Positions 1-64,000 of a stretch of DNA of 64,000 nt are shown here, piece by piece. Where the stretch lies: NCBI GenBank assembly GCA_016185545.1, contig JACPNJ010000005.1, forward strand, positions 79,013 through 143,012, read 5' to 3'. The translations under genes and the position numbers were made by a program. Each line of letters opens with the position of its first letter. The stretch's first letter is position 1. This DNA is from Candidatus Yanofskybacteria bacterium. Lineage in GTDB: Bacteria > Patescibacteriota > Minisyncoccia > 2-02-FULL-40-12 > IGHO2-01-FULL-4-A. The notes under the pieces were generated by a model that was not told the origin of the DNA, did not search any database, and saw only the letters and a program-made list of their open reading frames with translations.

Positions 1-59
1 ACAATAAGGATGCGGCACGTGGACAAATATGTATTTTTCCAGATGATTTAAGACTTTCA

Positions 60-319
60 TTGGCTTAATTGAATTTTTCTTACACTCGACCACTTCCTCA
101 ACAGCTTGGGCACAATGGAGGTTATTTTAAACCGTGCCCATAAGCATTTGCCTTCACCACAGCCATTAGTGTTGTCCCTGATGCCGAAACCCCGCGCAAA
201 ACCCTGACATTATTTTTCAACGCTTCCCTTGATATTTCCACCCAAGTATTGTTATACTGTGAATGCGCGGTTGGACACTTGAAAAAGGGAGGAAAAATGA
301 ACAAAATATGGCATTCCAA
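60..319 (-). pseudogene. alr: alanine racemase N-terminal remnant (disrupted)
   Basis: ORF 122..319 encodes ..NTWVEISREALKNNVRVLRGVSASGTTLMAVVKANAYGHGLK, the PLP-lysine motif region of alanine racemase. The frame stops right after GHGLK and continues only about 17 aa in another frame before a further stop. Confidence 0.45.
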
Positions 320-467
320 AGTATTTGAACGTGATGGGCAAGAAAGACTAACACTCTTTCTTAATCAACATGGATTGAAGCCAGACGAAGTGCAAATTGC
401 TGCGAAAAGCTTTGGTATTACAAGCATATACGTGGTCTTCTATTTTTCTGTTCATGAACTAGATTAA
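297..467 (+). CDS. small hypothetical protein (start at MNKIW with RBS aaagggagg)
   Basis: ORF 249..467; GGAGG 8 nt upstream of ATG at 297; no recognisable domain. Confidence 0.25.
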   Translation: MNKIWHSKVFERDGQERLTLFLNQHGLKPDEVQIAAKSFGITSIYVVFYFSVHELD

Positions 468-513
468 TAATGTAGCAAGAGAATTGGCAAAAGGTTGTCC
501 TTTGAGACAGACC

Positions 514-540
514 TAGCACAAGCTAGGTTTTTTTATTTAA
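514..540 (+). terminator. rho-independent terminator-like hairpin (cctagcacaagctagg + T-run)
   Basis: Stem cctagc/gctagg followed by ttttttt. Confidence 0.4.
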
Positions 541-627
541 AAACATTGGGGCGTGAAGCTCTCTCAAAAATTAGACAAGCAGAAACGCAGTGTCTTCATC
601 GTCCCAAGGAAGATGCTGCGACGAAGC

Positions 628-1893
628 CTAATTTTTAAGAGAGCGAGCAGAGATTTCTTTGACCCCTCCCATCCACTTCCTCAACACCTTAGGCACGACA
701 ACCGTGCCTTTTTTTGTTTGATAATTTTCAACGATATTGGCAAGTATGCGCGGAGTGGCAAGGGCAGTGTTGTTGAGTGAATGGGCAAAGTGCATTTTTC
801 CACTAGTATCGCGATATCTGATATTCAATCGGCGAGTCTGGAAGTCATGAAAATAAGAGGCCGAGTGAGTCTCGCGATAGCGCTCCTGCGACGGCATCCA
901 GGTTTCAATGTCATATTTTTTGACCTGCCCCAAGCCGAGATCACCGGCACAATTTACTACTACGCGATACGGCAATTTTAACGCTTGGACTATCTCTTCA
1001 GAATTGCGTGTTATTTCCTCATGCCATTTGACCGATTCTTCGTGGTCTGCTTTGCAAAGTATCACCTGCTCTAGTTTATAAAACTCATGCACACGCATAA
1101 TCCCCTTAGTATCTTTACCGTAGGAACCAGCTTCGGAACGGTAGCATGGCGAGAAAGCAATATATTTTTTGGGCAGGTCTTTTTCCTGCAAAATCTCATC
1201 GGCATGATAACCCATTACTGAGATTTCCGACGTACCGACTAAAAATTCATCATCCCCTATTTTATACATTTCGTCACGGCCTTGCGGCAACCAGCCGGTA
1301 CCGACAAAATTAGACTCGCGGGCAATGGTGGGGGCAATCAAGGGTTTATAACCCTTTTTGACGAATTTTTCTAAAACAAAATTCCACAAGGCATGGCTTA
1401 GTAAGACAGCTCCGTTCTTTAGAAAATAACCGCGAAAACCGGAAACTTTAGCTCCGCGTTCAAGGTCAAGCATATCAAGGGTTTCCATCAACGCAATATT
1501 GTCTTTGACGGGAAAATTAAATTTGGGAATCTTGCCCCATTTTCTTATCTCAACATTATCAGTATCGGTTTTGCCCTCAGGCACAGACGAGTCTGGCACT
1601 TGCGGCACCCACAGCATCAGTTCATTAAATTCTTGCTCCACGCGCCCCATTTCTTCCTCAAGCACTTTAATTTCCTCTTTTAGTTTTTTAAGTTCCTCCA
1701 ATTCGGCGGGCGCCTTCGGTCCTCCACGCGAACCGGCATTTTGTTTAGCTCTCGTGTTCTCAAGTTCCTGCAACACATGCCTTCGCCGCTCATCTACCGC
1801 CAGTAATTGGTCCACATCAAACTTAACTCCCTTCTTGCGAGCCGCCTCTTTGATTAAATTCGGATTTTCGCGAATGAATTTTATATCAAGCAT
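628..1893 (-). CDS. serS: seryl-tRNA synthetase
   Basis: 421 aa; MLDIKFIRENP...coiled-coil N-arm; class II aaRS core (GYHADEI, FSPCYRSEAGS). Confidence 0.9.
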   Translation of the reverse strand: MLDIKFIRENPNLIKEAARKKGVKFDVDQLLAVDERRRHVLQELENTRAKQNAGSRGGPKAPAELEELKKLKEEIKVLEEEMGRVEQEFNELMLWVPQVPDSSVPEGKTDTDNVEIRKWGKIPKFNFPVKDNIALMETLDMLDLERGAKVSGFRGYFLKNGAVLLSHALWNFVLEKFVKKGYKPLIAPTIARESNFVGTGWLPQGRDEMYKIGDDEFLVGTSEISVMGYHADEILQEKDLPKKYIAFSPCYRSEAGSYGKDTKGIMRVHEFYKLEQVILCKADHEESVKWHEEITRNSEEIVQALKLPYRVVVNCAGDLGLGQVKKYDIETWMPSQERYRETHSASYFHDFQTRRLNIRYRDTSGKMHFAHSLNNTALATPRILANIVENYQTKKGTVVVPKVLRKWMGGVKEISARSLKN

Positions 1894-2080
1894 GTTGCTA
1901 CTAAATTACGAAAATGATGCGAAGCGTTAAGCGAGGATTAGCGTACCCTTTGGGGCCGCTGGGGTTGCCGCCAGCATGGTTTTGTCAATGATTGAGCGAT
2001 AGCGAATATCTTGACAAATGGCGGCAATCACAACGGATGAAAAAATCTCGCTGGGATTTTTGAAGTCCCCAAGGGGTATG

Positions 2081-3571
2081 CTAATCCGAGCGTGGTTTCA
2101 TGAGTGGAAACAAAATAACCTCCCTGACCGAATGCGAATCAGTGAGTAATACCACCAGCCGGTCTATGCCAATGCCGACACCGGCGGCTGGCGGCATACC
2201 GTATTCAAGAGCTTCTATATAATCTTCGTCCAGCCGCTGGGCTTCTTCATTTCCTTTTTTAGCAACTTTTTCCTGCGCCTCAAAACGCTGACGCTGATCA
2301 GTAGGGTCGTTAAGTTCCGAAAAAGCATTTACTACTTCCATGCCGCCAACAACAAGCTGGAAGCGTGCCACATGATTGGGGTCATCATCCAGTTTTTTGG
2401 CAAGTGGCGAAATTTCAAGCGGGTGGTTAATTACAAAAGTCGGCTGTATGATATTGGGTCTGGCAACTTTTTTATATATCTCGTCGCCGAGATTGCCTTT
2501 GTTCATGCTTTTTTCAATTTTAATATCCAGCTCCTTGGCTTTTTCTTTCAAATCATTCTCGTCCGATTTGTCATAATCAAGCCCGGAATATTTTTTAAAC
2601 AAGTCGTTAAATGTAACTCTCGGGTATGGCCCGACAAAATGAATTTCTTTGCCTTGGTGCTCAATTTTGGCAGTCCCAAACTTCTTTTCCACTATATGTT
2701 TTAACATTGACTCCACAAATTCCATGGCTTTCTCATAATCCCAATAGGCCGCGTAAAATTCCAGCATCGTGAACTCCGGGTTATGTTCCCTATCCATGCC
2801 CTCATTACGGAAATTGCGCCCGATTTCAAAGACTTTCTCAAATCCCCCGACTAATAGCCGCTTAAGATAAAGCTCCGGCGCTATGCGTAAATAAAGCGGG
2901 AGGTCAAGCGTGTTGAGATGCGTTTTAAACGGCTTGGCATTGGCGCCACCATATAATGTTTGTAAAATCGGCGTCTCCACTTCAAGAAAATCGTTGCTTA
3001 TCAAGTATTGGCGCAAATGTTCAATTATATTGCTTCTCGCTTCAAACTTGGTCTTAACTTCCTGGTTAAAAATCAAATCCAAATAACGCTTGCGGTAACG
3101 TTCCTCAACGTCTTGCAAACCGTGCCATTTTTCCGGCAATGGCAATAATGATTTAGTGAGTAGTGAGTAGTGAGTAGTGAGTAGAGTTCTTTCGTCTTGT
3201 TTGGTTTTAAAAAGCGTGCCGCCGACTTCAATAAAATCCCCGATGTCAACGGTTTTTATAAAAAACTCGTATTCCTTGCCACCCAACACATCTTTTTTGA
3301 AAAATAGCTGGATTTGAACTGGAACACTCGTGGTGAGCGAAATCGAACCATCTTGCAAATCAAAAAATGCCAAGCCACCATGTTCGCGTTTTGCCATTAC
3401 CCGTCCGGCTAATATAATTTCCATCTCTTTGGCCGCCAGATTATCAAAATCGGCCAGTGCTTCGGCAATCTTATGGGTACGCGAAGACCGCGCCGGATAC
3501 GCATCTATGCCGGCTTTTTGGAGTTTTTCTAATTTTTCCAGCCGTGCTTGGCGAAGATCGTTTAAAGCCAT
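2081..3571 (-). CDS. lysS: lysyl-tRNA synthetase, class II
   Basis: 496 aa; OB-fold anticodon-binding N-domain plus class II core (FRNEGMDREHNPEFTMLEFY, GGMEVVNAFSELNDP). Carries an internal heptamer array. Confidence 0.9.
   Translation of the reverse strand: MALNDLRQARLEKLEKLQKAGIDAYPARSSRTHKIAEALADFDNLAAKEMEIILAGRVMAKREHGGLAFFDLQDGSISLTTSVPVQIQLFFKKDVLGGKEYEFFIKTVDIGDFIEVGGTLFKTKQDERTLLTTHYSLLTKSLLPLPEKWHGLQDVEERYRKRYLDLIFNQEVKTKFEARSNIIEHLRQYLISNDFLEVETPILQTLYGGANAKPFKTHLNTLDLPLYLRIAPELYLKRLLVGGFEKVFEIGRNFRNEGMDREHNPEFTMLEFYAAYWDYEKAMEFVESMLKHIVEKKFGTAKIEHQGKEIHFVGPYPRVTFNDLFKKYSGLDYDKSDENDLKEKAKELDIKIEKSMNKGNLGDEIYKKVARPNIIQPTFVINHPLEISPLAKKLDDDPNHVARFQLVVGGMEVVNAFSELNDPTDQRQRFEAQEKVAKKGNEEAQRLDEDYIEALEYGMPPAAGVGIGIDRLVVLLTDSHSVREVILFPLMKPRSD
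3154..3184. repeat. (TAGTGAG)x4 heptamer tandem array inside lysS, in frame overall (encodes LLTTHYSLLT)
   Basis: Direct reading of gtgagtagtgagtagtgagtagtgagtag; the protein shows an extra LLTTHYSLLTK before the conserved KSLLPLPEKWHG. Confidence 0.9.
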
Positions 3572-3675
3572 ACCCCGTAGTAGAAATTCGAGTATTAATA
3601 ATTAACTGCTCCGCAGTGTCTCGAATTTTCACTACGGGGCATATCTAAAAGTATATCAAATTAAATAAAATTAAA

Positions 3676-3693
3676 AAGCCCTTGCGGGGCTCA
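3676..3693 (-). terminator. hairpin agccccgcaagggct + T-run downstream of the CYTH gene
   Basis: Minus strand reads gagccccgcaagggcttttt. Confidence 0.4.
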
Positions 3694-3694
3694 T

Positions 3695-4246
3695 TTACGC
3701 CGGATTCGGTCTGCCGTGAACAGCAAGATTTTTGCCGTTGTATCTTGGGTCATTGGTGACCTCTTTGACTATCAATGGCTTGAGCCAAAGAGGAAAATCT
3801 TGTTCGCTGAATTGTTTTGCAATTTCCTCGCTTTTAAACTCTATTTCAGCGAGCACTAATCCTTTAAGATCGCCCGGCCCTTTTAGCCGTTTTATTTCTA
3901 ATTCCTTGCCAATTTGTAATAGAATCTTCCAGTATTCTTCAAGAATGTGAGATGAATTAAAAAGTTCAAAATAATAATTAAAGAACGTTTCGTTAATTAA
4001 TAGTTTTGGTGTCTCTTGCCTTGTTAAACCTCGGCCTATCTTCATTACAGCTGTAAATTTAATACGTTCCAAGAGATCTTGCCGTCTCCTAATACGAACT
4101 TCCAGTTCAGGATCAGCCAAAATGTAAACGGTTGATATATCGGCCCAATCATCATACGATATCTTTAAAGTAGTAAAATCCGGCAAACTGCTTAAAAGCC
4201 ATCTTCTTTCTATCTCTAAATACTTGCTCTGTTTAGATTTAGACAA
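3695..4246 (-). CDS. CYTH-domain (triphosphate tunnel metalloenzyme-like) protein
   Basis: 183 aa; N-terminal EIERRWLL resembles the CYTH EIERKFL signature; charged beta-barrel-like pattern. Confidence 0.5.
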   Translation of the reverse strand: MSKSKQSKYLEIERRWLLSSLPDFTTLKISYDDWADISTVYILADPELEVRIRRRQDLLERIKFTAVMKIGRGLTRQETPKLLINETFFNYYFELFNSSHILEEYWKILLQIGKELEIKRLKGPGDLKGLVLAEIEFKSEEIAKQFSEQDFPLWLKPLIVKEVTNDPRYNGKNLAVHGRPNPA

Positions 4247-4319
4247 TGTTTTTCCTCCCCGATTATTAAAAAACTACCCACATATTGCGGCTGATAATTT
4301 TTACGGTTAATCCAATCAG

Positions 4320-4781
4320 CTAACTAACCTCAAGAATTTTATACCTGACCGCGCCGCCGGGTGTTTTGACTTCCACTTCTTCGTTTTTTTTGCGCTCTAA
4401 AAACGCAGTACCCAGCGGTGACTCATTGGAAATAAAGCCGTGGGCGGGATTGGATTCCGCCGCGCCAACAATTGTGAATTTCTGTTCGCCATGTCGGTCA
4501 GATTTTACCTTGACGGTTGAGCCAACCACGACAGTTTCTAATTTTTGATGCGGCCCTATCAGCACGGCACTTTTAATCATCTCCTCAAGCTCAACTACGC
4601 GACCCTCATTAAAGCTTTGCATTTCTTTGGCCTCAATGTACTCCGCATTTTCTGAAAGATCACCTAATTCTTTGGCAGCCAAAATTTTCCGAGTTACTTC
4701 GGCCCTAACTTCTCCTCTGCGCTCTTCCAGCTCTTTCTTTAATTTTTCCAGCCCTTCAGGACTGAAATATTGCTGTGTCAT
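4320..4781 (-). CDS. greA: transcription elongation factor GreA
   Basis: MTQQYFSPEGLEKLKKELEERR... coiled-coil plus FKBP-like C-domain; probable start at the second Met of the ORF. Confidence 0.85.
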   Translation of the reverse strand: MTQQYFSPEGLEKLKKELEERRGEVRAEVTRKILAAKELGDLSENAEYIEAKEMQSFNEGRVVELEEMIKSAVLIGPHQKLETVVVGSTVKVKSDRHGEQKFTIVGAAESNPAHGFISNESPLGTAFLERKKNEEVEVKTPGGAVRYKILEVS

Positions 4782-4860
4782 TTTATTAAACAACCCCTGG
4801 CATTCCATGACTAGGATCGGCTAGCGTAATTTTTGATTATAACACAAATGAAATCACGTA

Positions 4861-6816
4861 TTATTCAGTCTGTGGATAACGAGAATGGTTAAAGTACCAC
4901 AATAGAAAATCATTTGCAACTCTTATGGCCAACCCCTGGCTTTGGTTGATATTTTCAACTAACACCGTTATTACGATTTCCGGGTCGTCATATGGCCCGA
5001 ATACCGTAAACAATGAGTTTAGTCCGCGACCGGAAACTTGTGCCGTGCCGGTTTTAGCCGCCAAAGCAACCGGCACATCCTGAAGCAATGTTGCCGTACC
5101 CGATAAAACAGCCTGCCGCATTCCCTGCCGTACAACATTTAAAACATCTTGCTCAAAGGGCATTTGACCTAAAACTTGGCTATTAAAACCTGCAATTACG
5201 CTACCATCCTGGTTTTTGATTTCTCTTACAATGCGGGGTTTCATTAAATTACCGCCGTTAGCAATGGCCCCAATATATGTATTTATCCAAATGGGTGTTA
5301 CAACTAAATCGCCTTGCCCAATAGAAATGTTATAAGTATCGCCGACATACCACGGCTCACCTTTGGTTTCTCTCTTCCACTCTTTAGATGGCACTAAACC
5401 AACTGTTTCGCCTGGTAAATCAATACCGGTAATCTTATCGGCTCCTGCGCTCTTGAGATATGCCGCAATCCTATCAATTCCAAGGCCCTCTTTAATACTA
5501 CCATGACCACCGCCCAACGAATAAAAGTAAACATCCACTGAATCGGCGATTGCCTTCTTAATATCCGACCAGCCATGCACCTTCCAATCACGAAAAGTAT
5601 AATAGACATTCGGATCAACTTCACTTTGCACGTTTATGCTGCCCCCAGCATATAATATCGTTGAAGGCGTAACTACCCTCTCTTTTAATCCAGCTAAAGC
5701 CAGAAATGGTTTAATTGTAGAGCCAGGGCTATAGCGACCGGACACTGCCCTGTTTAAAAGCGGCTTATTAGAATCATTTAAAATTCGTGATATTCTAGAA
5801 ATATTGTCGGATAAATACGCACTCTCAAAAATATTATTATCAAAAGTCGGCATGCTTACCAGTCCAAGAACGATACCGGTTTTTGGGTTCTGGATCACGG
5901 CAGTGCCACGCCCTATCCCGCCTGACGTAAAAACAGAGCTTATAGATTTGTACAACTGATTTTGTATGGAAGAATCTATATTTAAAAACAGATTATTACC
6001 TGCTTCTGCGTTCTCTAGACCTTTTTTATCAAAAATTGTACTGTCATTATTTAAAAAATCAAAACTTCTATGTTCACCCCGCAAAAATCTCTCATACTGA
6101 GCTTCTAGGCCTAGCCTTCCGACACGATCATTAATCATGAAATAACCGTCGTTTTTAAGTTCATCCGGTGTTACTTTGGCGGTATATCCCAAAATATGGG
6201 CCGCAGCCGGTCCGTCAGGATAAAATCGTTTAACATTGGCCACAGTAAACAATCCGGGCAAAGACATAGTTTCTATTTTTACCATTTCGTCTTTGGTAAG
6301 ATTGTTTTTAACAAGAAAAACCGCTTGATCCTGATTGTCATTGAAAATTTTTGTCAGATATTGGCTATTTTGATTGATTATCGGCGAAAGTCGGCTAATC
6401 ATATCCGTCAATTTGTCATCGGATTCAGGTAAAAACGTATGAACCGCCATTAAATCAAAAACTGGTAAATTCTCAGCCAATAGCTTGCCTCGTGAATCGT
6501 ATATTAAGCCGCGTAGGGGCGATAACTGATAGCGCAAAGAATTACTTTGCTCGGCTAAAATGGTAAAACGTTTACCGTTTACAATTTGCAATTGAAACGA
6601 CTCGAAAATAAAAAAAACAAAAACTACAGCCGCTACAACATAAAAAACATTAAAAACACTGCGGCTGATGGGTGTTTCCATTGTGGGATGAATACTCAAA
6701 GCATCAGCCAGAGTTTCTTCCGGTTTTAATTCATCCTGCTCAAAACGGGTTATTTTGTATTTGTCTAAGTTCATTTTGCTCGTATTATAATGAAGTCCCC
6801 ACGGAATTACGCCCAT
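4861..6816 (-). CDS. mrdA: penicillin-binding protein 2 (class B transpeptidase)
   Basis: 651 aa; N-terminal TM segment; SXXK (GSTIKP) and KTG(T) motifs; sits directly downstream of mreBCD. Confidence 0.85.
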   Translation of the reverse strand: MGVIPWGLHYNTSKMNLDKYKITRFEQDELKPEETLADALSIHPTMETPISRSVFNVFYVVAAVVFVFFIFESFQLQIVNGKRFTILAEQSNSLRYQLSPLRGLIYDSRGKLLAENLPVFDLMAVHTFLPESDDKLTDMISRLSPIINQNSQYLTKIFNDNQDQAVFLVKNNLTKDEMVKIETMSLPGLFTVANVKRFYPDGPAAAHILGYTAKVTPDELKNDGYFMINDRVGRLGLEAQYERFLRGEHRSFDFLNNDSTIFDKKGLENAEAGNNLFLNIDSSIQNQLYKSISSVFTSGGIGRGTAVIQNPKTGIVLGLVSMPTFDNNIFESAYLSDNISRISRILNDSNKPLLNRAVSGRYSPGSTIKPFLALAGLKERVVTPSTILYAGGSINVQSEVDPNVYYTFRDWKVHGWSDIKKAIADSVDVYFYSLGGGHGSIKEGLGIDRIAAYLKSAGADKITGIDLPGETVGLVPSKEWKRETKGEPWYVGDTYNISIGQGDLVVTPIWINTYIGAIANGGNLMKPRIVREIKNQDGSVIAGFNSQVLGQMPFEQDVLNVVRQGMRQAVLSGTATLLQDVPVALAAKTGTAQVSGRGLNSLFTVFGPYDDPEIVITVLVENINQSQGLAIRVANDFLLWYFNHSRYPQTE

Positions 6817-7255
6817 TACTGCGTATTAAAAAAAGGGTGGCGAAAATTACAATCGTCTCCAAAATTATAATTAATACCTGCGACAACAATATGCTCGACT
6901 CCGATCTTATGGATAGTATTATAAAATAGGTAAAAATAAAAATAATGGCATAAATTTCAAGAAAAAAAAGAAAACGTGGATTGACATTAAAACGTGTTTT
7001 GAAGAGGACAATAGCAAGCGTGACGGCCAAAATAGCAAAAGTCATAAAGCCAAAGCGGTAGCCGGAAAAAAAGTCAAAGATTAAAGCAGCAGCTGCGATA
7101 TGCAGCAAATCGTGGGCATCACTCTTACTGGTCAGCATGAAAAAAATAACAAAAACAGGAAAAATAAAAAGCGGCCAAGAAGTCAGGGTGGGTAAAACCC
7201 GCTCCAGTAGAAAAATCACGGCCGATCCTATTATGAAAAATTGTGTTCTGGACAT
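6785..7255 (-). CDS. mreD: rod shape-determining protein MreD (polytopic membrane protein)
   Basis: 156 aa, very hydrophobic, positioned between mreC and mrdA. Confidence 0.55.
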   Translation of the reverse strand: MSRTQFFIIGSAVIFLLERVLPTLTSWPLFIFPVFVIFFMLTSKSDAHDLLHIAAAALIFDFFSGYRFGFMTFAILAVTLAIVLFKTRFNVNPRFLFFLEIYAIIFIFTYFIILSIRSESSILLSQVLIIILETIVIFATLFLIRSNGRNSVGTSL

Positions 7256-7449
7256 GTTTATATGAGTCGTGGTATAATTTTCGTATGGTTATTTAATAAT
7301 TAAAATCGAGGGTAAAAATGAACGACACTGCTACTTTCACGAACCTAAACTTGCGGGGCTTTTCTATTTTTATAAACAGGCTGGGGCAAGTGGTTACCAA
7401 TTTTTATCTGTTGGCTTGAGCAGTAACAAATAAATGTTGATTTTTGAAG

Positions 7450-7592
7450 TTTTTCGCTGATAAAGAAAATTGGGACGGAGCGGAGCCCCGAGCGTAGCGA
7501 GGGGCGTAGCGTAAGGGGTACGATTTTTTTATCTAGAAAAACGAGAAAATCAACATATTATTTGTACTGCGAGGACACCTGATAAAAATTGG
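7450..7592. repeat. left copy of a perfect 143-bp inverted repeat flanking mreC-mreB
   Basis: Exact reverse complement of 9583..9725 by direct comparison; contains the GC hairpin region ggagcggagccccgagcgtagcgaggggcg. Confidence 0.9.
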
Positions 7593-7604
7593 AAACCACT
7601 TGCC

Positions 7605-8438
7605 TCATTTTAATATCACAAACAAACTGGAACCGAGGGAGGGGTCGAAGATGGGTTTAGCGGAAACGTTTTTGAAAAGGGTACTGGATGAGGATTCAAC
7701 CTTGATGATTTTGGCAACGAGCAGGGCCTCCGGCAAACCGTCAAGACCACTGGTAACAATTGTTTCGCCCTCTCTAATTTCATCGCTATTAGCCACAAGG
7801 TTAAGCACCAGATTATTTTGTAATTCGCCTTTTGTTTCAACCAGTGTTCGCGATTCCTGGACTTGTCCAGCATCAGTTTGGGACGGCTCAAACTGATGCT
7901 GGACAAGTCCGCTAATTTTAATACGTGGATCATCAATGAGCAAAATCAAAGCCGAATCATCAAAAACCTGCTCCGTGATGCCAACCAAAATATTGCCTGT
8001 CGCTATAACTGGCATCTTTTTTTCAATGCCGTTCTTTACGCCTTTGTTAATTAATGCCGTTGAGGACAAAGCGCTTCTTTGTATATTAAAAATCCGCGCC
8101 AATAATAACGGCGAATCCAGCCGTTTCGCTACCCCTAGTTCTTCTCTCAAAAAATTATTTTCGCGTTTTAAACTTTCAAGTTCCGCTAATTGCCCGCGTA
8201 AAATATTATTCTCCTTATAAAATCTGGCATTATCATCAATAATCATTTTGGTTTTTAAATATCCGGAAGAATACCTTGAAAAATTTAGCAGATTGTCCGT
8301 CAAAAAAATACCAGGTTTTTCTGTAATTTTATAGACAAAATTCTGCAGAAAATTATCCGTTAAATAATTATTAAAAAAAACAACCCCAGCGACAATTAAA
8401 ATGACGGCCAGATAGTTTTTATAAAAATTACGAGTCAC
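7605..8438 (-). CDS. mreC: rod shape-determining protein MreC
   Basis: 277 aa; N-terminal TM segment, coiled coil (LRGQLAELESLKRENNFLREEL), C-terminal beta domain; downstream of mreB. Confidence 0.75.
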   Translation of the reverse strand: MTRNFYKNYLAVILIVAGVVFFNNYLTDNFLQNFVYKITEKPGIFLTDNLLNFSRYSSGYLKTKMIIDDNARFYKENNILRGQLAELESLKRENNFLREELGVAKRLDSPLLLARIFNIQRSALSSTALINKGVKNGIEKKMPVIATGNILVGITEQVFDDSALILLIDDPRIKISGLVQHQFEPSQTDAGQVQESRTLVETKGELQNNLVLNLVANSDEIREGETIVTSGLDGLPEALLVAKIIKVESSSSTLFKNVSAKPIFDPSLGSSLFVILK

Positions 8439-8473
8439 AATTAGAGATTAGTGATTAGCAGTTGGCAATTTCG

Positions 8474-9523
8474 TCAGATATAGGCTTCTTTGGCCGTCCA
8501 TGCCAAAACATCTTTGAGTGAATCAAGATGTTCCAGAACCATGCCACAACCGCGCACAACTGCCGTCATTGGATCATCTACAATTTTTACCGGGAGTTTG
8601 GATTCGTGGCTGATTAACTCATCAAATCCGCGCAGTAAACTGCCGCCGCCGGCAAGAAAAATGCTACGATTCAGTAAATCAGCAATAAGTTCGGGCGGTG
8701 TCTCCTCAATTGTGCTTTTTATGGCTAAAACGATGCTTCTTATAGAACGATGCATTGCTTTACGCACTTCTTCCGAAGTTATAGTCAACTCCTTAGGCAA
8801 TCCCGTAAGAAGATCGCGGCCACGTACCTGAATTGTCAATTCTTCTTCAAGCGGATAGGCGGAACCGATTGCTAATTTGATATTTTCCGCAGTAGCATCG
8901 CCAATGAGTATATTATGCTCCTCTCTCATAAATTGGCTGATATCGCTGGTTAATTTATCACCGGCAATTCTTAAAGAACGTGAAGCAACAACGCCACCCA
9001 TAGAGATAACCGCAACATCAGTCGTACCCCCGCCGATATCAACAATCAGATTAGCCGCGGCATCCTGAACAGGTAATCTGGCGCCTATCGCCGCCGCCAT
9101 TGGTTCTTCAATTAGAAAAACCTTGCGCGCTCCGGCATTATAAGCTGCATCCTCCACCGCTCTTTTTTCCACTTCGGTAACACTTGCTGGCACGCCTATT
9201 ACCACGCGCGGACGCGGCATCAAAGAAAATGACTTTTCCTGTGCTCTGTCTATAAAGTATTTGAGCATCTGTTCTGTTACTTCAAAATCGGAAACTACAC
9301 CGGCTATCAGCGGTTTTGAAACCATTATGTAGCCGGGTGTGCGGCCAACCATTTTGCGGGCATCTTGGCCAATGGCAAGAATTTGTCCGGTTTTTTGATT
9401 TATCGCGACAATTGACGGCTCATTTATGATAATCCCCTTGCCGCGAATATAAACCAGGGTATTGGCAGTACCCAAATCAATGCCGATATCCTTTGACCAA
9501 AAATTAAAAAATCGTTTTAACAT
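8474..9523 (-). CDS. mreB: rod shape-determining protein MreB (actin homolog)
   Basis: 349 aa; MLKRFFNFWSKDIGIDLGTANTLVY...DIGGGTTD; actin/Hsp70 fold motifs. Confidence 0.92.
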   Translation of the reverse strand: MLKRFFNFWSKDIGIDLGTANTLVYIRGKGIIINEPSIVAINQKTGQILAIGQDARKMVGRTPGYIMVSKPLIAGVVSDFEVTEQMLKYFIDRAQEKSFSLMPRPRVVIGVPASVTEVEKRAVEDAAYNAGARKVFLIEEPMAAAIGARLPVQDAAANLIVDIGGGTTDVAVISMGGVVASRSLRIAGDKLTSDISQFMREEHNILIGDATAENIKLAIGSAYPLEEELTIQVRGRDLLTGLPKELTITSEEVRKAMHRSIRSIVLAIKSTIEETPPELIADLLNRSIFLAGGGSLLRGFDELISHESKLPVKIVDDPMTAVVRGCGMVLEHLDSLKDVLAWTAKEAYI

Positions 9524-9582
9524 GGCAACAGTTTAACATAACAAAATTATTATTAATAATCAAAAATTACAGCTCGCCATTA

Positions 9583-9725
9583 CCAATTTTTATCAGGTGT
9601 CCTCGCAGTACAAATAATATGTTGATTTTCTCGTTTTTCTAGATAAAAAAATCGTACCCCTTACGCTACGCCCCTCGCTACGCTCGGGGCTCCGCTCCGT
9701 CCCAATTTTCTTTATCAGCGAAAAA
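9583..9725. repeat. right copy of the 143-bp inverted repeat
   Basis: Exact reverse complement of 7450..7592. Confidence 0.9.
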
Positions 9726-9799
9726 GCCAATTGATAAAAATTGATAATGGCTCACTCTCATATTTTTACGGGAATATGAAGTCCCAAAAGACACTATGG

Positions 9800-10320
9800 T
9801 TCGGCTTACCTTAAAATTTTGTGACAAAACAAAAACCCCTCGAATGGCCAAACTCGAGAGGTTGGTTCAAAAACAGGTGGCTACCACGACCATTACTTTT
9901 GGCCAAGTAATGGTCAGCCCGCTCAATGGCTACAGGCTCTCCCGGCCTGCCCATCGCTTCCACATGCCCGTCATGCCTTTCTCCTTTCGTTTCGGCATGC
10001 AGTTTGTCAGCCAGTAGGATCACCTTGCGGGTGATGCTGGCTGGGGTGGAAATATTAAGAGTCAAATTGACTCTCGGAGGAACGCGAGAGTCAGGAACAC
10101 TACTGGTCCGGCAACTCCTTCATCGTTACTCCTTTCGTAACGGGTTATTGGAAACCCGAGCGGAGCCAGCCTATCATGTGATCGGCGTTCCGCTGCTCGG
10201 GAGGAGATGCCGTGATAGCAGACGTTGGCGGACACGCAGTCCGCTCTGATGACGTCTTCACGGCAAGCAGAGTCGCCTTTTCTCATTTCCTCGGCAACCC
10301 AGCAAACAGTCCCGAAAGAT
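9800..10320. other. GC-rich, hairpin-dense non-coding island; possible structured RNA of unknown class
   Basis: Local GC is clearly above flanks; only short overlapping ORFs on both strands with non-protein-like composition; many perfect local stems (gactctcg/cgagagtc, cgttac/gtaacg, gcgga/tccgc). Confidence 0.35.
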
Positions 10321-10541
10321 GTAAAGAACTAAGTCTTTTTATAATTAATTTCGGGACTTTTTGCTAGGCTCGAATCAAATTCAAGTTCAATTTAAGAAAA
10401 GTGGCTGGAGAAAGCTGTTTTTTAGCAACAGGTATGCGTCCCCCCGGCGCATCACTATTGCCAATCAACCCTCCCCAGCAAAATACCAACAAAATCAATG
10501 AATTATTGGCATTTTGCTAGGTTCAACTTATTACATATTCA

Positions 10542-11825
10542 TTATAACAAAATATCTACTATATTGTCAAGCTCTATTAGTTTGGCATCTTTCTCACCCC
10601 TCCTTTTTACTTCAACACTCTTCTTTTGTAAAGTCTTCTCACTGACGACAAATCGCAACTGACAGCCAATTAAATCGGCATCGGTAAACTTCTCACCGGC
10701 AGATTTGTCCATCCGGTCATCATACAAAACTTCTATGCCGCTATGCAAGACCTTTTCATAAATTTCATCTCCAGATTTTTCCGTTCCTTCCAATGCCAAT
10801 AGATGAACCTTAAATGGCGCTACCGCTTCCGGCCAAATAATTCCCTCATCATCATGGTGTATTTCCACCAAAGCTCCCATAACTCGCCCCAAGCCGATAC
10901 CATACGAACCCATGATCACGAGATGCGACTCCCCTTTCTCGTCAACAAATTTCAAATCAAACGCTTTTGAATATTTATCACCCAACGGAAAAGTATTGCC
11001 GACTTCAATTGATTTGCGCTCTACTATTTTGCCTTTGCATTTCGGGCACTGGCCGTTGTTCATTAATTTTGAAATCTCCTTATTCTCCGCGTATTCGCAT
11101 TTATCACAAATAAAAATCGTATCCTCGCCGATATCGGCAAGCACTTGAAACTCATGGGTGTTCTCCGCGGTAAATGTCCCGCCAGCGGCTATGGTATAAA
11201 TTGCCTTCAGCCCGCAACGGTGAAAAATCTTATGATATGCTCCTTTCACATCTTCATAATATCGCCAAAGGTCATCTTCCGAGGCGTGGAAACTATACAG
11301 GTCTTTCATCATAAACTCCCGCCCGCGCAATAAACCGGACTTGGCACGCGGTTCGTTGCGGAATTTGGTTTGTATCTGGTAAGCGGCAAAAGGCAGGTCT
11401 TTGTATGAACTGACGAAACGCGAAGCAATCGCCGTCAACACTTCTTCATGAGTCCAACCCAAAACAAAATTACTTAGAGGCTCAACCTCGTAGAGGCTCA
11501 ACCTCGTGGAGGTTGAGCCTCTACGTACTGCATGATCATTGGCTATCTTGAATCCTACCTCAACTTCCCATCTGCCAGTAGCATCAAGATATTTTTTTTC
11601 AACCAACGCCGGCATAAACATTTCTATCCCGCCGATCTTGGCCATTTCTTCTCTGATAATGCCAGCAATTTTTTGCATCACTCGCCAGCCCAACGGTAAA
11701 AAAGTGTAAATTCCCGCAGAGTTTTTGTATATGAAACCGCCACGCTCGAGCAACTGCGCATTAACGCTTGTTTCATCTTTGGGATTCTCGCGGGTTGTTT
11801 TGGTAAAAAGTTGAGATAACTTCAT
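10542..11825 (-). CDS. proS: prolyl-tRNA synthetase
   Basis: Class II aaRS motifs, zinc-binding CDKC...CPKC, C-terminal anticodon-binding domain; start at MKLSQLF; carries an in-frame palindromic insertion. Confidence 0.88.
   Translation of the reverse strand: MKLSQLFTKTTRENPKDETSVNAQLLERGGFIYKNSAGIYTFLPLGWRVMQKIAGIIREEMAKIGGIEMFMPALVEKKYLDATGRWEVEVGFKIANDHAVRRGSTSTRLSLYEVEPLSNFVLGWTHEEVLTAIASRFVSSYKDLPFAAYQIQTKFRNEPRAKSGLLRGREFMMKDLYSFHASEDDLWRYYEDVKGAYHKIFHRCGLKAIYTIAAGGTFTAENTHEFQVLADIGEDTIFICDKCEYAENKEISKLMNNGQCPKCKGKIVERKSIEVGNTFPLGDKYSKAFDLKFVDEKGESHLVIMGSYGIGLGRVMGALVEIHHDDEGIIWPEAVAPFKVHLLALEGTEKSGDEIYEKVLHSGIEVLYDDRMDKSAGEKFTDADLIGCQLRFVVSEKTLQKKSVEVKRRGEKDAKLIELDNIVDILL
11474..11525. 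repeat. palindromic element family A (GAGGCTCAACCTC x2 plus inverted copy) inserted in frame in proS
   Basis: ttagaggctcaacctcgtagaggctcaacctcgtggaggttgagcctctacg translates on the minus strand to RRGSTSTRLSLYEVEPL within ProS. Confidence 0.85.
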
Positions 11826-11995
11826 TACTTTTATGATAACAAATTCGCGGCTTGGTGAATAATGCCTCATAGCACCGTCAAAAGAGTGGATTGTAAGGTT
11901 TGCGAGCAGTATAATAGTAAAACACTGCAAGCAAAATCCACGCTTTTGACGGAACGTAGCAACCTCGCTGGGGTTGCAAGTGGTGATAGGAGGCG

Positions 11996-12277
11996 TTATT
12001 CACCAAGCCGCGATTCGGGACATTCGCTTTTACGATGAAAATAATCAATTTTCCCAATGACCAGTTTGCCTTTTTCAAGAGGGGTTAATTTTATAACCGA
12101 TGAGCCCTTTTCTATTGGCTGGCCGCATCTGGCGCAAACATGTTCAACCCTGGTTTCTCTTATAAATTCCTTTAAATTTTCACCTAGCCATCTTGCCTTT
12201 CTTTTTAGGGATTCTCGTTTGGAAGTTTTTGGGTTCTTCTTGGGTTTTATATCAAAAAGTTCAAACTGATTACTCAT
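11996..12277 (-). CDS. small hypothetical protein with putative zinc-ribbon (CxxC...C)
   Basis: 93 aa; HVCARCGQPIEKGS...; basic N-terminus. Confidence 0.3.
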   Translation of the reverse strand: MSNQFELFDIKPKKNPKTSKRESLKRKARWLGENLKEFIRETRVEHVCARCGQPIEKGSSVIKLTPLEKGKLVIGKIDYFHRKSECPESRLGE

Positions 12278-12295
12278 ACAACTTTAAGGTAGAAC

Positions 12296-12472
12296 CTTCA
12301 CGTTTGACCAAGTTCGAGGCGAGCGCGAGGAACGAACCGAGGCGTAGTAAAACTACGTCGAGGGAGTACTGGAGCGCTCAACGAAGAAATTGGGCAAACC
12401 CTTGTGGCTTGAGCCACGTTAAGCCCTAAAATTCTTGGGCTTCGTGGCTCAAGCGTGAAGGTTCTACAAAAA
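12296..12472. repeat. ~180-bp hairpin-rich element bounded by 14-bp inverted repeats (gtagaaccttcacg/cgtgaaggttctac)
   Basis: Internal 12-bp stem gcttgagccacg/cgtggctcaagc, inner aagccc/gggctt and cgtagt/actacg stems; the right arm overlaps the rseP stop codon. Confidence 0.6.
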
Positions 12473-13546
12473 TTTGATAATATCTTTAGTTGTAATATAC
12501 ACCATAAGCAAAATCAAAAGCGCAAAACCGGCGGTGTTGATGCTATTCTCAATTTTTTTGGGAATCGGTTTGCCTCTTAACTTTTCTACGCCCACAAAAA
12601 GAAGACGTCCTCCATCCAACGCCGGAAATGGAATAATATTCAATACCGCAAGATTGATGGAGATAAGCGCCACAAATTGCATCAGATAAGTGAAACCGGA
12701 TCTAGCCGCTTTGCCGGTAATAACAGCAATACCAACCGGTCCGGAAAGCTCAACACCGGTCCGTCCGGTTACAAAAATATTTTTAATAATAGTGGCATAA
12801 CCGGCAACGGTGTAACCTAGGATATTAACAGAATCGGTTACTCCATGAATTACCGATTGCGGAAAAGGATATTGTACCAAGCCGGTAGCCGCTAGCGACA
12901 CTCCAAGCGCGCCCTCATTGGGCGGCGGATCAACCCGCGGAGTTATTTTTTTTTCAATTAAATCCTTTCCGTTTCTTATCAGTATTGTAATTTCACTGCC
13001 GGCATTTTGAGCAATAAACTCCTGTACCTCGTTTACATTTGAAACGGCCATAATTTCATCGTTAACTTTGAAGCCGACTATCTCATCAAGCGCTTGCAGT
13101 CCGGCCCGTTCGGCGGGGCTTTGCGCAGTCACCTGTATTATCTGTACTTTAATATTTTGGGCCTGACGAATTGCCGCCTCATCAACTAACCCAATGCGTA
13201 AACCGACGGCATTGCCAATGGTAAGCAAAAGCACCGCAAGCAGGAAATTCATTACTACACCGGCTACTATCACGCCAAACTTAGTGCTAGTCTTGGCTGC
13301 AGCAAAGCTTCTTGGATTTTCTAGTTCCTGTCCGTCTTCACCTAAAATTTTAACGAATCCGCCGAAAGGTATCCAGTTAACGGAATAAATGGTCTCACCG
13401 CGCTTGACACCGAATGCCCGCGGCGGGAAACCAAAACCGAATTCCTCCACTTTCATCCCCGCCCGTTTGGCCATAATAAAATGCCCAAACTCATGGACAA
13501 AAACCAGCACGCTTAAAACAATTATGAAAATTATCAGGGTAATCAT
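12464..13546 (-). CDS. rseP: RIP zinc metalloprotease RseP (site-2 protease)
   Basis: 360 aa; HEFGHF zinc motif near the N-terminal TM, PDZ-like middle, C-terminal TMs. Confidence 0.85.
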   Translation of the reverse strand: MITLIIFIIVLSVLVFVHEFGHFIMAKRAGMKVEEFGFGFPPRAFGVKRGETIYSVNWIPFGGFVKILGEDGQELENPRSFAAAKTSTKFGVIVAGVVMNFLLAVLLLTIGNAVGLRIGLVDEAAIRQAQNIKVQIIQVTAQSPAERAGLQALDEIVGFKVNDEIMAVSNVNEVQEFIAQNAGSEITILIRNGKDLIEKKITPRVDPPPNEGALGVSLAATGLVQYPFPQSVIHGVTDSVNILGYTVAGYATIIKNIFVTGRTGVELSGPVGIAVITGKAARSGFTYLMQFVALISINLAVLNIIPFPALDGGRLLFVGVEKLRGKPIPKKIENSINTAGFALLILLMVYITTKDIIKFL

Positions 13547-13571
13547 TTGATAATAATATCAGAATTCGAAC

Positions 13572-13606
13572 AAGAAAACCACCTATTGAACAAAAAGAAC
13601 TCGCAT
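13572..13606. terminator. bidirectional hairpin aagaactcgc...gcgagttctt between frr and rseP
   Basis: 10-bp stem with T/A runs on both sides. Confidence 0.4.
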
Positions 13607-13653
13607 AGCCGGGCAGCGAGTTCTTTTGTATAAGTTGGTTTGTGATTTTTGAA

Positions 13654-14214
13654 CTATGCCAGTAATTCTGTTTCTTTTTTATTTTCCAGTTCCTCAATTT
13701 TTTTGTTGTAGTCGTCCACAAGTTTTTGGAGATCGTCTTTGGCTTTGAATTTATCGTCTTCGCTGATTTCATGCGCCTGTTCCATGGTTTGCACCTTGTG
13801 CCAGATTTCTTCCCGAATGCGTCGGATTTTAACCCGCGCTTCTTCGGTTTTTTGTTTAAGCAGTTTAATAAACTCCTTGCGCCGCTCCTCGGTCAAGGAC
13901 GGAATATTAAGCCGGATGCTTTGACTATCAACTACCGGATTCAGCCCCAATTCACTCTTACGTATCGCCCCCTCAATGGCCGCCATCACGCCCTTATCCC
14001 AGGGTTGTATTAATAGCGATCTCGGCTCCGGGGCCGTAATCGTCGCCAACTCTTTTATCGTCATCCTCTGCCCATATACTTCGACAGTAACATCTTCAAC
14101 CAGCGCCGGTGTCGCCCTTCCCGTCCTGATGGTCGCAATGTCGGTTTTATAAAACCCCAAAATTCCCTCAAAGTTAGACTTTTTTTGATTTATTAGGTCT
14201 TTAATATTAGTCAT
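13654..14214 (-). CDS. frr: ribosome recycling factor
   Basis: 186 aa; full-length match to the RRF family pattern. Confidence 0.92.
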   Translation of the reverse strand: MTNIKDLINQKKSNFEGILGFYKTDIATIRTGRATPALVEDVTVEVYGQRMTIKELATITAPEPRSLLIQPWDKGVMAAIEGAIRKSELGLNPVVDSQSIRLNIPSLTEERRKEFIKLLKQKTEEARVKIRRIREEIWHKVQTMEQAHEISEDDKFKAKDDLQKLVDDYNKKIEELENKKETELLA

Positions 14215-14273
14215 TGTAACCTTGCATTATAAATCCTAAAAAAATTATACCAAAATACCTATCAAAATTTAGC

Positions 14274-14302
14274 TTGACTCACATTTATTAATATGCTATA
14301 TT
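14274..14302 (+). promoter_or_regulatory. sigma-70-like promoter TTGACT-17-TATATT for the downstream + ORF
   Basis: ttgactcacatttattaatatgctatatt; RBS aaaggagtg before ATG 14342. Confidence 0.5.
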
Positions 14303-14341
14303 GAAAAATGCAGATAGAACAACAAGAAAAAGGAGTGAATT

Positions 14342-14647
14342 ATGCCAGAACAGATACTTAAAAATTTGGAAGGCTTGAAAGCGCTAGACGCCATTGTTGT
14401 AAAGAAAGCGATCCAAGACCTGCGTCAGGGTGGCCAGTTTATGATTCAGACTGCAAGATATTTCTTTTTGGACGGCCAAGGGATTGATGAGTCTGATCCC
14501 CTTACCTTTCAGGCTTTGTGTTCACGCAACAACATTGATCCCAACCGCGCCGCCAAGTTAATTTGGCGAAAATTATCCCAAAAAACACAAAATGAACTTT
14601 TGTGCTTCTTCAAGCAAGCGAGCTACGAGTTTCCTAAAACCAACTAA
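14342..14647 (+). CDS. hypothetical protein
   Basis: 101 aa with good promoter and RBS; no recognisable domain. Confidence 0.4.
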   Translation: MPEQILKNLEGLKALDAIVVKKAIQDLRQGGQFMIQTARYFFLDGQGIDESDPLTFQALCSRNNIDPNRAAKLIWRKLSQKTQNELLCFFKQASYEFPKTN

Positions 14648-14716
14648 GTGGCTGCTTATTTTTTGTATAGTCATCACCGCCATAGCATCGGCGGTTCTTT
14701 TTTTAGTATTTCAAAA

Positions 14717-15625
14717 CTAGGCTAGCGAAACGAGAAAATTTTCTAGAGCTAATCTCTGATTAAACTGCGGCTTGTTTATTACTTCGTATAAAACAAGCAG
14801 ATTTTTGAGAATCTTGTGGGTTTTGGGTTCGTTCAAGCGCATTCTTAAATAAAGCATCCAGTACAAAACTTTCTTAGGCAATTCAGCTTTGTTTTTTTCA
14901 TCGGTAAGTTTTTGGGCAATGGTTAGCCGCTCATTGATATCCGATTTAATCAAATACATCACTTCTTCAACCGATTCTTTAACTTCATCAAATGATTTTT
15001 CATCTATGATTTTTTTAATAAGCCCTATCCTACCGTTGGCAAAATCAGTCAAAAAATCAATTTTAGTTTTTGATAATTTAAAATCTGCCAAAAAAATTTT
15101 GATAACCGTTTGCGAATGTGGCTGAAACTTAATTTCCTGACAACGGGAAACTATGGTCGGCAAAAGCGACTCCGAATTAGCGGAAACAAGAATCAGGATA
15201 GACGATAAATTCGGTTCCTCTAGAACCTTCAATAGGGCATTCTGCGCTTCCACTGTCATCAAATAAGCATTATCAATAACCACAAATTTATACGGACTAG
15301 CGCTATAGGGACTTAACGAAATAAAATTTTTAATTTTGCGCACATCTTCAATGGCTATAGTCTGTCCGCTTTCGGAATTGGCCGAATTGACAAATAAAAC
15401 ATCCGGATTATTTAGAGGCTCAACCTCGTAGAGGCTCAACCTCGTAGAGGTTGAGCCTCTAAATAGACTTATTTTAAACAAATTCTGTACCAATTCCAAC
15501 GCAAATGTACGCTTACCTATCATGTCTTGGCCGGTAAAAAGATAGGCATGGCTTAATTGGCCATTTTTTATGACTGTTTCAAAAAAAAATTTATTTTTAT
15601 CAAAACCGATTGTATGCCAAGTCAT
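14717..15625 (-). CDS. holB: DNA polymerase III delta-prime-like clamp-loader subunit
   Basis: 302 aa AAA+ fold (LFTGQDMIGKRTFALELVQNL); 4-nt overlap with murG; carries family A palindromic insertion. Confidence 0.7.
   Translation of the reverse strand: MTWHTIGFDKNKFFFETVIKNGQLSHAYLFTGQDMIGKRTFALELVQNLFKISLFRGSTSTRLSLYEVEPLNNPDVLFVNSANSESGQTIAIEDVRKIKNFISLSPYSASPYKFVVIDNAYLMTVEAQNALLKVLEEPNLSSILILVSANSESLLPTIVSRCQEIKFQPHSQTVIKIFLADFKLSKTKIDFLTDFANGRIGLIKKIIDEKSFDEVKESVEEVMYLIKSDINERLTIAQKLTDEKNKAELPKKVLYWMLYLRMRLNEPKTHKILKNLLVLYEVINKPQFNQRLALENFLVSLA
15413..15464. repeat. palindromic element family A inserted in frame in holB (encodes RGSTSTRLSLYEVEPL)
   Basis: ttagaggctcaacctcgtagaggctcaacctcgtagaggttgagcctctaaa; near-identical to the proS copy. 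Confidence 0.85.
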
Positions 15626-16755
15626 GATTGTTGTATCATTCCCAAAACTTCTTCAGCGATTATTGGCGCCGCACTGGGACGAGCGAATTGCTTGATTCTT
15701 TCCGATCGCTCTACACGGCTTTCATAAGCATTTTCTATTTCATTGACCAAAATGTGCGGGGTTAGATTCTCTTCTTCTATCACAACCGCTCCGAATTTGG
15801 CAAATTCTCTGGCATTGGCAAGCTGATGATCGCTGGCCGCGCCTTTGAGCGGTATAATTATAGCCGGCTTGCCGACCGCGGCTATTTCAAAAATAGTTCC
15901 CGCACCGGAACGCCCGACAATTACATCAACGGCGGAATAAGCCAAAGCCATTTGTTTTAAATCAAAAACCGGATAAAGCCGGTAGTTATCGGCGATGGTT
16001 TTTCCATAAGTCCCCCCGCCTTCTTTTACAATGGTAAGTACACGGGTATTGGTATCATCATAATTTTGGGGGCCGCTTTGGTGGATCAACTGAAATTTTT
16101 TGATTAATTCCACCAGTGAGAGCAAAAGAACTTCGTTAATGGTTTGGGCTCCCTGGTTGGCGCCGGTAATTAAAACAGCCGGTTTTGACGGATTAAGATT
16201 AAAAGCTGCTAATGCTGCCGCTTTATCAGTAAGATTCGCAACCCCGATTCTAATTGGATTACCGACAACCTCAACAAGGTCCTGTTTGAAATAGTTTTTT
16301 GCTCCGTCAAATGCTAAAAAAATCTTTTTGGCCCATTTGCTAACCCAAAGATTCGCCTTGCCTGGCACAATATCTGATTCGTGAATCACTACCGGAATTG
16401 CCAAAATACGGGCCACGAGCGCAGGTATAAAAGAATCATAGCCGCCTTTTGAAAAAACTAAATCAGGCATAAAACGCCAGATGTAAAAAAATGCCTGTAA
16501 AAATCCGAATGGCGCTTCTAGAATATCAATGAAATTATGGTAGCTGAAATAGCGTCGCCACTTGGGACTGAAAATACTTTTTGTGGCAATACCGATTGTA
16601 GCAGCTGTTTCTCTTACAAACCCGTCAGCGCCGATGAATTGGAGTTCCAAGTTAACACCACTTTGTGCTGATTGTTTTTGCAGTTCTTCAGCTACGGCAA
16701 TAAGCGGGTAAAGATGCCCGCCCGAACCGCCACCGGTTAACAAAATGCGAAGCAT
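15622..16755 (-). CDS. murG: undecaprenyldiphospho-muramoylpentapeptide beta-N-acetylglucosaminyltransferase MurG
   Basis: 377 aa; LTGGGSGGHLYP N-terminal motif; GT28 C-terminal domain. Confidence 0.9.
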   Translation of the reverse strand: MLRILLTGGGSGGHLYPLIAVAEELQKQSAQSGVNLELQFIGADGFVRETAATIGIATKSIFSPKWRRYFSYHNFIDILEAPFGFLQAFFYIWRFMPDLVFSKGGYDSFIPALVARILAIPVVIHESDIVPGKANLWVSKWAKKIFLAFDGAKNYFKQDLVEVVGNPIRIGVANLTDKAAALAAFNLNPSKPAVLITGANQGAQTINEVLLLSLVELIKKFQLIHQSGPQNYDDTNTRVLTIVKEGGGTYGKTIADNYRLYPVFDLKQMALAYSAVDVIVGRSGAGTIFEIAAVGKPAIIIPLKGAASDHQLANAREFAKFGAVVIEEENLTPHILVNEIENAYESRVERSERIKQFARPSAAPIIAEEVLGMIQQS

Positions 16756-16763
16756 CTTGTTTG

Positions 16764-16791
16764 TTTCTAGTTTCTAGTTTCTAGTTTCTAG
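16764..16791. repeat. (TTTCTAG)x4 heptamer array immediately upstream of the murG start codon
   Basis: tttctagtttctagtttctagtttctag then T-run; 8 nt from ATG 16755. Confidence 0.9.
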
Positions 16792-16830
16792 TTTTTTTAA
16801 CCAGACGCCAGCAATAGAACTAGTGACTAA

Positions 16831-17082
16831 TTAAATCGCACCTTCTTGATGTAAAAGTTTTTGTTTTAGTTTACCACCGCGGTTATACCCGCCAATTTTA
16901 CCGTCATTTCTAATCACCCTGTGGCACGGTACATTGAGGTCATGATTTTTATTCAGCACGTTTCCCACCGCCCGATAAGCCCTTGGCCTACCAATAGCCT
17001 TCGCCACTTCCGTATAAGTCATCGTCTGTCCACGCTTGATGTTCTTAACTACATTATAAATTCTTTGTTCAAACTCGGTCAT
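16831..17082 (-). CDS. MGMT-family DNA-binding/alkyltransferase domain protein (83 aa, PCHRV motif)
   Basis: TYTEVAKAIGRPRAYRAVGNVLNKN...VPCHRVI matches the O6-alkylguanine-DNA alkyltransferase C-domain with the active-site Cys. Confidence 0.8.
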   Translation of the reverse strand: MTEFEQRIYNVVKNIKRGQTMTYTEVAKAIGRPRAYRAVGNVLNKNHDLNVPCHRVIRNDGKIGGYNRGGKLKQKLLHQEGAI

Positions 17083-17221
17083 ATTGACTTTTGTATAGAC
17101 ATTTTGTTATCATATAAACAAGGGTTGACTCACTTTCTATTATCTATCCCTTAGGCCCTTAGGCTATGCGCGGCATCTACTCTGTTGCCGCTGGGTAAAG
17201 CCCCTCCCTGGCCATTTTGGC

Positions 17222-17250
17222 CCAGGCCACGTTCCAACCCGCGTGGCTTT
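17222..17250 (+). terminator. hairpin gccacg...gcgtggc + T8
   Basis: gccacgttccaacccgcgtggcttttttta on the + strand, between minus-strand genes. Confidence 0.4.
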
Positions 17251-17252
17251 TT

Positions 17253-18965
17253 TTATTTTAATAATTTAAGCATTTCTCGCCAAACTCTTGTATTTATCAC
17301 GTCTTTTTTGCCAGACCACCCTCTGCGCGCTTGAGCTATACCTAATTCCAAAAATTTGAAGTGGCTAATATCATGAGCATCGGAATCAATCGCCAGCTTG
17401 ATTCCAGTATCAATGGCTTTGCGGATATATTCGTCTTTGAGGTCCAGACGTTCCGGCCAAGCGTTGACTTCCAGCACCGTTTTGGTCCGTTTAGCGGCTT
17501 TTATAAGCTCATCAATATTCACTTTGTACGGCTCTCTTTTTTGTATCAACCGACCCGTGGGATGGAATAATATATCGATGTTCGGATTTTCTATCGCCCT
17601 AATTATACGCTTCGTCATTTCAATTTCCGACATAGTAAAATTAGAGTGTACAGACGCTCCGACTACATCAAGTTTGGCCAACACCTCGTCATTTATATCA
17701 AGCGTGCCGTCTTTCAGTATATCCACTTCGCTACCCTTGAGAATTTTAATGCCGCTAATTTGTTTTTGAACTTTATCAATTTCAGCCATTTGCTTGGTCA
17801 GCTTTTTTTCATCCAATCCGCCGGCCATAGCAAGTCGCTTGGTGTGGTCGGTTATAACAATATATTCAAGCCCCAGTTTTTTTGCCGCTTCAGCCATTTC
17901 CTTAATTGAATGTTCGCCATCAGTCCAATCGGTCTGAACCTGTAAATCGCCACGCAGATCATCATAACCGATTAGTCTCGGTAATTCTCCCTTAAATGAT
18001 GATTTTATTTCTCCGCTATTCGTTCTAATTTCCGGCTCCATCCACTCCATGCCTAATTTTTTATAAATCTCCTCTTCTGTTTTTCCAGCGACAAGTCTTT
18101 TACTTTTAAAAAGTCCATACTCGTTCAACTTGTATCCTTTTTTAATCGCAATCTCCCGAACGGCTATATTGTGGTATTTGTCTCCGGTAAAATATTGAAG
18201 CGCCGCCCCGAATGATTCCGGCGGCAGAACGCGTACGTCGGCATTCATTCCCATTTTTAACCGCACCGAGGTTTTAGTCGGACCTTTGACCAATATTTCC
18301 TGAACTTCAGACATTTTTACAAAATAATCCATAACTTTCGCTGGCATGTCGGAAATAACCAGAATGTCTAAATCACCCACAGTTTCCTGCATCCTCCTGA
18401 TTGAACCGGCTGGTTCGGCCCGTTTGATATAAGGCAAGCCGCGCAAATCATCCAGCATTTTGCGGACAGTCGGCAAAATATGGCCCAACAAAAAACGGCC
18501 GTGTGACTGCCGCAGGAATTCTATGCCTTTTAATATTTTTTGCTCGGATTTCTCGCCAAGACCCTCAAGTCCCCGCAATTTGCCAGCTTTAGCTGCTCTT
18601 TCTAGGTCGTCTTGATTCTTGATTCTTAATTCTTGATATAATTTTTTAACCAGCTTTGGTCCAACTCCTTCAATACCCATCAGCTCCTCCACTTCAATAG
18701 GAAATTGTTTTTTTAACTTTTCGTAATCTTTAATATGACCTGTTTTGATATATTCTTCAATTCGTTCGGCAATGCCTTGGCCAACACCAGATATGTCTTC
18801 AAGCGCTTTGAGTCCGCCTTTTTTATAAATTTCACCTATGCCCTCTTCAAGAGATTGTACGGAAAATGCCGCATGCTCATACGCCCGCGGCTTAAATTCC
18901 ACTTCTTTCATATCCAAAAACGCCGCCATCTCCCCCAAAATTTTCGCCAGCCCCTGGTTAGACAT
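17253..18965 (-). CDS. polX: family X DNA polymerase with C-terminal PHP domain
   Basis: 570 aa; HhH and Pol-beta-like nucleotidyltransferase N-half; PHP histidinol-phosphatase-like C-half (HSNFTMSE...DSDAH). Confidence 0.88.
   Translation of the reverse strand: MSNQGLAKILGEMAAFLDMKEVEFKPRAYEHAAFSVQSLEEGIGEIYKKGGLKALEDISGVGQGIAERIEEYIKTGHIKDYEKLKKQFPIEVEELMGIEGVGPKLVKKLYQELRIKNQDDLERAAKAGKLRGLEGLGEKSEQKILKGIEFLRQSHGRFLLGHILPTVRKMLDDLRGLPYIKRAEPAGSIRRMQETVGDLDILVISDMPAKVMDYFVKMSEVQEILVKGPTKTSVRLKMGMNADVRVLPPESFGAALQYFTGDKYHNIAVREIAIKKGYKLNEYGLFKSKRLVAGKTEEEIYKKLGMEWMEPEIRTNSGEIKSSFKGELPRLIGYDDLRGDLQVQTDWTDGEHSIKEMAEAAKKLGLEYIVITDHTKRLAMAGGLDEKKLTKQMAEIDKVQKQISGIKILKGSEVDILKDGTLDINDEVLAKLDVVGASVHSNFTMSEIEMTKRIIRAIENPNIDILFHPTGRLIQKREPYKVNIDELIKAAKRTKTVLEVNAWPERLDLKDEYIRKAIDTGIKLAIDSDAHDISHFKFLELGIAQARRGWSGKKDVINTRVWREMLKLLK
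18611..18637. repeat. (CTTGATT/CTTAATT)x~4 heptamer array inside polX
   Basis: cttgattcttgattcttaattcttgat, coding ..ELRIKNQDD.. Confidence 0.8.
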
Positions 18966-19101
18966 ATAACTAAAATAGCAAAAAAATTGTTAAATAAAAA
19001 ACGAGTAAAAGATGACAAATTAACGTAAAACTATTGGAATCAAGCATAGAACGGGGTAAGCTACTTGCGCCATACTCGCTACGCTGCGTGCGGGCAGGTG
19101 C

Positions 19102-19761
19102 TTACTTAGTCCCGTCTAGTTTGAATGGTGCAGGAGTTTCGCGTTTGGATTGGAGAGTTTGGAAAAGTTTTTCGCGTTTGATTTGCGCTAAAGTTTTGGC
19201 TTCGTTTTTAAGAGTTGAGAGTATGGCAGTGGAAACATACCCTAATGCCGCCAAGAGAATAAAAACAATTTGAAAACCGAATTTATCGGCCAAAATAGAC
19301 CCCAGATACGCGCTTGCACCAACAGAAATACCAATTGCAATATCCTCAAGCGACCACTCAAAACCAGTCTTGCCATGGTCAAGATGATCGGTGAACAATA
19401 TGCGCCAACCGGGCACGGCCATTGAGTTAACCAATCCCAAAACTGCTTGAATGAGATAGATATGCCACGGCAAACTCACAAAAAGATAAAACAAGGGCAG
19501 CGAGGACATAATAAACGTACCCGCAATGACAAAATAAAATTCGTCACGTTCGCCATCGGTGCGGTCCATGAAACGCGACAACGGCACGGTAGTCGCGGTG
19601 CGGACAATCCAGTAACAAGCCGTTGCCAGTCCAATTACCCTCAATGACCCGCCTTCAATATTTTTTAATATAAAAACGGCAAAAATCGGCGCTAAGAGGC
19701 CGAAAGCAAAATTAATAAAGAAATCCGAGATTACAAGATGACGGATTACGCGATTGACCAA
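19102..19761 (-). CDS. membrane transporter fragment / half-size MFS-like protein
   Basis: 219 aa, about 6 TM helices; TTG start from the ORF track. Confidence 0.45.
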   Translation of the reverse strand: MVNRVIRHLVISDFFINFAFGLLAPIFAVFILKNIEGGSLRVIGLATACYWIVRTATTVPLSRFMDRTDGERDEFYFVIAGTFIMSSLPLFYLFVSLPWHIYLIQAVLGLVNSMAVPGWRILFTDHLDHGKTGFEWSLEDIAIGISVGASAYLGSILADKFGFQIVFILLAALGYVSTAILSTLKNEAKTLAQIKREKLFQTLQSKRETPAPFKLDGTK

Positions 19762-19763
19762 AA

Positions 19764-19843
19764 CTAGTTGCTAGTTGCTAGTTGCTAGTTGCTAGTTAAA
19801 GAACAATCAAACAAAACTAAAAACTAGAAACTAAAAACTAGAA
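19764..19843. repeat. (CTAGTTG)x~5 followed by (CTAAAAACTAGAAA)x2 tandem arrays, immediately upstream of the MFS-like gene start
   Basis: ctagttgctagttgctagttgctagttgctagtt ... ctaaaaactagaaactaaaaactagaaact. Confidence 0.85.
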
Positions 19844-19844
19844 A

Positions 19845-21119
19845 CTACTTAATCTGCGGCAACCCAAACCCTGATGCATTATCATCCCCAAGGGGTGATA
19901 GATCAGTTGCTAATAAGTGCAAAAAGTCACGGGTAGTCGTCATCGGGTCGGTAACTGCTGATTGCCAGTATTTAGCCGCTAATCCGGCTACAAAAGGCGA
20001 AGCCATAGAAGTCCCTGAAAGTATCACGTAACTGCCGTTATTCCATGTTGATTCAATATATTCGCCCGGTACGGCAAATTCAATATCGCGATCCTCAACA
20101 ATCCAAGAGGTGGAATCTGAGTTGGTGCCTCGTGAACTCCAGTTAGTTACGGTTATAGATTGGTCAATGGCGCCCACCGCTACAACCGAAGCATAAGCGG
20201 CTGGATAATCCACACTGTTGGGAAATGGCCCGTCATTGCCCGCGGCCGCCACAAGCAGAACTCCCTTAAACGAGGCGTAGTTGACGGCATCGCGTATTAG
20301 CGATGATTCTTGATCTGAACCGAAACTCATATTTACCACATTAGCTCCCTGGTCAGCCGCCAAACGCAGGGCTACGGCAATATCATCAGCGTAACAAGAA
20401 CCATTGGTTCCGCAAACTTTATAAGCAAAAATATTAGCTTGAGGCGCAACTCCGTAAATACCCCTGCCATCAGCACCGGCATTAGCCGCTATAATCCCGG
20501 CAACATGAGTACCGTGGCCATTTCTATCATCGCATTTACCGTCAATAATCGGAAAGCGTGAATTTGTAAAATCCTTGCATTGAACAATGCGCTCGGCTAA
20601 ATCCGGGTGTGAAACATTAACTCCCGTATCCAAGACGGCCACATTTGCATCCGCACCACCGAAAGTAGAGGTAATCAAGGAATCGTTGTATATTTTTTCG
20701 ATTCCCCATGGCGTCTGGTCAGACGGTAAATATCTGACAGTACCGCCCTTGCCTTTTGTTGCTTTTGGTACAAAAATTTTGGTTGGTGCCGGAGTTTGAA
20801 TATCTGAAACTTCGGGCGTTGGTTTAACTGATGAATCTTGGTTCGGTTGTTCGATAGCCAATGGGTCTTCAGGTAAAATTTGCAGTACGGCAACAGGTTC
20901 AATTTCTACTCCAAAAATTTTGGCCAACCGCAATTGAAAATCAGAAGCATCGGTAGTGAAACCGTTATCAAAATTATGCCTTACCCCAAGAGCATTTTTC
21001 CAAAAACCCTTGGTTGACTTAACAAAATACCTGCCATTGTCGGCAGCATGAGCGGTAGGCAAAAATACCAAAAAAAACGTTAAAAGCAAGCAAAAAACCA
21101 GTTTTTTAGTAATATTCAT
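19845..21119 (-). CDS. secreted subtilisin-like serine protease (S8)
   Basis: Signal peptide; catalytic triad motifs VLDTGV, HGTHVAG, GTSMASP. Confidence 0.88.
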   Translation of the reverse strand: MNITKKLVFCLLLTFFLVFLPTAHAADNGRYFVKSTKGFWKNALGVRHNFDNGFTTDASDFQLRLAKIFGVEIEPVAVLQILPEDPLAIEQPNQDSSVKPTPEVSDIQTPAPTKIFVPKATKGKGGTVRYLPSDQTPWGIEKIYNDSLITSTFGGADANVAVLDTGVNVSHPDLAERIVQCKDFTNSRFPIIDGKCDDRNGHGTHVAGIIAANAGADGRGIYGVAPQANIFAYKVCGTNGSCYADDIAVALRLAADQGANVVNMSFGSDQESSLIRDAVNYASFKGVLLVAAAGNDGPFPNSVDYPAAYASVVAVGAIDQSITVTNWSSRGTNSDSTSWIVEDRDIEFAVPGEYIESTWNNGSYVILSGTSMASPFVAGLAAKYWQSAVTDPMTTTRDFLHLLATDLSPLGDDNASGFGLPQIK

Positions 21120-21232
21120 GTATTACTCATAAATTGTATCACAAAAACAGACTCGCGCCAAATTCTTATCAACACCCGCTTAAACTTTTGCACAAGCGCC
21201 TATGGCGCAATCCGCGAAGCGAGTGCAAAAAC

Positions 21233-22645
21233 TTAGGCGAGCAATACCTTTCTCGTGCTAATTTTGTGGCTGTTTATGCTTATCAGCGCCAACGCCATCC
21301 AAAAAATTAAACTCCCCTGCTGAGAGGTCCAGAGAAAATGGTCAAAAATGCCAACAAGCAAAAATAAAAAACTAAAAATGAAAAATAAGAAACTGAAAAG
21401 TTTCTTAAAATCGGCGCAACGAATAAAATGCCAAAAGCTAAAAAATAAAAACAACAGGAAGACACTAAAACCAATAAATCCGGTTTCGCTCGCAATCAGT
21501 AAGTAAATATTGTGGACCGGTTGGTAGGCGGTTGCCGGCAAATGTTTATATTTAAACATGAAATCAGGCACGAATTGGCCGATACCAATGCCCAGTAATG
21601 GATGGGAAACAGCCACGGATTCGGCAATTTTATTGTAAAAAACTCTCTCGGAAAAGGCTGGATCTTGTCCCGAAATATGAATACGAGAATTAACTTGCGG
21701 CCAATAAATGAGAGAAAATACAGTCGCAGCAATAACCGATACTACAAAAATTTTAAAAATTTTTTGTTTAAGAATTAAATCCCGACGAAACTCTTTTTTA
21801 AAAAAAACGGCTAAAAATCCGGCTAATGTGCCCAAAACCCAAAGCCCGACAACCACTCGCGAAAAAGTAGAAAAGAGAGCAAAAAGCAAAATAATATAAA
21901 CAAACAGCAATAAACCATCCTTAGTTCTTTGGACTTCGGGCGGGTTCTTTTTTGTATCTCGATGTAAAAAGTAAAAACAAAGTGCAAAGATAGTTGTAAA
22001 AAGCCAAGCGGCAAGTATGTTGGGATGCGGGGTAGTCCCATAGGCGCGTAGGTATTTTTCGCCGCCGGCAAAAAATATTGCAACTCCGGTAGTATTCACC
22101 GATAGCGGACTCTCGCCAAGCAATCGCAGACTAATACTCCCCTGCTTGAGATATTGGACGATACCGATGACGGCCTGAAAAAGACCGGAAGCGATAATAA
22201 TTACCAAAACGGTGCGAAATTGAAAAACTTTGCCAAAATTAGATTTAAGGTAAAAATAAAACCCGATAAATTCCGCCAATTTGAGCAATTGGTAAAAAGA
22301 TAAGCCGACAATTCGTGAGTTAAAAATTGAAATCGCCGAAATTACGAAAAAAATTACCAGCCAGAATGTAGAAAATTTTAAAATTTGAAATTTGGGCTTT
22401 AAAAATTCATTTGAAATTTGAAATTTGAAATTTGAAATTTTCCAACTGCCCGCCATGATTCTTATTATCCAAAAAACAAATAATGTCACCAAAAGAATAT
22501 CTGTGCCATAAAGGTATGTGTTAGTCCACTGATTAAACGGCCGGGTCCACTCATATAAAATCACCCGTGCCTGCACCGGCACCGCAAAGATCAGTAGATA
22601 AAAAACGGCGGATTCAAGTTTCTTAAATAGGTATTGACTTTGCAT
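21233..22645 (-). CDS. O-antigen ligase/polymerase-like polytopic membrane protein
   Basis: 470 aa, >10 TM helices; Wzy_C-like loop; contains a heptamer array. Confidence 0.45.
   Translation of the reverse strand: MQSQYLFKKLESAVFYLLIFAVPVQARVILYEWTRPFNQWTNTYLYGTDILLVTLFVFWIIRIMAGSWKISNFKFQISNEFLKPKFQILKFSTFWLVIFFVISAISIFNSRIVGLSFYQLLKLAEFIGFYFYLKSNFGKVFQFRTVLVIIIASGLFQAVIGIVQYLKQGSISLRLLGESPLSVNTTGVAIFFAGGEKYLRAYGTTPHPNILAAWLFTTIFALCFYFLHRDTKKNPPEVQRTKDGLLLFVYIILLFALFSTFSRVVVGLWVLGTLAGFLAVFFKKEFRRDLILKQKIFKIFVVSVIAATVFSLIYWPQVNSRIHISGQDPAFSERVFYNKIAESVAVSHPLLGIGIGQFVPDFMFKYKHLPATAYQPVHNIYLLIASETGFIGFSVFLLFLFFSFWHFIRCADFKKLFSFLFFIFSFLFLLVGIFDHFLWTSQQGSLIFWMALALISINSHKISTRKVLLA
22375..22441. 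repeat. (GAAATTT)n heptamer array inside the membrane protein gene
   Basis: aaatttgaaatttg ... gaaatttgaaatttgaaatttgaaattt; encodes KFQISNFKFQ.. Confidence 0.8.
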
Positions 22646-22654
22646 GACGGGGTA

Positions 22655-23806
22655 TTATCTTATCAAAACTGTATAAACCGCTCCGGCGGCGAATAATAAC
22701 ATCATTAGATAAAGCACGGGTGTGGGAACACGAATGGAATATTCGGGGACGCGATCCCCGTTTTTTCTTGCTTTAGCGTACAAAAATATCAGAATAATCA
22801 TTTCAATGCTGACCGCCACTCCCCCGACCAATCCGATTATATCAATAAAATTCCTGATGCCGGAAATAAAAAGGACATACGGCGGTATCATCGTCAAAAG
22901 CCATGCCCAGCGACGGCTAAAATAAAAATCCTCCTGAAAGGATTCTTTCAGGGCCGTACCCAAGTTAATAAAAATGGAGAAAGAGGTCAGAAAACCGAAC
23001 AACGAGCCGATAAAAATAATTTTAGTCCCCAAAAAACCCGAGAGCCCAGAAATGGCATCTGGCGACGTGGCATCACCCGATATCCCGACCACTACAAAAG
23101 TAAAAACAAGGTAGAGAAGCGCCGGCATGACAGTCCCGAATATTAACGCTTTTCTGAATTTATCTTCGGAACCGGTTAAAACTTCTCTGACCAGCGGAAC
23201 GCCAGTTTTTGAACTCATGGCAAACATAACGATACCGAAGGGCAAAAACCAGAAATTTTTTACAGCCAAAGTATAGTTGTTTAAATTAACACTTCTGACA
23301 CCAAGTAGTCCAATAAACAAAATTATGGACGTAAAAAGAAACATCATTAAAAAATCCGTTTTGGAAATGGTTCTCAAACCGCGGAAAATAAAAACAGAGA
23401 CAATCAAAATAAATATCGTACTCCAAGAAGCCGGCGATAAACGCAAGGAAAAAGAAAAAACATTCGCCAAAAATCCGCCGCTTATTATGATTATGCCGAT
23501 TAGCGCGCCGTAAGCGCCGACCATAAAAGTAAATAAATTGATTTTTCTGGCCCAGACGCCAAGATATTTGTTTGTATAACCGACTAGCTGGTGCCGTTCA
23601 TGGGTACGCAATATCACTTCCCCATACAGAAAATTACTCAATAGAAAAAGACTGCCGATGCCGATTAAAAATAAAAAGCCGATCCCGAAACCGGCTTTTT
23701 GAAAAGCAAAAGGGATTCCATAGATCCCCACTCCGATAGTTGACCCTACGAGGGTCGCCACCGCATACCAAAATTTATTTGGTTTCGTTATTTTCAGCAT
23801 CCCCAT
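22655..23806 (-). CDS. amino-acid permease-like transporter
   Basis: About 11 TM helices; aromatic/amino-acid permease-like N-terminus (AVATLVGSTIGVGIYGIPFAF). Confidence 0.5.
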   Translation of the reverse strand: MGMLKITKPNKFWYAVATLVGSTIGVGIYGIPFAFQKAGFGIGFLFLIGIGSLFLLSNFLYGEVILRTHERHQLVGYTNKYLGVWARKINLFTFMVGAYGALIGIIIISGGFLANVFSFSLRLSPASWSTIFILIVSVFIFRGLRTISKTDFLMMFLFTSIILFIGLLGVRSVNLNNYTLAVKNFWFLPFGIVMFAMSSKTGVPLVREVLTGSEDKFRKALIFGTVMPALLYLVFTFVVVGISGDATSPDAISGLSGFLGTKIIFIGSLFGFLTSFSIFINLGTALKESFQEDFYFSRRWAWLLTMIPPYVLFISGIRNFIDIIGLVGGVAVSIEMIILIFLYAKARKNGDRVPEYSIRVPTPVLYLMMLLFAAGAVYTVLIR

Positions 23807-24281
23807 TTGATTCAAGTTCCATTCCGCCAATATGCTGATACGGCATTTTAGGGAGTAATCTTTTTTCTATCTGCCACAGCATGGTTAATACCAAATAACC
23901 AATTGCCGCACCCGCGACTGCTCCGAAAATAAAACCGATCCCGGCGGCAATGCCCACCGCCGCCACCAGCCACAGTGTTGCCGCCGTGGTCGTACCCATA
24001 ATCCGCGACCCTTGGCGTAAAATCGCTCCGCCGCCGATAAAACCGATACCGACAATAATATTGGCTATAATATGATAATCAAAACCGGCTACACCATTGA
24101 CCGATGGATATTGTTCAAAAAGATAAATTGAAATCAGAGACAAAAGCGCCGCCCCCATAGCCACCAGCGAATGCGTCCTTAAACCGGCAACTTTATGCGC
24201 CCGCTCACGTTCAAACCCAATCGCCCCGCCCAGCCCCGCGGCCAGTAGAAGCCGTAAAATTAAATCGGCATTGGTAATCAT
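23775..24281 (-). CDS. mgtC: MgtC/SapB family membrane protein
   Basis: MITNADLILRLLLAAGLGGAIGFERE signature. Confidence 0.75.
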   Translation of the reverse strand: MITNADLILRLLLAAGLGGAIGFERERAHKVAGLRTHSLVAMGAALLSLISIYLFEQYPSVNGVAGFDYHIIANIIVGIGFIGGGAILRQGSRIMGTTTAATLWLVAAVGIAAGIGFIFGAVAGAAIGYLVLTMLWQIEKRLLPKMPYQHIGGMELESNGDAENNETK

Positions 24282-24380
24282 TACTTTTATTCTAAACAAA
24301 AAGCCAAAACCACGCAACAAGACTATACACAAACTTCGCCTTCAAAAGAATATTTTTTCAATATGCTACCCGGGGTGTAT

Positions 24381-24402
24381 TCACAACATTCTCACATTCT
24401 CA
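24381..24402. promoter_or_regulatory. palindrome cattctcaagaatatgagaatg (with direct repeat cattctca x2) upstream of mgtC
   Basis: 8-bp arms; position consistent with an operator. Confidence 0.25.
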
Positions 24403-24446
24403 AGAATATGAGAATGCCATCGGTGATTGTGCATATTTGAAAAACA

Positions 24447-24470
24447 AAAACCCGGTTCGCGCCGGGTATC
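24447..24470 (-). terminator. hairpin cccggcgcgaaccggg + T-run after the secreted protein gene
   Basis: Minus strand reads gatacccggcgcgaaccgggtttttg. Confidence 0.45.
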
Positions 24471-24479
24471 AATGAGAAA

Positions 24480-24944
24480 TTATTTAAAAACCACTTTGGC
24501 TCTCTGGGGCATAAGTGTTTTTTTTATTTTAATTCTAGGGTCGCTCTCTGTTACTCCAGTTGGGGTTTTGCCCGATGGCTTAACCCCCTTTGTCCTAGCA
24601 AAAAAGATTACTATTTCATTTCCCCCCTCAAGCAAAAACCTACTTTCCATAAAAGACCACGAACCATATATGTTAATCAAATAATGCTCTGCTGGTTGCT
24701 TGAAATTTAAGTAACTCGTCCCTTTTTCTATTCCTTCGATGATCTCCCACCCGCTGTCAGTATAGAAAAAATGCTGATGAATATATCCTTGTCCTAAATG
24801 ACCAATAATTAAATGCTCAACAACCAATAATTCTTTGTATGGCTTTGAAGGCCGAGGCGGATTAACGATTTCTGGATCTTTGGCAAAACCAAGATTGATA
24901 AACAAAAACATTGCAACAAACAACAACAAACTTGCTCTTTTCAT
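24480..24944 (-). CDS. secreted hypothetical protein
   Basis: Signal peptide MKRASLLLFVAMFLFINLGFA. Confidence 0.45.
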   Translation of the reverse strand: MKRASLLLFVAMFLFINLGFAKDPEIVNPPRPSKPYKELLVVEHLIIGHLGQGYIHQHFFYTDSGWEIIEGIEKGTSYLNFKQPAEHYLINIYGSWSFMESRFLLEGGNEIVIFFARTKGVKPSGKTPTGVTESDPRIKIKKTLMPQRAKVVFK

Positions 24945-25031
24945 GGTTTTCTCCCTTAATTTTCAAATAACTCTACTGTCACCATTATAATAAATGGGGA
25001 CGCTCACTAAGTCAATAGGTGATGATTGTGG

Positions 25032-27371
25032 TTACCGGAGGGCGATTTTGAGGAGTTCATCCACATTTTTGACGAATTTAAATTTGAGGTCGCGGCGGAT
25101 TTCGCGCGGGATGTCTTCAACCACATCTTTTTTATTGTCAGCCGGCAATATCACCGTTTTAAGCCCCGCTCTGTGTGCCGCCAATACTTTTTCTTTTACC
25201 CCGCCAATCTCAAGCACCTTACCTCGTAAAGTTATCTCGCCGGTCATACCCACGTCTTTACGGGCTGGCTTCTGTGTGAAAAGGGAAATAATTGCCGTAG
25301 CCATGGCCGTGCCGGCTGACGGTCCATCTTTGGGAATGGCGCCAGACGGAACATGCAGGTGGATGTCCTCTTTGTAAAAATCGTTTTTGATTCCCAGCTT
25401 CGCCGCCTGCGAACGCGCGTAGCTTAACGCGGCATAGGCTGATTCTTTCATCACCTCACCCAAATGCCCGGTTAGCAATAATTTACCGCGCCCCGGCATT
25501 TTGGTCGCTTCGATCGACAGTACTTCCCCGCCCACCGGCGTCCACGCCAAACCAGTCGCCACACCGATTTCGTCTTTGGTCTCTGCCTGCTGATGAGTAT
25601 ATTTAATAGGTCCGAGATATGAATGAAGAGAGCCTGAGGTCACGCTAACTTTGCCCTTGGCTTTTTTCTCCACGATCTTGCGGGTAATTTTACGAATAAT
25701 CGTAGCTACTTGCCGTTCAAGATCGCGTACACCTGCTTCACGCGTATGTTTGCGGATTATATCCGCCAGGACTTGATCATTGAATATCAGCATCCCGTCT
25801 TTAATTCCGTGCTCGCTGAATAGTTTGGGCATCAGGTATTTTTTGGTTATATGAAGTTTTTCTTCCTCGGTGTAACCTGGAAATTCAATTATTTCCAAAC
25901 GATCGCGCAGAGCAGGCGGAATAGTATCCAGCACATTGGCGGTGGTTATAAATAACACATCAGACAAATCAAATGGTACTTCCAGATAGTGATCTGAAAA
26001 GGCAAAATTCTGCTCCGGATCAAGCGCTTCAAGCAAGGCCGCCGAAGGATCGCCGCGAAAATCAATGCCCACCTTGTCTATTTCGTCCAGCATGAAAACA
26101 GGATTGCGCGTACCGGCACTGTGGATTCCTTGAATAACTCGGCCAGGCAGGGCGCCGACATAAGTCCGCCTGTGGCCACGGATTTCAGCTTCATCTCGCA
26201 AACCACCAAGCGACATGCGTACAAACTTGCGTCCCAGCTCGCGGGCGATTGATCTGCCAATTGATGTCTTGCCCACGCCGGGCGGTCCGACAAAACAAAG
26301 TATCGGACCCTTGATTTTACCGACTTGTTTTTGGACGGCCAGATATTCAATTATTCTTTCCTTGGCTTTTTTGAGGCCGTAGTGGTCATCGTTGAGTATT
26401 TTTTCTGCATTTTTCAGTTCTAATTTACCGCCGTTGCCGGGTGATTTTTTAGACCACGGCAATTCCACCAGCCAGTCAAGATAAGTGCGCAAATATGAAA
26501 TTTCAGGGCTGAACGACGGCATCCTTTCCAGCCGGTCAAGTTCCTTAAGAGCTTTGGTTTCAGTCTCCTTGGTCATTCCTGCCTCTTTTATTTTGGCGCG
26601 AATGGTTTCAATTTCGCCCTTTTCGCTATCAATTCCCAGCTCCTTTTCAATGCTTTTCATCTGTTCGCGTAAAAACACCTCTTTTTGCATTTTGCCAAGT
26701 TGTTTTTTGGTTTCCTTAAAAACTTTTTTTTCGGCGTCAATTATTTCAATTTCGCGTGAAATATAAAAATTGATCTTCTTCAGCGCTTCCACCGAATCGG
26801 TGGTTTCTAAAATATCCTGCTGGTCTTTGAGTTCCAGATTAAGATTGATGGCTATTAAATCCACAACCTGCTCGGGATCCCTGACCTGGTTGAGCGCTTC
26901 CACCAAGTCATGTATAACAGCCGGCATCTGGCGCACTTCCAGAAGTTTTTTAAACTGGTCAACCGTCGCGCGCGTCAGGGCCTCGGCTTCAACGTTTCGC
27001 GGCACAGTCATTTTAACCGGCTCAATTTTAACTTTGAAAAACGGGTCAATTTGGGAAAAATCCTTTATTCTTACTCGGGCAATGCCCTCAACGTTAATTT
27101 TGGAAGAACCATCGGGAAGTTTATGCACTTCAAAAACACGGCCGACCGTGCCAATACGGAAGAGATCTTTTTGATCCACATCGTCGTAAATATTTTTTTG
27201 CGCCACAAAAACCACCAATCTGTCCTGCGACATAGCCAAATCCAAACTGCCGGCCGATTTTGGCCTCTGCACCAAAAGCGGAATTGCCACCCGCGGAAAA
27301 AGCACTACGTTTTTCAACGGTATCAACGGCAATTCATCTTCTATTGTGATACTATTGGAAACGAAAGACAT
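25032..27371 (-). CDS. lon: ATP-dependent Lon protease
   Basis: 779 aa; LON N-domain, AAA+ Walker A GPPGVGKTS, S16 protease with PKDGPSAG. Confidence 0.93.
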   Translation of the reverse strand: MSFVSNSITIEDELPLIPLKNVVLFPRVAIPLLVQRPKSAGSLDLAMSQDRLVVFVAQKNIYDDVDQKDLFRIGTVGRVFEVHKLPDGSSKINVEGIARVRIKDFSQIDPFFKVKIEPVKMTVPRNVEAEALTRATVDQFKKLLEVRQMPAVIHDLVEALNQVRDPEQVVDLIAINLNLELKDQQDILETTDSVEALKKINFYISREIEIIDAEKKVFKETKKQLGKMQKEVFLREQMKSIEKELGIDSEKGEIETIRAKIKEAGMTKETETKALKELDRLERMPSFSPEISYLRTYLDWLVELPWSKKSPGNGGKLELKNAEKILNDDHYGLKKAKERIIEYLAVQKQVGKIKGPILCFVGPPGVGKTSIGRSIARELGRKFVRMSLGGLRDEAEIRGHRRTYVGALPGRVIQGIHSAGTRNPVFMLDEIDKVGIDFRGDPSAALLEALDPEQNFAFSDHYLEVPFDLSDVLFITTANVLDTIPPALRDRLEIIEFPGYTEEEKLHITKKYLMPKLFSEHGIKDGMLIFNDQVLADIIRKHTREAGVRDLERQVATIIRKITRKIVEKKAKGKVSVTSGSLHSYLGPIKYTHQQAETKDEIGVATGLAWTPVGGEVLSIEATKMPGRGKLLLTGHLGEVMKESAYAALSYARSQAAKLGIKNDFYKEDIHLHVPSGAIPKDGPSAGTAMATAIISLFTQKPARKDVGMTGEITLRGKVLEIGGVKEKVLAAHRAGLKTVILPADNKKDVVEDIPREIRRDLKFKFVKNVDELLKIALR

Positions 27372-27473
27372 GTGGAATAGTAAGTAGAAAGTATAAACTA
27401 TTAAAAGTTAAAAGTAAAGAAAAAAAACCTAAAAAGGTTTGCCTAAAAGGAAGAAAATTATAGAGGCTGGCGT

Positions 27474-28073
27474 TTATTCCCTGCCTTGCGCGAACTCACT
27501 TTCTTCTTTTGATGCCGTCCTCTTCTCAACTCCCTTGTATTCCTTGCCTATAAGCTCAATCAATTTCTCAACCAGTCTTTTGGGGTCGGAGTCATAAATA
27601 ATTTTGCCCTTGCCACGATGACCGACATCTATAATATGCTTGATCTCATCGGCCGTTCCCCCACTACCCTCCAACACTCCGATTGGCTTATTGTCTTCAA
27701 AGGCAATCGTAAACTCATTAAGCGTCCCGATGCGCCCGCAACAGACTATTACGGCATCGGATGAACGGGTAAGCAAAAGGTTGCGGCCGGAATAATCAAA
27801 TCCTGTGTAAATTATAAAATCATAATACTCTGTAGGAAGCTTGTAGCTTTTGACATGCGCGGCGTAACTGGCCGCCGGCGAAATGCCGATTGAAATACCG
27901 CCAGCTTCTTTAGCGCCCTTAGCGGCAAAATTCGGGATGCCGCTGGTTGCGCCGGTAATTAAAATTCCGTTATGTTTAACAATTTCCTGGCCAAGCTCAT
28001 ATGCCTTTTTGTCGGCACCAACCGCGCAATGCCCAATTTCCGCCGCACCGGAGATAACAAATTTATATTTCAT
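27474..28073 (-). CDS. SLOG/TIGR00725-family Rossmann-like nucleotide-binding protein
   Basis: ILITGATSGIPNFAAKGAKEAGG...VCCGRIGTLNEF pattern of LOG/DprA-like SLOG proteins. Confidence 0.55.
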   Translation of the reverse strand: MKYKFVISGAAEIGHCAVGADKKAYELGQEIVKHNGILITGATSGIPNFAAKGAKEAGGISIGISPAASYAAHVKSYKLPTEYYDFIIYTGFDYSGRNLLLTRSSDAVIVCCGRIGTLNEFTIAFEDNKPIGVLEGSGGTADEIKHIIDVGHRGKGKIIYDSDPKRLVEKLIELIGKEYKGVEKRTASKEESEFAQGRE

Positions 28074-28312
28074 CCCGTACAAGACAGGAAATGATTTATT
28101 CATGTAAATCATTTCCGTGCCTATCAATAAGTTACTTTATTAATCCCATTTAGATAGCCACTGCAACCCTTCATCGTTATTAGCAAAGGCTGTCTCGTTC
28201 GGGATTCATCTCATAATCATAACAAATTTTTTAATTGCAAACAACAATATTTGATTTTTTGATTAAACTCATGTGTGTTATGCTTTTTAAAGAAAAAAGG
28301 TGAAGAAAGAGG

Positions 28313-28876
28313 ATGAGAATACGGAAGGACGCGATGAACTTTAAAAAAATATGGAATTTTTTGGATAAACCCTGGCCGCATAGAACTTTTTGGATAACAA
28401 TTTTTGTAATATTACCATCGCTTTATTTATTTTCCGGGATGTCATTGGTAAGCCGGCCTTCTTTTTTGCTCTACCAGAATTATCAGCTTGAATATCACGT
28501 CAAAAACATTATGAAACTTGAAAGCCTGCCCAGAGAACCATATCCTCGCGTTTATATTTTGCCGCGCGCAGTCAGGACTTTTTTCTTCTTGCCTTATTCT
28601 TTTACGCACAGACGCATCGGAAGAAACCGTTATTTCAATCAAGTATATCAGAGTTATCCTGTTATTGAAGATGACTCAATCGTAATGCAGGAGGAAGAAG
28701 CCGCAAATCTAGAAATTCTCGCGCACGAAATCGGACACTTTATTGATTATTACTCCGACCCCGAAGTTTTTTTCAAAAAAGATTTTGAAGCGGCAGAAAA
28801 TTTTTCTCTCCGTTTCCAATTTGCCGTAGCTAGAAAGTTGGAAAAATGCGAAGAGAAACCTAAAGTGCTCCATTGA
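28313..28876 (+). CDS. hypothetical membrane-anchored protein with HExxH metallopeptidase-like motif
   Basis: N-terminal TM; LAHEIGHFIDYY. Confidence 0.35.
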   Translation: MRIRKDAMNFKKIWNFLDKPWPHRTFWITIFVILPSLYLFSGMSLVSRPSFLLYQNYQLEYHVKNIMKLESLPREPYPRVYILPRAVRTFFFLPYSFTHRRIGRNRYFNQVYQSYPVIEDDSIVMQEEEAANLEILAHEIGHFIDYYSDPEVFFKKDFEAAENFSLRFQFAVARKLEKCEEKPKVLH

Positions 28877-28894
28877 GCGCTTTTTTAATAAAAA

Positions 28895-30316
28895 CTATAA
28901 TTCGAATGATTCGCCCTCAACTGGCGCTACGGCTTCAATGCCATATTTTTCGTGAATTAGATTAGCGAGGGTGCGGGCGGATTCGTCTTCGCCTTGAACG
29001 ACAAAGACTTTTTTTAGATTGCCCGCACCGCCGCCTTGAACTGTTGAACCGCCAACCCACTTGATGAGACTTAGCTGATCGGCATGGGCGGAATAAGCTG
29101 ACAGGTTTTCTATATGGCACTTGACTGGCACCGTTTGGCCCATGATTCTGACTTCTTTTTCGCCCCTTTGAATGCGCCGGCCCAAACTGCCGTCAACTTG
29201 GTAACCGACAAAAAGTATCGTGCTGTTTGTATCCGGTAAATAACGCATTTCGTGATGCAAAATCCTGCCACCTTGGCTCATGCCTGAACCGGCAATTATA
29301 ATCTTAGGCGCCGGCACGTTATTTATCGCTTTTGATTCTTCGACGGCGGTTGTGAGTTTTAAACCCGGGAAATTAAATACGTCGTCACCGGAACCGATCA
29401 AATACGCCGTCTCTTTATTAAAATATTCGCGGTGTTTTTGGTATACAGCGGTCATTTTATTGGCGAGGGGGCTGTCAACAAACACCGGTACCCGTGGAAT
29501 TTTATTTTCATTGAAAAGCCCGTTTAATTCATGCAGAAGCTCTTGCGTGCGCTCAACGGCAAATGAGGGTATCATCAGCACCCCGCTTCGCTTGATTGTG
29601 TCCTCAATTACCGAAATCAGCTTACTTCTTCTCTCCTTTCTGCCCTCATGCACTCGATCACCATAAGCCGATTCAATAACAATATAGTCGGCATTTTTAA
29701 TTTTTTCGGTCGGTCGCAGAAGCGGCGTCGGCGGATTGCCGAGGTCGCCAGAGAAGAAAATCTTTCTGGTACCAGAAAGATTTTCTTCTCTGGCTTGGTA
29801 ATTGGTAATTGGTAATTGGTAATTGGTTCGCCATTGTATTTCTACAATTGCCGAACCCAGTATATGACCTGCGTCATGGAAAATTGCAGTAATCCCCTCC
29901 AGTTCAATCGGTTCATCATAAAAAACCCCCTCCACAAGCGACATCAGCCCGTCCAGATCCTCCTGTATAAATAATGGCTCATGTCCCATCTCTTTAGCTT
30001 CATCCAAAATCTTATTCAAATTATCAGGAAGTGCGACGGCCATCAGGTCGCGGGTGGCAGTGGTCGTGTAAACTTTGCCGCGGAAACCGTCTTTGTAAAG
30101 TTTCGGCAAACGCCCGATGTGGTCAATATGGCTGTGGGTAATAAAAACATATTTAATCTCTGCGGGATTATATTTGAATTGACCATAATTCAATTCTTCG
30201 GCATATCTTGTGCCTTGATTCAAGCCGCAATCTACGAGTATTTTGGTATGGCCGTGTTCGAGTAGATAATTAGCTCCGGTAACGGTACGAGCACCACCAT
30301 AAAAAGTTATTTTCAT
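28895..30316 (-). CDS. RNase J-like beta-CASP metallo-beta-lactamase ribonuclease
   Basis: HSHIDHIG motif; MBL plus beta-CASP plus RNA-specificity-like C-terminus; contains a heptamer array. Confidence 0.8.
   Translation of the reverse strand: MKITFYGGARTVTGANYLLEHGHTKILVDCGLNQGTRYAEELNYGQFKYNPAEIKYVFITHSHIDHIGRLPKLYKDGFRGKVYTTTATRDLMAVALPDNLNKILDEAKEMGHEPLFIQEDLDGLMSLVEGVFYDEPIELEGITAIFHDAGHILGSAIVEIQWRTNYQLPITNYQAREENLSGTRKIFFSGDLGNPPTPLLRPTEKIKNADYIVIESAYGDRVHEGRKERRSKLISVIEDTIKRSGVLMIPSFAVERTQELLHELNGLFNENKIPRVPVFVDSPLANKMTAVYQKHREYFNKETAYLIGSGDDVFNFPGLKLTTAVEESKAINNVPAPKIIIAGSGMSQGGRILHHEMRYLPDTNSTILFVGYQVDGSLGRRIQRGEKEVRIMGQTVPVKCHIENLSAYSAHADQLSLIKWVGGSTVQGGGAGNLKKVFVVQGEDESARTLANLIHEKYGIEAVAPVEGESFEL
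29797..29827. repeat. (GGTAATT)x4 heptamer array inside the RNase J-like gene
   Basis: ggtaattggtaattggtaattggtaattgg encoding ..NYQLPITNYQ.. Confidence 0.85.
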
Positions 30317-30368
30317 TTTACAATGCTTGATAATGTTTTTGTATTATTTTCCGTGACACCTTTGCTTT

Positions 30369-30400
30369 TTCAATAACCAACCGCAGGCCTGCCCGCCGAA
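30369..30400 (-). promoter_or_regulatory. 5' leader hairpin cccgcc-TGCGCCGAGGCTTC-ggcggg upstream of the RNase J-like gene
   Basis: Same loop and opposing stem arms as the uvrB copy at 42553. Confidence 0.4.
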
Positions 30401-30564
30401 GCCTCGGCGCAGGCGGGAATTTTCTTTGTTTTAAGCTATTTTCCGTGCTGTGCATCCGTCAATTTGGTCAGATTATAGAAAATGTCATGTGGACAAAAAT
30501 TTGACAAATTATTACATGCATGCTAACCTTACGACAGAATCAACCAGTTTCTAAGGAGGTGGCT

Positions 30565-30762
30565 ATGCCCTACGATATCGTGGAAGATAAGGACTATACA
30601 GGAGTTCGGTGCAGTGATTGCGGTAAAGTTATAGCTGCAGAATTTTCGCCCTATCACGCGGGAATCGACATTACCCAAAAGATATTCTATGACATTCAGG
30701 ATCATTCCCGAACTTGCCCCAAGACCTCTCGGTCGTCAGATCAAGCCACGGCTCGTGCCTAG
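30565..30762 (+). CDS. small hypothetical protein (possible CxxC ribbon)
   Basis: RBS ctaaggaggtg before ATG; 65 aa. Confidence 0.3.
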   Translation: MPYDIVEDKDYTGVRCSDCGKVIAAEFSPYHAGIDITQKIFYDIQDHSRTCPKTSRSSDQATARA

Positions 30763-30922
30763 CACGGGCTTTTTCTATCCCTATGACCCATGACACTTTT
30801 TACACTTTTAATACTGTCATACAAGGATTTTCTTTATTTCCCGCCCGAGGCGGGTCCGCCTCCGGCGGATAAGCCATTTCCCCACCTATGATATGGGCGG
30901 AATTGCCAAAATATAGAAAATA

Positions 30923-31558
30923 TCATGCAGTTTTTTTGCTTATTGGTTTCATTTCAAAACTGATATACCTCTCACCGAAAACTTCTTTTAACCTTTCTCC
31001 TAATCTCTTATCGCCTTCAGGATATTTACCTTCCTTAGCATGATTAGCCCCAACAATCAGTAAGTATTTTCCCGGCGTCTGTTCATAGCGTCGCTGAAAA
31101 TTGATAAACATATCTTCGTCTCGGGATTCTCCTCTTAGAAAATATCTTTCATTTTTGCGTTTTGATGTTTCTTGATACTCCCCTTCTTTCGTTTTTGACG
31201 AATCGAAACTGATAACTCCTTTTCCGATCTCCTTTACTTTATCGAAGATTTTTAGTAAATCTCTTATACTTTTACCTTCCTTCTCTGCTCCAGCGAAGAA
31301 ATCTTCCAATGTTTTATCCACCTCGCCACTGGCAAGATATTTATCAATCGCTTCTTGATAATCAACCGGCAACTCAACAAATATCTGATTTATCTGGGAA
31401 CCAAACCTATCCAGAAAATTCAAAATCGTTTCGCCGTGCTTACCATGAAATGTCTCTCCTAAAACAACTACATCTCGCCTCTCAAACAAATTTTCGGGAA
31501 ATTGTTCGGCGTTTTCGAGATTAAATTGTTCTCTTTTTATTCTCTCCATGTTTTTCAT
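30923..31558 (-). CDS. hypothetical protein
   Basis: 211 aa; no recognisable domain; preceded by the conserved leader element. Confidence 0.5.
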   Translation of the reverse strand: MKNMERIKREQFNLENAEQFPENLFERRDVVVLGETFHGKHGETILNFLDRFGSQINQIFVELPVDYQEAIDKYLASGEVDKTLEDFFAGAEKEGKSIRDLLKIFDKVKEIGKGVISFDSSKTKEGEYQETSKRKNERYFLRGESRDEDMFINFQRRYEQTPGKYLLIVGANHAKEGKYPEGDKRLGERLKEVFGERYISFEMKPISKKTA

Positions 31559-31567
31559 ATTTCACGC

Positions 31568-31676
31568 CCCATGACACTTCTTATCCTCCTTCGCTACCTC
31601 CTTCGCCAAGGCTTCGGAAGGTCAAAGAAAGCTACGGAAGGATTGCGAGATGTCACTTACCGTGACATCTCTTATA
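31568..31676 (-). promoter_or_regulatory. ~110-nt conserved 5' leader element (copy 1), with 10-bp hairpin gagatgtcac/gtgacatctc and GCCAAGGCTTCG-loop hairpin
   Basis: About 95% identical to 60697..60805 in the same orientation; both abut start codons of minus-strand genes. Confidence 0.6.
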
Positions 31677-31706
31677 TTTCTTACACATTGTGCTTGGCTC
31701 TTAGGA

Positions 31707-32540
31707 TTATAAAAAACTTGCGACCAAATACCCGACTATACTCATCAACGCTATCGGCGGTAAGGCCGCCATGGGACGGCGGGTTGCTTGATTAGTAAAT
31801 ATTAGGTGCATCAAAAGCAGTCCGAGAATTGAAAATAAAGCAACCGTAACCGCAGACAATAGGGAAATCCTGACTAATGACGCGGAAAGCAAAAGCGGAA
31901 AAATTACATCGCCGGAACCAAGAATCATAAAACCCCCACCGGGAATAACACTAGCAATTTTGTGCCTGACGGTATGGCCCAATTCTGGGATAACAAATCC
32001 GAATATCGCCCTCGACTCTATCATGGCCTGGGCAAGTTTGATCATATGGCCTGTCTTATAAACAGAGATAATGTCATAAAAAGAAAATAAAACAAGGATA
32101 TAAATGACTGTCATCGGCAAAAGTGAAATGCCTAAAACGGCCCCGATGCCGGCAATTGTCAAAATCATTGCTGAGTTTTGGGTTATTATATTTTGAAATA
32201 GCCAAAAAACGGTTACAATCGCTATCGCCACAAAGATGGATGCCAATGAATTTAACCAAATCCCCAAAATTGCTTGGGTTCCGGAAAAAATTAAAAAAGA
32301 AAGGAAAAATTTAAAAAACCATGAGCCGACGCGCTTAAATTTGGCCACAACCAGAAAAAATACAACGAGAATAACCGCGAGAATTAAAAAGCCGCTGACA
32401 GAATAATCGCCCCAGCCCACCGACTCTGCCAAAATCGTTTCCGGCAAAAATTTATAAGCCGCGTAAATCCCCAGCACTTGCGTCAACCCAAAAGGCACCA
32501 GTACTCTCAAAAAATTGTTGAATTTAAACTTGATGGACAT
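31707..32540 (-). CDS. presenilin / signal-peptide-peptidase-like intramembrane aspartyl protease (A22-like)
   Basis: About 8 TM helices; FYDIISVY (YD), LGSGD (GxGD) and AALPP (PAL-like) in the expected order. Confidence 0.5.
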   Translation of the reverse strand: MSIKFKFNNFLRVLVPFGLTQVLGIYAAYKFLPETILAESVGWGDYSVSGFLILAVILVVFFLVVAKFKRVGSWFFKFFLSFLIFSGTQAILGIWLNSLASIFVAIAIVTVFWLFQNIITQNSAMILTIAGIGAVLGISLLPMTVIYILVLFSFYDIISVYKTGHMIKLAQAMIESRAIFGFVIPELGHTVRHKIASVIPGGGFMILGSGDVIFPLLLSASLVRISLLSAVTVALFSILGLLLMHLIFTNQATRRPMAALPPIALMSIVGYLVASFL

Positions 32541-32653
32541 TTACAAAATCATTGCTCTAATGTAAATCTCAAAATGTAAAATGACAGTTAAAAATTTGAA
32601 ATTTTACGCTTTAATTTTGCATTTTGATTTTTAAATTTTGAATTTAGTTCGCC

Positions 32654-33091
32654 TTATGGGCGAACGATTACCGTCCCCTCTTCATTCAGATTGCGCGCGC
32701 TATGATAACCGAAAATTCCCGTTTGGCTGAAAGTATATGTAAAAACACTCTTGGGCGGGATTTCGCCGACACTGTCAAAACCAGCCAAATCAAGGACACC
32801 ATTGGTTAAATCAGAAATTATTCGCATCGAGGTGCTGCCGTCGTTTTGAAATCTCACACTATCACCGACGTGAATTCTTATATTTGTCGGGCTAAAAACC
32901 CCCAAACCGTAGAAAACGGTGTAGGTTCTGGGCTGTCTAGTATTTGTTTGGCGACCGGAAAAAGCCTGGCCATTATTGGCCAGTGATGGATTATTGCGAC
33001 TAAAATACAAAACCGCCCAAGCAAAACCGGTCAATACTAAAATAATAAAAAGCCACATGACACCCTTGGGTTTGAAGTCTGAGTCCGACAT
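32654..33091 (-). CDS. membrane-anchored hypothetical protein (beta-sandwich/cupredoxin-like C-domain?)
   Basis: Single N-terminal TM segment; 145 aa. Confidence 0.4.
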   Translation of the reverse strand: MSDSDFKPKGVMWLFIILVLTGFAWAVLYFSRNNPSLANNGQAFSGRQTNTRQPRTYTVFYGLGVFSPTNIRIHVGDSVRFQNDGSTSMRIISDLTNGVLDLAGFDSVGEIPPKSVFTYTFSQTGIFGYHSARNLNEEGTVIVRP

Positions 33092-33140
33092 ATTTGTATT
33101 CTAACATAAAACCGACTGTTTGTGCCAATAAAAAGCCTCT

Positions 33141-33638
33141 CTAAGAGGCTAATTTTGATTCCCAAAATTTATTTATTTTTTCTATCGCACAATGAAGATT
33201 ATGACAGCGATTTGTTCCATAATTTTTACTAGATATCTCAAGAACAAAAATTATGTTCTCCCCATCAGAAACTGAATCTTCATAAAAATCTAGTTTAAAT
33301 TTATTTATATTGGTCCTTTCTGCTTTTTTATACGCTACAGGAGCATCATTTTCTAAAAAATCCTCATCTTTAGTAACTAAAACAAAAAATGGTTTCTTGG
33401 TAACATTATTCCAGCGTTTATTTTTGCGAATGTATTGAAAAAAATATTGTAATACCTGAAAATCATCTAATCGAAAGAGCGCATTCCCTGGATGAAATGC
33501 CTCAGCCTTAAAGAAAAATCGGTGAACGCAAAAGACCAATTCTTTGTCGCTGCAATTACTGCTGCATGTTTCCATCTTGGGCATATTCGCATCAAAGAAA
33601 ACCACTACGTCAACCGGATCACTTATTTCGTCGCCCAA
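33141..33638 (-). CDS. hypothetical protein
   Basis: 165 aa, Cys/His-rich (CSSNCS..CVHRF..CHNLHC). Confidence 0.35.
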   Translation of the reverse strand: MGDEISDPVDVVVFFDANMPKMETCSSNCSDKELVFCVHRFFFKAEAFHPGNALFRLDDFQVLQYFFQYIRKNKRWNNVTKKPFFVLVTKDEDFLENDAPVAYKKAERTNINKFKLDFYEDSVSDGENIIFVLEISSKNYGTNRCHNLHCAIEKINKFWESKLAS

Positions 33639-33732
33639 ATGATTCTCCCCATATTTGTAAAAAAACTTAATATAATTCTATTTTTAGAATAATCCCCTGA
33701 TAAATAAAAATCAAGGGTTGACCTTACGCACT

Positions 33733-35007
33733 TTATGAAAGCAATTCCAAAACTATTTCTTTATCTGACCATGAAATCTTTTTCCCTCCAGCCACAGCCA
33801 TTAAATTCTCGGACCCCTTGCCGGTTATTACGACTATATCATCAACTTGAGCTAGAACTAAGGCTTTTCTGATTGCCTCTTTGCGGTCTAGAATTTTGGT
33901 ATAGTTTTCAGTTTGCGAGAACCCCGAAGCAATTTGTTCCAAAATTGCCTCGGGGTTCTCGTCATAAGGGTCCTCGTTCGTCAAAATCACCTCATTGCAA
34001 TATTTGGCCGCGATCTTGCCAAACTCAGGCCGCTTCCATTTGTCCCGACCGCCGCCGGCTGCCCCCAATACACAGATGAGTTTATTACGAGGTTCAACCT
34101 CAACAGAAATATGGGGTTGGTTTCTTAGGGTTTTGTAAACCAGTTCCAATGAATCCGGCGTGTGAGCATAATCAATAATTACATTAAAACCTTTCGGCGC
34201 ATGAATGATTTCCATTCTGCCTGGTATTGATTTGATTGAATTTAGCGACGCTACCGCTTTATTCATATCAAGATTATAAGCATGCGCTACGGCCAATGCC
34301 GCCAAGGCGTTATATTCGTTAAAATCCCCCAGCAATTTTAAGTTAAGTTTTTCATTTTTCGTTTTTAGCTTTTCACTTGTTATCATCCCCCATTTTTTGC
34401 CATATGTTACTTTGTGTTGCGCCGTAAAATTGGCAAATTTTTCAAAATACGGATCGTCAATGTTAAGTACGTGGATATTGCCAGTTTTCAGAAAAAGTTT
34501 CTGCTTGGCGGCCATATAATTTTCAAATGAGCCATGGCTTTCCAAATGTTCACGGTGCAAATTGGTAAAAACGGCACAATCAATTTTGACACCAGCCAGA
34601 CGATTTTGGACAATACCCTCTGAAGTGGCTTCGAGCACCACGTATCGACAACCGGCTTTTTTTGCCTGATATAAAAATTTCTGCAACTTGAGTCGCCCCG
34701 GCAAAGTCATTTTTAGCGTATTGGGCCATGTCCGTTCTTTTATCTTAAACCCGAGCGACCCCACTGCCGCCACCGACAGCCCCTGCTCCTCAAAAATCTT
34801 GCTTATCATATAAACCGTCGTTGATTTGCCCTTAGTCCCGGTAACTGCTATCACCCTCATCGCCTGCGACGGAAAACCATAAATCGCTGCCCCCAGCATT
34901 ACCAGCCCCCAATGATAAACCGGCTGTGCCAATTTAAAAATCCGCCGCGGTAACACGGCGCGCCCCAAACCTAGCAATTTGTTTAGTAATCGGTTCTCTT
35001 GAAACAC
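33733..35007 (-). CDS. Mur ligase family protein (MurE/MurF-like)
   Basis: VIAVTGTKGKSTT P-loop; Mur ligase middle and C-terminal domains. Confidence 0.6.
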   Translation of the reverse strand: MFQENRLLNKLLGLGRAVLPRRIFKLAQPVYHWGLVMLGAAIYGFPSQAMRVIAVTGTKGKSTTVYMISKIFEEQGLSVAAVGSLGFKIKERTWPNTLKMTLPGRLKLQKFLYQAKKAGCRYVVLEATSEGIVQNRLAGVKIDCAVFTNLHREHLESHGSFENYMAAKQKLFLKTGNIHVLNIDDPYFEKFANFTAQHKVTYGKKWGMITSEKLKTKNEKLNLKLLGDFNEYNALAALAVAHAYNLDMNKAVASLNSIKSIPGRMEIIHAPKGFNVIIDYAHTPDSLELVYKTLRNQPHISVEVEPRNKLICVLGAAGGGRDKWKRPEFGKIAAKYCNEVILTNEDPYDENPEAILEQIASGFSQTENYTKILDRKEAIRKALVLAQVDDIVVITGKGSENLMAVAGGKKISWSDKEIVLELLS

Positions 35008-35100
35008 AAAAATACTTTACCACAAATTCTTTATTGACGGAATTTTAAGACATGCTAAACTCAATAAAACGGTTAAGTACCTTAAAAATGAGGTGGTAAA

Positions 35101-37233
35101 ATGAATCCGGATCAAAAAGTATTCACCCTGGAAGAGTTGGAATCGGGTCAATATGATTCAAGGCTTTATCAGGAAATGGATTTCGGCGAACTGCTTAAAT
35201 TCGCTCAGGCAAATCCACATGTTTCTTACTCGGCTTATCAGAAGATGTTGCAAACAATTTTAAGCTATGGCTTTGAGAAATATAAATTTACCAGGCGCGA
35301 TTTTATCCATTATCCGTTTTTCGACGACCCGTTTAATAACGGACGGGATGCCGTATTCGGTCTTGATAAACAAATGATGAGATTGGCAGAGGTATTTAAA
35401 GCGGGTGCGGCCCGTTTGGGCCAAGAAAGGCGTATTATATTGCTTCATGGCCCAGTCGGATCTTCCAAAACAACTATTGCAAGACTCCTGCGGAATGGAC
35501 TTCAAAAATTCACCCAAACCAATGAAGGGCAGCTGTTTACTTATTCATGGGTCCCACGCGACGACGAAGATAAAGAAATTATGGGCTTGGCTAAAAGTTC
35601 TCTCAAAGAATTGCGCTGCCCGGTGCATGAAGATCCGCTGTTGCTTTTACCGGAAGACACGCGAATAAAAATTATGTCGGCTATGAATAATACTTCCATC
35701 TACGACCGCAAAGAATCCAAAGAGCGTCCTCGACGGCCTGAAGAACTGGTATTTTTGGAAGGTGAAATATGCCCCCTATGCCGGTTGGTTTATAAAGAGC
35801 TGCTGCGCAAACAAAAAGGTGACTGGAAAAAAGTTGTAAGCGATTACTTGAAGGTGCGCCGGCTTATTTTTTCAGAAGTTGACCGCATTGGTATCGGCTC
35901 GTTCAGACCAAAAGACGAGAAAAACCAGGATTCCACTGAACTTTCTGGCGATATCAACTATCGTAAAATCGCCGAATTCGGTTCCGAATCGGATCCGCGG
36001 GCATTTAATTTTGACGGGGAATTCCAAGTTTCCAATCGCGGCTTCTTCTATGTGGAAGAGGCATTCAAACTGGATAAGGCGTTTCTTTATGATTTCCTTG
36101 GCGCTACCCAGGAGCACAGGATTAAGCCCAAGCGCTTTCCTGAAATGTATGTTGATTGCGTCTATATGGGCGGCACCAATAATCCGGAATATGAAAAGCT
36201 ACGCGACGATGAAACAATGGAGGCGTTCCGGGACCGCACTACCAGAATTGATGTGCCTTATGTTCTAAAACTCGCCCAAGAAGAACGGATTTATAAAAAG
36301 GTGTATAAAGAAGTTCCCGGGCAAAAACATATCGCGCCGCATACGATAGAAATGGCATCTCTCTGGGCTCTGCTTACAAGGGTGAAAAAATCTAATAAAC
36401 CGCAAACGCAGGGCATTTCCCTGCGCAATAAAATCAGATTGTATGACGGCAAAACAGTTTCAGGCTTTACCGAGGAACATATTCACGACCTGATGTTTGA
36501 AAATCCCGACGAGGGAATGCAGGGAATCTCGCCGCGCTATATTCAAGACCAGATAGGCAATGCAATTGTTGAGGATACGGATGTGCACTGCATTTCCTGG
36601 TTCACGGTTAAAAAAGAACTGGAGGAAGGGCTTAATTCCCACTCCCTGTTAAAGGGCAGCCAACGGCTTCAGGATTATAAAAATCTACTGGCGGAAGTGG
36701 AAGAAGAATTTACCGAAACGGTTAAGGGCGAAGTTCAGGAAGCGGTTGCCGGTGACGAAAAAGATGTTGATATTTTATTCAATAAATATATTGAGAATGT
36801 AATTGCTTATATAAACAAGGAAAAAATTGAGGATCACCGAGGCGAACTCGTAGAGCCGGATGAGCAATTGATGAGCGAGATTGAAGAGAAAGCCGGCGTA
36901 TCCGCAAGCGGAAAAGACGAATACCGGGCAAGGCTGGTCCAGTCAATGGGAACTTTTGCCAGACGCAAAAGATCGTTTGACTACAAGTCCGACGAGCAAC
37001 TCTGCCGCGGCTTGAAATTAAAACTTTTTGAAGACAGAAAAGACACCATCAACTTGTCCACTTTGCATACGCGGGTGATAGACCCGGAAGAGCAGGAAAA
37101 AATTGAAGTGATAAAGAAGAGGATGGTTGAACGGTTTGGTTATTGCCAGATTTGCGCAACCTTGGTAATGAACCACGTGGCTTCCATCTGGGCCAGCGGA
37201 ACCAAAGCCAAACAGCTGGCTCTCAATTCATAA
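35101..37233 (+). CDS. prkA: PrkA-family serine protein kinase (AAA+ plus kinase-like)
   Basis: 710 aa; LLHGPVGSSKTTIARLL Walker A; colinear with YeaG/PrkA. Confidence 0.88.
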   Translation: MNPDQKVFTLEELESGQYDSRLYQEMDFGELLKFAQANPHVSYSAYQKMLQTILSYGFEKYKFTRRDFIHYPFFDDPFNNGRDAVFGLDKQMMRLAEVFKAGAARLGQERRIILLHGPVGSSKTTIARLLRNGLQKFTQTNEGQLFTYSWVPRDDEDKEIMGLAKSSLKELRCPVHEDPLLLLPEDTRIKIMSAMNNTSIYDRKESKERPRRPEELVFLEGEICPLCRLVYKELLRKQKGDWKKVVSDYLKVRRLIFSEVDRIGIGSFRPKDEKNQDSTELSGDINYRKIAEFGSESDPRAFNFDGEFQVSNRGFFYVEEAFKLDKAFLYDFLGATQEHRIKPKRFPEMYVDCVYMGGTNNPEYEKLRDDETMEAFRDRTTRIDVPYVLKLAQEERIYKKVYKEVPGQKHIAPHTIEMASLWALLTRVKKSNKPQTQGISLRNKIRLYDGKTVSGFTEEHIHDLMFENPDEGMQGISPRYIQDQIGNAIVEDTDVHCISWFTVKKELEEGLNSHSLLKGSQRLQDYKNLLAEVEEEFTETVKGEVQEAVAGDEKDVDILFNKYIENVIAYINKEKIEDHRGELVEPDEQLMSEIEEKAGVSASGKDEYRARLVQSMGTFARRKRSFDYKSDEQLCRGLKLKLFEDRKDTINLSTLHTRVIDPEEQEKIEVIKKRMVERFGYCQICATLVMNHVASIWASGTKAKQLALNS

Positions 37234-37319
37234 GCGGTTACCGCCGCTTTTTTTATTTGATTTTTCTCTATCTTGAGTTATTATTCCAAAGAAGCACTTT
37301 GACAATAAAAGGAGCGGCT

Positions 37320-38576
37320 ATGGCTGGCAGAATAAACCAAGATGAAAAAGAGTTTCTGGATATTATAAGAGGCAAACTTCGCAAAGACCTCTTGAAATTC
37401 ATACAAAAGGGCCAGATTACTATTGTGGGACCAGGACACGGAATTGCCATACCTCTGGAAACCATTCAAATTCCACGCATACACTTCGCTCCCATTCCTC
37501 CAGATGCCGAGATAAAAGAGGGCGAAAATGGGAACAGCGAAGATATCGGTTCTGATATCGGCGTGGGCAAGGGACCGGGAAAGCCGGGAACAGATTTAGG
37601 ACCGGTTGAACCGGATGAAGACGATGAAAATGGCGAAGGTAAAGAAGGTGGTGAAAGGCAGGCCGGATTGGGCCGCGGTCCTGAAATTGTTGAAATTGAA
37701 ATTCCGTCGGAAGAGTTTTATGAACTTTTTAAAGAGGTCCTTGAACTGCCCAATATTAAACCCAAGGGCGAAAGACAAATAAAAACCGAATCCTGGAAAT
37801 ATACGGATATCAGATCGGCGGGTCCGGAATCGCTCCGCCACAAAAAACGCACCTACAAGCAGGCATTAAAAAGGACGATATCCGAAGGCCAATACAATCC
37901 GGATGAGCCGGTGATAATTCCAATCAGCCAAGACAAACGTTACCGCGTCCCAGAACTAGTAACCAAACCGAAGAACAACGCCGTGGTCTTTAACATGATG
38001 GATGTTTCTGGATCAATGTCCAGGGACGACAGAGAGTTGGTCAGATATTTCTGCGCTTTGTGCGAATTTTGGCTTTCGTGCAACTATGACGGCGTTGAGA
38101 TTGTCTGGATAATCCATGACGGCGAAGCGGATAGAGTAACCAGAGAAGCATTTTTATCTACCCAGCGTGGCGGCGGCACGGTTATTTCAACCGCCCATAA
38201 AAAAATGCTTGAGATTATGGAAGAAGAATATCCGCCGGAACAGTGGAATGTTTACCCATTTTATTTTTCAGATGGTTTCAATTTCGGTAATTTTGACGGC
38301 ATAGACGACAATGAAATCTGCGCTCATCTTATTGGTGATAGAATCATCCCTTTTGTCAATCAATACTCTTATTGTGAGGTAAGCGCTCACAGATATTGGT
38401 GGCCTTCCAATGGCAAGGGCGAGCGCGACCCGAGCCAGAAATTCCATCCTGCCGGCAGTTTCGGACTTATGCTCTTGGAAAAATTCGAGGGCGAACTGCT
38501 GGTCGTATGCACCAATCTGCAGGAAATGGAAAAAGTGCCGAACACCATTAAAGATGTTTTTAAACAAGGCCGATAA
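37320..38576 (+). CDS. yhbH: YeaH/YhbH-like DUF444 protein (vWA-like)
   Basis: RBS aaaggagcggct before ATG; VVFNMMDVSGSM vWA MIDAS-like motif; classic prkA partner. Confidence 0.8.
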   Translation: MAGRINQDEKEFLDIIRGKLRKDLLKFIQKGQITIVGPGHGIAIPLETIQIPRIHFAPIPPDAEIKEGENGNSEDIGSDIGVGKGPGKPGTDLGPVEPDEDDENGEGKEGGERQAGLGRGPEIVEIEIPSEEFYELFKEVLELPNIKPKGERQIKTESWKYTDIRSAGPESLRHKKRTYKQALKRTISEGQYNPDEPVIIPISQDKRYRVPELVTKPKNNAVVFNMMDVSGSMSRDDRELVRYFCALCEFWLSCNYDGVEIVWIIHDGEADRVTREAFLSTQRGGGTVISTAHKKMLEIMEEEYPPEQWNVYPFYFSDGFNFGNFDGIDDNEICAHLIGDRIIPFVNQYSYCEVSAHRYWWPSNGKGERDPSQKFHPAGSFGLMLLEKFEGELLVVCTNLQEMEKVPNTIKDVFKQGR

Positions 38577-38585
38577 GGAGGGCTT

Positions 38586-40793
38586 ATGAGCAAAGCGATA
38601 GAACCTAGACCAAAACTACCAGCCAGTTTGAAACTCTGGAAATACGAAATAGAACGGATCGGTAAAAAATACGGCTTGGATTTTTATCCGAATATAATTG
38701 TCATGGCCGACCATGAAGAAATATCGGAGTTGGCCGCTTATTCCGGCTATCCGGTTCGTTACCACCATTGGTTTTTCGGCCAGGAAAGTATCAAACTCAA
38801 AAAGTCATACCGCTGGGGATTGCACATTATCTATGAAATGGTCATACCCACCATTCCCTGCTACTCGTATTTTTTGGATGCCAATCCTGAAGTTACGCAA
38901 AAAGCTGTTATTGCCCACGCCTGCATCGGCCATAACGACTTTTTCAAAAATAACGCCTGGTTTCGCGATATTCCAAGAAATCTCCATCACCGTTTCGGCG
39001 ACAATGCCGAGCACATAGAGACCCTGCGTCTGGAAATTGGAACGGAAAAAGTAAATAAGTTTCTAGAGGCCTGCATGTCTCTGGATAATTTATTCAATCT
39101 CCTGGGGCCGATTATCATTCAAGAACACAAAACCGTTAAAACCAAAACAGAGAAAAGGTTTCCAAAACGTATTAAACCGCGGGATGAATTGCCTTTTTTC
39201 ATGGACCCATATATCAATCCTCCGGAATATCTGGAAAGGGAGCGTAAAAAAATAGAACAGGAAGAAAAACGGGAAGCCGATATTGAACGCAAATTGATTA
39301 CACCGCCGGAACCGGTCCGCGACATCTTGTATTTTCTTATGAATAACGCGCCACTGGAAAAGTGGCAACGTGAAGTTATACGGATAGTGCGCGAGGAATC
39401 GCTGTGCCTGGCTAAAGGCGGCCAGACGAAAATCATGAATGAGGGCTGGGCGGCATTCTGGGAAGCTAAAATTATGGCCGGAGAAGGCGTCGCCGTCGAT
39501 TCGGAGGTTTGCTCATTTGCCAAAACATTTGCGGGAGTCCAGCACAGCGGTCGTTTTAAAATAAACCCTTACTGTCTCGGTAAACAACTCTGGGACGACA
39601 TCAAGTTCCGTTGGGATACCGGCCGCCTTGGTGAAATCTGGAATAAATGCAAAGACGGGATTATAAAAGACAACTGGGAAGAATTTATTGTTTTCAAATC
39701 TCTTTATGATGAATTCGGCGGTATGACCGAAGAAGCAACCAGGTTGTGGAATGAATTCTCTACGCTTGTCCACGAAACTAGAGAAAACAAGGGTTGGATT
39801 AAAAAAGCATTCTTCTTGCCGGAAGATTGGATTTCGGAATGGTTGAAATACCGCGAGGCAGAAACAAAATTACCCGCGTTGGAAGAAGCTCTGGAATATA
39901 TAAAAAAACTTGAAGAAAAATACCGTTCAGAACGAAATGATTCGCTGGCACCACTGGCTACAAGACACAAAATCATGCTCAATTCATTATCTCCTTTCGC
40001 CTTTTGGGGTTCTGATGAATTAGGTCAGGAAATTGCCGGATACAGATTTTATCTGAATCTGCGCACTAAACTGGCAAACGGCGAAGTGCCAATTCATAAT
40101 GTTGAAATACCAGAACAATGGATTGGGTGGGCTGGTAAATATCAATTTTTGGGACGTTTGGGCCAAGGATACGAAAAAATATTTGAAGTTCGTGCGGTTT
40201 ATAATGATGTAAATTTCATTCAGGACTTCTTTAATCAGGATTTCTGTGATAAATACAGCTATTATACTTTTGGAATCGGCAAATCACCGCCGGGGTCGTT
40301 CTGGGGCGAAGATCGTCTTTTAATCAAATCCAGAAATTTTATAAGGGTTAGGAAATTGCTTATTGAAATGTGCCTAAACCTAGGCCAGCCGAAAATTGTT
40401 CTGCTTGACGCTAACTTCAACAACAATTCCGAGTTGCGGTTTGTGCATCTGTACGACGGCCGCGACACCTGCTATAACGGCTGCGCCGATTGTGGCAGGG
40501 CCGGATTGGGTATAAAAGAAGTGTTGGAACGGCTTTATCTTGTTTGGAATAAAGACAAACCGGTTCATTTGGAAACCGTAAAAACAGCTTGGCCGAAGAA
40601 AAAACCGCCTTGGTTTTATTGGTTTCCGACAGGATATACGCCTTCGAAATCAGGGATTGAAAAACCAACCAGAAGATGGGTCAGATACACTTACAACGGA
40701 AAAAATCATATAGAAGCGGTGGTTGGTAAGGCTGATATACACAACTGGGAAGCCATAAAAAAACTTCTACCCGTAGAACCAGAATTAACTTGA
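38586..40793 (+). CDS. spoVR: SpoVR/YcgB-family protein, unusually long (735 aa)
   Basis: N-terminal LKLWKYEIERIGKKYGLDFYPNIIVMADHEE... matches SpoVR; 9-nt gap after yhbH. Confidence 0.85.
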   Translation: MSKAIEPRPKLPASLKLWKYEIERIGKKYGLDFYPNIIVMADHEEISELAAYSGYPVRYHHWFFGQESIKLKKSYRWGLHIIYEMVIPTIPCYSYFLDANPEVTQKAVIAHACIGHNDFFKNNAWFRDIPRNLHHRFGDNAEHIETLRLEIGTEKVNKFLEACMSLDNLFNLLGPIIIQEHKTVKTKTEKRFPKRIKPRDELPFFMDPYINPPEYLERERKKIEQEEKREADIERKLITPPEPVRDILYFLMNNAPLEKWQREVIRIVREESLCLAKGGQTKIMNEGWAAFWEAKIMAGEGVAVDSEVCSFAKTFAGVQHSGRFKINPYCLGKQLWDDIKFRWDTGRLGEIWNKCKDGIIKDNWEEFIVFKSLYDEFGGMTEEATRLWNEFSTLVHETRENKGWIKKAFFLPEDWISEWLKYREAETKLPALEEALEYIKKLEEKYRSERNDSLAPLATRHKIMLNSLSPFAFWGSDELGQEIAGYRFYLNLRTKLANGEVPIHNVEIPEQWIGWAGKYQFLGRLGQGYEKIFEVRAVYNDVNFIQDFFNQDFCDKYSYYTFGIGKSPPGSFWGEDRLLIKSRNFIRVRKLLIEMCLNLGQPKIVLLDANFNNNSELRFVHLYDGRDTCYNGCADCGRAGLGIKEVLERLYLVWNKDKPVHLETVKTAWPKKKPPWFYWFPTGYTPSKSGIEKPTRRWVRYTYNGKNHIEAVVGKADIHNWEAIKKLLPVEPELT

Positions 40794-40833
40794 GATTGCT
40801 TATTAGCGCGACACCTTCGCGCTTTTTTATTGG

Positions 40834-41862
40834 TTAAAAAATTTTCCTGGCTAACCGGTAAACCAAATACCAAAATTTTGAAATCGGCAGGTCAAATGAG
40901 CCGGGGTATTCAATGGTATTGCCGCCCCAGCCGAGTTTGAAACGGGTAACGCCGGGCCATTTGCGCGGGTCAATACCCCAAAAATCATATCGTTTTAGAC
41001 CTTCCGCTTTTAATTGCTTCATTATGTGCCAGTGCAAGGCATAAGGAGCCATAAGTGCTCTGTTTTCGTAATCAGAAGCACCGTGTAAATAGTAACCAGC
41101 ATCGCCGTAAGTAAGAATTAAGGCCGTGGCGATCGGTTTGTCATGAGTTTTGTCGAAGGGTTTGTTGTTATGCTTGGCAAAATATAATTTGGTTTGAAGT
41201 CCGTTATAATCCAACAATTTTCTGTAATAGTCATCCGGGTGCGGATTAAATCTATCCCGTTTGGCGGTTTTTTTAAGCAATTTTAAGAAAGTTTCAACTT
41301 TTGCACGATATTCTGCACGACATGCGATGTCGTGCTTCTGCACGACATCGCATGTCGTGCAAGTTACCTCTTCGCCCACGATTATGCCACGTTTATCGGC
41401 AACACCGATATTGTAGCGGGTCTTGTGATGCATAGCCGCGAGTAATTCGTTTTCGCTTTTTGTTAAATCAACAACAACCGTCTTCGACGGTTGGATTTCT
41501 TTTTTTGATTTTTTAAAACCTGCCTCAACCAGCGCTTGGGCAATGCTATCAATAAGCGGTTCGGTTTTTATAAAAATTGACTTGCGTTTTTTGCTTTCTT
41601 CGCGCAACCACCTTACGAAATTCGCCACTGGATTCTTAAATCCGCCTATCATCTGATTGAAGTCAATCTCCGGCCCATGCGGTATATAAAGATAGCTTTT
41701 CCCAAACGGTAAATTGTGTTTAATTATTTTGGCGCTTATTACAGGAGGTTGAGCCTCTTTACTTAGAGGCTCAACCTCTAAGTTTTCCGGGTATTCCAAA
41801 ACCTCCCGCCCCAGCGATTTCTGAAATTTCGTCCATTCTCTTGACTGAAGAAATGAGGTCAT
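40834..41862 (-). CDS. FemAB-family peptidoglycan bridge-forming aminoacyltransferase
   Basis: LQSREWTKFQ N-terminus; YALHWHIMKQLKAEGLKRYDFWGI...FKLGWGG C-terminus; carries two different palindromic insertions. Confidence 0.7.
   Translation of the reverse strand: MTSFLQSREWTKFQKSLGREVLEYPENLEVEPLSKEAQPPVISAKIIKHNLPFGKSYLYIPHGPEIDFNQMIGGFKNPVANFVRWLREESKKRKSIFIKTEPLIDSIAQALVEAGFKKSKKEIQPSKTVVVDLTKSENELLAAMHHKTRYNIGVADKRGIIVGEEVTCTTCDVVQKHDIACRAEYRAKVETFLKLLKKTAKRDRFNPHPDDYYRKLLDYNGLQTKLYFAKHNNKPFDKTHDKPIATALILTYGDAGYYLHGASDYENRALMAPYALHWHIMKQLKAEGLKRYDFWGIDPRKWPGVTRFKLGWGGNTIEYPGSFDLPISKFWYLVYRLARKIF
41311..41360. repeat. palindromic element family C: 25-bp unit ttctgcacgacatgcgatgtcgtgc followed by its inverted-core copy, in frame in the FemAB-like gene
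   Basis: gcacgacatgcgatgtcgtgc is self-complementary except the centre; encodes TCTTCDVVQKHDIACRAE. Confidence 0.8.
41745..41783. repeat. family A palindromic element (GAGGTTGAGCCTC-N8-GAGGCTCAACCTC) in frame in the FemAB-like gene
   Basis: Encodes ..NLEVEPLSKEAQPP.. Confidence 0.8.
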
Positions 41863-42452
41863 TATTTTTTACTGCCTAGAATTTTGAGTGCTTCCTTTAT
41901 TTTTTCTTCCGAAGTTTTGGCGGTTTTGGCGACTTGTTTTAATACATCACGCGCTTGATATTGCGAATACCCAAGCGTCATAAGGGCATCAATCGCGTCA
42001 GAGTCGGTACCTACATCAGAGTCAGCCACAGCACCGATATCCGCAGTCATAATTTTATTTTTAAGTTCAAGCACTAGCCGGTGTGCGGTTTTTTCGCCTA
42101 TGCCGGAAACCTTATGCAAATAATCACCGTCGCCGCGTATTATGCCGATTTGGAGCGTCTGTAAATCAGCCGAAGCCAAAATCGCCTGCGCTGACTTTGG
42201 CCCGATACCCGACACAGTGGTAAGCAGTTCAAAGAAGTTTAATTCTTCCGGCGTGGTAAAACCGTATAACTCCACCGAGCCGTCTCTGGGACTGGTTTGA
42301 TAGTGCGTAAAAAGCTTGACCTGTGAGCCAATTTTTGCTATACTATTCAGATTCTTTGCCGGCATGGTAACGCGATAACCCACGCCATGGACATCAACAA
42401 TAGCGTATTTGCCCGAAATTGCCTGAATTGTGCCGTTTATGTAACCAATCAA
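41862..42452 (-). CDS. ruvA: Holliday junction DNA helicase RuvA
   Basis: 196 aa; OB domain plus HhH pairs plus C-terminal domain; TTG start. Confidence 0.88.
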   Translation of the reverse strand: MIGYINGTIQAISGKYAIVDVHGVGYRVTMPAKNLNSIAKIGSQVKLFTHYQTSPRDGSVELYGFTTPEELNFFELLTTVSGIGPKSAQAILASADLQTLQIGIIRGDGDYLHKVSGIGEKTAHRLVLELKNKIMTADIGAVADSDVGTDSDAIDALMTLGYSQYQARDVLKQVAKTAKTSEEKIKEALKILGSKK

Positions 42453-42457
42453 GGAAA

Positions 42458-42488
42458 GAATCTAGAATCTAGAATCTAGAAACTAGAA
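42458..42488. repeat. (GAATCTA)x3 + GAAACTA heptamer array abutting the ruvA start
   Basis: gaatctagaatctagaatctagaaactagaatt. Confidence 0.85.
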
Positions 42489-42552
42489 TTAAGAGTTAAT
42501 TTAATCATAAGACGACTGGCTGTTTTTTGCAAAAGAATGTTTAAGTTATCCT

Positions 42553-42580
42553 CAAAATTCCCGCCTACGCCAAGGCTTCG
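42553..42580 (+). promoter_or_regulatory. 5' leader hairpin cccgcc-TACGCCAAGGCTTC-ggcggg 25 nt upstream of uvrB
   Basis: Same loop as 30369 and as the leader elements at 31596 and 60729. Confidence 0.4.
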
Positions 42581-42604
42581 GCGGGCAAGCAAACCATAAC
42601 ATAA

Positions 42605-44611
42605 ATGTTCAAGCTAAGTTCTAAATTTAGCCCTACTGGAGACCAGCCCAATGCCATAGCGAAATTAACTCGCGGGCTTGAGCGCGGAACAAAACATCAA
42701 ACGCTGGTTGGAGTAACCGGCTCTGGCAAAACATACACAATTGCTAATGTAATCGCCAATATCAAAAAACCGACACTGATTATTTCTCATAACAAAACAC
42801 TTGCCGCCCAGCTTTATCAGGAGTTCCGGGAATTTTTCCCGCACAATTCGGTACATTATTTCGTCAGTTACTACGACTATTACCAGCCCGAGGCTTATAT
42901 CCCACACACCGACACCTACATAGAAAAAGATGCGCGCATCAATGAGGAGATTGACCGCCTGCGCCACGCGGCAACACAAGCGGTTATGACGCGCGATGAC
43001 ATCATTGTAGTTGCTTCGGTTTCCTGTATCTATAATCTCGGCTCGCCGGACGATTATCAAAAATTGTCGTTCCGACTTTTTGAAGGACAAAAAATAAACC
43101 CTCGCGAGTTAGTTTTATCGCTTCTAAAACTTCAGTATGCCCAAGACATAGAGCTCAAACGCGGAACATTCCGTAAATCTGTTAACGAAATAGAAATAGT
43201 TTCAGCCACCGGCGACAAGATAACTAAAATAAAAGTCCACGGAAATAAGATTGAACGGGTAACCGTTGCTGAAGGCGTGGATTTAGATTCACTTATTTAC
43301 AACGACCCGACTTATGAAAGAATCGTGGAAACCCAAATTTATCCGGCAAAATATTGGATAGCAACCGATGATAAAGTTGATATAGCCATACAAAATATCA
43401 AAGCAGAGCTACAACAGCATCTCAAAAAATTGGAGCGCGAAGGATTGGCCCTGGAAGCGGCTAGATTAAAAGAGCGCACCGAACGCGACATCCAAATGAT
43501 AAAACAAACCGGCTATTGCCACGGCATTGAAAATTATTCGCGCCACCTTGATTTTCGCGCTCCCGGCGCGCCGCCTTTTACAATGCTGGATTTCTTTAAG
43601 ACGAAAGGTGAGTTTTTGACGGTTTTGGACGAATCCCATCTGACAATTCCACAATTAAACGGCATGCACTCCGGAGATTATTCACGCAAAATGACTTTGG
43701 TTGAATACGGCTTTCGCCTGCCATCGGCACTTGACAATCGTCCGCTTCGGTTTGATGAATTTAAGAAAAATATCGGCCAAACAATTTATATGTCAGCTAC
43801 ACCAAAAGAGTACGAGCTTAAAAAATCAGGTAAAAGCGGGGTGGCAGAACAGCTTGTCAGACCCACGGGACTGCTTGATCCGACAATTGAAATCAGGCCG
43901 ACTAAAAATCAGATAAAACACTTGCTCGGTGAAATAAAAAAACGCATAACCAACGGCCAGAGGGTTTTGGTTACAACTCTCACCAAAAGAATGGCTGAGG
44001 ATTTGTCAGAACATTTGGCCGACAACGGCATCAAAGTCAACTACATACATTCGGAAATAAAAACTCTCCAACGGCTTGAAATTATACACGACCTGCGGCT
44101 CGGCAATTATGATGCAATCGTGGGCGTTAATTTGCTGCGTGAAGGATTGGACCTGCCGGAAGTTTCACTTATAGCAATTTTGGATGCCGATAAAGAGGGA
44201 TTCCTTCGCAACACCACAACATTGATTCAGACCATGGGACGCGCAGCACGGCACGTTGATGGCCACGTTATTATGTATGCTGACAAAGTTACGCGCTCAA
44301 TGGCTAATGCCATCAAGGAGACCGAACGCCGGCGTAAAATACAGGAGGAATTTAATCTCAAGCATGGCATCACCCCCACAACAATCATAAAAGCAGTCAA
44401 GCGTTCCGATTTGCCGTCAGCAAAAAAGGCACGCATCAGCAAGTGGTACAGTTATGATCCGACCGACAAAGAAACAGAAATTGAGCATCTTACGCCTACA
44501 GCGCAAATGGAACGCCTGCAAAAAGAAATGGAACGGGCAGTCAAAGAACTCAAATTTGAAAAAGCAATGTATCTGCGAGAGCAGATGCTAAAATTACGCA
44601 AACAGCTTTAG
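42605..44611 (+). CDS. uvrB: excinuclease ABC subunit B
   Basis: 668 aa; full UvrB architecture including C-terminal UVR domain. Confidence 0.95.
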   Translation: MFKLSSKFSPTGDQPNAIAKLTRGLERGTKHQTLVGVTGSGKTYTIANVIANIKKPTLIISHNKTLAAQLYQEFREFFPHNSVHYFVSYYDYYQPEAYIPHTDTYIEKDARINEEIDRLRHAATQAVMTRDDIIVVASVSCIYNLGSPDDYQKLSFRLFEGQKINPRELVLSLLKLQYAQDIELKRGTFRKSVNEIEIVSATGDKITKIKVHGNKIERVTVAEGVDLDSLIYNDPTYERIVETQIYPAKYWIATDDKVDIAIQNIKAELQQHLKKLEREGLALEAARLKERTERDIQMIKQTGYCHGIENYSRHLDFRAPGAPPFTMLDFFKTKGEFLTVLDESHLTIPQLNGMHSGDYSRKMTLVEYGFRLPSALDNRPLRFDEFKKNIGQTIYMSATPKEYELKKSGKSGVAEQLVRPTGLLDPTIEIRPTKNQIKHLLGEIKKRITNGQRVLVTTLTKRMAEDLSEHLADNGIKVNYIHSEIKTLQRLEIIHDLRLGNYDAIVGVNLLREGLDLPEVSLIAILDADKEGFLRNTTTLIQTMGRAARHVDGHVIMYADKVTRSMANAIKETERRRKIQEEFNLKHGITPTTIIKAVKRSDLPSAKKARISKWYSYDPTDKETEIEHLTPTAQMERLQKEMERAVKELKFEKAMYLREQMLKLRKQL

Positions 44612-44753
44612 ATTCCTAAAAAATTACAAACTTTATTAGTAGAAAGATTGATCCACCGGCTACGCGCACGTGTTTTGCTGGCCCTTCGGGACAGGCGCAA
44701 AACGCGCGCGCCTCCGCCGGTAGAAACATCCTTTTCTTAGTAATTAACAAAGT

Positions 44754-44820
44754 GATAAAAATCACCCCCGACTCCGCCTGCAGGCGGAGTCGGGGGTTTC
44801 CGGTTTGTAATTTTTGATAA
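44754..44820 (+). repeat. small repetitive extragenic module: GATAAAAATCACCCCC - 14-bp GC hairpin - GGTTTGTAATTTTTGAT; the hairpin doubles as a terminator
   Basis: Hairpin cccccgactccgcc tgca ggcggagtcggggg at 44765..44796; same end motifs as 47928, 48240 and 55633. Confidence 0.6.
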
Positions 44821-45005
44821 ATCACCAAAAGTTATTTAAAACTTACATACCCAAAACGCACACTCTCTTGACACACGATAGGCATATATGCTAACCTATT
44901 CATGATGCTGGCTGATTATAAAAAGCCAAGCAGAACAACTACTGGAGAGCCACAAAAGCCCCGGCAGGTATGATCTTTTTCAATTGAATAAGGAGGAAGA
45001 AAAAA

Positions 45006-46366
45006 TGCAAGAATTTACATTTTTGTCAGTACTTGGGGTTTCCCTTGCTGTTATTGTGACAATGACTGTTGTCGTTTCCATTATGTTCCGACGAGTGGTT
45101 AGCACCAACACTGTACACATTGTGCAGAGTAGGCGCAAAACAACTCCATATGGTACAACATTGAGCTTCGGCAACGTCTATTACCGTTGGCCATCGTGGC
45201 TTCCTTATTTTGGTGTAACGGTCATTGAGTTGCCAGTAAGCAACTTTGACCTTTCATTGAAAGATTATGAGGCCTATGACAAGGATCGTGTACCTTTCAA
45301 GGTCGATGTTACATCATTTTTCCGCATCAAAGATACGGCTCTTGCCGCACAGCGCGTGGCCAGTATTAGAGAACTTGAAGAACAACTTTCACTTATTGTA
45401 CAGGGTGCCGTCCGTAAGGTTCTTGCCTCGGATGTTATTGATTCAATCATGCTTGAGCGTTCCAAATTCGGCGAGCAATTCACCAGTGAGGTGAGTGAGC
45501 AATTGAAGGAGTGGGGCGTCGAGTCGGTCAAGTCCATGGAACTCATGGATATTCGTGATAGTCACGAAAGTAAGGTCATCTCCAATATTATGGCTAAAAA
45601 GACCTCGCACATTGAAATGCAAAGTCGGGTGGAAGTTGCAAATAACCTGAAAACTGCCAAAGCAGCAGAGATTGAGGCCAAGCAGATAGTTGACGTTCGC
45701 CAACAAGAAGCCGATGAAGCAGTTGGCAAGCGTACAGCCGAAAAAGACAAACAGGTCGGCATCGCCCAGCAGCAATCTCGCCAGGAAGTTTTGACGCAGG
45801 AGAAGCAAACACAGGAACGCAGCATGGACGTGAAACGTGTTGAGCAAGTTCGACTGGCAGAAATTACTAAGGAAAAGGAAGTTGTGACTGCCGAGCAGAA
45901 CAAACAGACCACCATCATCAAAGCCGATGGTACTCTAGAAGCTCAGCGCAAAGAAGCCGCAGGAATTGAAGCCATTGGTCTCGCGAGGGCCGAAGCCGAA
46001 AAAGCTATGCAACTGGCACCCGTCACAGCGCAAATTACTCTTGCCAAGGAAATCGGTGAAAATGCCGGATATCAGCAGTATCTCGCTATGATTGAGTCTA
46101 TCAAGGCGTACTTAGAAGTTGGCGGTAAGCAGGCTGAAGCTCTACAGAGGGCCGACGTCAAAATTATTGCTAACACTGGCAATCCAACCACAGGCATGAA
46201 AAATGTTATGGACCTTTTCACGTCTAAGGGCGGGACGGAATTGTCTGCCATGATTGAAGCGTTTGCGCAAACACCGCTTGGCAAAGCAGTGCTTACCACC
46301 CTTGGCATCAAAACCGAATCCACAACAATCGGCACGCCAACTGGTAAAGAGACAACGGAAAACTAA
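45006..46366 (+). CDS. flotillin / SPFH (band 7) domain protein
   Basis: N-terminal TM; SPFH domain; long EA-rich coiled coil; GC visibly higher than flanks. Confidence 0.7.
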
Positions 46367-46486
46367 CTAGCTATCATGGGGAGACATTCTCCCTTTTTAA
46401 TTTGAAAAAGAGTTGTTGTAAAAAAATCACGATTTAAAGATGCATTTTATTGAGCAAATATATTTTTTATGTTAAAATATTAATTA

Positions 46487-46559
46487 CCGCCCCTAGCTCA
46501 ATTGGCAGAGCAGCTCCCTTTTAAGGAGAAGGTTCCGCGTTCGATTCGCGGGGGGCGGA
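46487..46559 (+). tRNA. tRNA-Lys (anticodon UUU)
   Basis: Hand-folded cloverleaf: acceptor ccgcccc/ggggcgg, D-arm gctc..gagc, anticodon loop cTTTTaa, T-arm ccgcg-ttcgatt-cgcgg; no encoded CCA. Confidence 0.85.
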
Positions 46560-46563
46560 CAAA

Positions 46564-46610
46564 TCTTATCAATTATAAAATCCGCCTCAAGCGGATTTTA
46601 TAATTGATAA
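46564..46610. terminator. perfect 20-bp hairpin ttatcaattataaaatccgc-ctcaa-gcggattttataattgataa between tRNA-Lys and the convergent HD gene
   Basis: Direct reading; overlaps the HD gene stop codon. Confidence 0.6.
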
Positions 46611-47882
46611 CCGACATATTCAGAGACTAGATCAAAGACTTCTTTCCATTTGGAATAGAGCGCTTCGCGATGTTCGGGAACCACACAAACCCTGACACAT
46701 AGATATTTATCCAATTCTCTTTCCAAGAGTTCAAAATAGCTCGGGTCTTGTTGTTTAAGGGAGTAAATACGCGGACCATCAAAAAGCGTAATATCCTCAG
46801 GAATAAAACGGTTTTTTTCCACTATGTGGCTTACCGCTACCTTCCAACCTTCAACGCCTAGCAATTTAGCAATAGAGGTTTCTATTCTTTCCAGATCTGC
46901 TGCGCTGGATTTTATAAAAAACCTGTCAAAAAAATCCTTGCCGACCTCAATTACCTTAATCTGTTTACCGGCATGCCGCTCCAGCCACATATAGCCGGTC
47001 AACCGTATGGAAAGCGCGGTTTTGGGAAAATGGCGCACACCGCTATCAAAAATCGCTATGCCGTTTTTTACTGTTTCGTCTTTACATTTTTTCAAAGCGT
47101 GAATCAGGTCGCCGTCGACCATTTCCCATAATTCATCTTCTGTAATTCCTCCTAATTTTTTTGGGGTATGCAATAACCGGTACATCAATTTTTGCATGAA
47201 GCGCTGGATGATATAGGCGCTTTTTTCCAGATGAACGTTACGGTAAAAATAAATATAGGCTCGCTGTATCTCAATGGCCGCATCCAGCGTTTTAAGATCA
47301 ACGAGGAGCTTGCCGTTTCGGTATTCCAGATGGTTAAAGACGCTCTCCACGCAACGGCGGATGTTCGGGCCGAATTCAGTCGCTTCCTGGTCGCGGACAA
47401 GGTAATCCATTTTTTCCATGCCGAAGTTCTTGTCACTGACTATCTGCCAGGCAGGGTTATTCCTTTTCATGTAACTTCTTATCAATTTAATGTCACCGCC
47501 GCATTTCTTAATATCACCGGCCATCCGATCTACAATTTTTAAACCGTATTCTTTGTGGTTTATTTTAGTAAAGGGCTCAATGATGTGGGAAAAAGGACCG
47601 TGTCCGATATCATGCAGAAGAGCGTAAAGGCCAAGATTGTGTGCTTCTTTTTTGGTTAAAAAACCGCGCTCAACCATCCGCACGGTAAATTCGCAAGTTT
47701 TGACATACGCACCCATCGAGTGCTGACGCCGGTCATGGGTCGCCCCCGGAAATACCAGATAGCTGAAAGCAAGCTGGCGTTTATCGCTTAAACGGCGAAA
47801 AAAATGATTGTCCACGATCGGAGAGATGCTCCCCTTATCCACCTGTCCAATCCCCGGCCAAGGAATCCATTTGTGACTACTC
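46598..47882 (-). CDS. HD-domain phosphohydrolase, dGTPase-like
   Basis: HSMGAY...LLHDIGHGPFSH HD motif; length of about 430 aa fits the dGTP triphosphohydrolase-like family. Confidence 0.7.
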
Positions 47883-47927
47883 ATCTTTTGATTAAATATC
47901 AAAAAACACAAAAAATCAAATTGCTAC

Positions 47928-47966
47928 ATCAAAAATTACAAACCCCGCTCCACCCCCTAATTTTTC
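47928..47966 (-). repeat. repetitive module copy (ATCAAAAATTACAAACC ... CCCCCTAATTTTT), left TIR of a ~357-bp MITE-like unit
   Basis: 17-bp perfect inverted match with 48268..48284. Confidence 0.6.
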
Positions 47967-47998
47967 TTCCTGTATCATGCCTTCATTACAAATTGCGG

Positions 47999-48203
47999 TC
48001 ACTGGCTAAATTGTCGGACACAGACCAGGACCGAATTTCTTAACGACTTGCCGTGCATAAATGCACAAGGCAAGTCTAAAATTCGGGATTGAAATGAAGC
48101 AGTTCATTTCAATCGTCCGTTTGCCGCTTGAAAACTTCGCCTATTGGCTCGTTTTCTGCGCGTTTTCCGACTAGTCCTAGTGTTACCCGACAATTCTTAA
48201 CGC
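47999..48203 (-). ncRNA. structured element copy L (about 205 bp; candidate ncRNA, RNA sense probably on the minus strand)
   Basis: Inverted homolog of 55912..56026 (about 90% over shared parts) with a 9-bp closing helix aattgtcgg/ccgacaatt, a compensatory hairpin difference (gcc-aata-ggc vs agct-tt-agct) and a ~95-bp nested insertion of two perfect hairpins. Confidence 0.5.
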
Positions 48204-48239
48204 CAGTTCCCTTATTTGTATAATCGGCAGATAATGTCA

Positions 48240-48284
48240 GAAAAATTAGGGGGTTGCGCTTGATACGGTTTGTAATTTTTGATA
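48240..48284 (+). repeat. repetitive module copy (GAAAAATTAGGGGG...GGTTTGTAATTTTTGATA), right TIR of the MITE-like unit
   Basis: Inverted partner of 47928..47944. Confidence 0.6.
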
Positions 48285-48294
48285 GGGTAAGCGG

Positions 48295-49890
48295 CTATTT
48301 TTCATCAGAGCCAAGGGATTCCTCCAATATCTTTCGCAATCCGCCGACGTCAATGTTAACTTTGGGTTTTGGCGGCTTGGACTCTATTTTGCGCCCCCTG
48401 AAATCAACCGGGCCTTGTTTGAGAGCTTCGGAAAAAGAAGTAGGTTTGACCGAAGGTTTTGGCGGAACAGCCAGTTTGAATGGCGCGGGTCTTGGTATGA
48501 TTGGCGCAGTGCTCGGCACGGGATTTCGCGGAAAAACCTGCGGTTTTCCCGCACCAAAACGAGGCTGACGCTCATCACTAAATCTTCCAATATCCGCCGT
48601 TACCGGTGCGTGCCATTCGGCAATTTTTTTCTCCACATCTTCACGACGGGCTGAGTAATGTTCTCTGGAGTATTCAATAATCCTTTGGCGATTGCTGACC
48701 GGCAAACGTTTTATCGTTTCCATCGTCATCGCCGAAAATGCCCGTGAAGCCACACCGTCAATCATCAATTTCAGATAAATTTGGCGTTTACCAAGATTTA
48801 CTATATCTGTAGCCATGAATTCCGGCGCCAGCTCTTTTTCTAAAAGTTCAGCATCTTCAGCGCCCACTCGAAAAGAAACAATAGTTCCGACATTGCCGAA
48901 AACTGCGTCTCTGACGCCCTCATCCATTTGAGCAACGTATTGATGGGCGATCATCAAACTCAAGTGATATTTCCGCGCCTCTGATAAGATATTGGCAAAA
49001 GAAGCCGTAGCAAAGTTTTGAAATTCATCAACAACCAATACAAAATCTTTGCGCTCGCGTTCTGGTATGTCAACGCGTGACATCGCGGCAAGCTGGATTT
49101 TTGTAATAATCAGCGCGCCAAGCAATCGTGAGGCGTCTTCGCCTATTCTGCCTTTTGAAATATTGACCAGCAAAATCTTACCTTCATCCATAATACGCCG
49201 CATATCAAGCGTACTTTTAGGCTGGCCGATTATATTTCTGATAAGCGTGGAGGATACAAACTGGCCAACTTTGTTTTGAATTGCCGCCGTTGCCTCTGAA
49301 GCAAACCTGTCGGCATATTTAGCGAATTCTTCGGTCCAAAATGCTTTAACCACCGGATCAGTCAACTGCCTAACGACGTTGGCACGATAATCTTTTTCGG
49401 CAAGCATTCGGTTAATTCCAAGAAGTGTAGAATCTGGGACTTCCAATAATGCTAAAATAGTATTATTAAGTATATACTCCATGCGCGGCGACCAAACATC
49501 AACCCATATTTTCTTGAAAACACCCATCACACCGTCAGCAACAAGATGGCGCTTATCCGGGTCAACCTGTTCCATAACATTGAAAGCAATCGGATATTCC
49601 AAATCAGCCGGATTGATATAGATTACATCTTTAATTCTGTCTTCTGGAATATAATCAAAAAGGTCTTCAACGGGATCGCCGTGCGGGTCAACAAAAGCAA
49701 GTCCCCTACTATCTTGTATGTCCTGAATGGCGATATTTTTAAGCAACTCGGATTTACCCATGCCAGTCTTGCCGATGACATACATATGACGCCGGCGGTC
49801 GTCCATCTTAACGCCAAAAGTCACCTTCTTGTTACGAAAGTTTGTTTCTCCGAATAGAACTACAGGGTTTTGATTCGCTTCGCTCATCAA
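48295..49890 (-). CDS. TraG/TraD/VirD4-like (FtsK-HerA superfamily) P-loop ATPase with disordered Pro-rich C-terminus
   Basis: Walker A GKTGMGKS, Walker B VLVVDEFQN; 531 aa. Confidence 0.55.
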   Translation of the reverse strand: MMSEANQNPVVLFGETNFRNKKVTFGVKMDDRRRHMYVIGKTGMGKSELLKNIAIQDIQDSRGLAFVDPHGDPVEDLFDYIPEDRIKDVIYINPADLEYPIAFNVMEQVDPDKRHLVADGVMGVFKKIWVDVWSPRMEYILNNTILALLEVPDSTLLGINRMLAEKDYRANVVRQLTDPVVKAFWTEEFAKYADRFASEATAAIQNKVGQFVSSTLIRNIIGQPKSTLDMRRIMDEGKILLVNISKGRIGEDASRLLGALIITKIQLAAMSRVDIPERERKDFVLVVDEFQNFATASFANILSEARKYHLSLMIAHQYVAQMDEGVRDAVFGNVGTIVSFRVGAEDAELLEKELAPEFMATDIVNLGKRQIYLKLMIDGVASRAFSAMTMETIKRLPVSNRQRIIEYSREHYSARREDVEKKIAEWHAPVTADIGRFSDERQPRFGAGKPQVFPRNPVPSTAPIIPRPAPFKLAVPPKPSVKPTSFSEALKQGPVDFRGRKIESKPPKPKVNIDVGGLRKILEESLGSDEK

Positions 49891-50020
49891 ATAAATTCAA
49901 AACTCAAATTACAAATTTTAATTGAAGCTCAAAATCTAAATTTTAAAACAGTTTTAGACTTTGAATTTTAGATTTCATTTAAAATTTGGATTTGAAAATT
50001 TGAATTTCTGCCGAATTTGT

Positions 50021-51298
50021 TTATCTGGTCGGTAAACCGGCTGGCGGTTGTCCTTTCTTTGCCTCCACGCGCGGAAACGCTGGCGCTTTTACACCGATAC
50101 CTGGCAAATGGAACAATGTTGCCAGTTCTTCAGTATTTAAAATTATAAACTGGCCAACAAAAGCTCTCTCTCGGTATTTTTGGTAAAGATGCCATTTGCG
50201 CCTGTACTCGCGCTCACGATAAAAAAACCCTTTATCCGATGGGAAAAGCCACGAAAACCATCCTTTATCTTTAGTAATCGTTTTTTTGTTAGGCTTGAAA
50301 CTGTTAAGATTATTGAGATAAAACTGCTTGAGCATACCCATTACCGCAGATATATGCGAGCCATGAAAACGATCTTTGCGGGCAATGTAAAAAAATCTAT
50401 AACCGGATTTGAAACCAAGTTTTGAAATTTTATTTTCAACTTGGTCAAGAGTAAATTTTTGACCAGGCGTAAGCTTTTGCAACGAAAATTCATCTTTTTT
50501 CTTTTCTTCATGCACCGGCGTTCCGCCGGGTAAAAGTAGATCAATAAAATCCACTACCTTGCCCAAAGAGCCACGCTCAACTTTGGGCTCTTTGCCAATA
50601 ATTTTATCTACTTCAGTCTTGGCTTCTTTTACCCAAGCATCACCCGTAGCTCTAATCGTAAGCTGCAGCCATATATGCTCACCCGATTCCAGCGCGCTCA
50701 TGATTTCGGCCAACGGCGCTAGAGGATCAGTCCGTTTGAATTCATCCTTGCCTGATTCTTCTTCAAAAAAGGGATAGGTTTTAATCGGATAGGCATCAGG
50801 TCTTGTAAAAACCAATTCTGTACCAAAAAGATCATATTCATCATTAGGAAGATACTCTGGCAACTGTGTGATATAGTCATCAGCTATTTTAATTTCAGCA
50901 TCCGGATATTGGGCAAAAATCTGCGCTTCAATCAAATTGCGCAGATCTTCTGGGGTTCTTATATAAAAATTGGTTTCGCCGCCATTGCCGACTATTTCAA
51001 ACGAAAGCCAGGGTTGAACCTTGCCTTTGAAAAATTCATCTTTCCAGCTTACGGAACCAGTGTAAAGCGCATGAAGGCCAGCAAAAATGTTTTCAGCTAT
51101 CTTCGGGCTTTTTTGGACATCGGGTGGAGGTTTAATTTCAAGTAAGACCCACTTTATGGAAAGAAGGTATTGTTTTCTTACATAAAAAAGCCAGCCGTCA
51201 AGCGCGCCGAAAAATAACAAAAACGGGGTGAATGTCCACCAGTAGTGTGCTAACAAGTAAAAAGATGTTTTTAGTGGACTAAGAACGTCGAGAAACAA
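50021..51298 (-). CDS. hypothetical membrane protein (2 N-terminal TM helices plus large cytoplasmic domain)
   Basis: 425 aa; 130 nt downstream of the ATPase gene on the same strand; TTG start. Confidence 0.45.
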   Translation of the reverse strand: MFLDVLSPLKTSFYLLAHYWWTFTPFLLFFGALDGWLFYVRKQYLLSIKWVLLEIKPPPDVQKSPKIAENIFAGLHALYTGSVSWKDEFFKGKVQPWLSFEIVGNGGETNFYIRTPEDLRNLIEAQIFAQYPDAEIKIADDYITQLPEYLPNDEYDLFGTELVFTRPDAYPIKTYPFFEEESGKDEFKRTDPLAPLAEIMSALESGEHIWLQLTIRATGDAWVKEAKTEVDKIIGKEPKVERGSLGKVVDFIDLLLPGGTPVHEEKKKDEFSLQKLTPGQKFTLDQVENKISKLGFKSGYRFFYIARKDRFHGSHISAVMGMLKQFYLNNLNSFKPNKKTITKDKGWFSWLFPSDKGFFYREREYRRKWHLYQKYRERAFVGQFIILNTEELATLFHLPGIGVKAPAFPRVEAKKGQPPAGLPTR

Positions 51299-51303
51299 AA
51301 ATC

Positions 51304-51402
51304 AGGTGTCAGGTGTCAGGTGTCAGGTGTCAGGTGTCAAAGTTTAGAAGTTATTTTATCTTATACTCTGTAACCTGTAACCTGTAACCTGTAACCTGTA
51401 AC
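51304..51402. repeat. (CAGGTGT)x5 and (CTGTAAC)x5 heptamer arrays filling the 100-bp intergenic region
   Basis: caggtgtcaggtgtcaggtgtcaggtgtcaggtgt ... ctgtaacctgtaacctgtaacctgtaacctgtaac; the first abuts the start at 51298, the second abuts the stop at 51402. Confidence 0.9.
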
Positions 51403-52517
51403 TAGGCCTCCTTGAGGGCATAAATCCCGTTGCCTTTTTTATCAAAAGTTTTAGAATCCTGCAGATTTAAAAGTATGGTGTTTTCTTTGACCATGCGGTG
51501 AGATAATACTTGCGACACTATTTCTTTTTTGTGCATCGGCTGACCGGCTGAATGCAGAAGATCAGTAATTACATCCTTGACGGTACCGGCTTTATAACCC
51601 CAATCGGCCAAACCATATAAACCACGACCAACCAGAACAAATCTTTTATCTTTAATCAATTCATTATGGACTGTCTGGACATTAGCTCTGCGGTTATCAA
51701 AACCGGATACATTGATGAGTCGGGTAATCTCGCGAAAATGCTTGGGCTTGCCATCGCGCTTCAATACTAAGAAGGCCTTGTCTCTGACACCTCTGGGTTT
51801 AATATCCGACCAATTGGCCAAACCAATTTGGCCGAAATTATTCTTGGCTATATTTTGTGAAATTGAAAGATAAGAAGCGACTATTGCCGGGGTTACGTCT
51901 TTAAGCGAGGCACCTGATTTTTTATAAAAATCCACGACGGCCGATTCTGCAATAGGGGCATTTTCCTTCTCTAAAACATTCATAAAAATAGAAAGTGATT
52001 TTTTAAAATATTCGGCGTGCTGGTCAGATAAAGCCCAGTATGCATGGAGGTCGTCAGTTTCTGCAAACTTCTTAAGTCGTTCATCAAGAAACAGAAAAAA
52101 AACTAAAGCGGCATTAGCCGGGTTCTCTTTAGCAACTCCGGAAAATTTAGCAAAGAGATTATCTTCCCTGCTAACTCCACCGGCCTGTTCAAGAATATTT
52201 TCGGCAAGACTGACAAACGGCTTAACCTTGGCGGCTATTCCGTCATTCAAGTTTCCCCTGATTTGTTTCAGTGAAACTTCCTCAATCTGTCTGACTCTTT
52301 CACGGGTTATGCCATAGCTTTTACCTATGGATTCAAGAGTTTCTTTCTTACCTGTTTTCAAGCCAAAACGACGTGAAATCACATCTTTATTCCTGGTACT
52401 TAAAACCGCAAGTACCTGTCCGACCACCCCCCTGATTGTAGCAGTTAAATTGGGCATACAAGCTTGTCCAAGAGCAAGGAGCGAAGCAACAAAGCGATTG
52501 GGTAACAAGGTTAGCAC
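51402..52517 (-). CDS. sigma-70 region-4 HTH domain protein with ~270-aa C-terminal domain of unknown function
   Basis: ISRRFGLKTGKKETLESIGKSYGITRERVRQIEEVSLKQIR is a canonical sigma-70 r4.2; no regions 2/3. Confidence 0.5.
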   Translation of the reverse strand: MLTLLPNRFVASLLALGQACMPNLTATIRGVVGQVLAVLSTRNKDVISRRFGLKTGKKETLESIGKSYGITRERVRQIEEVSLKQIRGNLNDGIAAKVKPFVSLAENILEQAGGVSREDNLFAKFSGVAKENPANAALVFFLFLDERLKKFAETDDLHAYWALSDQHAEYFKKSLSIFMNVLEKENAPIAESAVVDFYKKSGASLKDVTPAIVASYLSISQNIAKNNFGQIGLANWSDIKPRGVRDKAFLVLKRDGKPKHFREITRLINVSGFDNRRANVQTVHNELIKDKRFVLVGRGLYGLADWGYKAGTVKDVITDLLHSAGQPMHKKEIVSQVLSHRMVKENTILLNLQDSKTFDKKGNGIYALKEA

Positions 52518-52775
52518 CCCGCCCTCTATGCACTTTAATAGCTTAGAAGGTGGGGTAAATAACTACTACCATGCTCGCTACACTACGCTTGCTGCGCGTG
52601 GGCATTTATTTAAAGATACCATATAGTTTCTAACGGGTCAATCACTTAACATATCAACATATAACTATGGAGTATGACGTGTCAACCCCGTACGAGGCAG
52701 AGGCACGCTGCGTGCCCTCGCGGCCTCGTTCGGGGTCAACCCCGAAATGAACTTTCTGGAAAATCTACTATGGGG

Positions 52776-53663
52776 TCAGCCACTTCTTTTTCCACTTAAC
52801 CATACAAGGATCGGAGAAGCGACAAAGATTGACGAATAGGCTCCGGAAAAAATACCGATAATCAAAGCCAGAGCGAAATATTTGATTGATTCTCCGCCAA
52901 AAAAGAATATGGCAATAAGCGCGAGCAAGGTGGTAAACGTCGTATTCAGTGAACGTACCAATGTTTGCATTATGCTCTTGTGGACCAGCTCTCCAAAACC
53001 CTGACTGGAACCCAGTCGCAAAACATTTTCCCTGATCCTATCAAACACCACCACGGAATCAGATAGTGAATAACCGAGTATGGTCAGCGCCGCCGCCACA
53101 AAAATTGCGGTAATTTCAATACCAAAATAATAGCCCAGCAGCGCGAAAACACCGACGGGTATGACAATATCATGAATCAAGGCAATAATAGCGGCTAAAC
53201 CCATAGCCCATGGCGATAATGCGCGCGATATTTTCCTAAAAACAAATGCGACATACGCAATGATTGCGGCAAGCATTATTATTATCGCGGTGACGCTTTT
53301 GCTTCTTAACTCCTTGCCTATGGTGGGACCGATGGAATCAAAACGGCTTTCATTTATCTCGCCGAATTTATCGGAAATTTTGTCTAAAATATTTTGATGG
53401 GTTTGTTCGTCAATACTGTTCAAACGAATCAGTATTCCCCGCTCTCCGACCGGACTGATATTTATGTCTTTGGCGCCTGAAATCGCACCAATGACACCGC
53501 TAAGTTCGGCAGTTGGCGGACGGTTTTCCTTAAAAACAATTTCCATTACCGCTCCGCCCCTGAAATCAACGCCAAACCGCAAGCCGAAAACAGCTGTTAC
53601 AATAATCGCAGTGACGGTCAGCGCCATAGAAATGAAAAACATGATTTTATATACAGGTTTCAT
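52776..53663 (-). CDS. secF: protein translocase subunit SecF
   Basis: 295 aa, 6 TM helices, SecDF P1-head-like periplasmic part. Confidence 0.88.
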   Translation of the reverse strand: MKPVYKIMFFISMALTVTAIIVTAVFGLRFGVDFRGGAVMEIVFKENRPPTAELSGVIGAISGAKDINISPVGERGILIRLNSIDEQTHQNILDKISDKFGEINESRFDSIGPTIGKELRSKSVTAIIIMLAAIIAYVAFVFRKISRALSPWAMGLAAIIALIHDIVIPVGVFALLGYYFGIEITAIFVAAALTILGYSLSDSVVVFDRIRENVLRLGSSQGFGELVHKSIMQTLVRSLNTTFTTLLALIAIFFFGGESIKYFALALIIGIFSGAYSSIFVASPILVWLSGKRSG

Positions 53664-53705
53664 AAAATATCAATTGGATTTTGGATTTTGACATTGGAAT
53701 TTATT

Positions 53706-55055
53706 TCAGAATAGCCATCTCCTCTTTTCTAGCTTTTGCCCTATAAATAATCTCAAAAATGATTTAGTCACGACTATTGAGCTGAATAAACTCATTAATA
53801 CTCCAATGCCCAGTGTTAAAGCAAAACCTTTGACTACCGAGATTGAAAAAATATACAAAATAATGGCACCCAGTATAGTCGTCACGTGACTGTCGCGTAT
53901 TGAATACCAGGCCCGATGGAAACCTTCGTTAAATGACTGCGGCAATGATTTACCTGCCTTAAATTCCTCGCGAAAACGGGCAAAAATTAAAACATTGGCA
54001 TCAACGGCCATGCCCAGAGATAGTATGAATCCGGCAATACCAGCCAGGGTCAGCGTGACTGGTACCAGTTTATAAATAGCCAGAACGATAATGGTATAAA
54101 TCAAAAGCGCCAGAACTGAAACCACGCCGGGAAGACGATAAAAAAGTATCATGAAAATTGCTACCAGCAATAAGCCATAAAGACCGGCCCGGAGAGATCT
54201 TTGGAGTGATTCCTGCCCCAATGATGGACCGATTGTCTGCTGTGAAATGAGCGTTATTGGAACCGGCAAAGCGCCAGCATTAAGATTATTGGCAAGATCC
54301 CTCGCTTCTTTTATCGTAAATCCACCGCTGATAACGGCGCGACCGCCCTGTATTTCGCTTTGGACTGTTGGCGCGCTTATGACCAAACCGTCAATATATA
54401 TGGCGACTCGTTTACCGAGATTGCGTCTGGTGATTTCAGCGAATAACTTAGCACCATCATCGTTCAGTTCCAGTGATATTTGCGGCTGTGATGTGGTTTG
54501 ATCAAAGGCAAGCTGGGAACGTTTGAGATGCTTGCCGGTCAGACCGGTTGATTGAAAATACGGGTCTTCGCCAAGCTGTTGGCCTTTTTGCTGGGCATCA
54601 AGGATTTTTTGTGATTCTTCCTGTGTTCGTTCTTCCTTGAATTCTAGAAACGGCGTTTGGCCTATCATTTGGATTGCTTGGTTAACATCGCTGATACCGG
54701 CCAGCTCCACAACCAATCTGTCTCTGCCCTCTATCTGAACTAACGGTTCGGCTACACCAAAAAGATTGACTCTGCGCTCTATTACATCGCGCACACCGGC
54801 CATGGCATCACCAGCATCCTGTCCGCTACTGTCGGAAAGATCGGCTTGATAAACCAAATGGGTACCACCAAGAAGGTCTAAACCGAGACGAAATGACGGA
54901 ACTTTAAACATATGCGGAACTTTGAACTTTGAACTTTGAACTTTGAGTTTAGCGTTAACGATGTCCGCCCCCTTGTCCCATCCTTGCGGATACACAAAAA
55001 CCGCCAAAAACAGTGCGGCGGCCAAAATTATCAGCGGTGTAAATTTACGAAGCAT
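53706..55055 (-). CDS. secD: protein translocase subunit SecD
   Basis: 449 aa; SecD architecture (LLGGTHLVY... and C-terminal TMs). Confidence 0.88.
   Translation of the reverse strand: MLRKFTPLIILAAALFLAVFVYPQGWDKGADIVNAKLKVQSSKFKVPHMFKVPSFRLGLDLLGGTHLVYQADLSDSSGQDAGDAMAGVRDVIERRVNLFGVAEPLVQIEGRDRLVVELAGISDVNQAIQMIGQTPFLEFKEERTQEESQKILDAQQKGQQLGEDPYFQSTGLTGKHLKRSQLAFDQTTSQPQISLELNDDGAKLFAEITRRNLGKRVAIYIDGLVISAPTVQSEIQGGRAVISGGFTIKEARDLANNLNAGALPVPITLISQQTIGPSLGQESLQRSLRAGLYGLLLVAIFMILFYRLPGVVSVLALLIYTIIVLAIYKLVPVTLTLAGIAGFILSLGMAVDANVLIFARFREEFKAGKSLPQSFNEGFHRAWYSIRDSHVTTILGAIILYIFSISVVKGFALTLGIGVLMSLFSSIVVTKSFLRLFIGQKLEKRRWLF
54917..54950. repeat. (GAACTTT)x4 heptamer array in the SecD N-terminal region
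   Basis: Encodes KFKVPHMFKVPSF. Confidence 0.85.
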
Positions 55056-55154
55056 TGTTTGATAATAAAATATTTATACCTCAAAATCAAGACCGTGAGA
55101 CCTCGTCAAAAACAAAAGCCAAGTTTCCTTGGCTAATCAGCGGCTACAAACCCT

Positions 55155-55526
55155 TTAGTTTAATGCATCATTTGACTGGTCTTGAACTAAACTGGAAATC
55201 CTATTTGGATATTTGTGAATAGTGGCTCCAGGAAATTTTTTATTAATATATGCTACTGCCATTTCAGGGGTCTCGAAATACAATTCATGTTCTTGTGAGG
55301 CGTAATCTCCATCACCAGTGTTATATGAAATTATACCAGAACTAACCTTGGTCCAAAAACCAATCGGATACCAACCCATAAATCTTTGTATGTAAAATTC
55401 TTTTCTAATTGGCTCGCCCCACCCTTTCGTTTTTCCGTAGCTTTCCCATGCTTTTAACGTTGCCTCGTCATATTTATTTATCCGTTCTTTTCTTATACGA
55501 AATAACATTGGCTCCTCCTTATTCAA
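55155..55526 (-). CDS. hypothetical protein
   Basis: 123 aa, Trp/Tyr-rich; no recognisable domain. Confidence 0.4.
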   Translation of the reverse strand: MNKEEPMLFRIRKERINKYDEATLKAWESYGKTKGWGEPIRKEFYIQRFMGWYPIGFWTKVSSGIISYNTGDGDYASQEHELYFETPEMAVAYINKKFPGATIHKYPNRISSLVQDQSNDALN

Positions 55527-55632
55527 TTGAAAAAGATCATACCTGCTGGAAATAAGGCAATTTTAGGCCACTTCCAACATCGATATCATCTTAACATGTA
55601 TAGTGCTAGATTGTCAACATTTCGTTGGCTCA

Positions 55633-55687
55633 ATCAAAAATTACAAACCGGGAACCCACGATGTAATCATCGGGGGTGATTTTTATC
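55633..55687 (-). repeat. repetitive module copy (ATCAAAAATTACAAACC - hairpin cccacgatg/catcggggg - GGGGGTGATTTTTATC)
   Basis: Inverted homolog of 44754..44820; the hairpin sequence differs but the pairing is preserved. Confidence 0.6.
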
Positions 55688-55911
55688 GTTAGCAAATTGC
55701 TAAAACCAAAAACATTAGAGCGCACCCCGTCAAAAATTATTCAGAGCAAACCATATTGCCTTTTGGGACTTCTGGGATTGTCCCAATTTAGACTAGAGCG
55801 ACATCCTTTGATTTTAAAACATTTGTACCGAGTGACTGATTTATATAACGACTAGAGCGAGCCCCTTAGTTTTTCGTCATTCATCTGTCAACTAACAAAT
55901 TAGCAAAGCGA

Positions 55912-56026
55912 GCGTTAAAAATTGTCGGGTAACGCCAAGACTAGTCGGAAAACGCGCAGAAAACGAAGCTTTAGCTGAAGTTTTCAAGCGGCAAACGGAG
56001 AACTGGTCTGTGTCCGATAATTTAGC
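55912..56026 (+). ncRNA. structured element copy R (about 115 bp; candidate ncRNA)
   Basis: See copy L; closing helix aaattgtcggg/tccgataattt tolerates G-T on the + strand only. Confidence 0.5.
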
Positions 56027-56085
56027 GAGCTTTGCGTATATTTGTAGGCAGACATGATGTTGTAAGAAAAATTAAGGGGCCCGCG

Positions 56086-57540
56086 TCACTCTTCTGGTAA
56101 TTTTTCACGCGACACTCTCGGCTTCTGTTTTTCCAACCACTCCTTGAGGAATAGCGTTGCTTTTACATCGTCTTCGTTGTATTTGATGATTTTGTCCATG
56201 ATTTTTTGGTCTTTGGTTTTGAGCCAGTCATTGTACCAAACCACTGACTCGGCACCGCCGGCGTCTTCGGCCTGCCATTTGAAACCAAGGTACTTGGCTA
56301 CATCTTTCAAGCTGTAAAAATAAATCGGTAAAACCGCCGCCTCTATAAACGACCAATGCAAATCAATAGTATTATTCTTAAACTTATCTTCTAGCGCCAG
56401 TGAAATACCGTATTTATTACCCAAACGCTTGAAAACTTCGCGCTCATAGTATGAATAGTGGTAAATCACAAAATCCTCCAATGATTCCAAAAAATCAAGA
56501 AATTCACGCCAAGCCCTTTCCTCGTCTTTTTTATCCTGTGCCAAAAAGTATTTGTATGTTGGCTCTTTCTTGCCACTTTCTATAAGCATGCCCAAAAGAT
56601 AATCAATGCCTTCGGTGGGGTCCGATTCTATATCAAAGTAAATCTCATTTTCCACTTGCGGAAATTCGCTTTTTTTGAGAATTCTAGGTTCGTTTGAAAT
56701 CAAAACCTGGGCCTGATTATAAAAACGCAGGATTTTATCAAACGGCCAGTCTTCAAGACGGGAACGCAAAAAATCCAAATCAGCCGAAGCCAAGTCATTT
56801 ACAGTATGAATACCGAGCTCATAAAGTCGCCGCTGATCGTTCTGGCTCAATTTATAAATTAACGAAACGTCATCGCAACCCTTCGTTTCTTCAACGCATA
56901 AAGAATACCAAGGCGATTGCTTACAACCGCTTTTTAGAAACGGGGGGGGTTTTTCGCCGGCAAGCACCCGCTCTATCCTTTCTCGTGTCAGATGAAAATA
57001 ATCTAAAAAATCATCAACCATGAATGACCGCTCCTCGCCATCGGAATTGATGATGTGGGCATCGCGGGGCAAAACACCCTGCAATCTTTCTAAAATTAAA
57101 CTGTAAAAAACAAGCTGGAACTTGTACTCATCGCGTATTTCTTTGCCGCTTTTAATGTCATAGACAACATAATAATGATCGCCAAGATTTGATTTCATCC
57201 CCTTTTCTACGGGACGGGCTTCAAGCAAATCAGGTATCCCGACCCAATTTTCATCCATCAATACACCATGATAAATATTTTTGCCCTGTTTCATCAGTTC
57301 AAGAGTCGCCAAAAATGCCTCATCAAGATCGTGGAAAAATTCCGGTTTTATTTCTTCAAAATTCCGGCCCTTGATCATTTCCAGCTCATGCTTCAATCCG
57401 CCGCGGTGAATCATTTCAATCAGCGGCGGGATTTCACCCTTCTTCGCCTGCTCGCCGTAAATGTCATACCAAATCCAGTGGGGACATTGGAAAAATTTAT
57501 AAAAATGCTCCCCGGTCAATTTTGGCTTTTTATCAGTCAT
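56086..57540 (-). CDS. TM0106-family RecB-like nuclease (Cas4-like PD-(D/E)XK plus RNase H-like domain)
   Basis: FFQCPHWIW, IPDLL...VYDIKSG, C-x-C-x-C cluster (SGCKQSPWYSLCVEETKGC), then YFDIESDP exonuclease-like motif. Confidence 0.6.
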   Translation of the reverse strand: MTDKKPKLTGEHFYKFFQCPHWIWYDIYGEQAKKGEIPPLIEMIHRGGLKHELEMIKGRNFEEIKPEFFHDLDEAFLATLELMKQGKNIYHGVLMDENWVGIPDLLEARPVEKGMKSNLGDHYYVVYDIKSGKEIRDEYKFQLVFYSLILERLQGVLPRDAHIINSDGEERSFMVDDFLDYFHLTRERIERVLAGEKPPPFLKSGCKQSPWYSLCVEETKGCDDVSLIYKLSQNDQRRLYELGIHTVNDLASADLDFLRSRLEDWPFDKILRFYNQAQVLISNEPRILKKSEFPQVENEIYFDIESDPTEGIDYLLGMLIESGKKEPTYKYFLAQDKKDEERAWREFLDFLESLEDFVIYHYSYYEREVFKRLGNKYGISLALEDKFKNNTIDLHWSFIEAAVLPIYFYSLKDVAKYLGFKWQAEDAGGAESVVWYNDWLKTKDQKIMDKIIKYNEDDVKATLFLKEWLEKQKPRVSREKLPEE

Positions 57541-57551
57541 TTTATCGGGAT

Positions 57552-58274
57552 TTATTCGTTTATGTGTTTATGATTCTCCGCCCAAAGACAATACTGACAT
57601 TCCGAGTGAGATTGCGGTGGAACGTCGGAGCGTGCAAGTTTTACCGCGTCAGCGAAAATATCATAGATATAACTCGGGTCTGCGGTTACCTCACGAATTT
57701 CACCGCGAAATGGCAAACGGCCGCGGAAACCGTCAGTTTTGTCCACTTGGAAGAATACGAAATAGGCTTTGCGAGCGGTTTTGAGACCCAACTGTTCAAG
57801 TATGTAAGTATATGTATCCATTTGCATTTGATAATCATCATAGACAGAAATTTCTTTGGCGCCGGAAGATTTATAGTCTATAACGGCCAGCGAGCCGTCT
57901 GGAAATTTAAGCATGTCGTCAACGGCGCCGAAAAGCGTGGCATCAAGACTCTCATCGTGATATTTCAGCCCTTCAAAATTATTGCGCCATTTTTGGAGCT
58001 GCGCTTGATCGGGGTAGAGTTTCGCATCGGACAAACCGTTATGACCCAGCAAAACTGGATGCATCTCTCCCTTTTCTCGATATTCGTCAAACTCATGCTT
58101 AAGTAATTGGTCTACGGCTATTGAAAGCGTATAAGGATAACCCTGCGGACGCCTTATGTCTTTGTGTTTATACAACCAAAAACACCGCGGACATTCTTTC
58201 ATCAGCTGAAGATTAGCGCGGGATATTTTGAGGAGTTTGGATGTTTTGATAAACGTCATAAATCCAAATATCAA
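57552..58274 (-). CDS. standalone Cas4-like PD-(D/E)XK nuclease (4-Cys)
   Basis: ECPRCFW N-terminal Cys pair, VIDYKSSG catalytic motif, SECQYCLW C-terminal Cys pair. Confidence 0.6.
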   Translation of the reverse strand: MIFGFMTFIKTSKLLKISRANLQLMKECPRCFWLYKHKDIRRPQGYPYTLSIAVDQLLKHEFDEYREKGEMHPVLLGHNGLSDAKLYPDQAQLQKWRNNFEGLKYHDESLDATLFGAVDDMLKFPDGSLAVIDYKSSGAKEISVYDDYQMQMDTYTYILEQLGLKTARKAYFVFFQVDKTDGFRGRLPFRGEIREVTADPSYIYDIFADAVKLARSDVPPQSHSECQYCLWAENHKHINE

Positions 58275-58339
58275 AATCCAAATGACAAATCAATGACTAA
58301 AATCCAAAACCCAAATTTAATTTAGTCATTTGAGCTTTG

Positions 58340-59026
58340 TCATTTGACGTTAATTTTTACGATAATATCTCCTTGTTTAATCTTCAATACCACATCCATA
58401 CCCTTAATCACCTTGCCGAAAACCGTGTGTTTGCCGTAGAGATGCTGTTGCGGTTTGGTTGTAACAATGAAAAACTGGCTGCCGTTGGTGTTGGGTCCGG
58501 CATTGGCCATGGCAATATAACCCGGGTCAACAGGCAAGGATTGCAAGGTATCATTATATATATAGCCCTGTTCTTCGTATTGAGCAATTAATTCATCAGG
58601 GGCGCCAAGAGATTTTAAATTAATCTCATCTTCAAAAGGATAACCCAGGCCAGTTGGTCCGCCAGTACCGACTTTCGGGTCATCCGTTCTAGACAGCGGG
58701 TCACCGCCCTGTATCATAAAGTCATCAATAACCCTATGAAATTTGGTTCCATTGTAAAATCCTGACTTTGCCAATTTCACAAAATTAGTCACGGTCTTGG
58801 GAGCAACTTTAGGATAAAGCTCTAGCTCAATATTGCCGCGGGTAGTTACCATTGTAGCCTTAACTGTCTCCGGTAATGACTCAACGGTCGGGCTCGCTTG
58901 AACTGTTGGCGTAGGCGATGGTTCCTGGCTTGCACTCGGATTGACATTGCCCCGCTTTTTTAAAGCAAAATAACCGCCAAGGGCAACTATAATGGCAACA
59001 AAAACTAGAAGAAAGACTTTATTCAT
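58340..59026 (-). CDS. cyclophilin-type peptidyl-prolyl isomerase, membrane-anchored/secreted
   Basis: [15 protein letters not shown] core. Confidence 0.88.
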
Positions 59027-59147
59027 AAATTTAATCTAGCAGATTATTAAATTCTTGTGAAGCGAAGCCGAGTCAGACTCGGCGAAGCGGAATCCGCCAA
59101 AGCACAAACAAAAAAAGTCAACCTTATTTAAAAAGTTAGCCTTTATG

Positions 59148-59672
59148 CTAGTCTGATTCTTCGCCACACATTTCAGCGACGGCGGACAAAATTTCCTCGG
59201 GTATCGGAATCTTTTTACCAACCGGACTGACCCCGGGATACCGCCATGCGGATATTATCCGCATTTTTGGTTGCTGGTGGTTGGTTTCTAGTTTCTGGTA
59301 ATTTTTAAATTTTGCATTGCCATTTAAATTGATTCGCATGCGCTTTTCGTTAAGCGTATCCGCATCGTTTTGATTTTTGCCTGCCCCGCCGTTGGCGTAC
59401 GGCCTGGGTAATTTTGCTTGCCCCGTAGGGTCGCGAAGCGACTCCTTCGGGGAATTTTGAATTTCTTGAAACATCACCCATATCTCCTGTTTCTTGCTTG
59501 ATGTCGGCTGCATAACGGCTATAGTTTTGGGCGCAACTCCGTCTTCTCTCCTTTTGGGAAACCTGACGATCCTTTTTATCAAACTCTCTGATATCCCATA
59601 ATAAAGCATCTTGTCTTTGACATGATTAGTCCATTGGTATTTATCATTATCTTTCGGGAGGTTAAATCGCAT
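59148..59672 (-). CDS. DUF4258-like small protein split in frame by a ~75-aa repeat-derived insertion
   Basis: N-terminal YQWTNHVKDKMLYYGISESLIKRIV and C-terminal KMRIISAWRYP match DUF4258 ends; the middle carries element B peptide NSPKESLRDPTGQAK. Confidence 0.4.
   Translation of the reverse strand: MRFNLPKDNDKYQWTNHVKDKMLYYGISESLIKRIVRFPKRREDGVAPKTIAVMQPTSSKKQEIWVMFQEIQNSPKESLRDPTGQAKLPRPYANGGAGKNQNDADTLNEKRMRINLNGNAKFKNYQKLETNHQQPKMRIISAWRYPGVSPVGKKIPIPEEILSAVAEMCGEESD
59378..59470. repeat. palindromic element family B (ccccgtagggtcgcgaagcgactccttcgggg) plus partial duplicate
   Basis: Same 32-nt hairpin as in secA at 62633. Confidence 0.8.
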
Positions 59673-59696
59673 AGAGCTTTCACGCCTATTACATTA

Positions 59697-60251
59697 TTAA
59701 TCGTCAGAATAAATTATTTTTCCGGCTTCAAAGATGTGGAATGCGCCGGTTTCTTCGGAAACCGTGTACACAGTTGTATTTTGAAAAATATACGATGAGA
59801 CAATGGCAAAGAGATGCCTGGAGTGGACTTTTTGTCGGAATCCAAATTGTTCGGATAAGTCTTTGAAACGGCCAGGATTGATTTTATCGGCAACCGTGCG
59901 CGGCCTTAAGCCTTCAAGGATTATGCCGGAATGCGCGAACTTGCCAGTCGCATCTATTAAGATCGCGCCATCAAAACCAACTGTGGATTCGACTTCACGA
60001 TACCATTCAGCGTGGTTTTCAATATCATTGATATTTATGCGGTATGCGACAAAAATATCCTGCGTGGCATCGGAAATGTCTGTATATTCTTGCCACTTAT
60101 CTTGCCAGCCAAGTATTATAAAAAGACCAAAATTTTTCTGATGGGCCATTAAATTCAAAACTAGCTCAGCTGTTTTCATTTTCAAGGAAATCGGCAAGAC
60201 AATTTCCGATTTCTTGAAAATCTCGATTAATTCAAAAATCTTTTTTTCCAT
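59697..60251 (-). CDS. DAC (diadenylate cyclase) domain protein, soluble, divergent (RHR to RHL)
   Basis: GFDGAILID (DGA motif), HSRHLFA (RHR region), VSEETGAFHIF (SEETG) in canonical order; no TM helices. Confidence 0.55.
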   Translation of the reverse strand: MEKKIFELIEIFKKSEIVLPISLKMKTAELVLNLMAHQKNFGLFIILGWQDKWQEYTDISDATQDIFVAYRININDIENHAEWYREVESTVGFDGAILIDATGKFAHSGIILEGLRPRTVADKINPGRFKDLSEQFGFRQKVHSRHLFAIVSSYIFQNTTVYTVSEETGAFHIFEAGKIIYSDD

Positions 60252-60699
60252 TATTTATTTTTTTAGAACGGTCGGAAACTAACCAGGAGCTTGATTGTAT
60301 CTTGCCACCACGGCCAATGTTGAAAATTATTTTGCAGCCAAGTTTGTTACAAACAGCAGCTTCTGGAATATCATTTGCGGTTCTATCTCCCCCATTGGCA
60401 AAAATGTGGGGTCGGATTTTTTTAAGTTCGGCGCATACGCTCATATCCGCCGGCTCCGCCGGATGACTGGTCAAAATTACCTGATCAACTCCCCTTATTG
60501 TTTCCAGTATTTCCTTGCGTTCTTTTTCAGACATAAACACATAACCCTTTTTCTTTCTGAGCCAGTTATCGTTATTCAAAATAACAACCAATTTGTCGCC
60601 AAGTTTCCGGGCTTCCTGAAAAAGCCGGACATGGCCGACATGAATTGGGTCCCACCCGCCACTTACCGCTACTATTATTTTTTTCTTTTTATTTCCCAT
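60232..60699 (-). CDS. cytidylyl/adenylyltransferase-family (HIGH motif) nucleotidyltransferase
   Basis: VAVSGGWDPIHVGHVRL; 155 aa; 20-nt overlap with the DAC gene. Confidence 0.75.
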   Translation of the reverse strand: MGNKKKKIIVAVSGGWDPIHVGHVRLFQEARKLGDKLVVILNNDNWLRKKKGYVFMSEKERKEILETIRGVDQVILTSHPAEPADMSVCAELKKIRPHIFANGGDRTANDIPEAAVCNKLGCKIIFNIGRGGKIQSSSWLVSDRSKKINNGKKDF

Positions 60700-60805
60700 G
60701 ACACTTTTTATCCTCCTTCGCTACCTCCTTCGCCAAGGCTTCGGAAGGTCAAAGAAAGCTACGGAAGGATTGCGAGATGTCACTTCCCGTGACACTTCTA
60801 CTTTT
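60697..60805 (-). promoter_or_regulatory. conserved 5' leader element (copy 2); supplies SD aggagga and the ATG of the nucleotidyltransferase gene
   Basis: About 95% identical to 31568..31676. Confidence 0.6.
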
Positions 60806-60973
60806 TCAATAACCAGCCGCAAGAGTTTTTCTTTATTTTGAGCTGTTTTTAAAACCGCGTACCCACTGAAATAGCCATAAAATAGAAAATGTCATGCGGG
60901 CTGCCTATTGATTCTTTTCTGTTATTTTGCCATTATACTACCAGGTCGTTAAATCTTTACAGGAGGCGAAACA

Positions 60974-61450
60974 ATGCGACATTCGACTTACCAGCAATTG
61001 ACTGATTTGCAGCGCAAGGCGCTCGATTCAGCGGAAGAAGCTCTCCAAAATTCGTACAATCCGTATTCCAACTTCTTTGTCGGCGCAGCTCTTTTTGCTG
61101 AAGATGGCACGCTTGTCTCTGGAACGAATTTCGAAAATGCGGCGTACGGTTCAACAATCTGTGCGGAACGGTCGGCAACTTTTCGGGCCAATGCTATGGG
61201 TTTACGGCGTTTTTCTGGCATTGCAATCATCGCCCGTGGTTCTAATTTTGACACGACAGAAGTTACTGGACCCTGCGGTAGTTGCCGCCAAGTGCTCTAC
61301 GAGCTCGCTCAGTTATCTGGCACCGAATTCGAAGTCGTTCTTTCAACAACCAAGAAGGACAAACTTATCATCGCTTCCATCAAAGAACTTTTGCCGCTTG
61401 GTTTCGGTCCGCTGGACCTCGGAATTGATATCGCAAAATATCAGAAGTAG
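60974..61450 (+). CDS. cdd: cytidine deaminase
   Basis: CAER and PCGSCRQ zinc motifs; RBS aggaggcg. Confidence 0.9.
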   Translation: MRHSTYQQLTDLQRKALDSAEEALQNSYNPYSNFFVGAALFAEDGTLVSGTNFENAAYGSTICAERSATFRANAMGLRRFSGIAIIARGSNFDTTEVTGPCGSCRQVLYELAQLSGTEFEVVLSTTKKDKLIIASIKELLPLGFGPLDLGIDIAKYQK

Positions 61451-61492
61451 CCTTCTTCTCGGAGTCACAAAGTGGCTCCTTTTTTTATCATT

Positions 61493-64000
61493 TTATCTCC
61501 CATGACATCTTTTATATTTTTTACCTGACCCACAAAAACATGGGGCATTCCTTCCTATTCTCGCATGGTCGAGAATGTTTGATGGCCGACTTGATTCTTG
61601 CTCCATTTGTTTTGAGACAGCTGACCGACTAACTGCCAAATCCTCACGTTTTTCTTCAATTGCAACAGTTTTTGGCTGTTGGACAAATCCAACCTTAAAA
61701 ATTAAACCCGCCACTTGCGCTCCAATGGCCTCCTGCAGTTGAGTGAACATTTTTTGGCCTTCTATTTTATATTCAACTAACGGATCGCGCTGGCCGTAAG
61801 CACGCAGGCGCACCGAGTCGCGAAGATACTCCATCTGTTCAAGATGATCAACCCACAGCTCGTCTATCACGCGTAGTAAAACCATTTTCTCAATATGTCT
61901 CATTGATTCCACGCCTGTTTGCTGTTCACGCTGAATATAAACTTCATCAATCAAACCATGCAGAAATTCGGATAATTTGCCTGGCCCATTCGATGAGTTC
62001 AGGTCAAGCTCTTGTGGTTTTGCGATTTCGTTTAATTTAGCGTGCAAATCGCCAACCATCGGCATCAGAGTTTTAACACTCTCGGCTATTTCTTCGGTAT
62101 TATATCCCCCCGTTTCGCTTAAAGCGTGGAATTGCATAATTTTATCAATATGTTCGTGAATATAATTATTTATTTTGTCCTTGACGCCTTCTCCCCCCAG
62201 TATTTCCTTGCGCAAACTGTAAATCGCGGTTCTGTGGCGATTCATTACATCGTCATATTCTAGGACGTATTTTCGGATATCAAAGTTGTTGCCTTCAATT
62301 TTGGATTGGGCTTGCTCTATGGCGCGGGAAACGAAACGGTTTTCAATAACATCGTCTTCGCTTACGCCAAGCCGATCCATCAAGTTTTTAAGACGATCGC
62401 CGCCGAATATGCGTACCAGCTCATCTTCGGTGGATACAAAAAACTGCGAAGAGCCCGTGTCGCCCTGCCGGCCGGAACGTCCACGCAATTGATTATCTAT
62501 GCGCCTTGCTTCGTGCCTCTCCGTCCCAATCACATGTAAACCTCCTAATTCCTTTACTCTTTTATTTTCTTCCTCCCAATTTTTATATTCTTCATTTAAA
62601 AGTTTATCTTCTTCAATTTTAAATTTTGCCTGCCCCGTAGGGTCGCGAAGCGACTCCTTCGGGGAATTTTGAATTTTGAATTTGCTAGGCGCATGCCCGC
62701 CGAGCATGATATCAACACCCCTGCCGGCCATATTGGTTGCCACCGTAACAGCGCCGAGCCGACCGGCTTGAGCAATAATTTCACCCTCTTGTTCGTGGTT
62801 TTTGGCATTTAAAACTTTGTGCGGTATACCTTCACGGTTGAGATGCACCGATAAAAGTTCATTTTTAATAATCGCCGCCGTACCAACAAGTACCGGTTGA
62901 CCTTTAAGATGCCGCCCCTTGATTTCGGCAACAATTGCTCTGAATTTACCCGCTTCTGTTTTATATATACGATCGGGTAAATCAGCACGTATCATTTGTT
63001 TGTTGGTGGGAATAGTAACGACATCCAGTTTGTAAACCTTGTGAAACTCTTCAGCTGATGTCTGCGCCGTGCCGGTCATACCGGTAAGTTTTTTATACAA
63101 GCGAAAATAATTTTGGAAAGTAATCGTGGCATAAGTTCGGGATTCTTTCTGGACATATACCCCCTCTTTGGCTTCAATCGCTTGATGCAATCCCTCCGAC
63201 CATCGCCGCCCCGGCATTAAACGGCCGGTAAATTCATCTACTATGATTACTTCACCGTCTTTTACAACGTAATCCTTGTCGCGGTGGAAAAGAATTTGCG
63301 CTTTCAACGCCTGTTCAAGATGGTGAACATAACGAGTACCGCCTTCCTCGTAGATGTTTTTGAGATTCAGCACGCTTTCAACTTTTTCAATGCCTTTTTC
63401 GGTAATTGACACGGCTTTCAATTTTTCATCAACATTATAGTCTTCGTTTTCGTGGAGACGTGGAACAATTTTGGCAAAAGTTTCGTAAAGCTTAGTTGAA
63501 TCAGAATCCGGTGCAGAAATAATTAGCGGGGTTCTGGCTTCATCTATTAAAATGGAGTCAATTTCGTCAACAATGGCATAATTATGCCCTCGGGTCTGCG
63601 CAACTTGCCCCAATTCATATGCCATGTTGTCCCGTAAATAATCAAAACCGAATTCGTTATTGGTCCCATAAGTAATGTCGGCTTCGTATGCTTCTCGCCT
63701 AGTAACCGGACGCAGAAATTCATGAACAACCCTGAATGCCCCTGTTTCATCGCGTATTTCGTCTAATTTTCGTGATTTATCATTTTCTTTTTCACTTTTG
63801 AATTTGAAATTATCATTTTGAATTTTGAATTTTGAATTTTGAATTTCGCTATGCAGTGGATCATAAACGTAACTCATTTCATGGTTCAAACATCCGACAT
63901 TCATTCCGAGAAGATGGTATATCTGCCCCATCCATGCCGCATCGCGCCTTGAGAGATAATCGTTCACGGTAACTATGTGGACCCCATTAGAAGTAGCCGC
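61493..64000 (-). CDS. secA: preprotein translocase ATPase SecA (N-terminus beyond window edge)
   Basis: DEAD motor, GGLHVIGTERHE, C-terminal zinc finger CFCGSGKKYKRCHG; ORF open to position 64000. Confidence 0.92.
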   Translation of the reverse strand, partial: AATSNGVHIVTVNDYLSRRDAAWMGQIYHLLGMNVGCLNHEMSYVYDPLHSEIQNSKFKIQNDNFKFKSEKENDKSRKLDEIRDETGAFRVVHEFLRPVTRREAYEADITYGTNNEFGFDYLRDNMAYELGQVAQTRGHNYAIVDEIDSILIDEARTPLIISAPDSDSTKLYETFAKIVPRLHENEDYNVDEKLKAVSITEKGIEKVESVLNLKNIYEEGGTRYVHHLEQALKAQILFHRDKDYVVKDGEVIIVDEFTGRLMPGRRWSEGLHQAIEAKEGVYVQKESRTYATITFQNYFRLYKKLTGMTGTAQTSAEEFHKVYKLDVVTIPTNKQMIRADLPDRIYKTEAGKFRAIVAEIKGRHLKGQPVLVGTAAIIKNELLSVHLNREGIPHKVLNAKNHEQEGEIIAQAGRLGAVTVATNMAGRGVDIMLGGHAPSKFKIQNSPKESLRDPTGQAKFKIEEDKLLNEEYKNWEEENKRVKELGGLHVIGTERHEARRIDNQLRGRSGRQGDTGSSQFFVSTEDELVRIFGGDRLKNLMDRLGVSEDDVIENRFVSRAIEQAQSKIEGNNFDIRKYVLEYDDVMNRHRTAIYSLRKEILGGEGVKDKINNYIHEHIDKIMQFHALSETGGYNTEEIAESVKTLMPMVGDLHAKLNEIAKPQELDLNSSNGPGKLSEFLHGLIDEVYIQREQQTGVESMRHIEKMVLLRVIDELWVDHLEQMEYLRDSVRLRAYGQRDPLVEYKIEGQKMFTQLQEAIGAQVAGLIFKVGFVQQPKTVAIEEKREDLAVSRSAVSKQMEQESSRPSNILDHARIGRNAPCFCGSGKKYKRCHGR
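62624..62690. repeat. family B palindromic element inserted in frame in the secA variable linker (encodes NSPKESLRDPTGQAK)
   Basis: Direct sequence identity to 59420..59452. Confidence 0.8.
63815..63847. repeat. (ATTTTGA)x4 heptamer array in the secA C-terminal linker
   Basis: Encodes KFKIQNSKFKIQN. Confidence 0.8.

Follow-up and report, generated by a model that had tools for sequence, protein, structure and literature searches.

ERIC/IRU elements are reportedly imperfect palindromes of 100-plus bp that lie between genes in either orientation and are highly conserved across related genera; one strand is said to fold better than the other, and some copies are said to carry extra blocks at fixed internal sites. 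MITEs such as Correia/NEMIS in Neisseria and RPE in Rickettsia are small non-coding elements with terminal inverted repeats that sit near gene ends in reduced or compact genomes, vary in presence between relatives and can be co-transcribed as RNA hairpins. Integron attC sites, which mark exchangeable cassettes, fold strand-specifically into hairpins of about 60-140 nt whose terminal structure varies, and their conserved part is the base of the stem (the R and L boxes) and not the middle. REPINs are hairpin-forming extragenic units in which compensatory changes are common and which are thought to move as single strands; they have invariant 16-mers at both ends of a variable spacer, occur in tens to hundreds of copies and are found with a RAYT gene in the genome (PMC3116915).

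M1 is a previously undescribed, low-copy family of non-coding hairpin cassettes that has so far been found only in Candidatus Yanofskybacteria-like CPR genomes (tiny-genome groundwater bacteria). Two of its copies, R and L, are present in the window, the whole 64-kb stretch of DNA that was analysed (Table 1). The original prediction of two inverted copies of about 115 nt was confirmed, as both were found where they had been placed and are homologous; they are oppositely oriented, 7.7 kb apart and outward-pointing. The window contains exactly two occurrences of the 28-mer GACTAGTCGGAAAACGCGCAGAAAACGA and exactly two of the 23-mer GAAGTTTTCAAGCGGCAAACGGA, where 100 shuffles gave an expectation of 0. 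The predicted bounds were kept for R, while the outer limit of L was corrected from 47999 to 48005. The 115 nt represent the core of the element and its full extent is larger, with a further 50-60 nt or so on each side that are homologous between the copies and mutually complementary, so that the shared sequence runs from CCCC(C)TWAKTTTTTC to GAAAAATTARGGGG and whole copies are rods of 220-355 nt. The covariance model (CM R1) matched copy R at 55904-56036 with 149 bits, and the covariance-model match on copy L (48083-48211) is interrupted by the insert. The degenerate outer motif of R lies immediately past the stop codon of gene 56086-57540, and on its other side 212 nt, with a small terminator-like hairpin (55655-55680) among them, lie between the R arm and the ATCAAAAATTACAAACC motif. 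The outer 5' motif of L lies 12 nt past the stop of gene 48295-49890, and the sequence beyond its outer 3' motif is orthologous to that of the related locus L102.

Table 1. Positions of the parts of the two M1 copies in the window
Feature	Position	Strand	Basis
Copy R structured core (GCGTTAAA...TTTAGC), 115 nt	55912..56026	+	CM R1 match
Copy R 5' arm, type 2, first bases CCCCTTAGTTTTTC, pairs with 3' arm	55862..55911	+	
Copy R 3' arm, type 2, last bases GAAAAATTAAGGGG	56027..56079	+	
Copy R variable tip hairpin AGC-UUUA-GCU (helix 7)	55967..55976	+	
Copy R degenerate outer motif GGTAATTTTTC, counterpart of GGTTTGTAATTTTTG	56096..56106	+	
Outer motif ATCAAAAATTACAAACC 5' of copy R	55633..55649	+	
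Copy L structured core, including inserted module	48005..48203	-	
Copy L 87-nt optional module, 12-bp perfect hairpin plus compound hairpin	48029..48115	-	
Copy L variable tip hairpin GCC-AAUA-GGC	48139..48148	-	
Copy L 5' arm, type 1, first bases CCCCCTAATTTTTC (sense strand)	48204..48253	-	
Copy L 3' arm, type 1, last bases GAAAAATTAGGGGG (sense strand)	47953..48004	-	
Copy L outer 5' motif ATCAAAAATTACAAACC	48267..48283	-	
Copy L outer 3' motif GGTTTGTAATTTTTGAT, perfect complement of the 5' motif	47928..47944	-	

A search for further copies, which the original prediction had proposed, found 14 more loci in Candidatus Yanofskybacteria-like MAGs and groundwater metagenomes, giving 16 M1 loci with R and L and 14 distinct copies; because the metagenome scan required an exact core 18-mer, this sample carries an ascertainment bias, and the core of L001b, the sole copy found independently, is just 86-89% identical to the others. 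The covariance-model search returned two copies in the window, while L001 has at least two and the assembly JACOZZ also has at least two (L002 and L104). The proposed Rfam scan bore out the view that no known RNA family fits the element. With Rfam 15 at the gathering threshold the sole match in the window was a tRNA, and with E values up to 10 around both copies only chance matches of at most 18 bits were obtained. Phages and plasmids gave no match to M1.

The element is structured and its covariation is real, as had been claimed from the two copies. In the alignment 19 of 51 core pairs and 16 of 38 arm pairs have changed on both sides and are still paired; 93.8% of the cells of the core alignment are paired versus 30-38% when the partners are slid, and none of 500 shuffles reached the 19 double-changed core pairs. 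The minimum-free-energy fold is the same rod in all copies. The proposed sense strand, R(+) and L(-), was the right choice, since in each of the 14 copies compared its fold is favored over the antisense one by 8-27 kcal/mol, and the replacement of G-C by G·U in AAUUGUCGG/CCGAYAAUU had been read correctly. Each copy has 2-6 G·U pairs, versus two A·C 1x1 mismatches in total (about 12 alignment columns with G·U versus about 3 with A·C), and the R core folds better than its shuffles when treated as RNA (z = -3.5) but not when treated as single-stranded DNA (z = -0.6). Unpaired loop bases are invariant; the core loops are A-rich, including the pseudo-symmetric CG[GAAAA]CG / CG[GCAAA]CG, and G·A mismatches are conserved. 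M1 thus combines the general attributes of a structured RNA, namely covariation beyond controls, strand-specific G·U pairs and conserved loops. The further statement that covariation is the classic signature of a functional RNA needs qualification, since DNA-level hairpin repeats such as REPINs also show compensatory changes, and palindrome correction at the DNA level can mimic covariation. An in-frame insertion of 42 nt in mreC of the same genome is palindromic and comes with an inverted duplication of the flank; since perfect palindromes arise in this genome even within a gene, the perfect hairpins of the tip and the insert are weak evidence for selection at the RNA level. The near-identical copies across genomes may likewise reflect recent spread instead of purifying selection.

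Conservation is distributed unevenly along the rod. Between arm types the core is 96-100% identical, while the arms are 45-65% identical and fall into three covarying types, of which L represents type 1 and R type 2; the arms of L078 are chimeric. The tip hairpin has seven sequence and length variants across the aligned copies, and its stem measures 3-9 bp. In R it consists of 3 bp and a 4-nt loop (the original prediction had drawn it as agct-tt-agct), and relative to L both partners have changed in two of the three pairs. The insertion in L, earlier given as 95 bp, is a module of 87 nt that stands in place of 3 nt in the GAGA bulge 3' of helix P3. It had been described as two perfect hairpins, which is true of the first (12 bp); the second has a 2-nt bulge and is enclosed by a third helix, CCGAAUUUU/AAAUUCGG. 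L054 carries the 87-nt module at the identical position with three fully compensatory pairs, and L037 and L085 have a 36-nt hairpin in the 5' arm.

Copy L is bounded by a perfect inverted repeat of 15-17 nt, ATCAAAAATTACAAACC / GGTTTGTAATTTTTGAT, which is also found in L002, L036, L078, L093 and L104. The same 15-nt terminal inverted repeat delimits M2, a separate sRNA-like module unrelated to M1. No direct target-site duplication flanks any copy; related flanks are inverted, and the outer stems continue, as inverted duplications, into sequence that is specific to the locus, as with GCCGTATC/GATATGGC in L001 at the stop of SerRS. The full-length layout, ATCAAAAATTACAAACC...CCCCC[rod]GGGGG...GGTTTGTAATTTTTGAT, is that of the small terminators at 44752-44818 and 55633-55690, and on the antisense strand of type-3 copies the tip hairpin followed by UUUUGUUUUCU forms a textbook intrinsic terminator.

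The genes that neighbour the copies are unrelated, none being conserved, and the copies occur in both orientations relative to them. Most copies begin 0-30 nt from a stop codon, and some, such as that of L003, lie in divergent promoter regions. A promoter scan and inspection of the flanks gave no conserved sigma-70-like promoter before the copies, and a terminator scan made no call at either copy in the window; a U-rich outer motif is present downstream of the rod. About 7 of 12 copies are oriented against the upstream gene, so that read-through would often yield the "wrong" strand. Nine loci terminate within the element, as would be expected of a repeat that breaks an assembly. The 64-kb window contains no gene for a transposase, RAYT, Y1_Tnp, integrase or RT, and no transposase, RAYT, integrase or RT gene adjoins any copy; the only transposase gene seen, the rve gene in L105, has ends unrelated to M1.

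Comparison of orthologous sites in relatives showed that the position of M1 is not fixed. Neither the L site nor the R site is occupied in L107, L110 or L111, and L109 also has an empty R site. L102 has M2 at the L site and no element of any kind at the R site, while in L104 the L site is occupied by M1 in the opposite orientation, with arms of another type. The site between the HerA-like and HD genes holds in relatives the inverted element, or M2, or a plain terminator only; plain terminators occupy the same sites in relatives. A site filled in L064 is likewise empty in L001. The gene order Cas4-like, SecD, SecF, sigma-r4/HARE-HTH, DUF8128, TrwB-like and HD also occurs without the element in L102, L107 and L111, as does most of it in L109 and L110. 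Because orthologous sites in close relatives have the element present, absent, inverted or replaced, M1 appears to be mobile or exchanged by recombination. We tentatively favor the reading that M1 is a mobile or exchangeable structured-RNA cassette. What the analysis shows directly is that the element folds, covaries and is strand-biased, that its core and arms differ in conservation, and that orthologous sites can have it, lack it, or contain it inverted or replaced.

The main rival, which we consider rather unlikely, holds that M1 is a selfish, non-autonomous DNA hairpin of the REPIN, MITE or ERIC kind, whose single-stranded form or terminal repeats are recognized by a transposase encoded elsewhere. 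The core would then be conserved as the binding or cleavage site of the enzyme, any RNA would be incidental, and pairing would be upheld by arm-to-arm template switching or gene conversion. In its favor, copies come and go in random orientation at gene ends, contigs break at the element and no conserved promoter was found, and the perfect terminal repeat common to M1 and M2 recalls MITE families with one transposase. The outer stems that duplicate locus sequence in inverted form at the SerRS stop of L001 and the mreC palindrome with its inverted flank duplication point the same way, and compensatory changes are common in REPINs (PMC3116915). However, an invariant centre with variable ends is the reverse of what REPINs and MITEs have, the copy number is low, and neither a direct target-site duplication at any copy nor a transposase, RAYT, integrase or RT gene in the 64-kb window or beside copies was seen. 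The bias of G·U over A·C and a fold that is significant only as RNA favor RNA, and the opposed orientation of L and R over 7.7 kb is ill-suited to a lagging-strand-specific mechanism with single-stranded DNA.

It is improbable that M1 is instead a structural gene-end module, that is, mainly an oversized bidirectional terminator or 3'-end stabilizer (A-tract, GC-clamped hairpin, U-tract) that would be inherited and reshuffled among gene ends, while the core itself would do nothing. In its favor are the proximity to stop codons, the layout shared with the small terminators, the antisense terminator of type-3 copies and the plain terminators at the same sites in relatives. Against it, termination calls for no stretch of 100 invariant nt with conserved asymmetric loops, the GC clamp is 9-13 nt from the U-tract, the terminator scan was blank at both copies, and divergent promoter regions hold some copies. 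The original prediction had also suggested that L could be a cis-leader of the HD/dGTPase-like gene, and L does share the strand of the HD gene and precede it by 44-115 nt. We rejected a leader or riboswitch as extremely improbable, since the copies keep no constant position or direction ahead of homologous genes: the genes beside R and 14 other copies are unrelated and both orientations occur, the HD orthologues of L102, L107 and L111 have no element upstream, and at the HD site of L104 it is inverted. M1 is not a regulator of one particular gene. Just as remote is the proposal that SecDF and its neighbours are carried on a 7.7-kb composite transposon or invertible segment whose inverted ends would be R and L. 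Their inverted, outward-pointing arrangement would suit it, and L001 too has two divergent copies, 4.7 kb apart; yet the genes between those are different housekeeping genes, the arm types of L and R differ, and the idea is contradicted by synteny, as the same gene order is found without the element in three relatives and most of it in L109 and L110.

The rod-forming strand (R +, L -) has four kinds of part: arms, core, tip and optional modules. The outer arms need only to pair, the almost invariant, asymmetric core measures about 100 nt, the tip hairpin is free in sequence and length, and optional hairpin modules, such as the 87 nt in L, enter at fixed points. The cassette inserts at gene ends in either orientation. 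If M1 is a mobile or exchangeable structured-RNA cassette, we infer its transcription, processing, partner factor and movement as follows. The core would act as a folded RNA, and the cassette may be transcribed either by read-through or by means of its own weak promoter. Its long closing stem might give protection or be cleaved by a double-strand RNase, the product would probably be a stable RNA of about 115-200 nt, and the invariant loops of this RNA would bind a trans-acting factor, possibly the one that copies the cassette.

Compared with the known systems, M1 is like attC in being a strand-specific folded hairpin with a variable tip in an exchangeable cassette, but there is no IntI/integrase in the window and no co-oriented cassette array, and the inverted copies surround housekeeping genes. 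With REPINs it shares non-coding, extragenic hairpin units with compensatory changes; it differs from them in its variable ends and invariant centre, in having two copies in 64 kb, and in the lack of RAYT/Y1_Tnp in the window. Like MITEs, M1 has terminal inverted repeats, presence/absence at orthologous sites and several copies per genome, whereas no direct target-site duplication and no parent IS with matching ends was found in the 64-kb window or beside the copies, and the ends are the least conserved part of M1. Its rod fold with conserved internal loops, variable hairpins and covarying stems and its several paralogous copies are those of 6S, SRP and Y RNA and of multi-copy sibling sRNAs; unlike these, M1 has no evident promoter, no Rfam match even at E = 10 and no conserved location, and its copies act like mobile insertions. 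ERIC elements differ from M1 in sequence (blastn, word size 11, gave no match in 5,426 complete E. coli genomes) and in host, which for M1 is a CPR bacterium; M1 in addition has an asymmetric invariant core, three covarying arm types, terminal repeats in common with a separate sRNA-like module, and a copy number that seems low. M1 resembles ERIC in palindrome size, intergenic placement, occurrence in both orientations, conservation across genera, inserts at fixed sites and a strand-biased fold.

Both inverted copies of the original prediction, L and R, were found where it had placed them, and the 28-mer and 23-mer conserved blocks are each found just two times in the 64-kb window (0 in 100 shuffles). 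Pairwise alignment and a repeat finder showed that the similarity between L and R is broader than the 115-nt core: the ~50-60 nt on either side of it are homologous between the copies and mutually complementary, these flanking arms having as their ends CCCC(C)TWAKTTTTTC ... GAAAAATTARGGGG, and copy L has in addition an outermost perfect 17-nt inverted repeat (ATCAAAAATTACAAACC / GGTTTGTAATTTTTGAT, at 48267-48283 and 47928-47944). The whole element, M1, is a non-coding rod of 220-355 nt made of the core, arms of one of three types (type 1 in L, type 2 in R) and a tip hairpin. The G-C to G·U change between the copies had been read correctly, and copy L does hold an extra module, although its size is 87 nt (48029-48115) and not 95; the small hairpin of R, previously described as agct-tt-agct, is actually AGC-UUUA-GCU. 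A covariance model run over the window with its filters off recovered L and R alone, the remaining matches being unrelated short palindromes.

When 185,579 species genomes were scanned for an exact 23-mer, three CPR MAGs were returned; an 18-mer scan of metagenomes returned 95 stretches, about a dozen of which were true copies by blastn. Including the window and one syntenic relative, M1 is present at 16 loci as 14 distinct copies, all in Candidatus Yanofskybacteria-like hosts from groundwater; the LysRS and SerRS of the locus labelled Saccharibacteria (L001, which holds two copies, a and b) are 77.5% and 84.7% identical to those of the window. The window itself belongs to a Yanofskybacteria MAG, its SecD being 100% identical to the protein P0001 of a 339-kb contig, and SRR12113424, SRR12113384 and SRR12113422 are among the DNA runs of this source organism. 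Besides this MAG, JACOZZ, MGJI01 and CAYHQI01 bear M1; sister genomes taken as free of M1 are that of L107 (GCA_964423175), that of L111, and JACOZV. Nine of the 16 loci terminate within M1, so that in practice it breaks assemblies; among the nine are L002 and L104, two contigs from the same assembly (JACOZZ) whose tip hairpins differ.

M1 is not explained by any catalogued family. The original prediction had been unable to match the element to RNase P, SRP, tmRNA or 6S, and Rfam 15 at gathering thresholds identified only tRNA-Lys in the window; a permissive scan (E up to 10) around L and R gave chance matches only. No match was obtained by blastn of M1 against phage, plasmid and E. coli collections, a scan of viral contigs with the core 18-mer gave 0 hits, none of the hammerhead, k-turn, SRP domain IV and CsrA-site patterns fits the core by eye, and the literature on CPR repeats and structured RNAs yielded nothing relevant. 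M1 as a coding sequence was rejected because the sense frame of the core, open in most copies, has stops in L and in the locus L033, and because the length variants are not multiples of three. A search for M1 copies by way of a spurious ORF, using the core's open antisense frame against a 5.8-billion-protein set, gave no candidate.

Independent folding of every copy gave the same rod. The core was analyzed in a 12-sequence alignment from which the inserts of L and L054 were excised and for which the structure was fixed beforehand from the fold of R. In this alignment 93.8% of cells are paired versus 30-38% with the 3' partners slid by 1-3 columns, 19 of the 51 pairs are changed on both sides, and none of 500 shuffles reaches the observed double-change count, covariation score or percentage paired. 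The double changes are located in three places: the closing helix (CUGGC/GCCAG, CUAAGC/GCUUAG, GCAAAGC/GCUUUGC and, flipped in the locus L093, GCUUUG/CAAAGC), helix P3 (AGGUUGGU/ACCAACCU in L001b versus AGACUAGU/ACUGGUCU in the others) and the tip hairpin, with seven variants of 3 to 9 bp; helices P1b, P4 and P5 are invariant and therefore uninformative either way on pairing. In an alignment of the arms alone, double changes affect 16 of the 38 pairs. The 87-nt module is found in L054 too, at the position it has in L and with three fully compensatory pairs in its first hairpin, and in the loci L037 and L085 the 5' arm holds another hairpin, of 36 nt. The covariation that had been offered as the signature of a functional RNA is present, but it is by itself no proof of RNA function because compensatory changes are common in REPINs too (PMC3116915).

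The strand of R(+) and L(-) is more stable than its complement in all 14 copies. Without a strand preference of mismatches, G·U and A·C are expected to be about equally frequent; each copy folds with 2-6 G·U pairs, versus two A·C 1x1 mismatches over all copies, and the alignment columns show ~12 G·U positions versus 3 A·C positions. Folding with RNA parameters gives -44 kcal/mol (z = -3.5) for the R core and -27 (z = -0.2) for its complement; with DNA parameters the R strand of the core reaches -18.5 (z = -0.6), no better than shuffles. When copies of the three arm types are compared, identity is 45-65% in the arms and 96-100% in the core (tip excluded), the latter value to be read with the caveat that the metagenome scan forced identity at 18 core positions; for L001b, the sole copy found independently of the 18-mer, core identity to the other copies is 86-89%. 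The unpaired core bases (GUUAAG, GUA, GAAAA/GCAAA, GCA/AA and GAGA) are invariant, and purine-purine mismatches are retained rather than repaired, as in the tandem G·A of the type-2 closing helix and the AGCG/AGCG boxes of the outer stem. Promoter and terminator scans of the copies found no conserved signal; the one good promoter-like site (48197-48224, +) is on the antisense strand, faces outward and is found in type-1 arms only.

No gene recurs beside M1, whose neighbors include SerRS, alanine racemase, a mannosyltransferase-family (PMT) membrane protein, EF-G, an MmeI-type enzyme and hypotheticals, and ~5 copies are oriented with the upstream gene and ~7 against it. Syntenic relatives were recovered via SecD homologs, and the table lists what they hold at the L site; the R site, near secD, is empty in L102, L107, L109, L110 and L111. 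The covariance model found nothing in L102, L103 and L105-L111, its sole match among the relatives being the inverted copy of L104. Elsewhere, M1 follows a gene in the locus L064 whose L001 ortholog is followed by an ordinary terminator, and the locus L078 joins a type-1 5' arm to a type-3 3' arm. These comparisons show that M1 is inserted, lost, flipped or swapped over short evolutionary times. The proposal that copy L is a cis-leader of the HD gene is ruled out by the unrelated neighbors, the occurrence in both orientations, and the inversion, replacement or absence at the L site. A 7.7-kb transposon with L and R as its ends was also excluded, because the same gene order exists in relatives without them.

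A clean empty site opposite L001a was not obtained, the SerRS-Alr spacer of the window not being alignable past the stop codon. Downstream of SerRS (628-1893, -), an inverted repeat at 563-640 (AAAAATTAGG...CTAATTTTTG) surrounds ~50 nt at the exact place where L001 has a full M1 copy overlapping the SerRS stop codon; this repeat may be a relic or a preferred target of M1. The TrwB/HerA-like ATPase and the DUF8128 protein form a conserved pair at 48295-51298 and in the syntenic loci, adjoining a sigma70_r4 plus HARE-HTH protein and SecDF (L102-L105, L107, L109-L111), and this neighborhood is core synteny, not a mobile element.

Occupancy of the L site (between the TrwB/HerA-like gene and the HD gene) and positions of M1, other modules and further structured features
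Feature	Locus	Position (strand)	SecD identity	Description
L site	Window		100%	M1 with type-1 arms, co-directional with the genes
L site	L104		88%	M1 inverted, other arm type, tip hairpin differs
L site	L102		80%	Different structured module, M2
L site	L107		77%	Plain terminator
L site	L110		79%	No element
L site	L111		74%	Plain terminator
M1 copy L, core	Window	48005-48203 (-)		
M1 copy R, core	Window	55912-56026 (+)		
M2	Window	44612-44825 (+)		GC-rich rod CCGGCUACGCGCACGUGUUUUGC...GCAAAACGCGCGCGCC, then intrinsic terminator
M2	L102	16873-17040		At the L site
M2	L108	5239-5400 (-)		Upstream of secD
M3	L110	1976-2100		
M3	L085	615-717		
Long hairpin	Window	29747-29794		Perfect, 48 nt, in frame in beta-CASP/MBL ORF 28895-30316
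Long hairpin	Window	41314-41361		Perfect, 48 nt, in frame in FemAB ORF 40834-41862
Long hairpin	Window	12408-12455		One bulge
Long hairpin	Window	46566-46609		
Long hairpin	Window	44764-44797		
Near-palindrome	Window	49893-50007		57 nt, AT-rich, between two genes
Short tandem repeats	Window	51302-51391		TCAGGTG and TAACCTG units, between genes 50021-51298 and 51402-52517

M2, which is unrelated to M1, shares its boundaries and, in a sister genome, fills the very slot that M1 takes in the window. It lies at three different genomic sites in three relatives with compensatory changes between them, is very stable (fold z = -8.7) and sRNA-like, and has no match in Rfam. Its start, (C)AAAAATTACAAA, and its end, TTTGTAATTTTTGAT, are the termini of full-length M1, and in all sequence examined the exact 13-mer AAAAATTACAAAC is found at M1 or M2 copies only, apart from a lone exception at 55636, ~230 nt upstream of copy R. 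The window and L102 have orthologous host sequence past the right-hand motif and different cargo between the motifs. The common termini could be a shared RNA terminal helix, because the U-rich 3' motif belongs to the terminator tail of M2; ends used in common for recombination or transposition are an equally good explanation. At 55633-55861, 5' of copy R, a 212-nt stretch separates the outer motif from the copy and contains a small terminator-like hairpin, homologous to the M2 3' end (reverse) and to L110 1880-1960, and three degenerate tandem repeats of the M1 5' start (TAGAGCG..., at ~55716, ~55791 and ~55850). A third GC-rich structured intergenic module, M3, occurs on two metagenome contigs at 94% identity, one of which (L085) also bears M1.

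This genome makes perfect palindromes at the DNA level. A 42-nt in-frame insertion in mreC (7605-8438, -), encoding the 14 aa LVQHQFEPSQTDAG in the region 7860-7909, is missing from all 263-aa MreC homologs and likewise from the orthologous DNA of L112. The insertion and native sequence combine into a hairpin of 22 perfectly paired bp and a 4-nt loop, and the left end of the insertion reads as the native right flank in reverse complement. For this reason the perfect hairpins of the M1 tip and insert counted for little in our assessment; the outermost stems of M1 also extend into locus-specific sequence as inverted duplications. The five long hairpins in the table are perfect except for the one bulge listed and have stems of 14-22 bp, loops of mostly 4-5 nt and mutually unrelated sequences.

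Tentatively, M1 is best read as a hairpin cassette that is mobile or exchangeable and whose conserved structured core probably acts as RNA. The RNA part of this reading rests on the invariant asymmetric loops, the bias of mismatches toward G·U and a fold that is significant with RNA parameters only. The family is well supported comparatively, with an invariant asymmetric core in a freely covarying hairpin and optional modules at fixed points, and it turns over rapidly at orthologous gene ends, including replacement by another structured module with the same termini. That M1 is instead a purely structural module of gene ends, our third reading, seems very unlikely. An extension of the cassette reading that we regard as highly speculative is that M1 represents a new class of RNA-centered mobile cassette, in which the core would be a catalytic or guide-like RNA, or the RNA handle of a recombinase or nuclease, and would direct copying or exchange into gene-end slots with CAAAAATTACAAACC / GGTTTGTAATTTTTG as their boundaries. 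To our knowledge, hardly any non-coding RNAs or mobile repeats have been described from the tiny, repeat-poor genomes of CPR/Patescibacteria. Should the core be an RNA that has a protein partner, M1 would offer a handle on an RNA-protein system in organisms that are not culturable alone.

The main rival, that M1 is a selfish DNA hairpin resembling REPINs and MITEs, is in our judgment unlikely but has to be taken seriously. In favor of this rival, M1 has terminal inverted repeats and no coding potential, varies in presence and occurs several times per genome, but its copy number is apparently low and no direct target duplication was seen. No transposase, RAYT, integrase or RT is encoded in the fully annotated window or beside any copy. 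An rve-family (IS481/IS3-like) transposase does lie directly upstream of secD in L105 (29-1045), at the place matching copy R; it was rejected as the parent of M1, its inverted ends (TGTCTAGGTTCAGATAC...) being unrelated to those of M1. If M1 is selfish DNA, it would point to DNA being inserted in this lineage in an unusual way that generates palindromes, and it would be a hairpin element with a conservation pattern opposite to that of REPINs and MITEs: REPINs have invariant ends and a variable spacer (PMC3116915), and M1 is the reverse.

Follow-up and report, generated by a model that had tools for sequence, protein, structure and literature searches.

We analysed a window of 64,000 nucleotides, meaning by this the whole stretch of DNA under study, from Candidatus Yanofskybacteria, a tiny groundwater bacterium of the CPR/Patescibacteria. 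The focal spacer separates a gene encoding a protein with Sigma70_r4 and HARE-HTH domains from a gene encoding a membrane protein that has no Pfam or NCBIfam match, and a VirD4/TraD/CedB-like ATPase gene follows (Table 1). The TTG start of the membrane protein gene is supported by the conservation of its N-terminus, since the motif MF[LS]D.L.PLKT is conserved from this codon onward in 9 of 10 relatives. Two perfect heptamer arrays flank a loop in the focal spacer (all units are read in gene sense, on the minus strand). The second array ends 3 nt before the TTG, or 5 nt if whole CAGGTGT units alone are counted. An earlier note on this DNA had described five heptamer arrays in the window, and all five are present in the sequence where it had put them; the complementary array pairs and the arrays within open reading frames (ORFs) had gone unnoticed in that first reading.

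Table 1. Arrays, predicted hairpins and focal genes in the 64-kb window
Feature	Position	Strand	Remarks
lysS in-frame array (CTACTCA)4.4	3154..3184	-	aa 130-140
mreC short array (CTAATCW)2.7	8440..8458	-	1 nt before mreC GTG
murG array (AAACTAG)4.6, single	16763..16794	-	ends 7-8 nt before murG ATG
polX in-frame array (ATCAAGA)4, one mismatch	18610..18637	-	aa 110-119
Second paired-array hairpin, S8 peptidase to MFS	19762..19847	-	fold -30.5 kcal/mol, z = -4.8
O-antigen-ligase-like (wzy-like) in-frame TTTGAAA-type array	22377..22440	-	aa 69-90
beta-CASP/TTHA0252-like RNase in-frame array (ACCAATT)4.7	29795..29827	-	adjoins palindrome
Degenerate TTTTGAA-type array	32613..32645	-	8 nt past a stop codon
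ruvA array (ATTCTAG)4.7, single	42457..42489	-	4 nt before ruvA TTG
VirD4/TraD/CedB-like ATPase gene, after membrane protein gene	48295-49890	-	sub-threshold ATPase matches
Decayed paired hairpin, AAATTCA-type and TTTGAAT-type arms	49891..50020	-	-29.9 kcal/mol, z ~ -5
Downstream gene, 425-aa membrane protein, TTG start	50021..51298	-	N-terminus conserved
Focal 3' arm (TGACACC)5.4, perfect	51302..51339	-	ends 3 nt before TTG at 51298
Focal loop, 28 nt, AGTATAAGATAAAATAACTTCTAAACTT	51340..51367	-	-10-like hexamers TAAGAT and TAAAAT
Focal 5' arm (GTTACAG)5, perfect	51368..51402	-	begins on the G of the TAG stop upstream (51404-51402)
Upstream gene, Sigma70_r4 and HARE-HTH (RNA polymerase delta-like)	51402..52517	-	stop codon at hairpin base
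secF short array (CAAAATC)2.4	53674..53690	-	10 nt before secF ATG
secD in-frame array (TCAAAGT)4.3	54917..54946	-	aa 37-47
Stop-to-start hairpin, 14-nt-period arms (AAATGACAAAGCTC-type)	58275..58342	-	fold analysis
secA in-frame TTTTGAA-type array	62664..62683	-	flanks GC-rich hairpin insertion
secA N-terminal-domain in-frame TTTTGAA-type array	63796..63846	-	in 17-23-aa insertion relative to relatives

Period-7 arrays are over-represented in the window

Perfect runs of at least three copies number 10 for period 7 and zero for periods 5, 6 and 8-15. Lengths of period-7 runs are bimodal: one group, at 14-18 nt, is at chance level, and nine perfect runs cluster at 30-38 nt; the longest period-7 run in 50 order-2 Markov simulations measured 19 nt. 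Arrays occur at 10/64 kb in the window and 4/19 kb in the relative L004 (L numbers denote loci used for comparison) vs 12/1.98 Mb in the remaining loci, and heptamer array density in the Yanofskybacteria lineage is ~25x that of other CPR loci. The relatives L003, L086 and L006 carry period-7 arrays as well. All arrays have 4-5.7 units, with no long tail, and a typical length of ~30-40 nt. Independent Logan assemblies reproduce the window sequence with 0 mismatches, the secD array in full, and the arrays are thus not an assembly artefact.

At least 12 distinct heptamer units are found in the window, nearly each array having its own, and the focal units GTTACAG and TGACACC are absent from 173 other loci. 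No array unit matches the STRR consensus sequences CCCCAGT, TTGGTCA or CAACAGT, the units do not form a few conserved families, and the window contains no single dominant heptamer of the sort that defines TAACTGA-type repeats genome-wide. Runs of a 7-nt unit beyond chance length and an over-representation of period 7 at many loci are nevertheless features of the LSSR/STRR type. The assignment of these sequences to STRR/LSSR-type heptanucleotide arrays in a CPR lineage, nearly each with a unit of its own, is thus well supported; our literature search found no earlier description of heptamer arrays in CPR bacteria.

Of the 95 CTAG sites in the window, 16 fall in arrays, which make up 0.8% of its length. 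A link to CTAG avoidance or restriction was rejected because the window as a whole shows no depletion of CTAG (ratio 1.22); the arrays are simply rich in it. Scans of the window with Rfam 15 (gathering score as threshold) and for tRNAs matched one family, tRNA-Lys at 46487-46559, and no array hairpin. A split or frameshift of secA at the window edge was likewise rejected, as the ORF simply extends past the window.

The focal arrays are predicted to form one hairpin

The earlier note had treated the focal arrays as independent spacers. Folding analysis points rather to two arms of one hairpin, which spans the spacer from the upstream stop codon to the last base of the 3' arm. The arrays are complementary at 5/7 positions, ACCUG in the 3' arm pairing with CAGGU in the 5' arm, and the predicted fold consists of five 5-bp helices with 2x2 internal loops between them (-39 kcal/mol, z = -4.1). 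The antisense strand folds at -45.5 kcal/mol (z = -6.6).

Several features of the hairpin bear on transcription. The hexamer TAAGAT is kept in the loops of the window, L083 and L086 despite unrelated arm sequences. A 9/12 promoter-like match, GTTACA-17-TAAAAT, uses the focal 5' arm and loop but carries low weight, since the promoter scan gave 45 sites vs 27 expected (~1.7x chance). The 3' arm is followed by a U-rich tract, UGAUUUUUGUUU, that overlaps the conserved Met-Phe codons; with this tract, a stem interrupted every 5 bp and a 28-nt loop, the element drew no call in a terminator scan. We also considered a split Shine-Dalgarno (SD) sequence brought together by the hairpin, as in T4 gene 38. 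In the window, L004 and L084 the upstream ORF ends with the motif AAGGAGG, where other genomes have CGAAGCC or CGAGGCC. The motif is a consequence of the coding sequence, and this candidate was rejected.

Stop-to-start hairpins recur with different heptamers

The paired stop-to-start design is found at no fewer than three further spacers of the window. In the S8 peptidase-MFS spacer, the 5' arm (TAGTTTY)5 opens with the TAG stop of the S8 peptidase gene and a 15-nt loop comes next; the 3' arm, (CAACTAG)4.9 at 19764-19797, ends 2 nt before the MFS TTG and is followed by the U-rich tract UAGUUUUGG. These arms pair at 6/7 positions per unit. The decayed hairpin sits between the membrane protein stop codon and the ATPase TTG, and the orthologous spacer holds perfect or near-perfect pairs of other units in L003 (TAGAAAA/TTCTACT), L087 (TAGCGNT/CTAWACG) and L148 (TAGGTTT/AACACCT). 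In the hairpin with 14-nt-period arms, the TGA stop codon is part of the helix, and 5 nt separate the end of the 3' arm from the TTG at 58274.

Periodic hairpins of this design also occur in L083, L085, L086, L087, L088 and L003 and in the distant CPR loci L148 and L104, with different heptamers at orthologous spacers of relatives and distant CPR bacteria. Arms are complementary at 5-6/7 positions at seven or more independent spacers. Across all co-directional spacers, helices bridging stop and start are modestly enriched (14/25 observed vs 8.1 expected, p = 0.012). Several hairpins, for example in L003, have no following U-run, and the hairpins share neither a consensus of the REP/BIME kind nor an Rfam family match. 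These observations give good support to the conclusion that spacers with two arrays contain complementary arms forming a long, regularly interrupted hairpin that joins a stop codon to the next start.

Unpaired arrays lie close to start codons

Other spacers hold a single array. The murG array has an upstream partner for one unit only (CACTAGTTCT; fold -19.4 kcal/mol, z = -3.2), and the ruvA array lies in the divergent promoter region common to ruvA and uvrB, where L170 and L171 carry the unrelated arrays (TAAACTG)4 and (GCTATAA)4.4. As regards the start codons, deposited proteins are identical to the ORF products of MFS (219 aa), RuvA (196 aa) and MurG (377 aa). The gap between array and start codon is 2-8 nt for 13 arrays in 8 genomes, and among arrays that leave part of their spacer unfilled, distances to the start codon are shorter than if placement were uniform (Fisher combined p = 0.003 over 9 independent loci). 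The placement of arrays in translation-initiation regions, as the earlier note had it, thus holds for at least four genes and is non-random. It is well supported that spacer arrays either end 2-8 nt before a start codon or start at or just past an upstream stop; their place is between a stop and a start codon, and they do not separate a -35 from a -10 element.

The further claim that arrays replace the usual SD sequence did not stand. A GGAG/GAGG-type motif at -3 to -14 is present in only 6/56 window ORFs, so that there is no usual SD to replace: the motif is missing upstream of the array genes but also from 50/56 genes overall. Nor do the arrays act in general as structure-free leaders, a candidate that we rejected because the ruvA, MFS and murG leaders (-11.4, -10.3 and -7.0 kcal/mol) are more structured than that of the median gene (-5.1 kcal/mol). 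The focal leader folds at 0.0 kcal/mol.

Arrays within ORFs keep the reading frame

Seven arrays lie inside ORFs (lysS, polX, the wzy-like gene, the beta-CASP gene, secD and two in secA), and the frame is kept in all seven. The array region of lysS aligns without gaps to Geobacillus LysRS, indicating that the array replaces sequence and inserts none. SecD has the same length as in relatives that lack the array; its unit derives from a local TTCAAAGTTCC (FKVP) motif, and L003 has a homologous array in decayed form. The beta-CASP array and the perfect 48-nt palindrome beside it (29747-29794) together constitute a 19-aa insertion relative to TTHA0252, and the wzy-like array a 16-aa insertion relative to distant homologues. 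Coding arrays can be described as replacement-plus-indel events with net changes of 0, 0, +12 and +12 nt.

Coding and spacer arrays have the same length distribution (30-34 nt in essential genes). It is therefore likely that the mechanism which generates arrays, rather than any function as a leader, determines how long they are. We rejected the idea that adjacent hairpins stimulate slippage, since only beta-CASP, the second secA array and one murG flank have unusually stable structure nearby and the other 12 arrays have none.

Unit number and turnover of arrays

The homologous ruvA array has 5 units both in the window and in L163, a genome whose sigma-like protein is 89% identical to that of the window, and point substitutions are the sole difference. 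The secD array is equally long in the window and L003. Unit counts at ruvA and secD are thus kept across ~10% protein divergence. When the same spacers are compared between related genomes, as the earlier note had suggested, the unit number shared by the ruvA arrays of the window and L163 is one outcome; in other cases orthologous spacers carry different heptamers. Genes with arrays are mostly housekeeping genes (murG, ruvA, mreC, secD/F, secA, lysS, polX), along with the MFS transporter and membrane protein genes, rather than surface, antigenic or restriction-modification genes.

For strain-level comparison, exact-protein look-ups returned only this MAG and short Logan contigs that stop at arrays, and no relative closer than 89% (genome scan) or 76% (metagenome scan) protein identity was found. 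Contigs from SRR12113424 and SRR12113420 end exactly k-1 = 30 nt into the murG array on both sides. As this 32-nt array has no repeated 31-mer, contig ends there would fit a co-existing longer allele. Within the 34-nt MFS array, too, Logan contigs break off.

The focal pair is perfect in the window and degenerate in L003, with the reverse at the next spacer, and a single-copy seed, CAGGTTACA, is present in L006. From such sequence comparisons, arrays appear to arise in bursts, each from a seed nearby, to decay by point mutation and to be overwritten by new arrays. The narrow range of units, the stable unit number and the replacement of sequence within proteins fit poorly with simple stepwise slippage.

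Pairing between arms is maintained across lineages

Comparison between non-alignable array families is the source of the covariation evidence: mean duplex energy is -26.0 kcal/mol for cognate arms vs -12.4 kcal/mol for non-cognate arms, and in most rows the cognate partner is the best or second best. Within the alignable TAGCGNT/CTANACG family, variable columns comprise 6/42 paired vs 10/18 internal-loop positions (Fisher p = 0.003), or 0/42 vs 9/18 without L085, a test with some circularity, as the very sequences tested had served to predict the structure. The paired core of this family is invariant, with compensatory changes at 0/21 pairs.

Both strands of the hairpins fold equally well, the focal pair favouring antisense and the MFS pair sense, which makes RNA structure indistinguishable from DNA structure. 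G-U strand asymmetry was rejected as a means of separating the two because of these opposite preferences.

Possible roles and origins of the arrays

The explanation we tentatively prefer, while giving it somewhat less than an even chance, is that the arrays serve as arms of stop-to-start hairpins and as 5' leaders that probably gate downstream translation. On a polycistronic RNA, the hairpin would bury ~40 nt upstream of the start codon, the region that the 30S subunit would need single-stranded in an SD-poor organism. A ribosome at the upstream stop codon could unwind the base of the 5' arm and so free the start-proximal units of the 3' arm; judging from this geometry, downstream initiation would then be coupled to upstream translation. 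Unpaired arrays such as those of murG and ruvA would be plain 5' leaders. Selection would keep the two arms complementary, and the arrays would not be copy-number switches. The focal element looks like a built-in structural control element rather than a switch of that kind.

A rather unlikely alternative is that the arrays are neutral debris, scattered by a bias of replication or repair peculiar to the lineage (7-nt slippage, or iterative templated fill-in as breaks are repaired) and surviving where tolerated, at the spacer edges of an SD-less genome and in permissive protein segments. The equal 30-34 nt length of arrays inside essential genes, the near absence of shared units, decay by point mutation and the resemblance of the coding replacement-plus-indel events to repair scars are all consistent with this origin, as is the polymerase-contact explanation for heptamer excess, in so far as Mrazek et al. 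(2007) is summarised in PMC4679880. Such a process leaves unexplained the complementarity of arms at so many independent spacers, the twofold stronger pairing of cognate arms, the scarcity of variation at paired positions and the 2-8 nt spacing of arrays from start codons.

We consider it unlikely that the hairpins mark transcription-unit boundaries, in which a hairpin and U-rich start region would serve the upstream gene as an intrinsic terminator or attenuator; the downstream gene would be driven from a -10 box within the loop, with the free 3' arm as its 5' UTR. This transcriptional reading is favoured by the focal spacer of the distant relatives L018 and L158, which contains an ordinary (canonical, GC-rich) terminator and a TGGTATAAT promoter. 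The U-rich tracts after the focal and MFS 3' arms, the conserved loop TAAGAT and the GTTACA-17-TAAAAT match point the same way. The stems, however, are AU-rich, broken every 5 bp and closed by 15-28-nt loops, unlike the canonical terminators of the window (e.g., 44797-44764). The focal U-tract may exist for coding reasons, given its overlap with Met-Phe codons; promoter-like matches are at only ~1.7x chance, and the hairpins without a U-run do not fit.

It is doubtful, though conceivable, that a dedicated process of the lineage writes ~32-nt arrays in one step and that Patescibacteria exploit them as modules from which translation-coupling hairpins are built and rebuilt in genomes without SD signals. 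The seed would be a local motif of 7-10 nt, and neighbouring sequence would be overwritten rather than simply inserted into, as the absence of net length change in two conserved proteins suggests. Break or gap repair by iterative templated synthesis is one candidate for the writing process.

We regard as very unlikely the earlier note's analogy to contingency loci, whereby slipped-strand gain or loss of units would alter leader length or spacing and switch or tune expression within a population. Perfect repeats in 5' regions are compatible with it, the Logan contig ends inside the murG and MFS arrays would fit a branch from a longer allele, and copy-number-dependent promoter heptads are found at Vibrio cholerae ctxAB (bioRxiv 10.1101/2021.05.14.444153). 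Unit number at ruvA and secD is nevertheless kept across species-level divergence while substitutions accumulate, units are confined to 4-5.7, the genes are housekeeping genes and no coding array disrupts the reading frame. Were one arm to gain or lose a unit, a hairpin that is otherwise maintained would be broken.

HutP recognises UAG-N4 repeats. That the arrays are sites for a multimeric RNA- or DNA-binding protein reading a short core every 7 nt (UAG-N4, or of the S1/Csp/CsrA type proposed for TAACTGA repeats; MacGregor, 2015, PMC4679880) is highly improbable: TAG recurs every 7 nt in 8/9 stop-proximal arms and 3 start-proximal arrays, and CTAG sites are concentrated in arrays, but GTTACAG, TGACACC and many other arrays lack TAG, no unit is common across arrays, stop-codon seeding explains TAG in 5' arms and complementarity CTA in 3' arms, and no candidate binding protein was identified.

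Comparison with known repeat systems

Arrays of this kind are already known as STRR/LSSR and TAACTGA repeats, for which paired stop-to-start arms have not been reported. Cyanobacterial STRR heptamers were reportedly described by Mazel in 1990 and Vioque in 1997. Like STRRs and the heptanucleotide LSSRs (Mrazek, 2007, to the extent summarised in PMC4679880), the arrays described here show a genome-wide period-7 excess, mostly in spacers and sometimes inside functional genes. Nostoc recF/recO heptamers lie near or overlap start codons and have measurable expression effects (bioRxiv 10.1101/2022.06.06.494920), and the TTTTGAA unit of recF also occurs in the window (22377, 32613, 62664, 63796). 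STRRs belong to few conserved, many-copy families, whereas most units here are unique; for STRRs there is no report of so narrow a range as 4-5.7 units, of paired complementary arms or of length-neutral replacement in conserved proteins.

TAACTGA repeats of Beggiatoaceae, cyanobacteria and Bacteroidetes are start-adjacent and linked to expression effects (PMC4679880). As in the window, they are tandem heptamers (two to six there) a few nt upstream of start codons, some overlapping the upstream stop, with recognisable SD sequences rare and few in-frame ORF copies; the downstream genes are of all kinds, including murG, and the translational role proposed for them is unproven. One dominant unit prevails there, suggesting a sequence-specific binder, in contrast to the separate unit of each array here. 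Complementary stop-to-start array pairs are undescribed there (one indirect repeat was found), and the phylum here is CPR.

Contingency loci of Haemophilus, Neisseria and Moraxella (uspA2 5'-UTR AGAT) also have 5' tandem repeats in which a unit change could alter expression. They are long, hypervariable tracts of 1-5-nt units in surface, LOS and restriction-modification genes, whereas tracts in the window are short, conserved in unit number between diverged relatives and associated with housekeeping genes. Enterobacterial REP/BIME elements are ~35-bp imperfect hairpins after stop codons in operons that affect mRNA stability, termination and downstream expression, and REPs form one family of conserved sequence that RAYT transposases disperse. 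The window hairpins, by contrast, share no sequence and are built locally from tandem heptamers.

The tandem repeats of Ehrlichia ruminantium are perfect and recent, arise independently both in spacers and in frame within ORFs, grow from local seeds and are subject to fast turnover. Borg repeats (PMC9879509) similarly resemble the arrays in being perfect, recent, independently arising in spacers and in frame, locally seeded and rapidly turned over, but their units are longer, variable, A-rich and multiples of 3 in ORFs, where those of the window are strictly 7 nt. Translational coupling by the unmasking of structure has precedents. At MS2 coat-replicase and E. coli rpmI-rplT, a helix hides the region of downstream initiation until a ribosome translating the upstream cistron opens it. 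Those helices are of unique sequence, unlike the repeat arrays described here, for which coupling is only proposed.

Implications for gene expression in CPR bacteria

CPR bacteria are uncultivated and, to our knowledge, the control of their gene expression is almost unknown. The window represents an SD-poor genome where spacer after spacer is closed by a long helix between stop and start codons, many of these helices being built from complementary heptamer arrays that are replaced by other heptamers in sister lineages. The data also bear on the old question of why heptanucleotide repeats dominate in some prokaryotes, and they suggest that in annotation such arrays should not be called phase-variation loci by default. 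If functional, the hairpins would show with unusual clarity that structure can be conserved in nature while sequence is not, and would offer a handle on the coordinated translation of neighbouring genes in minimal genomes. If both one-step writing and coupling were true, they would be cis-regulatory elements of a new, fast-evolving class, conserved in position and architecture and not in sequence.

Heptamer arrays in the window

Deposited proteins MBI2669990 to MBI2670035, matched exactly, assign the window to a Candidatus Yanofskybacteria MAG, and nearly every gene lies on the minus strand. The nearest genomes beyond that MAG come from Yanofskybacteria and Paceibacteria and are ranked here by identity to the window's Sigma70_r4 + HARE-HTH ("sigma-like") protein (89% for locus L003, 75% for L004, 71-67% for L086-L088 and 60% for L006).

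Ten perfect period-7 runs of at least three units occur in the window, against none for periods 5, 6 and 8-15. Run lengths are bimodal, with a 14-18-nt background in line with simulation (4.7 expected) and nine runs of 30-38 nt; across 50 Markov-simulated windows, no run exceeded 19 nt. The window sequence is reproduced without a mismatch in independent Logan assemblies. The arrays are thus a real, non-random feature, and every array position and distance to a start codon listed in the earlier note checks out. All arrays contain 4-5.7 units, a limit that is not universal in the phylum, since a distant CPR contig (L106, 2522-2595) carries a perfect 74-nt (TAGCGAA)10.6 between two convergent stop codons. 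The window's sole recurrent unit family, TTTTGAA/TTTGAAA-type, is common to five arrays (22377, 32613, 49960, 62664 and 63796); a TTTTGAA heptamer is known upstream of Nostoc recF (bioRxiv 10.1101/2022.06.06.494920).

Features of the window and of compared loci
Feature	Position or locus	Basis or observation
lysS	2081-3571	Pfam
mreC, mreB	7605-8438, 8474-9523	Pfam
murG	15622-16755	Pfam
polX	17253-18965	Pfam
MFS fragment	19102-19761	Pfam
S8 peptidase	19845-21119	Pfam
ruvA	41862-42452	Pfam
Sigma70_r4 + HARE-HTH protein	51402-52517	Pfam
secF, secD	52776-55055	Pfam
secA	61493 onward	Pfam
ORFs with common gcaggtatgatctttttcaaTTGAAT 5' end	44984-46366 (+); 55155-55526 (-)	
lysS array		region gap-free vs Geobacillus LysRS, TLLTTHYSLLT vs SIKVSSYEFLT
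secD array		protein as long as in relatives without array; unit from local FKVP codons
Mur ligase array	L163	net +4 aa
FemAB array	L171	net +4 aa
secA N-terminus and wzy-like gene arrays		insertions of 16-23 aa
beta-CASP RNase array + perfect 48-nt palindrome (gccagagaagaaaatctttctggt / accagaaagattttcttctctggc)	29747-29794 (palindrome)	19-aa insertion vs T. thermophilus TTHA0252
Sigma-to-membrane-protein spacer arms (5'/3')	L083, L085, L087	TAGCGNT / CTANACG
Same	L086	TAGTGAG / CAACTAC
Same	L088	CTAGTTT / AACTAWAG-type
Same	L003	degenerate CAAGTTT arm / partner matching in part
Same	L006	(TTTGTGA)4 / CAGGTTACAAACAA
Membrane-protein-to-ATPase spacer arms	L003	TAGAAAA/TTCTACT
Same	L087	TAGCGNT/CTAWACG

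Paired arrays bridge stop and start codons

Folding of the spacers revealed what the earlier note had overlooked, namely that the arrays are hairpin arms. The focal spacer separates the sigma-like gene from that of a 425-aa membrane protein, for which a family search gave no match and whose gene is followed by one for a VirD4/TraD/CedB-like ATPase. Here (GUUACAG)5 and (UGACACC)5.4, read in gene sense, have complementary cores, CAGGU and ACCUG, and fold into five 5-bp helices with 2x2 internal loops between them and a 28-nt apical loop (-39 kcal/mol, z = -4.1; 0/200 shuffles as stable). The helix spans from the G of the upstream TAG to 3 nt before the TTG. The MFS spacer (19762-19847) follows the same design: (UAGUUUY)5 starts at the peptidase stop codon and pairs at 6/7 positions with (CAACUAG)4.9, an array that stops 2 nt short of the start codon (-30.5 kcal/mol, z = -4.8). 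Hairpins of the same behaviour occupy spacers 49891-50020, where the heptamer arms have decayed, and 58275-58342, which has a 14-nt period and a TGA stop inside the helix.

Over all co-directional spacers, stop-to-start bridging helices are modestly enriched (14/25 vs 8.1 expected, p = 0.012), so the arrays may be one way to build a more general stop-to-start element. Six spacers without an Rfam match also have very stable folds (12278-12463, 52518-52775, 1894-2080, 3572-3694, 7256-7604 and 10250-10541; z = -5 to -9 on the best strand, with -45 to -93 kcal/mol for the four folded individually). In 12278-12463 the outer stem begins at the TAG stop and reaches to 15 nt upstream of the next ATG, and 3572-3694 contains a 22-bp hairpin that closes 1 nt upstream of the lysS ATG.

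Hairpin architecture among relatives

The predicted stop-to-start hairpin architecture is conserved across relatives, whereas arm sequence is not. One copy of the window's 5'-arm unit lies inside the L006 3' arm. Among distant CPR, both spacers of L148 (sigma-like protein 39% identical) hold array pairs (AGAATAG/AATCCTC and TAGGTTT/AACACCT), and L104 sets a GTAGTTT-like arm against ACTACAA. Mean duplex energy is -26.0 kcal/mol for cognate arms vs -12.4 for non-cognate combinations. In the TAGCGNT/CTANACG family, the single alignable one, the paired core is invariant, and variable columns number 6/42 where paired vs 10/18 in internal loops (p = 0.003, in a partly circular test); a compensatory double change was sought in this family and none was seen.

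A rival explanation holds that the hairpin is a boundary composed of a terminator and a promoter in the loop. In its favour, the equivalent spacer in the more distant L018 and L158 has a canonical terminator and a TGGTATAAT promoter, the hairpins have U-rich tails, and TAAGAT is conserved in the loop.

Placement near start codons

Across the clade, spacer arrays end 2-8 nt before the start codon (7, 2, 4 and 3 nt in the window; 6 and 4 in L003; 4 in L163, from the genome with the 89%-identical sigma-like protein; 5 and 4 in L087; 8 in L006; 7 in L170; 6 in L171), and partner arms begin -3 to +11 nt from the stop codon. Where an array leaves part of its spacer free, uniform placement would rarely bring it so near the start (combined p = 0.003). 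The clearest case is provided by the region upstream of ruvA in relatives with RuvA at least 90% identical: a homologous 5-unit ATTCTAG array is common to the window and L163, (TAAACTG)4 is found in L170 and (GCTATAA)4.4 in L171, and four other contigs have no array.

The earlier note proposed that the arrays replace the usual Shine-Dalgarno region. GGAG/GAGG-type motifs at -3 to -14 precede only 6/56 window ORFs, so the arrays displace no normal signal. Upstream regions are A/T-rich, and initiation in this CPR lineage appears to be Shine-Dalgarno-independent. Start-proximal heptamers were reported earlier from Shine-Dalgarno-poor cyanobacteria and Bacteroidetes (PMC4679880).

Arrays and insertions inside genes

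ORFs hold seven in-frame arrays. Net length changes are 0 or 12 nt, and no multiple of 7, which argues for formation by replacement or with deletion rather than by pure slippage. The beta-CASP RNase palindrome adjoins its heptamer array and is translated in frame. In secA (~62600-62690), a GC-rich hairpin, ccccgaaggagtcgcttcgcgaccctacgggg, has TTTTGAA-type repeats on both flanks. Its translation yields an insertion that follows the conserved SecA motif VATNMAGRGVDI, apparently a small element that entered the gene and is tolerated in frame. Two further rival explanations treat the arrays as neutral debris or as sites where a protein binds periodic UAG.

Array history

Between the window and L163, the ruvA arrays agree in unit number and differ at four substituted positions and by 1 nt in the spacer; array length in secD is equal between the window and L003. 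Where one genome has a perfect array, the other has a degenerate or different one, while the neighbouring spacer shows the reverse. Together with the confinement of unit number, these comparisons suggest that arrays form in bursts, then decay and are replaced, rather than gaining and losing units stepwise. This constancy argues against contingency switching, and the earlier note's reading, in which copy number could make expression phase-variable, is not supported, though Logan contigs do end inside two arrays. In two runs, contigs entering the 32-nt murG array from either side break off after exactly 30 nt (k-1) of it, and contigs likewise end inside the 34-nt MFS array; a repeated 31-mer is absent from arrays shorter than 38 nt. 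These ends hint at a co-existing longer allele, with graph-simplification effects also possible.

Other repeats and sequence features

A 16-nt unit, TAGAGGCTCAACCTCG, occurs x2.4 at 11475-11512 and at 15413-15450, 4 kb apart. Both arrays have a 100% match between internal copies and, compared by consensus, a common unit; this unit is self-complementary (GAGG...CCTC), indicating a dispersed hairpin element of another kind than the heptamers. Logan contigs L001 and L002 both break off within the second copy. A 25-nt unit, TTCTGCACGACATCGCATGTCGTGC, occurs x2 at 41311-41360 with an internal inverted repeat, GCACGACAT...ATGTCGTGC. Two ORFs have the same start and upstream sequence, gcaggtatgatctttttcaaTTGAAT (44960-44989 (+) and 55521-55550 (-)), so that the 5' end of a gene has been duplicated; Logan contig L173 starts exactly at this repeat. 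The uvrB gene of the close relative L170 (655-4281; 1208 aa vs 668 aa for the window's uvrB) contains an intein that has a LAGLIDADG homing endonuclease. Two palindromes, TCGA (observed/expected 0.37) and GATC (0.56), are strongly depleted across the window, a pattern suggestive of restriction-modification pressure; CTAG shows no depletion (1.22).

Comparison with known systems and proposed mechanism

Known systems that come closest are the TAACTGA repeats described from Beggiatoaceae, cyanobacteria and Bacteroidetes (PMC4679880), heptanucleotide LSSRs and the STRRs of cyanobacteria, and the Nostoc recF/recO heptamers (bioRxiv 10.1101/2022.06.06.494920). They share period 7, start-codon proximity and a Shine-Dalgarno-poor setting with the window. 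Unlike them, the window has many unrelated units, and its arrays pair as complements, are tightly limited in unit number and substitute sequence within conserved proteins. Our literature search found no report of heptamer arrays of this kind in CPR.

We infer that, on a bicistronic RNA, the hairpin would mask ~40 nt upstream of the start codon. A ribosome terminating at the stop codon in the hairpin base would unwind the lower helices and thereby expose the start-proximal units, so that the two genes would be coupled.

Follow-up and report, generated by a model that had tools for sequence, protein, structure and literature searches.

The window analysed here is a 64,000-nt stretch of DNA from Candidatus Yanofskybacteria. 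Two genes on its minus strand, secA and a small conserved gene, carry the same GC-rich hairpin within their coding sequence, and further hairpins lie beside one of these copies and between genes elsewhere in the window:

59148..59672, minus strand: small conserved gene of 174 aa, for which 279 relatives reach E <= 1e-3
59380..59408, plus strand: a further, different GC hairpin (CCTGCCCCGCCGTTGGCGTACGGCCTGGG), tandem to the 36-nt unit, encoding ..PRPYANGGAG.. and forming its own stem in a 106-nt fold
59417..59452, plus strand: 36-nt hairpin unit (CTTG variant plus 32-mer) in the small conserved gene; covariance model 65.5 bits
61493..64000, minus strand: secA, 5' end outside the window; five SecA Pfam domains
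62615..62628, plus strand: left part of an AATTTTN heptamer tract, interrupted by the secA unit and encoding KFKI (comparison with L049/L050)
62629..62664, plus strand: 36-nt hairpin unit (CCTG plus 32-mer) in secA; covariance model 65.7 bits
62665..62684, plus strand: right part of the heptamer tract (AATTTTG AATTTTG AATTTG); TRF period 7, 2.9 copies
30387..30423, plus strand: GC hairpin between genes (GCCTGCCCGCCGAAGCCTCGGCGCAGGCGGGAATTTT), member of a sister family, with a GCCTGCCC head and GGGAATTTT tail in common; copies elsewhere
42554..42590, minus strand: second intergenic copy of the 30387..30423 hairpin, in inverted orientation
52686..52735, plus strand: intergenic hairpin whose outer stem (CCCCGTA...TTCGGGG) is shared but whose inner hairpin is different and longer; weak covariance-model match

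Hairpin copies and their host genes

The 32-mer CCCCGTAGGGTCGCGAAGCGACTCCTTCGGGG occurs in two exact copies on the plus strand (59421-59452 and 62633-62664), with no third copy in the window at up to 3 mismatches and 0 matches in 100 shuffles. The repeat common to both sites extends to 55 nt (59410-59464 versus 62622-62676) at 98% identity, the sole mismatch being the Y of GCYTG. Both copies lie in frame in minus-strand open reading frames (ORFs) and are read as ..QNSPKESLRDPTGQAK.. in the same frame, which bears out the preliminary description of a 32-mer with shared flanks in secA and the small gene. The inserted unit consists of CCTG plus the 32-mer, that is, 36 nt or 12 codons. Folded as sense-strand RNA, the two copies reach -21.5 and -21.7 kcal/mol (z-scores -4.4 and -3.7).

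The secA ORF matches the Pfam profiles SecA_DEAD, PP_bind, P-loop_SecA, SecA_SW and SEC-C, all above threshold (E 1e-84 to 7e-9), and its protein matches an NCBI SecA entry from Candidatus Yanofskybacteria (P0001) at 100% identity. The insertion site is a variable linker with GRGVDIMLGG on one side and GGLHVIGTERH on the other. Where long-linker SecA relatives (P0028, P0043) have KFKIEN-L-KFKI, the window has KFKIQN-SPKESLRDPTGQA-KFKI. At the DNA level, secA of L049 and L050 contains an uninterrupted AAAATTN heptamer tract of four full units and one degenerate unit; the heptamer number is equal in the window, which has exactly 36 nt more between heptamer units. The linker-length comparison with relatives that had been proposed earlier thus gives a clean excess of 36 nt. 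The AATTTTG flanks in secA belong to a heptamer tract older than the insertion and are not necessarily part of the element. No target duplication is evident at this site. The mRNA of the unit, secA being on the minus strand, is CCCCGAAGGAGUCGCUUCGCGACCCUACGGGGCAGG, encoding (S)PKESLRDPTGQ(A). Junction-spanning peptides predicted by translation are ...IQNSPK / DPTGQAK or DPEGVASRPYGAGK.

Of 119 further SecA relatives retrieved, not one has the hairpin peptide, and the nearest syntenic relatives (L051, L219) are without both the secA and the small-gene insertion. The secA orthologues with an empty site are only 63-67% identical to the window secA, and among near-identical genomes no recent polymorphism for its presence or absence was observed. 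The preliminary description would have been contradicted by SecA orthologues that share the peptide without any nucleotide repeat elsewhere in their genomes; what is found is the absence of the peptide from SecA relatives and the presence of the nucleotide element in other genes and genomes.

The small protein (174 aa) is longer than most of its relatives (100-140 aa). The unit sits in a hypervariable loop flanked by strands 62-71 and 136-146. This loop varies in length among relatives, from about 5 residues to over 70, and is predicted at pLDDT 50-65 without secondary structure; the orthologues of L051, L052 and L219 lack the hairpin unit. The insert had been described as splitting a DUF4258-like domain. 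It does lie between conserved N-terminal and C-terminal blocks, both intact, but the DUF4258 label stays below the Pfam gathering threshold of 25 bits, both for the small protein with the insert removed (12.7 bits, E 0.17) and for the best relative, P0133, which covers the whole profile (17.5 bits, E 0.005). Furthermore, no PDB fold matched the small protein at E < 1.

Two related claims were not sustained. The supposed partial duplicate at 59378-59410 proved to be a different hairpin unit, CCTGCCCCGCCGTTGGCGTACGGCCTGGG (59380-59408), which has only its CCTGCCCC head in common with the 36-nt unit, is separated from it by one AATTTTG-like unit and has no other copy in the DNA examined. Likewise, the core of the mreBC-flanking inverted repeat (7470-7511), thought to contain a related hairpin, gave no match to the hairpin covariance model at E <= 10. 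The sister-family hairpin has copies of 97-100% identity in L171, L209, L024 and L040.

Distribution, structure and orientation in CPR genomes

Patescibacteria, also known as candidate phyla radiation (CPR) bacteria, account for a large part of the diversity of bacteria, with genomes of about 1 Mb that are usually called streamlined and repeat-poor. The exact 32-mer was found at 48 loci of other CPR metagenome assemblies, in records of both the Microgenomates group and the Parcubacteria group. Intact host genes elsewhere encode UvrC, uL10, uS2, PheRS, MltG and FemAB, among others, so that the claim of a family of palindromic elements in frame inside unrelated genes not only stands but extends to many other genes and genomes. 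In PheRS, the unit occupies the same loop in L023 and L046 with different flanks, and in orthologous membrane proteins of L022 and L039 the units lie 5 nt apart and are read in different frames. That the 32-mer is nearly identical in records labelled as different CPR phyla is difficult to account for unless horizontal transfer or strong constraint is supposed, and this weighs against the explanation proposed below. In some other genomes, the hairpin forms the apex of a palindromic element of about 230 nt, more MITE-like and absent from the window locus.

A metagenome scan revealed a superfamily with CCTG-CCCCGTA...TTCGGGG ends, a strongly covarying inner stem and a length of mostly 33 or 36 nt, with a retained T.T mismatch and bulged T. 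The invariance of the ends is partly built into this set, since the search pattern used them; covariance-model finds, made without any end pattern, nevertheless kept CCCCGTA/TTCGGGG around a different inner stem. Across 13 pairs and 30 sequence types, 98.5% of cells pair, a percentage inflated because the set was also filtered by folding energy; shuffles give 75% and slid controls 37-64%. Double changes occur at seven inner pairs, and the covariation score is 0.571 versus 0.122. G-T-A is invariant and followed by G in 22 of the 30 sequence types; this GTAG motif lies inside the outer CCCCG/CGGGG stem, with its G, A and G paired in the model. Immediately 5' of the unit, positions -2/-1 show a weak preference for TG (T in 53/96 and G in 58/96 copies, 55-60%).

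Orientation and frame follow a consistent pattern. In ORFs of at least 180 aa containing the 32-mer, the coding strand is opposite in 20/20 copies, for which the chance probability is 0.6^20, or ~4e-5, with open frames allowed for. The frames read are PKESLRDPTGQ in 11 of these copies, PEGVASRPYGAG in 8 and PRRSRFATLRG in 1. In the metagenome sample, where 36-38 of 96 copies lie inside long ORFs, 36 are opposite and 4 the same; for clearly internal copies the figures are 22 and 3, those 3 being dubious. Intergenic copies lack this bias. The hairpin strand used in genes has no stop codon in any of its three frames, while the opposite orientation has TAG in one frame and, in the two remaining ones, gives peptides that contain Cys or are strongly basic. 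Of the copies inside ORFs, 32/36 have a length divisible by three, versus 36/54 elsewhere (Fisher p = 0.023). A unit that is 3n long and stop-free on one strand cannot break the host frame when inserted that way round.

Proposed explanation and its rivals

Taken together, both copies are probably REP/RPE-like selfish hairpin DNA of a Patescibacteria superfamily, tolerated in protein loops, a reading to which a probability of about two in three (0.68) is assigned. The 36-nt (12-codon) unit was inserted twice, each time into A/T-rich DNA coding for a loop: in secA it separates two units of the pre-existing AAAATTN tract, in the variable linker that belongs to the second nucleotide-binding domain, and in the small gene it lies within the hypervariable loop, beside a second, different hairpin unit. 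Being read through and presumably translated, it would add 12 mostly hydrophilic residues, and copies in the wrong orientation or in structured parts of proteins would be purged by selection. The unit may have been moved in trans by a putative enzyme recognising the base of the folded single-stranded hairpin, for which an HUH/Y1-type transposase is the obvious candidate. A tblastn search of the window and ~340 kb of related loci (L001-L052) with approximate IS608 TnpA and E. coli RAYT queries, which is a weak test, gave no Y1/RAYT homologue below E = 0.5. Flanking direct repeats occur at 12/96 copies; they may represent duplications of the target site, which would be at odds with a mechanism of the IS200/IS605 type.

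A broader proposal is put forward tentatively, at somewhat short of an even chance: that Patescibacteria harbour radiation-wide, horizontally spreading, gene-dwelling hairpin transposons served by a putative mobilising enzyme. Their 3n length and stop-free strand would then be adaptations to coding sequence in genomes with almost no intergenic space, and they would contribute generally to inserted loops and longer proteins in this group.

Conserved ends, a retained T.T mismatch and a retained bulged T around a covarying inner stem are also what a protein-recognised hairpin would display. The hairpin could thus be a functional nucleic-acid signal under positive selection and recruited into genes, for example a CPR protein or RNase site, a translation pause or an antisense terminator, and its identical sequence across distant lineages, the strictly fixed strand inside genes, the AAGGAG-like motif frequent on the sense strand and the T directly 3' of the hairpin in 70/96 copies agree with such a role. 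However, this is judged unlikely, as the hairpin is sporadic among orthologues, being absent from the 119 other SecA proteins and the nearest relatives, its hosts are unrelated housekeeping genes affected in variable loops, and it has no match in Rfam. A terminator fits poorly in particular: only 21/90 copies (36 in ORFs and 54 outside long ORFs) have five or more T among the 8 nt that follow the stem, both flanks are equally T-rich, and a consensus scan called no terminator on the hairpins.

Spread as a DNA uptake signal, with motif-bearing DNA preferred by competent CPR cells and fixed through recombination, would account for the lineage-wide identity without a transposase. CPR bacteria are believed to rely on taking up DNA, and both the conserved ends, identical in many lineages, and the negative transposase search (approximate queries, window plus ~340 kb) are compatible with it. 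Nevertheless, the density of 2 exact copies and about 4 relatives per 64 kb is low, known uptake signals occurring roughly once per kb; selection on a paired inner stem would be unexpected, and the insertions are clean 33- or 36-nt units, unlike the outcome of point-mutational convergence. These points make the uptake reading quite improbable.

It is less probable still that the insert goes untranslated through ribosome bypass or mRNA removal, in the manner of the GC-rich yeast mitochondrial 'byp' elements, an analogy suggested by a GC-rich, strand-specific hairpin within an A/T-rich coding context. Bypass would make a length divisible by three and open frames needless, so that the enrichment of 3n lengths in ORF copies over non-ORF copies and the stop-free strand count against it, and the secA site is without matched take-off and landing codons. 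Finally, it is scarcely credible that the element is an assembly artefact, or a linker peptide or hairpin of ancient origin passed on vertically: nothing beyond the repeat itself speaks for this, three frames are read, intergenic copies exist, close relatives are without the element, and the loci come from independent assemblies of many laboratories with unique flanks each time.

Comparison with known systems

The selfish hairpin proposed here most resembles two groups of bacterial repeats. The Rickettsia palindromic elements (RPEs), reportedly treated by Ogata et al. in 2000, are said to lie in frame in intact, often essential genes, including those of DNA repair, and also between genes, and are read as selfish DNA tolerated in loops, as is the hairpin. 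They include the short CGTC-tagged RPE-4 and RPE-6 (PMC3733652). In-frame residence with the gene left intact is found here as well, in the full set of SecA domains, the conserved small-protein blocks and the UvrC, uL10, uS2, PheRS, MltG and FemAB hosts. However, RPE-1 measures 100-150 bp and RPEs are confined to Rickettsia, whereas the hairpin is 33-36 nt long, has other conserved ends and shares identical sequence types among many Patescibacteria lineages. Membership in a described RPE family was rejected for a 36-nt element of a Yanofskybacteria host; size and host set it apart, while its behaviour is RPE-like.

The GTAG-tagged REPs (repetitive extragenic palindromes), putatively mobilised by RAYT tyrosine transposases, are imperfect GC-rich palindromes of 20-40 bp with many sequence types differing in the stem, and the hairpin (32 nt, -21.5 kcal/mol) is likewise an imperfect palindrome of this size with a stem-loop. 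In REPs, the GTAG (or CGTC) tag is unpaired at one stem end, and intragenic copies are known in some species, e.g., Opitutus terrae (PMC3733652). The GTA(G) of the hairpin also adjoins a variable stem, but it is internal, partly paired and clamped by CCCCG/CGGGG. REPs are mostly extragenic and number tens to thousands per genome, whereas the hairpin appears, as seen from a 64-kb window, to have a low copy number and has a large intragenic, strand-fixed share with lengths in multiples of three. REPs are accompanied by a RAYT gene; none was seen in the window and L001-L052 with approximate queries.

Yeast mitochondrial GC clusters and byps are short, mobile, GC-rich hairpins of an A/T-rich genome that occur inside protein-coding genes, as the hairpin does. 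Byps are organellar and bypassed by the ribosome, so that frame need not be preserved; the hairpin, in contrast, preserves both frame and openness, which points to read-through. IS200/IS605-type transposition likewise involves a hairpin with a conserved base and mismatches, and the secA site shows no evident target duplication. Those elements, however, have two different hairpin ends and carry or need TnpA, whereas the present element is one hairpin, and the search (approximate query, window plus ~340 kb) yielded no TnpA. Their derivatives insert 3' of a fixed short target and do not duplicate it; here TG is only weakly preferred, and 12/96 copies have direct repeats. In-frame MITEs such as the Coxiella QMITEs resemble the hairpin as non-autonomous repeats that can add peptide segments (PMC5896051). 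With MITEs at 70-300 bp, bearing terminal inverted repeats and target duplications, a bare stem-loop of 33-36 nt is too short to be classed among them.

A literature search gave no description of such hairpin elements in CPR. The conserved ends and free inner stem provide a search model that is ready for use. If the family colonises essential genes (secA, uvrC, pheS and ribosomal protein genes) group-wide, part of the lineage-specific protein insertions of CPR and some assembly contig breaks would be explained, a sequence marker for horizontal exchange among CPR lineages would be available, and the hairpin would point to a putative hairpin-recognising enzyme, of a kind useful as a tool in other systems. 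On the same condition, the family would constitute a new, very small class within the world of REPs and RPEs.

The hairpin and its two host genes

The 32-mer CCCCGTAGGGTCGCGAAGCGACTCCTTCGGGG occurs exactly twice in the window, and no third copy with up to three mismatches was found there or in shuffled sequence. Its two copies and their hosts are as follows.

59148-59672, minus strand: small conserved gene, 174 aa
59380-59408: 29-nt hairpin within the small gene
59421-59452: 32-mer, copy in the small gene
61493-64000, minus strand: secA, 5' end beyond the window
62633-62664: 32-mer, copy in secA

The surrounding repeat reaches 55 nt at 98% identity between the two copies, each of which lies within a minus-strand ORF and encodes the identical peptide QNSPKESLRDPTGQAK. 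The mRNA strand of the repeat forms a bulged hairpin with a folding energy near -21.5 kcal/mol, far lower than shuffled sequences. Neither the hairpin nor the longer palindromic element had an Rfam match, whether gathering or permissive thresholds were applied. The in-frame hairpin shared by secA and the small gene, as put forward in the preliminary description, is confirmed by the two exact 32-mers and their common peptide; the finding is genuine and broader than could be told at that stage.

The secA host matched five Pfam domains, and its product is 100% identical to SecA of a metagenome-assembled Candidatus Yanofskybacteria genome. By comparing linkers through motif extraction in 120 retrieved relatives, it was found that most have a 37-residue segment between MAGRGVDI.LGG and GGLHVIGTERH, and a minority, including the window, a longer linker. 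The stretch carrying the unit is presumably SecA's variable insert in the second nucleotide-binding domain; some bacteria lack this insert, in agreement with the variation in linker length. The long-linker proteins P0028 and P0043 read KFKIEN-L-KFKI, and the window counterpart reads KFKIQN-SPKESLRDPTGQA-KFKI. In the DNA of these two relatives (L049 and L050) an AAAATTN heptamer tract is unbroken; window secA has an equal heptamer count, with the tract split by 36 additional bases. This makes the unit CCTG plus the 32-mer, or 12 codons. None of the three possible hairpin peptides occurred in the 119 other SecA proteins. A one-heptamer target-site duplication at secA was rejected by the heptamer count, the comparison orthologues being distant, and no target duplication was seen against the L049/L050 orthologues, which share only 63-67% identity. 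Elsewhere in SecA, the full protein (P0001) carries an additional 25-residue insert, GRGV[HPVRSLARDEVASPEDRGAATSNGV]HIVT, at residues about 120-150, just past window position 64000; among the 25 of 120 relatives with a matchable flanking motif there was no other carrier, and only P0036 had any insert there. In the nearest-relative SecA (P0002; secA of locus L219), the variable region at the N-terminus holds an in-frame palindrome headed by CCTGCCCGCC.

The small-gene ORF (174 aa) had no Pfam match. It is nevertheless a member of a real protein family, with 279 representatives at E <= 1e-3, mainly of 100-140 aa, in which conserved N-terminal (WTxH...EIWVMYQ) and C-terminal (RIISAWRYPG) blocks are separated by a loop whose length varies from about 5 to over 70 residues. 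In three syntenic relatives with the common gene order SecA ... DAC-like gene, small gene, cyclophilin, the orthologues measure 124-128 aa and lack both hairpins. The window gene contains two tandem hairpin units, namely the 36-nt unit and a different 29-nt hairpin; the latter, previously taken for a partial duplicate, has only the CCTGCCCC head in common with the former. In an AlphaFold model of the protein, the flanking strands were confident, and residues 72-135 had pLDDT values of 50-65 and no secondary structure. The assignment of a split DUF4258-like domain was not supported: Pfam scores were sub-threshold, and membership by fold was rejected since a PDB search with the model gave no significant match to a solved structure.

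Distribution, orientation and structure of related copies

A survey covering one genome per species, in which variation was allowed at loop positions and unpaired bases only, recovered the 32-mer in 48 loci. Most have Patescibacteria names, among them lineages of the Microgenomates group (Levybacteria) and the Parcubacteria group; 'uncultured Gammaproteobacteria' is the label of four records, and a few are called just 'bacterium'. Two contexts were distinguished. In the first, CCTG plus the hairpin frequently sits in a genome-specific heptamer tract (ACATTTG, GGATTTG, GATTTTG), and in the second, a conserved intergenic palindrome of ~230 nt has the hairpin at its apex. In loci L018 (89-120 and 3345-3376) and L040 (261-292 and 3686-3717), from two other genomes, inverted copies of a conserved ~230-nt palindromic element with the 32-mer at the apex bracket 3.3-kb cassettes, which by eye encode one repeat-rich PD40-like protein in one case and an N6-adenine methylase with a partner gene in the other.

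Outside the window, 18 copies of the first context, in 17 loci, lie within ORFs of >=200 aa. Pfam-confirmed hosts include UvrC, uL10, uS2, a FemAB-family protein, two phenylalanyl-tRNA synthetases, MltG/YceG and DUF7411, and a disulfide oxidoreductase-like and an Elp3-like protein were recognized by eye from translations. The copies in L045 and possibly L033 lie at the extreme 5' end of the ORF and may be leader-located. In the two PheRS genes the unit occupies one common loop with unrelated flanks, and in the orthologous membrane proteins of L022 and L039 the units lie 5 nt apart in different frames; both pairs argue for independent insertion at permissive sites over inheritance.

All 20 ORF-internal copies, including the two of the window, have the gene on the strand opposite CCCCGTAGGG. 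This coding strand is free of stops in all three frames, and the other has a TAG in one frame. The frames used were PKESLRDPTGQ (11 copies), PEGVASRPYGAG (8) and PRRSRFATLRG (1). A replication-direction bias behind this strand preference was rejected because intergenic copies of the first context mostly point the other way with respect to adjacent genes; selection acting on the message or the gene product thus explains it better than replication-linked insertion bias. The sense strand of the 32-mer type contains a Shine-Dalgarno-like AAGGAG, and in other types the GG with which the inner stem commonly begins hints at AAGGA-like motifs.

Covariance-model matches retained CCTG-CCCCGTA and TTCGGGG around differing inner stems. 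At least 120 metagenome stretches were found by these ends. The set considered here comprises 96 of the 122 matches listed, from low-GC contigs and with good folding, its ends being fixed by the search pattern and its members filtered on folding energy. Among the 96 copies, those in long ORFs were 36 opposite only versus 4 same only; clearly internal copies among the matches listed were 22 opposite versus 3 same, those 3 being doubtful. All three frames were occupied in the matches listed (16, 13 and 7 copies), where the commonest lengths were 33 and 36 nt, and lengths were a multiple of three in 32/36 ORF copies versus 36/54 others (Fisher p = 0.023). Over 30 distinct 36-nt types, the proposed structure was 98.5% paired, compared with 75% in shuffles and 37-64% with slid partners, and compensatory double changes were seen at seven inner pairs. 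Furthermore, the bulged T and one loop A, both free in the search pattern, were at least 90% conserved.

In the metagenome matches listed, 16 of 38 opposite-strand long-ORF copies are no more than 40 codons away from an ORF end, the 5' end for 11 of them (L102, L111, L130, L141, L181, L183, L187, L195, L198, L206, L210) and the 3' end for 5 (L114, L124, L150, L185, L200); many 'intragenic' copies may thus be located in leaders or terminal tails. In viral contigs the 32-mer was absent and evidence for phage carriage was not found; the relaxed end pattern gave 46 matches there, mostly in GC-rich contigs without the inner stem, that look like chance.

Insertion and alternative explanations

Sporadic distribution, unrelated hosts and a clean 36-nt gain together indicate that the elements are inserted selfish DNA. 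The survival of the host genes is accounted for by the 3n length and the stop-free strand, and the frame statistics point to translation of the unit by read-through. This would yield junction peptides such as DPEGVASRPYGAGK, or peptides with an ...IQNSPK end or a DPTGQAK start. The hairpin combines a sequence-specific base, bearing a mismatch and a bulge, with a free upper stem. Such an anatomy is recognised by enzymes acting on folded single strands, as in IS200/IS605 and in REP/RAYT (for REPs, PMC3733652). A Y1/RAYT homologue was not seen in the window and ~340 kb of related loci, a weak test on little DNA. Unit flanks are T-rich, with TG favoured immediately 5' and T immediately 3' in the metagenome matches listed, and 12 of the 96 copies listed, versus 2.5 expected, have flanking direct repeats of 7-11 nt, in many cases with an offset of 3-5 nt; these repeats could reflect either target duplication or a preference for heptamer tracts.

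The idea of a selected RNA or DNA signal is disfavoured, since the element is present sporadically and in unrelated hosts, and has neither a terminator-like tail nor an Rfam match. As for an intrinsic terminator, a consensus scan made no call, and T-tracts 3' of the unit were not enriched over those 5' of it. Spread in the manner of an uptake signal is likewise disfavoured, given the low density and the paired inner stem, and the statistics on frame and length argue against ribosomal bypass of the insert. Both vertical inheritance and an artefact are excluded.

Other repeats of the window and comparison with known elements

Perfect or near-perfect period-7 tandem repeats, of many unit types, are unusually abundant in the window, which also holds other repeats.

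3154-3184, 16763-16794, 18610-18637, 19764-19847, 22377-22440, 29795-29827, 32613-32645, 42457-42489, 51302-51402, 54917-54946, 63796-63846: period-7 repeats
11470-11523 and 15408-15461, partial at 34082-34101 and 41759-41778: palindrome TAGAGGCTCAACCTC...GAGGTTGAGCCTCTA
30387-30423 and 42554-42590: intergenic hairpin GCCTGCCCGCCGAAGCCTCGGCGCAGGCGGG
7450-7595 and 9580-9725: 146-nt inverted repeat, 99% complementary
31551-31680 and 60678-60807: 130-nt direct repeat, 88% identical

Period-7 units include TAGTGAG, GTTTCTA, CTAGTTG, TCAGGTG, CTGTAAC and TTTTGAA, and sit in genes and directly upstream of gene starts. Heptamer-encoded low-complexity peptides of similar type vary across SecA orthologues, and hairpin units frequently occur within heptamer tracts. 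The palindrome is another intragenic family of the same genome, in frame in ORFs 10542-11930 and 14717-15625 (both minus strand) with the peptide RGSTSTRLSLYEVEPL in both. The intergenic hairpin is 97-100% identical in unrelated CPR contigs (L171, L209, L024, L040). The inverted repeat brackets ORFs 7605-8438 and 8474-9523, presumably mreBC as named in the preliminary description; the link drawn there to the hairpin was not borne out, the covariance model detecting no relation of its GC-rich core to the family. The arrangement of inverted elements around the L018 and L040 cassettes is reminiscent of this repeat. The direct repeat, immediately upstream of two minus-strand genes, holds its own GC hairpin CCTCCTTCGCCAAGGCTTCGGAAGG and could act for both as a common leader or promoter module.

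No earlier description of such elements in Patescibacteria was found in the literature searched (full text). The kind of element is already known, since PMC3733652 records REPs and RPEs within genes of Rickettsia, Opitutus and further genera. Compared with these, the Patescibacteria unit is very small and a multiple of three, and an outer clamp surrounds its GTA(G) motif in place of a terminal unpaired tag. In addition, the intragenic share is high and strand choice strict, and identical sequence types span many Patescibacteria lineages.
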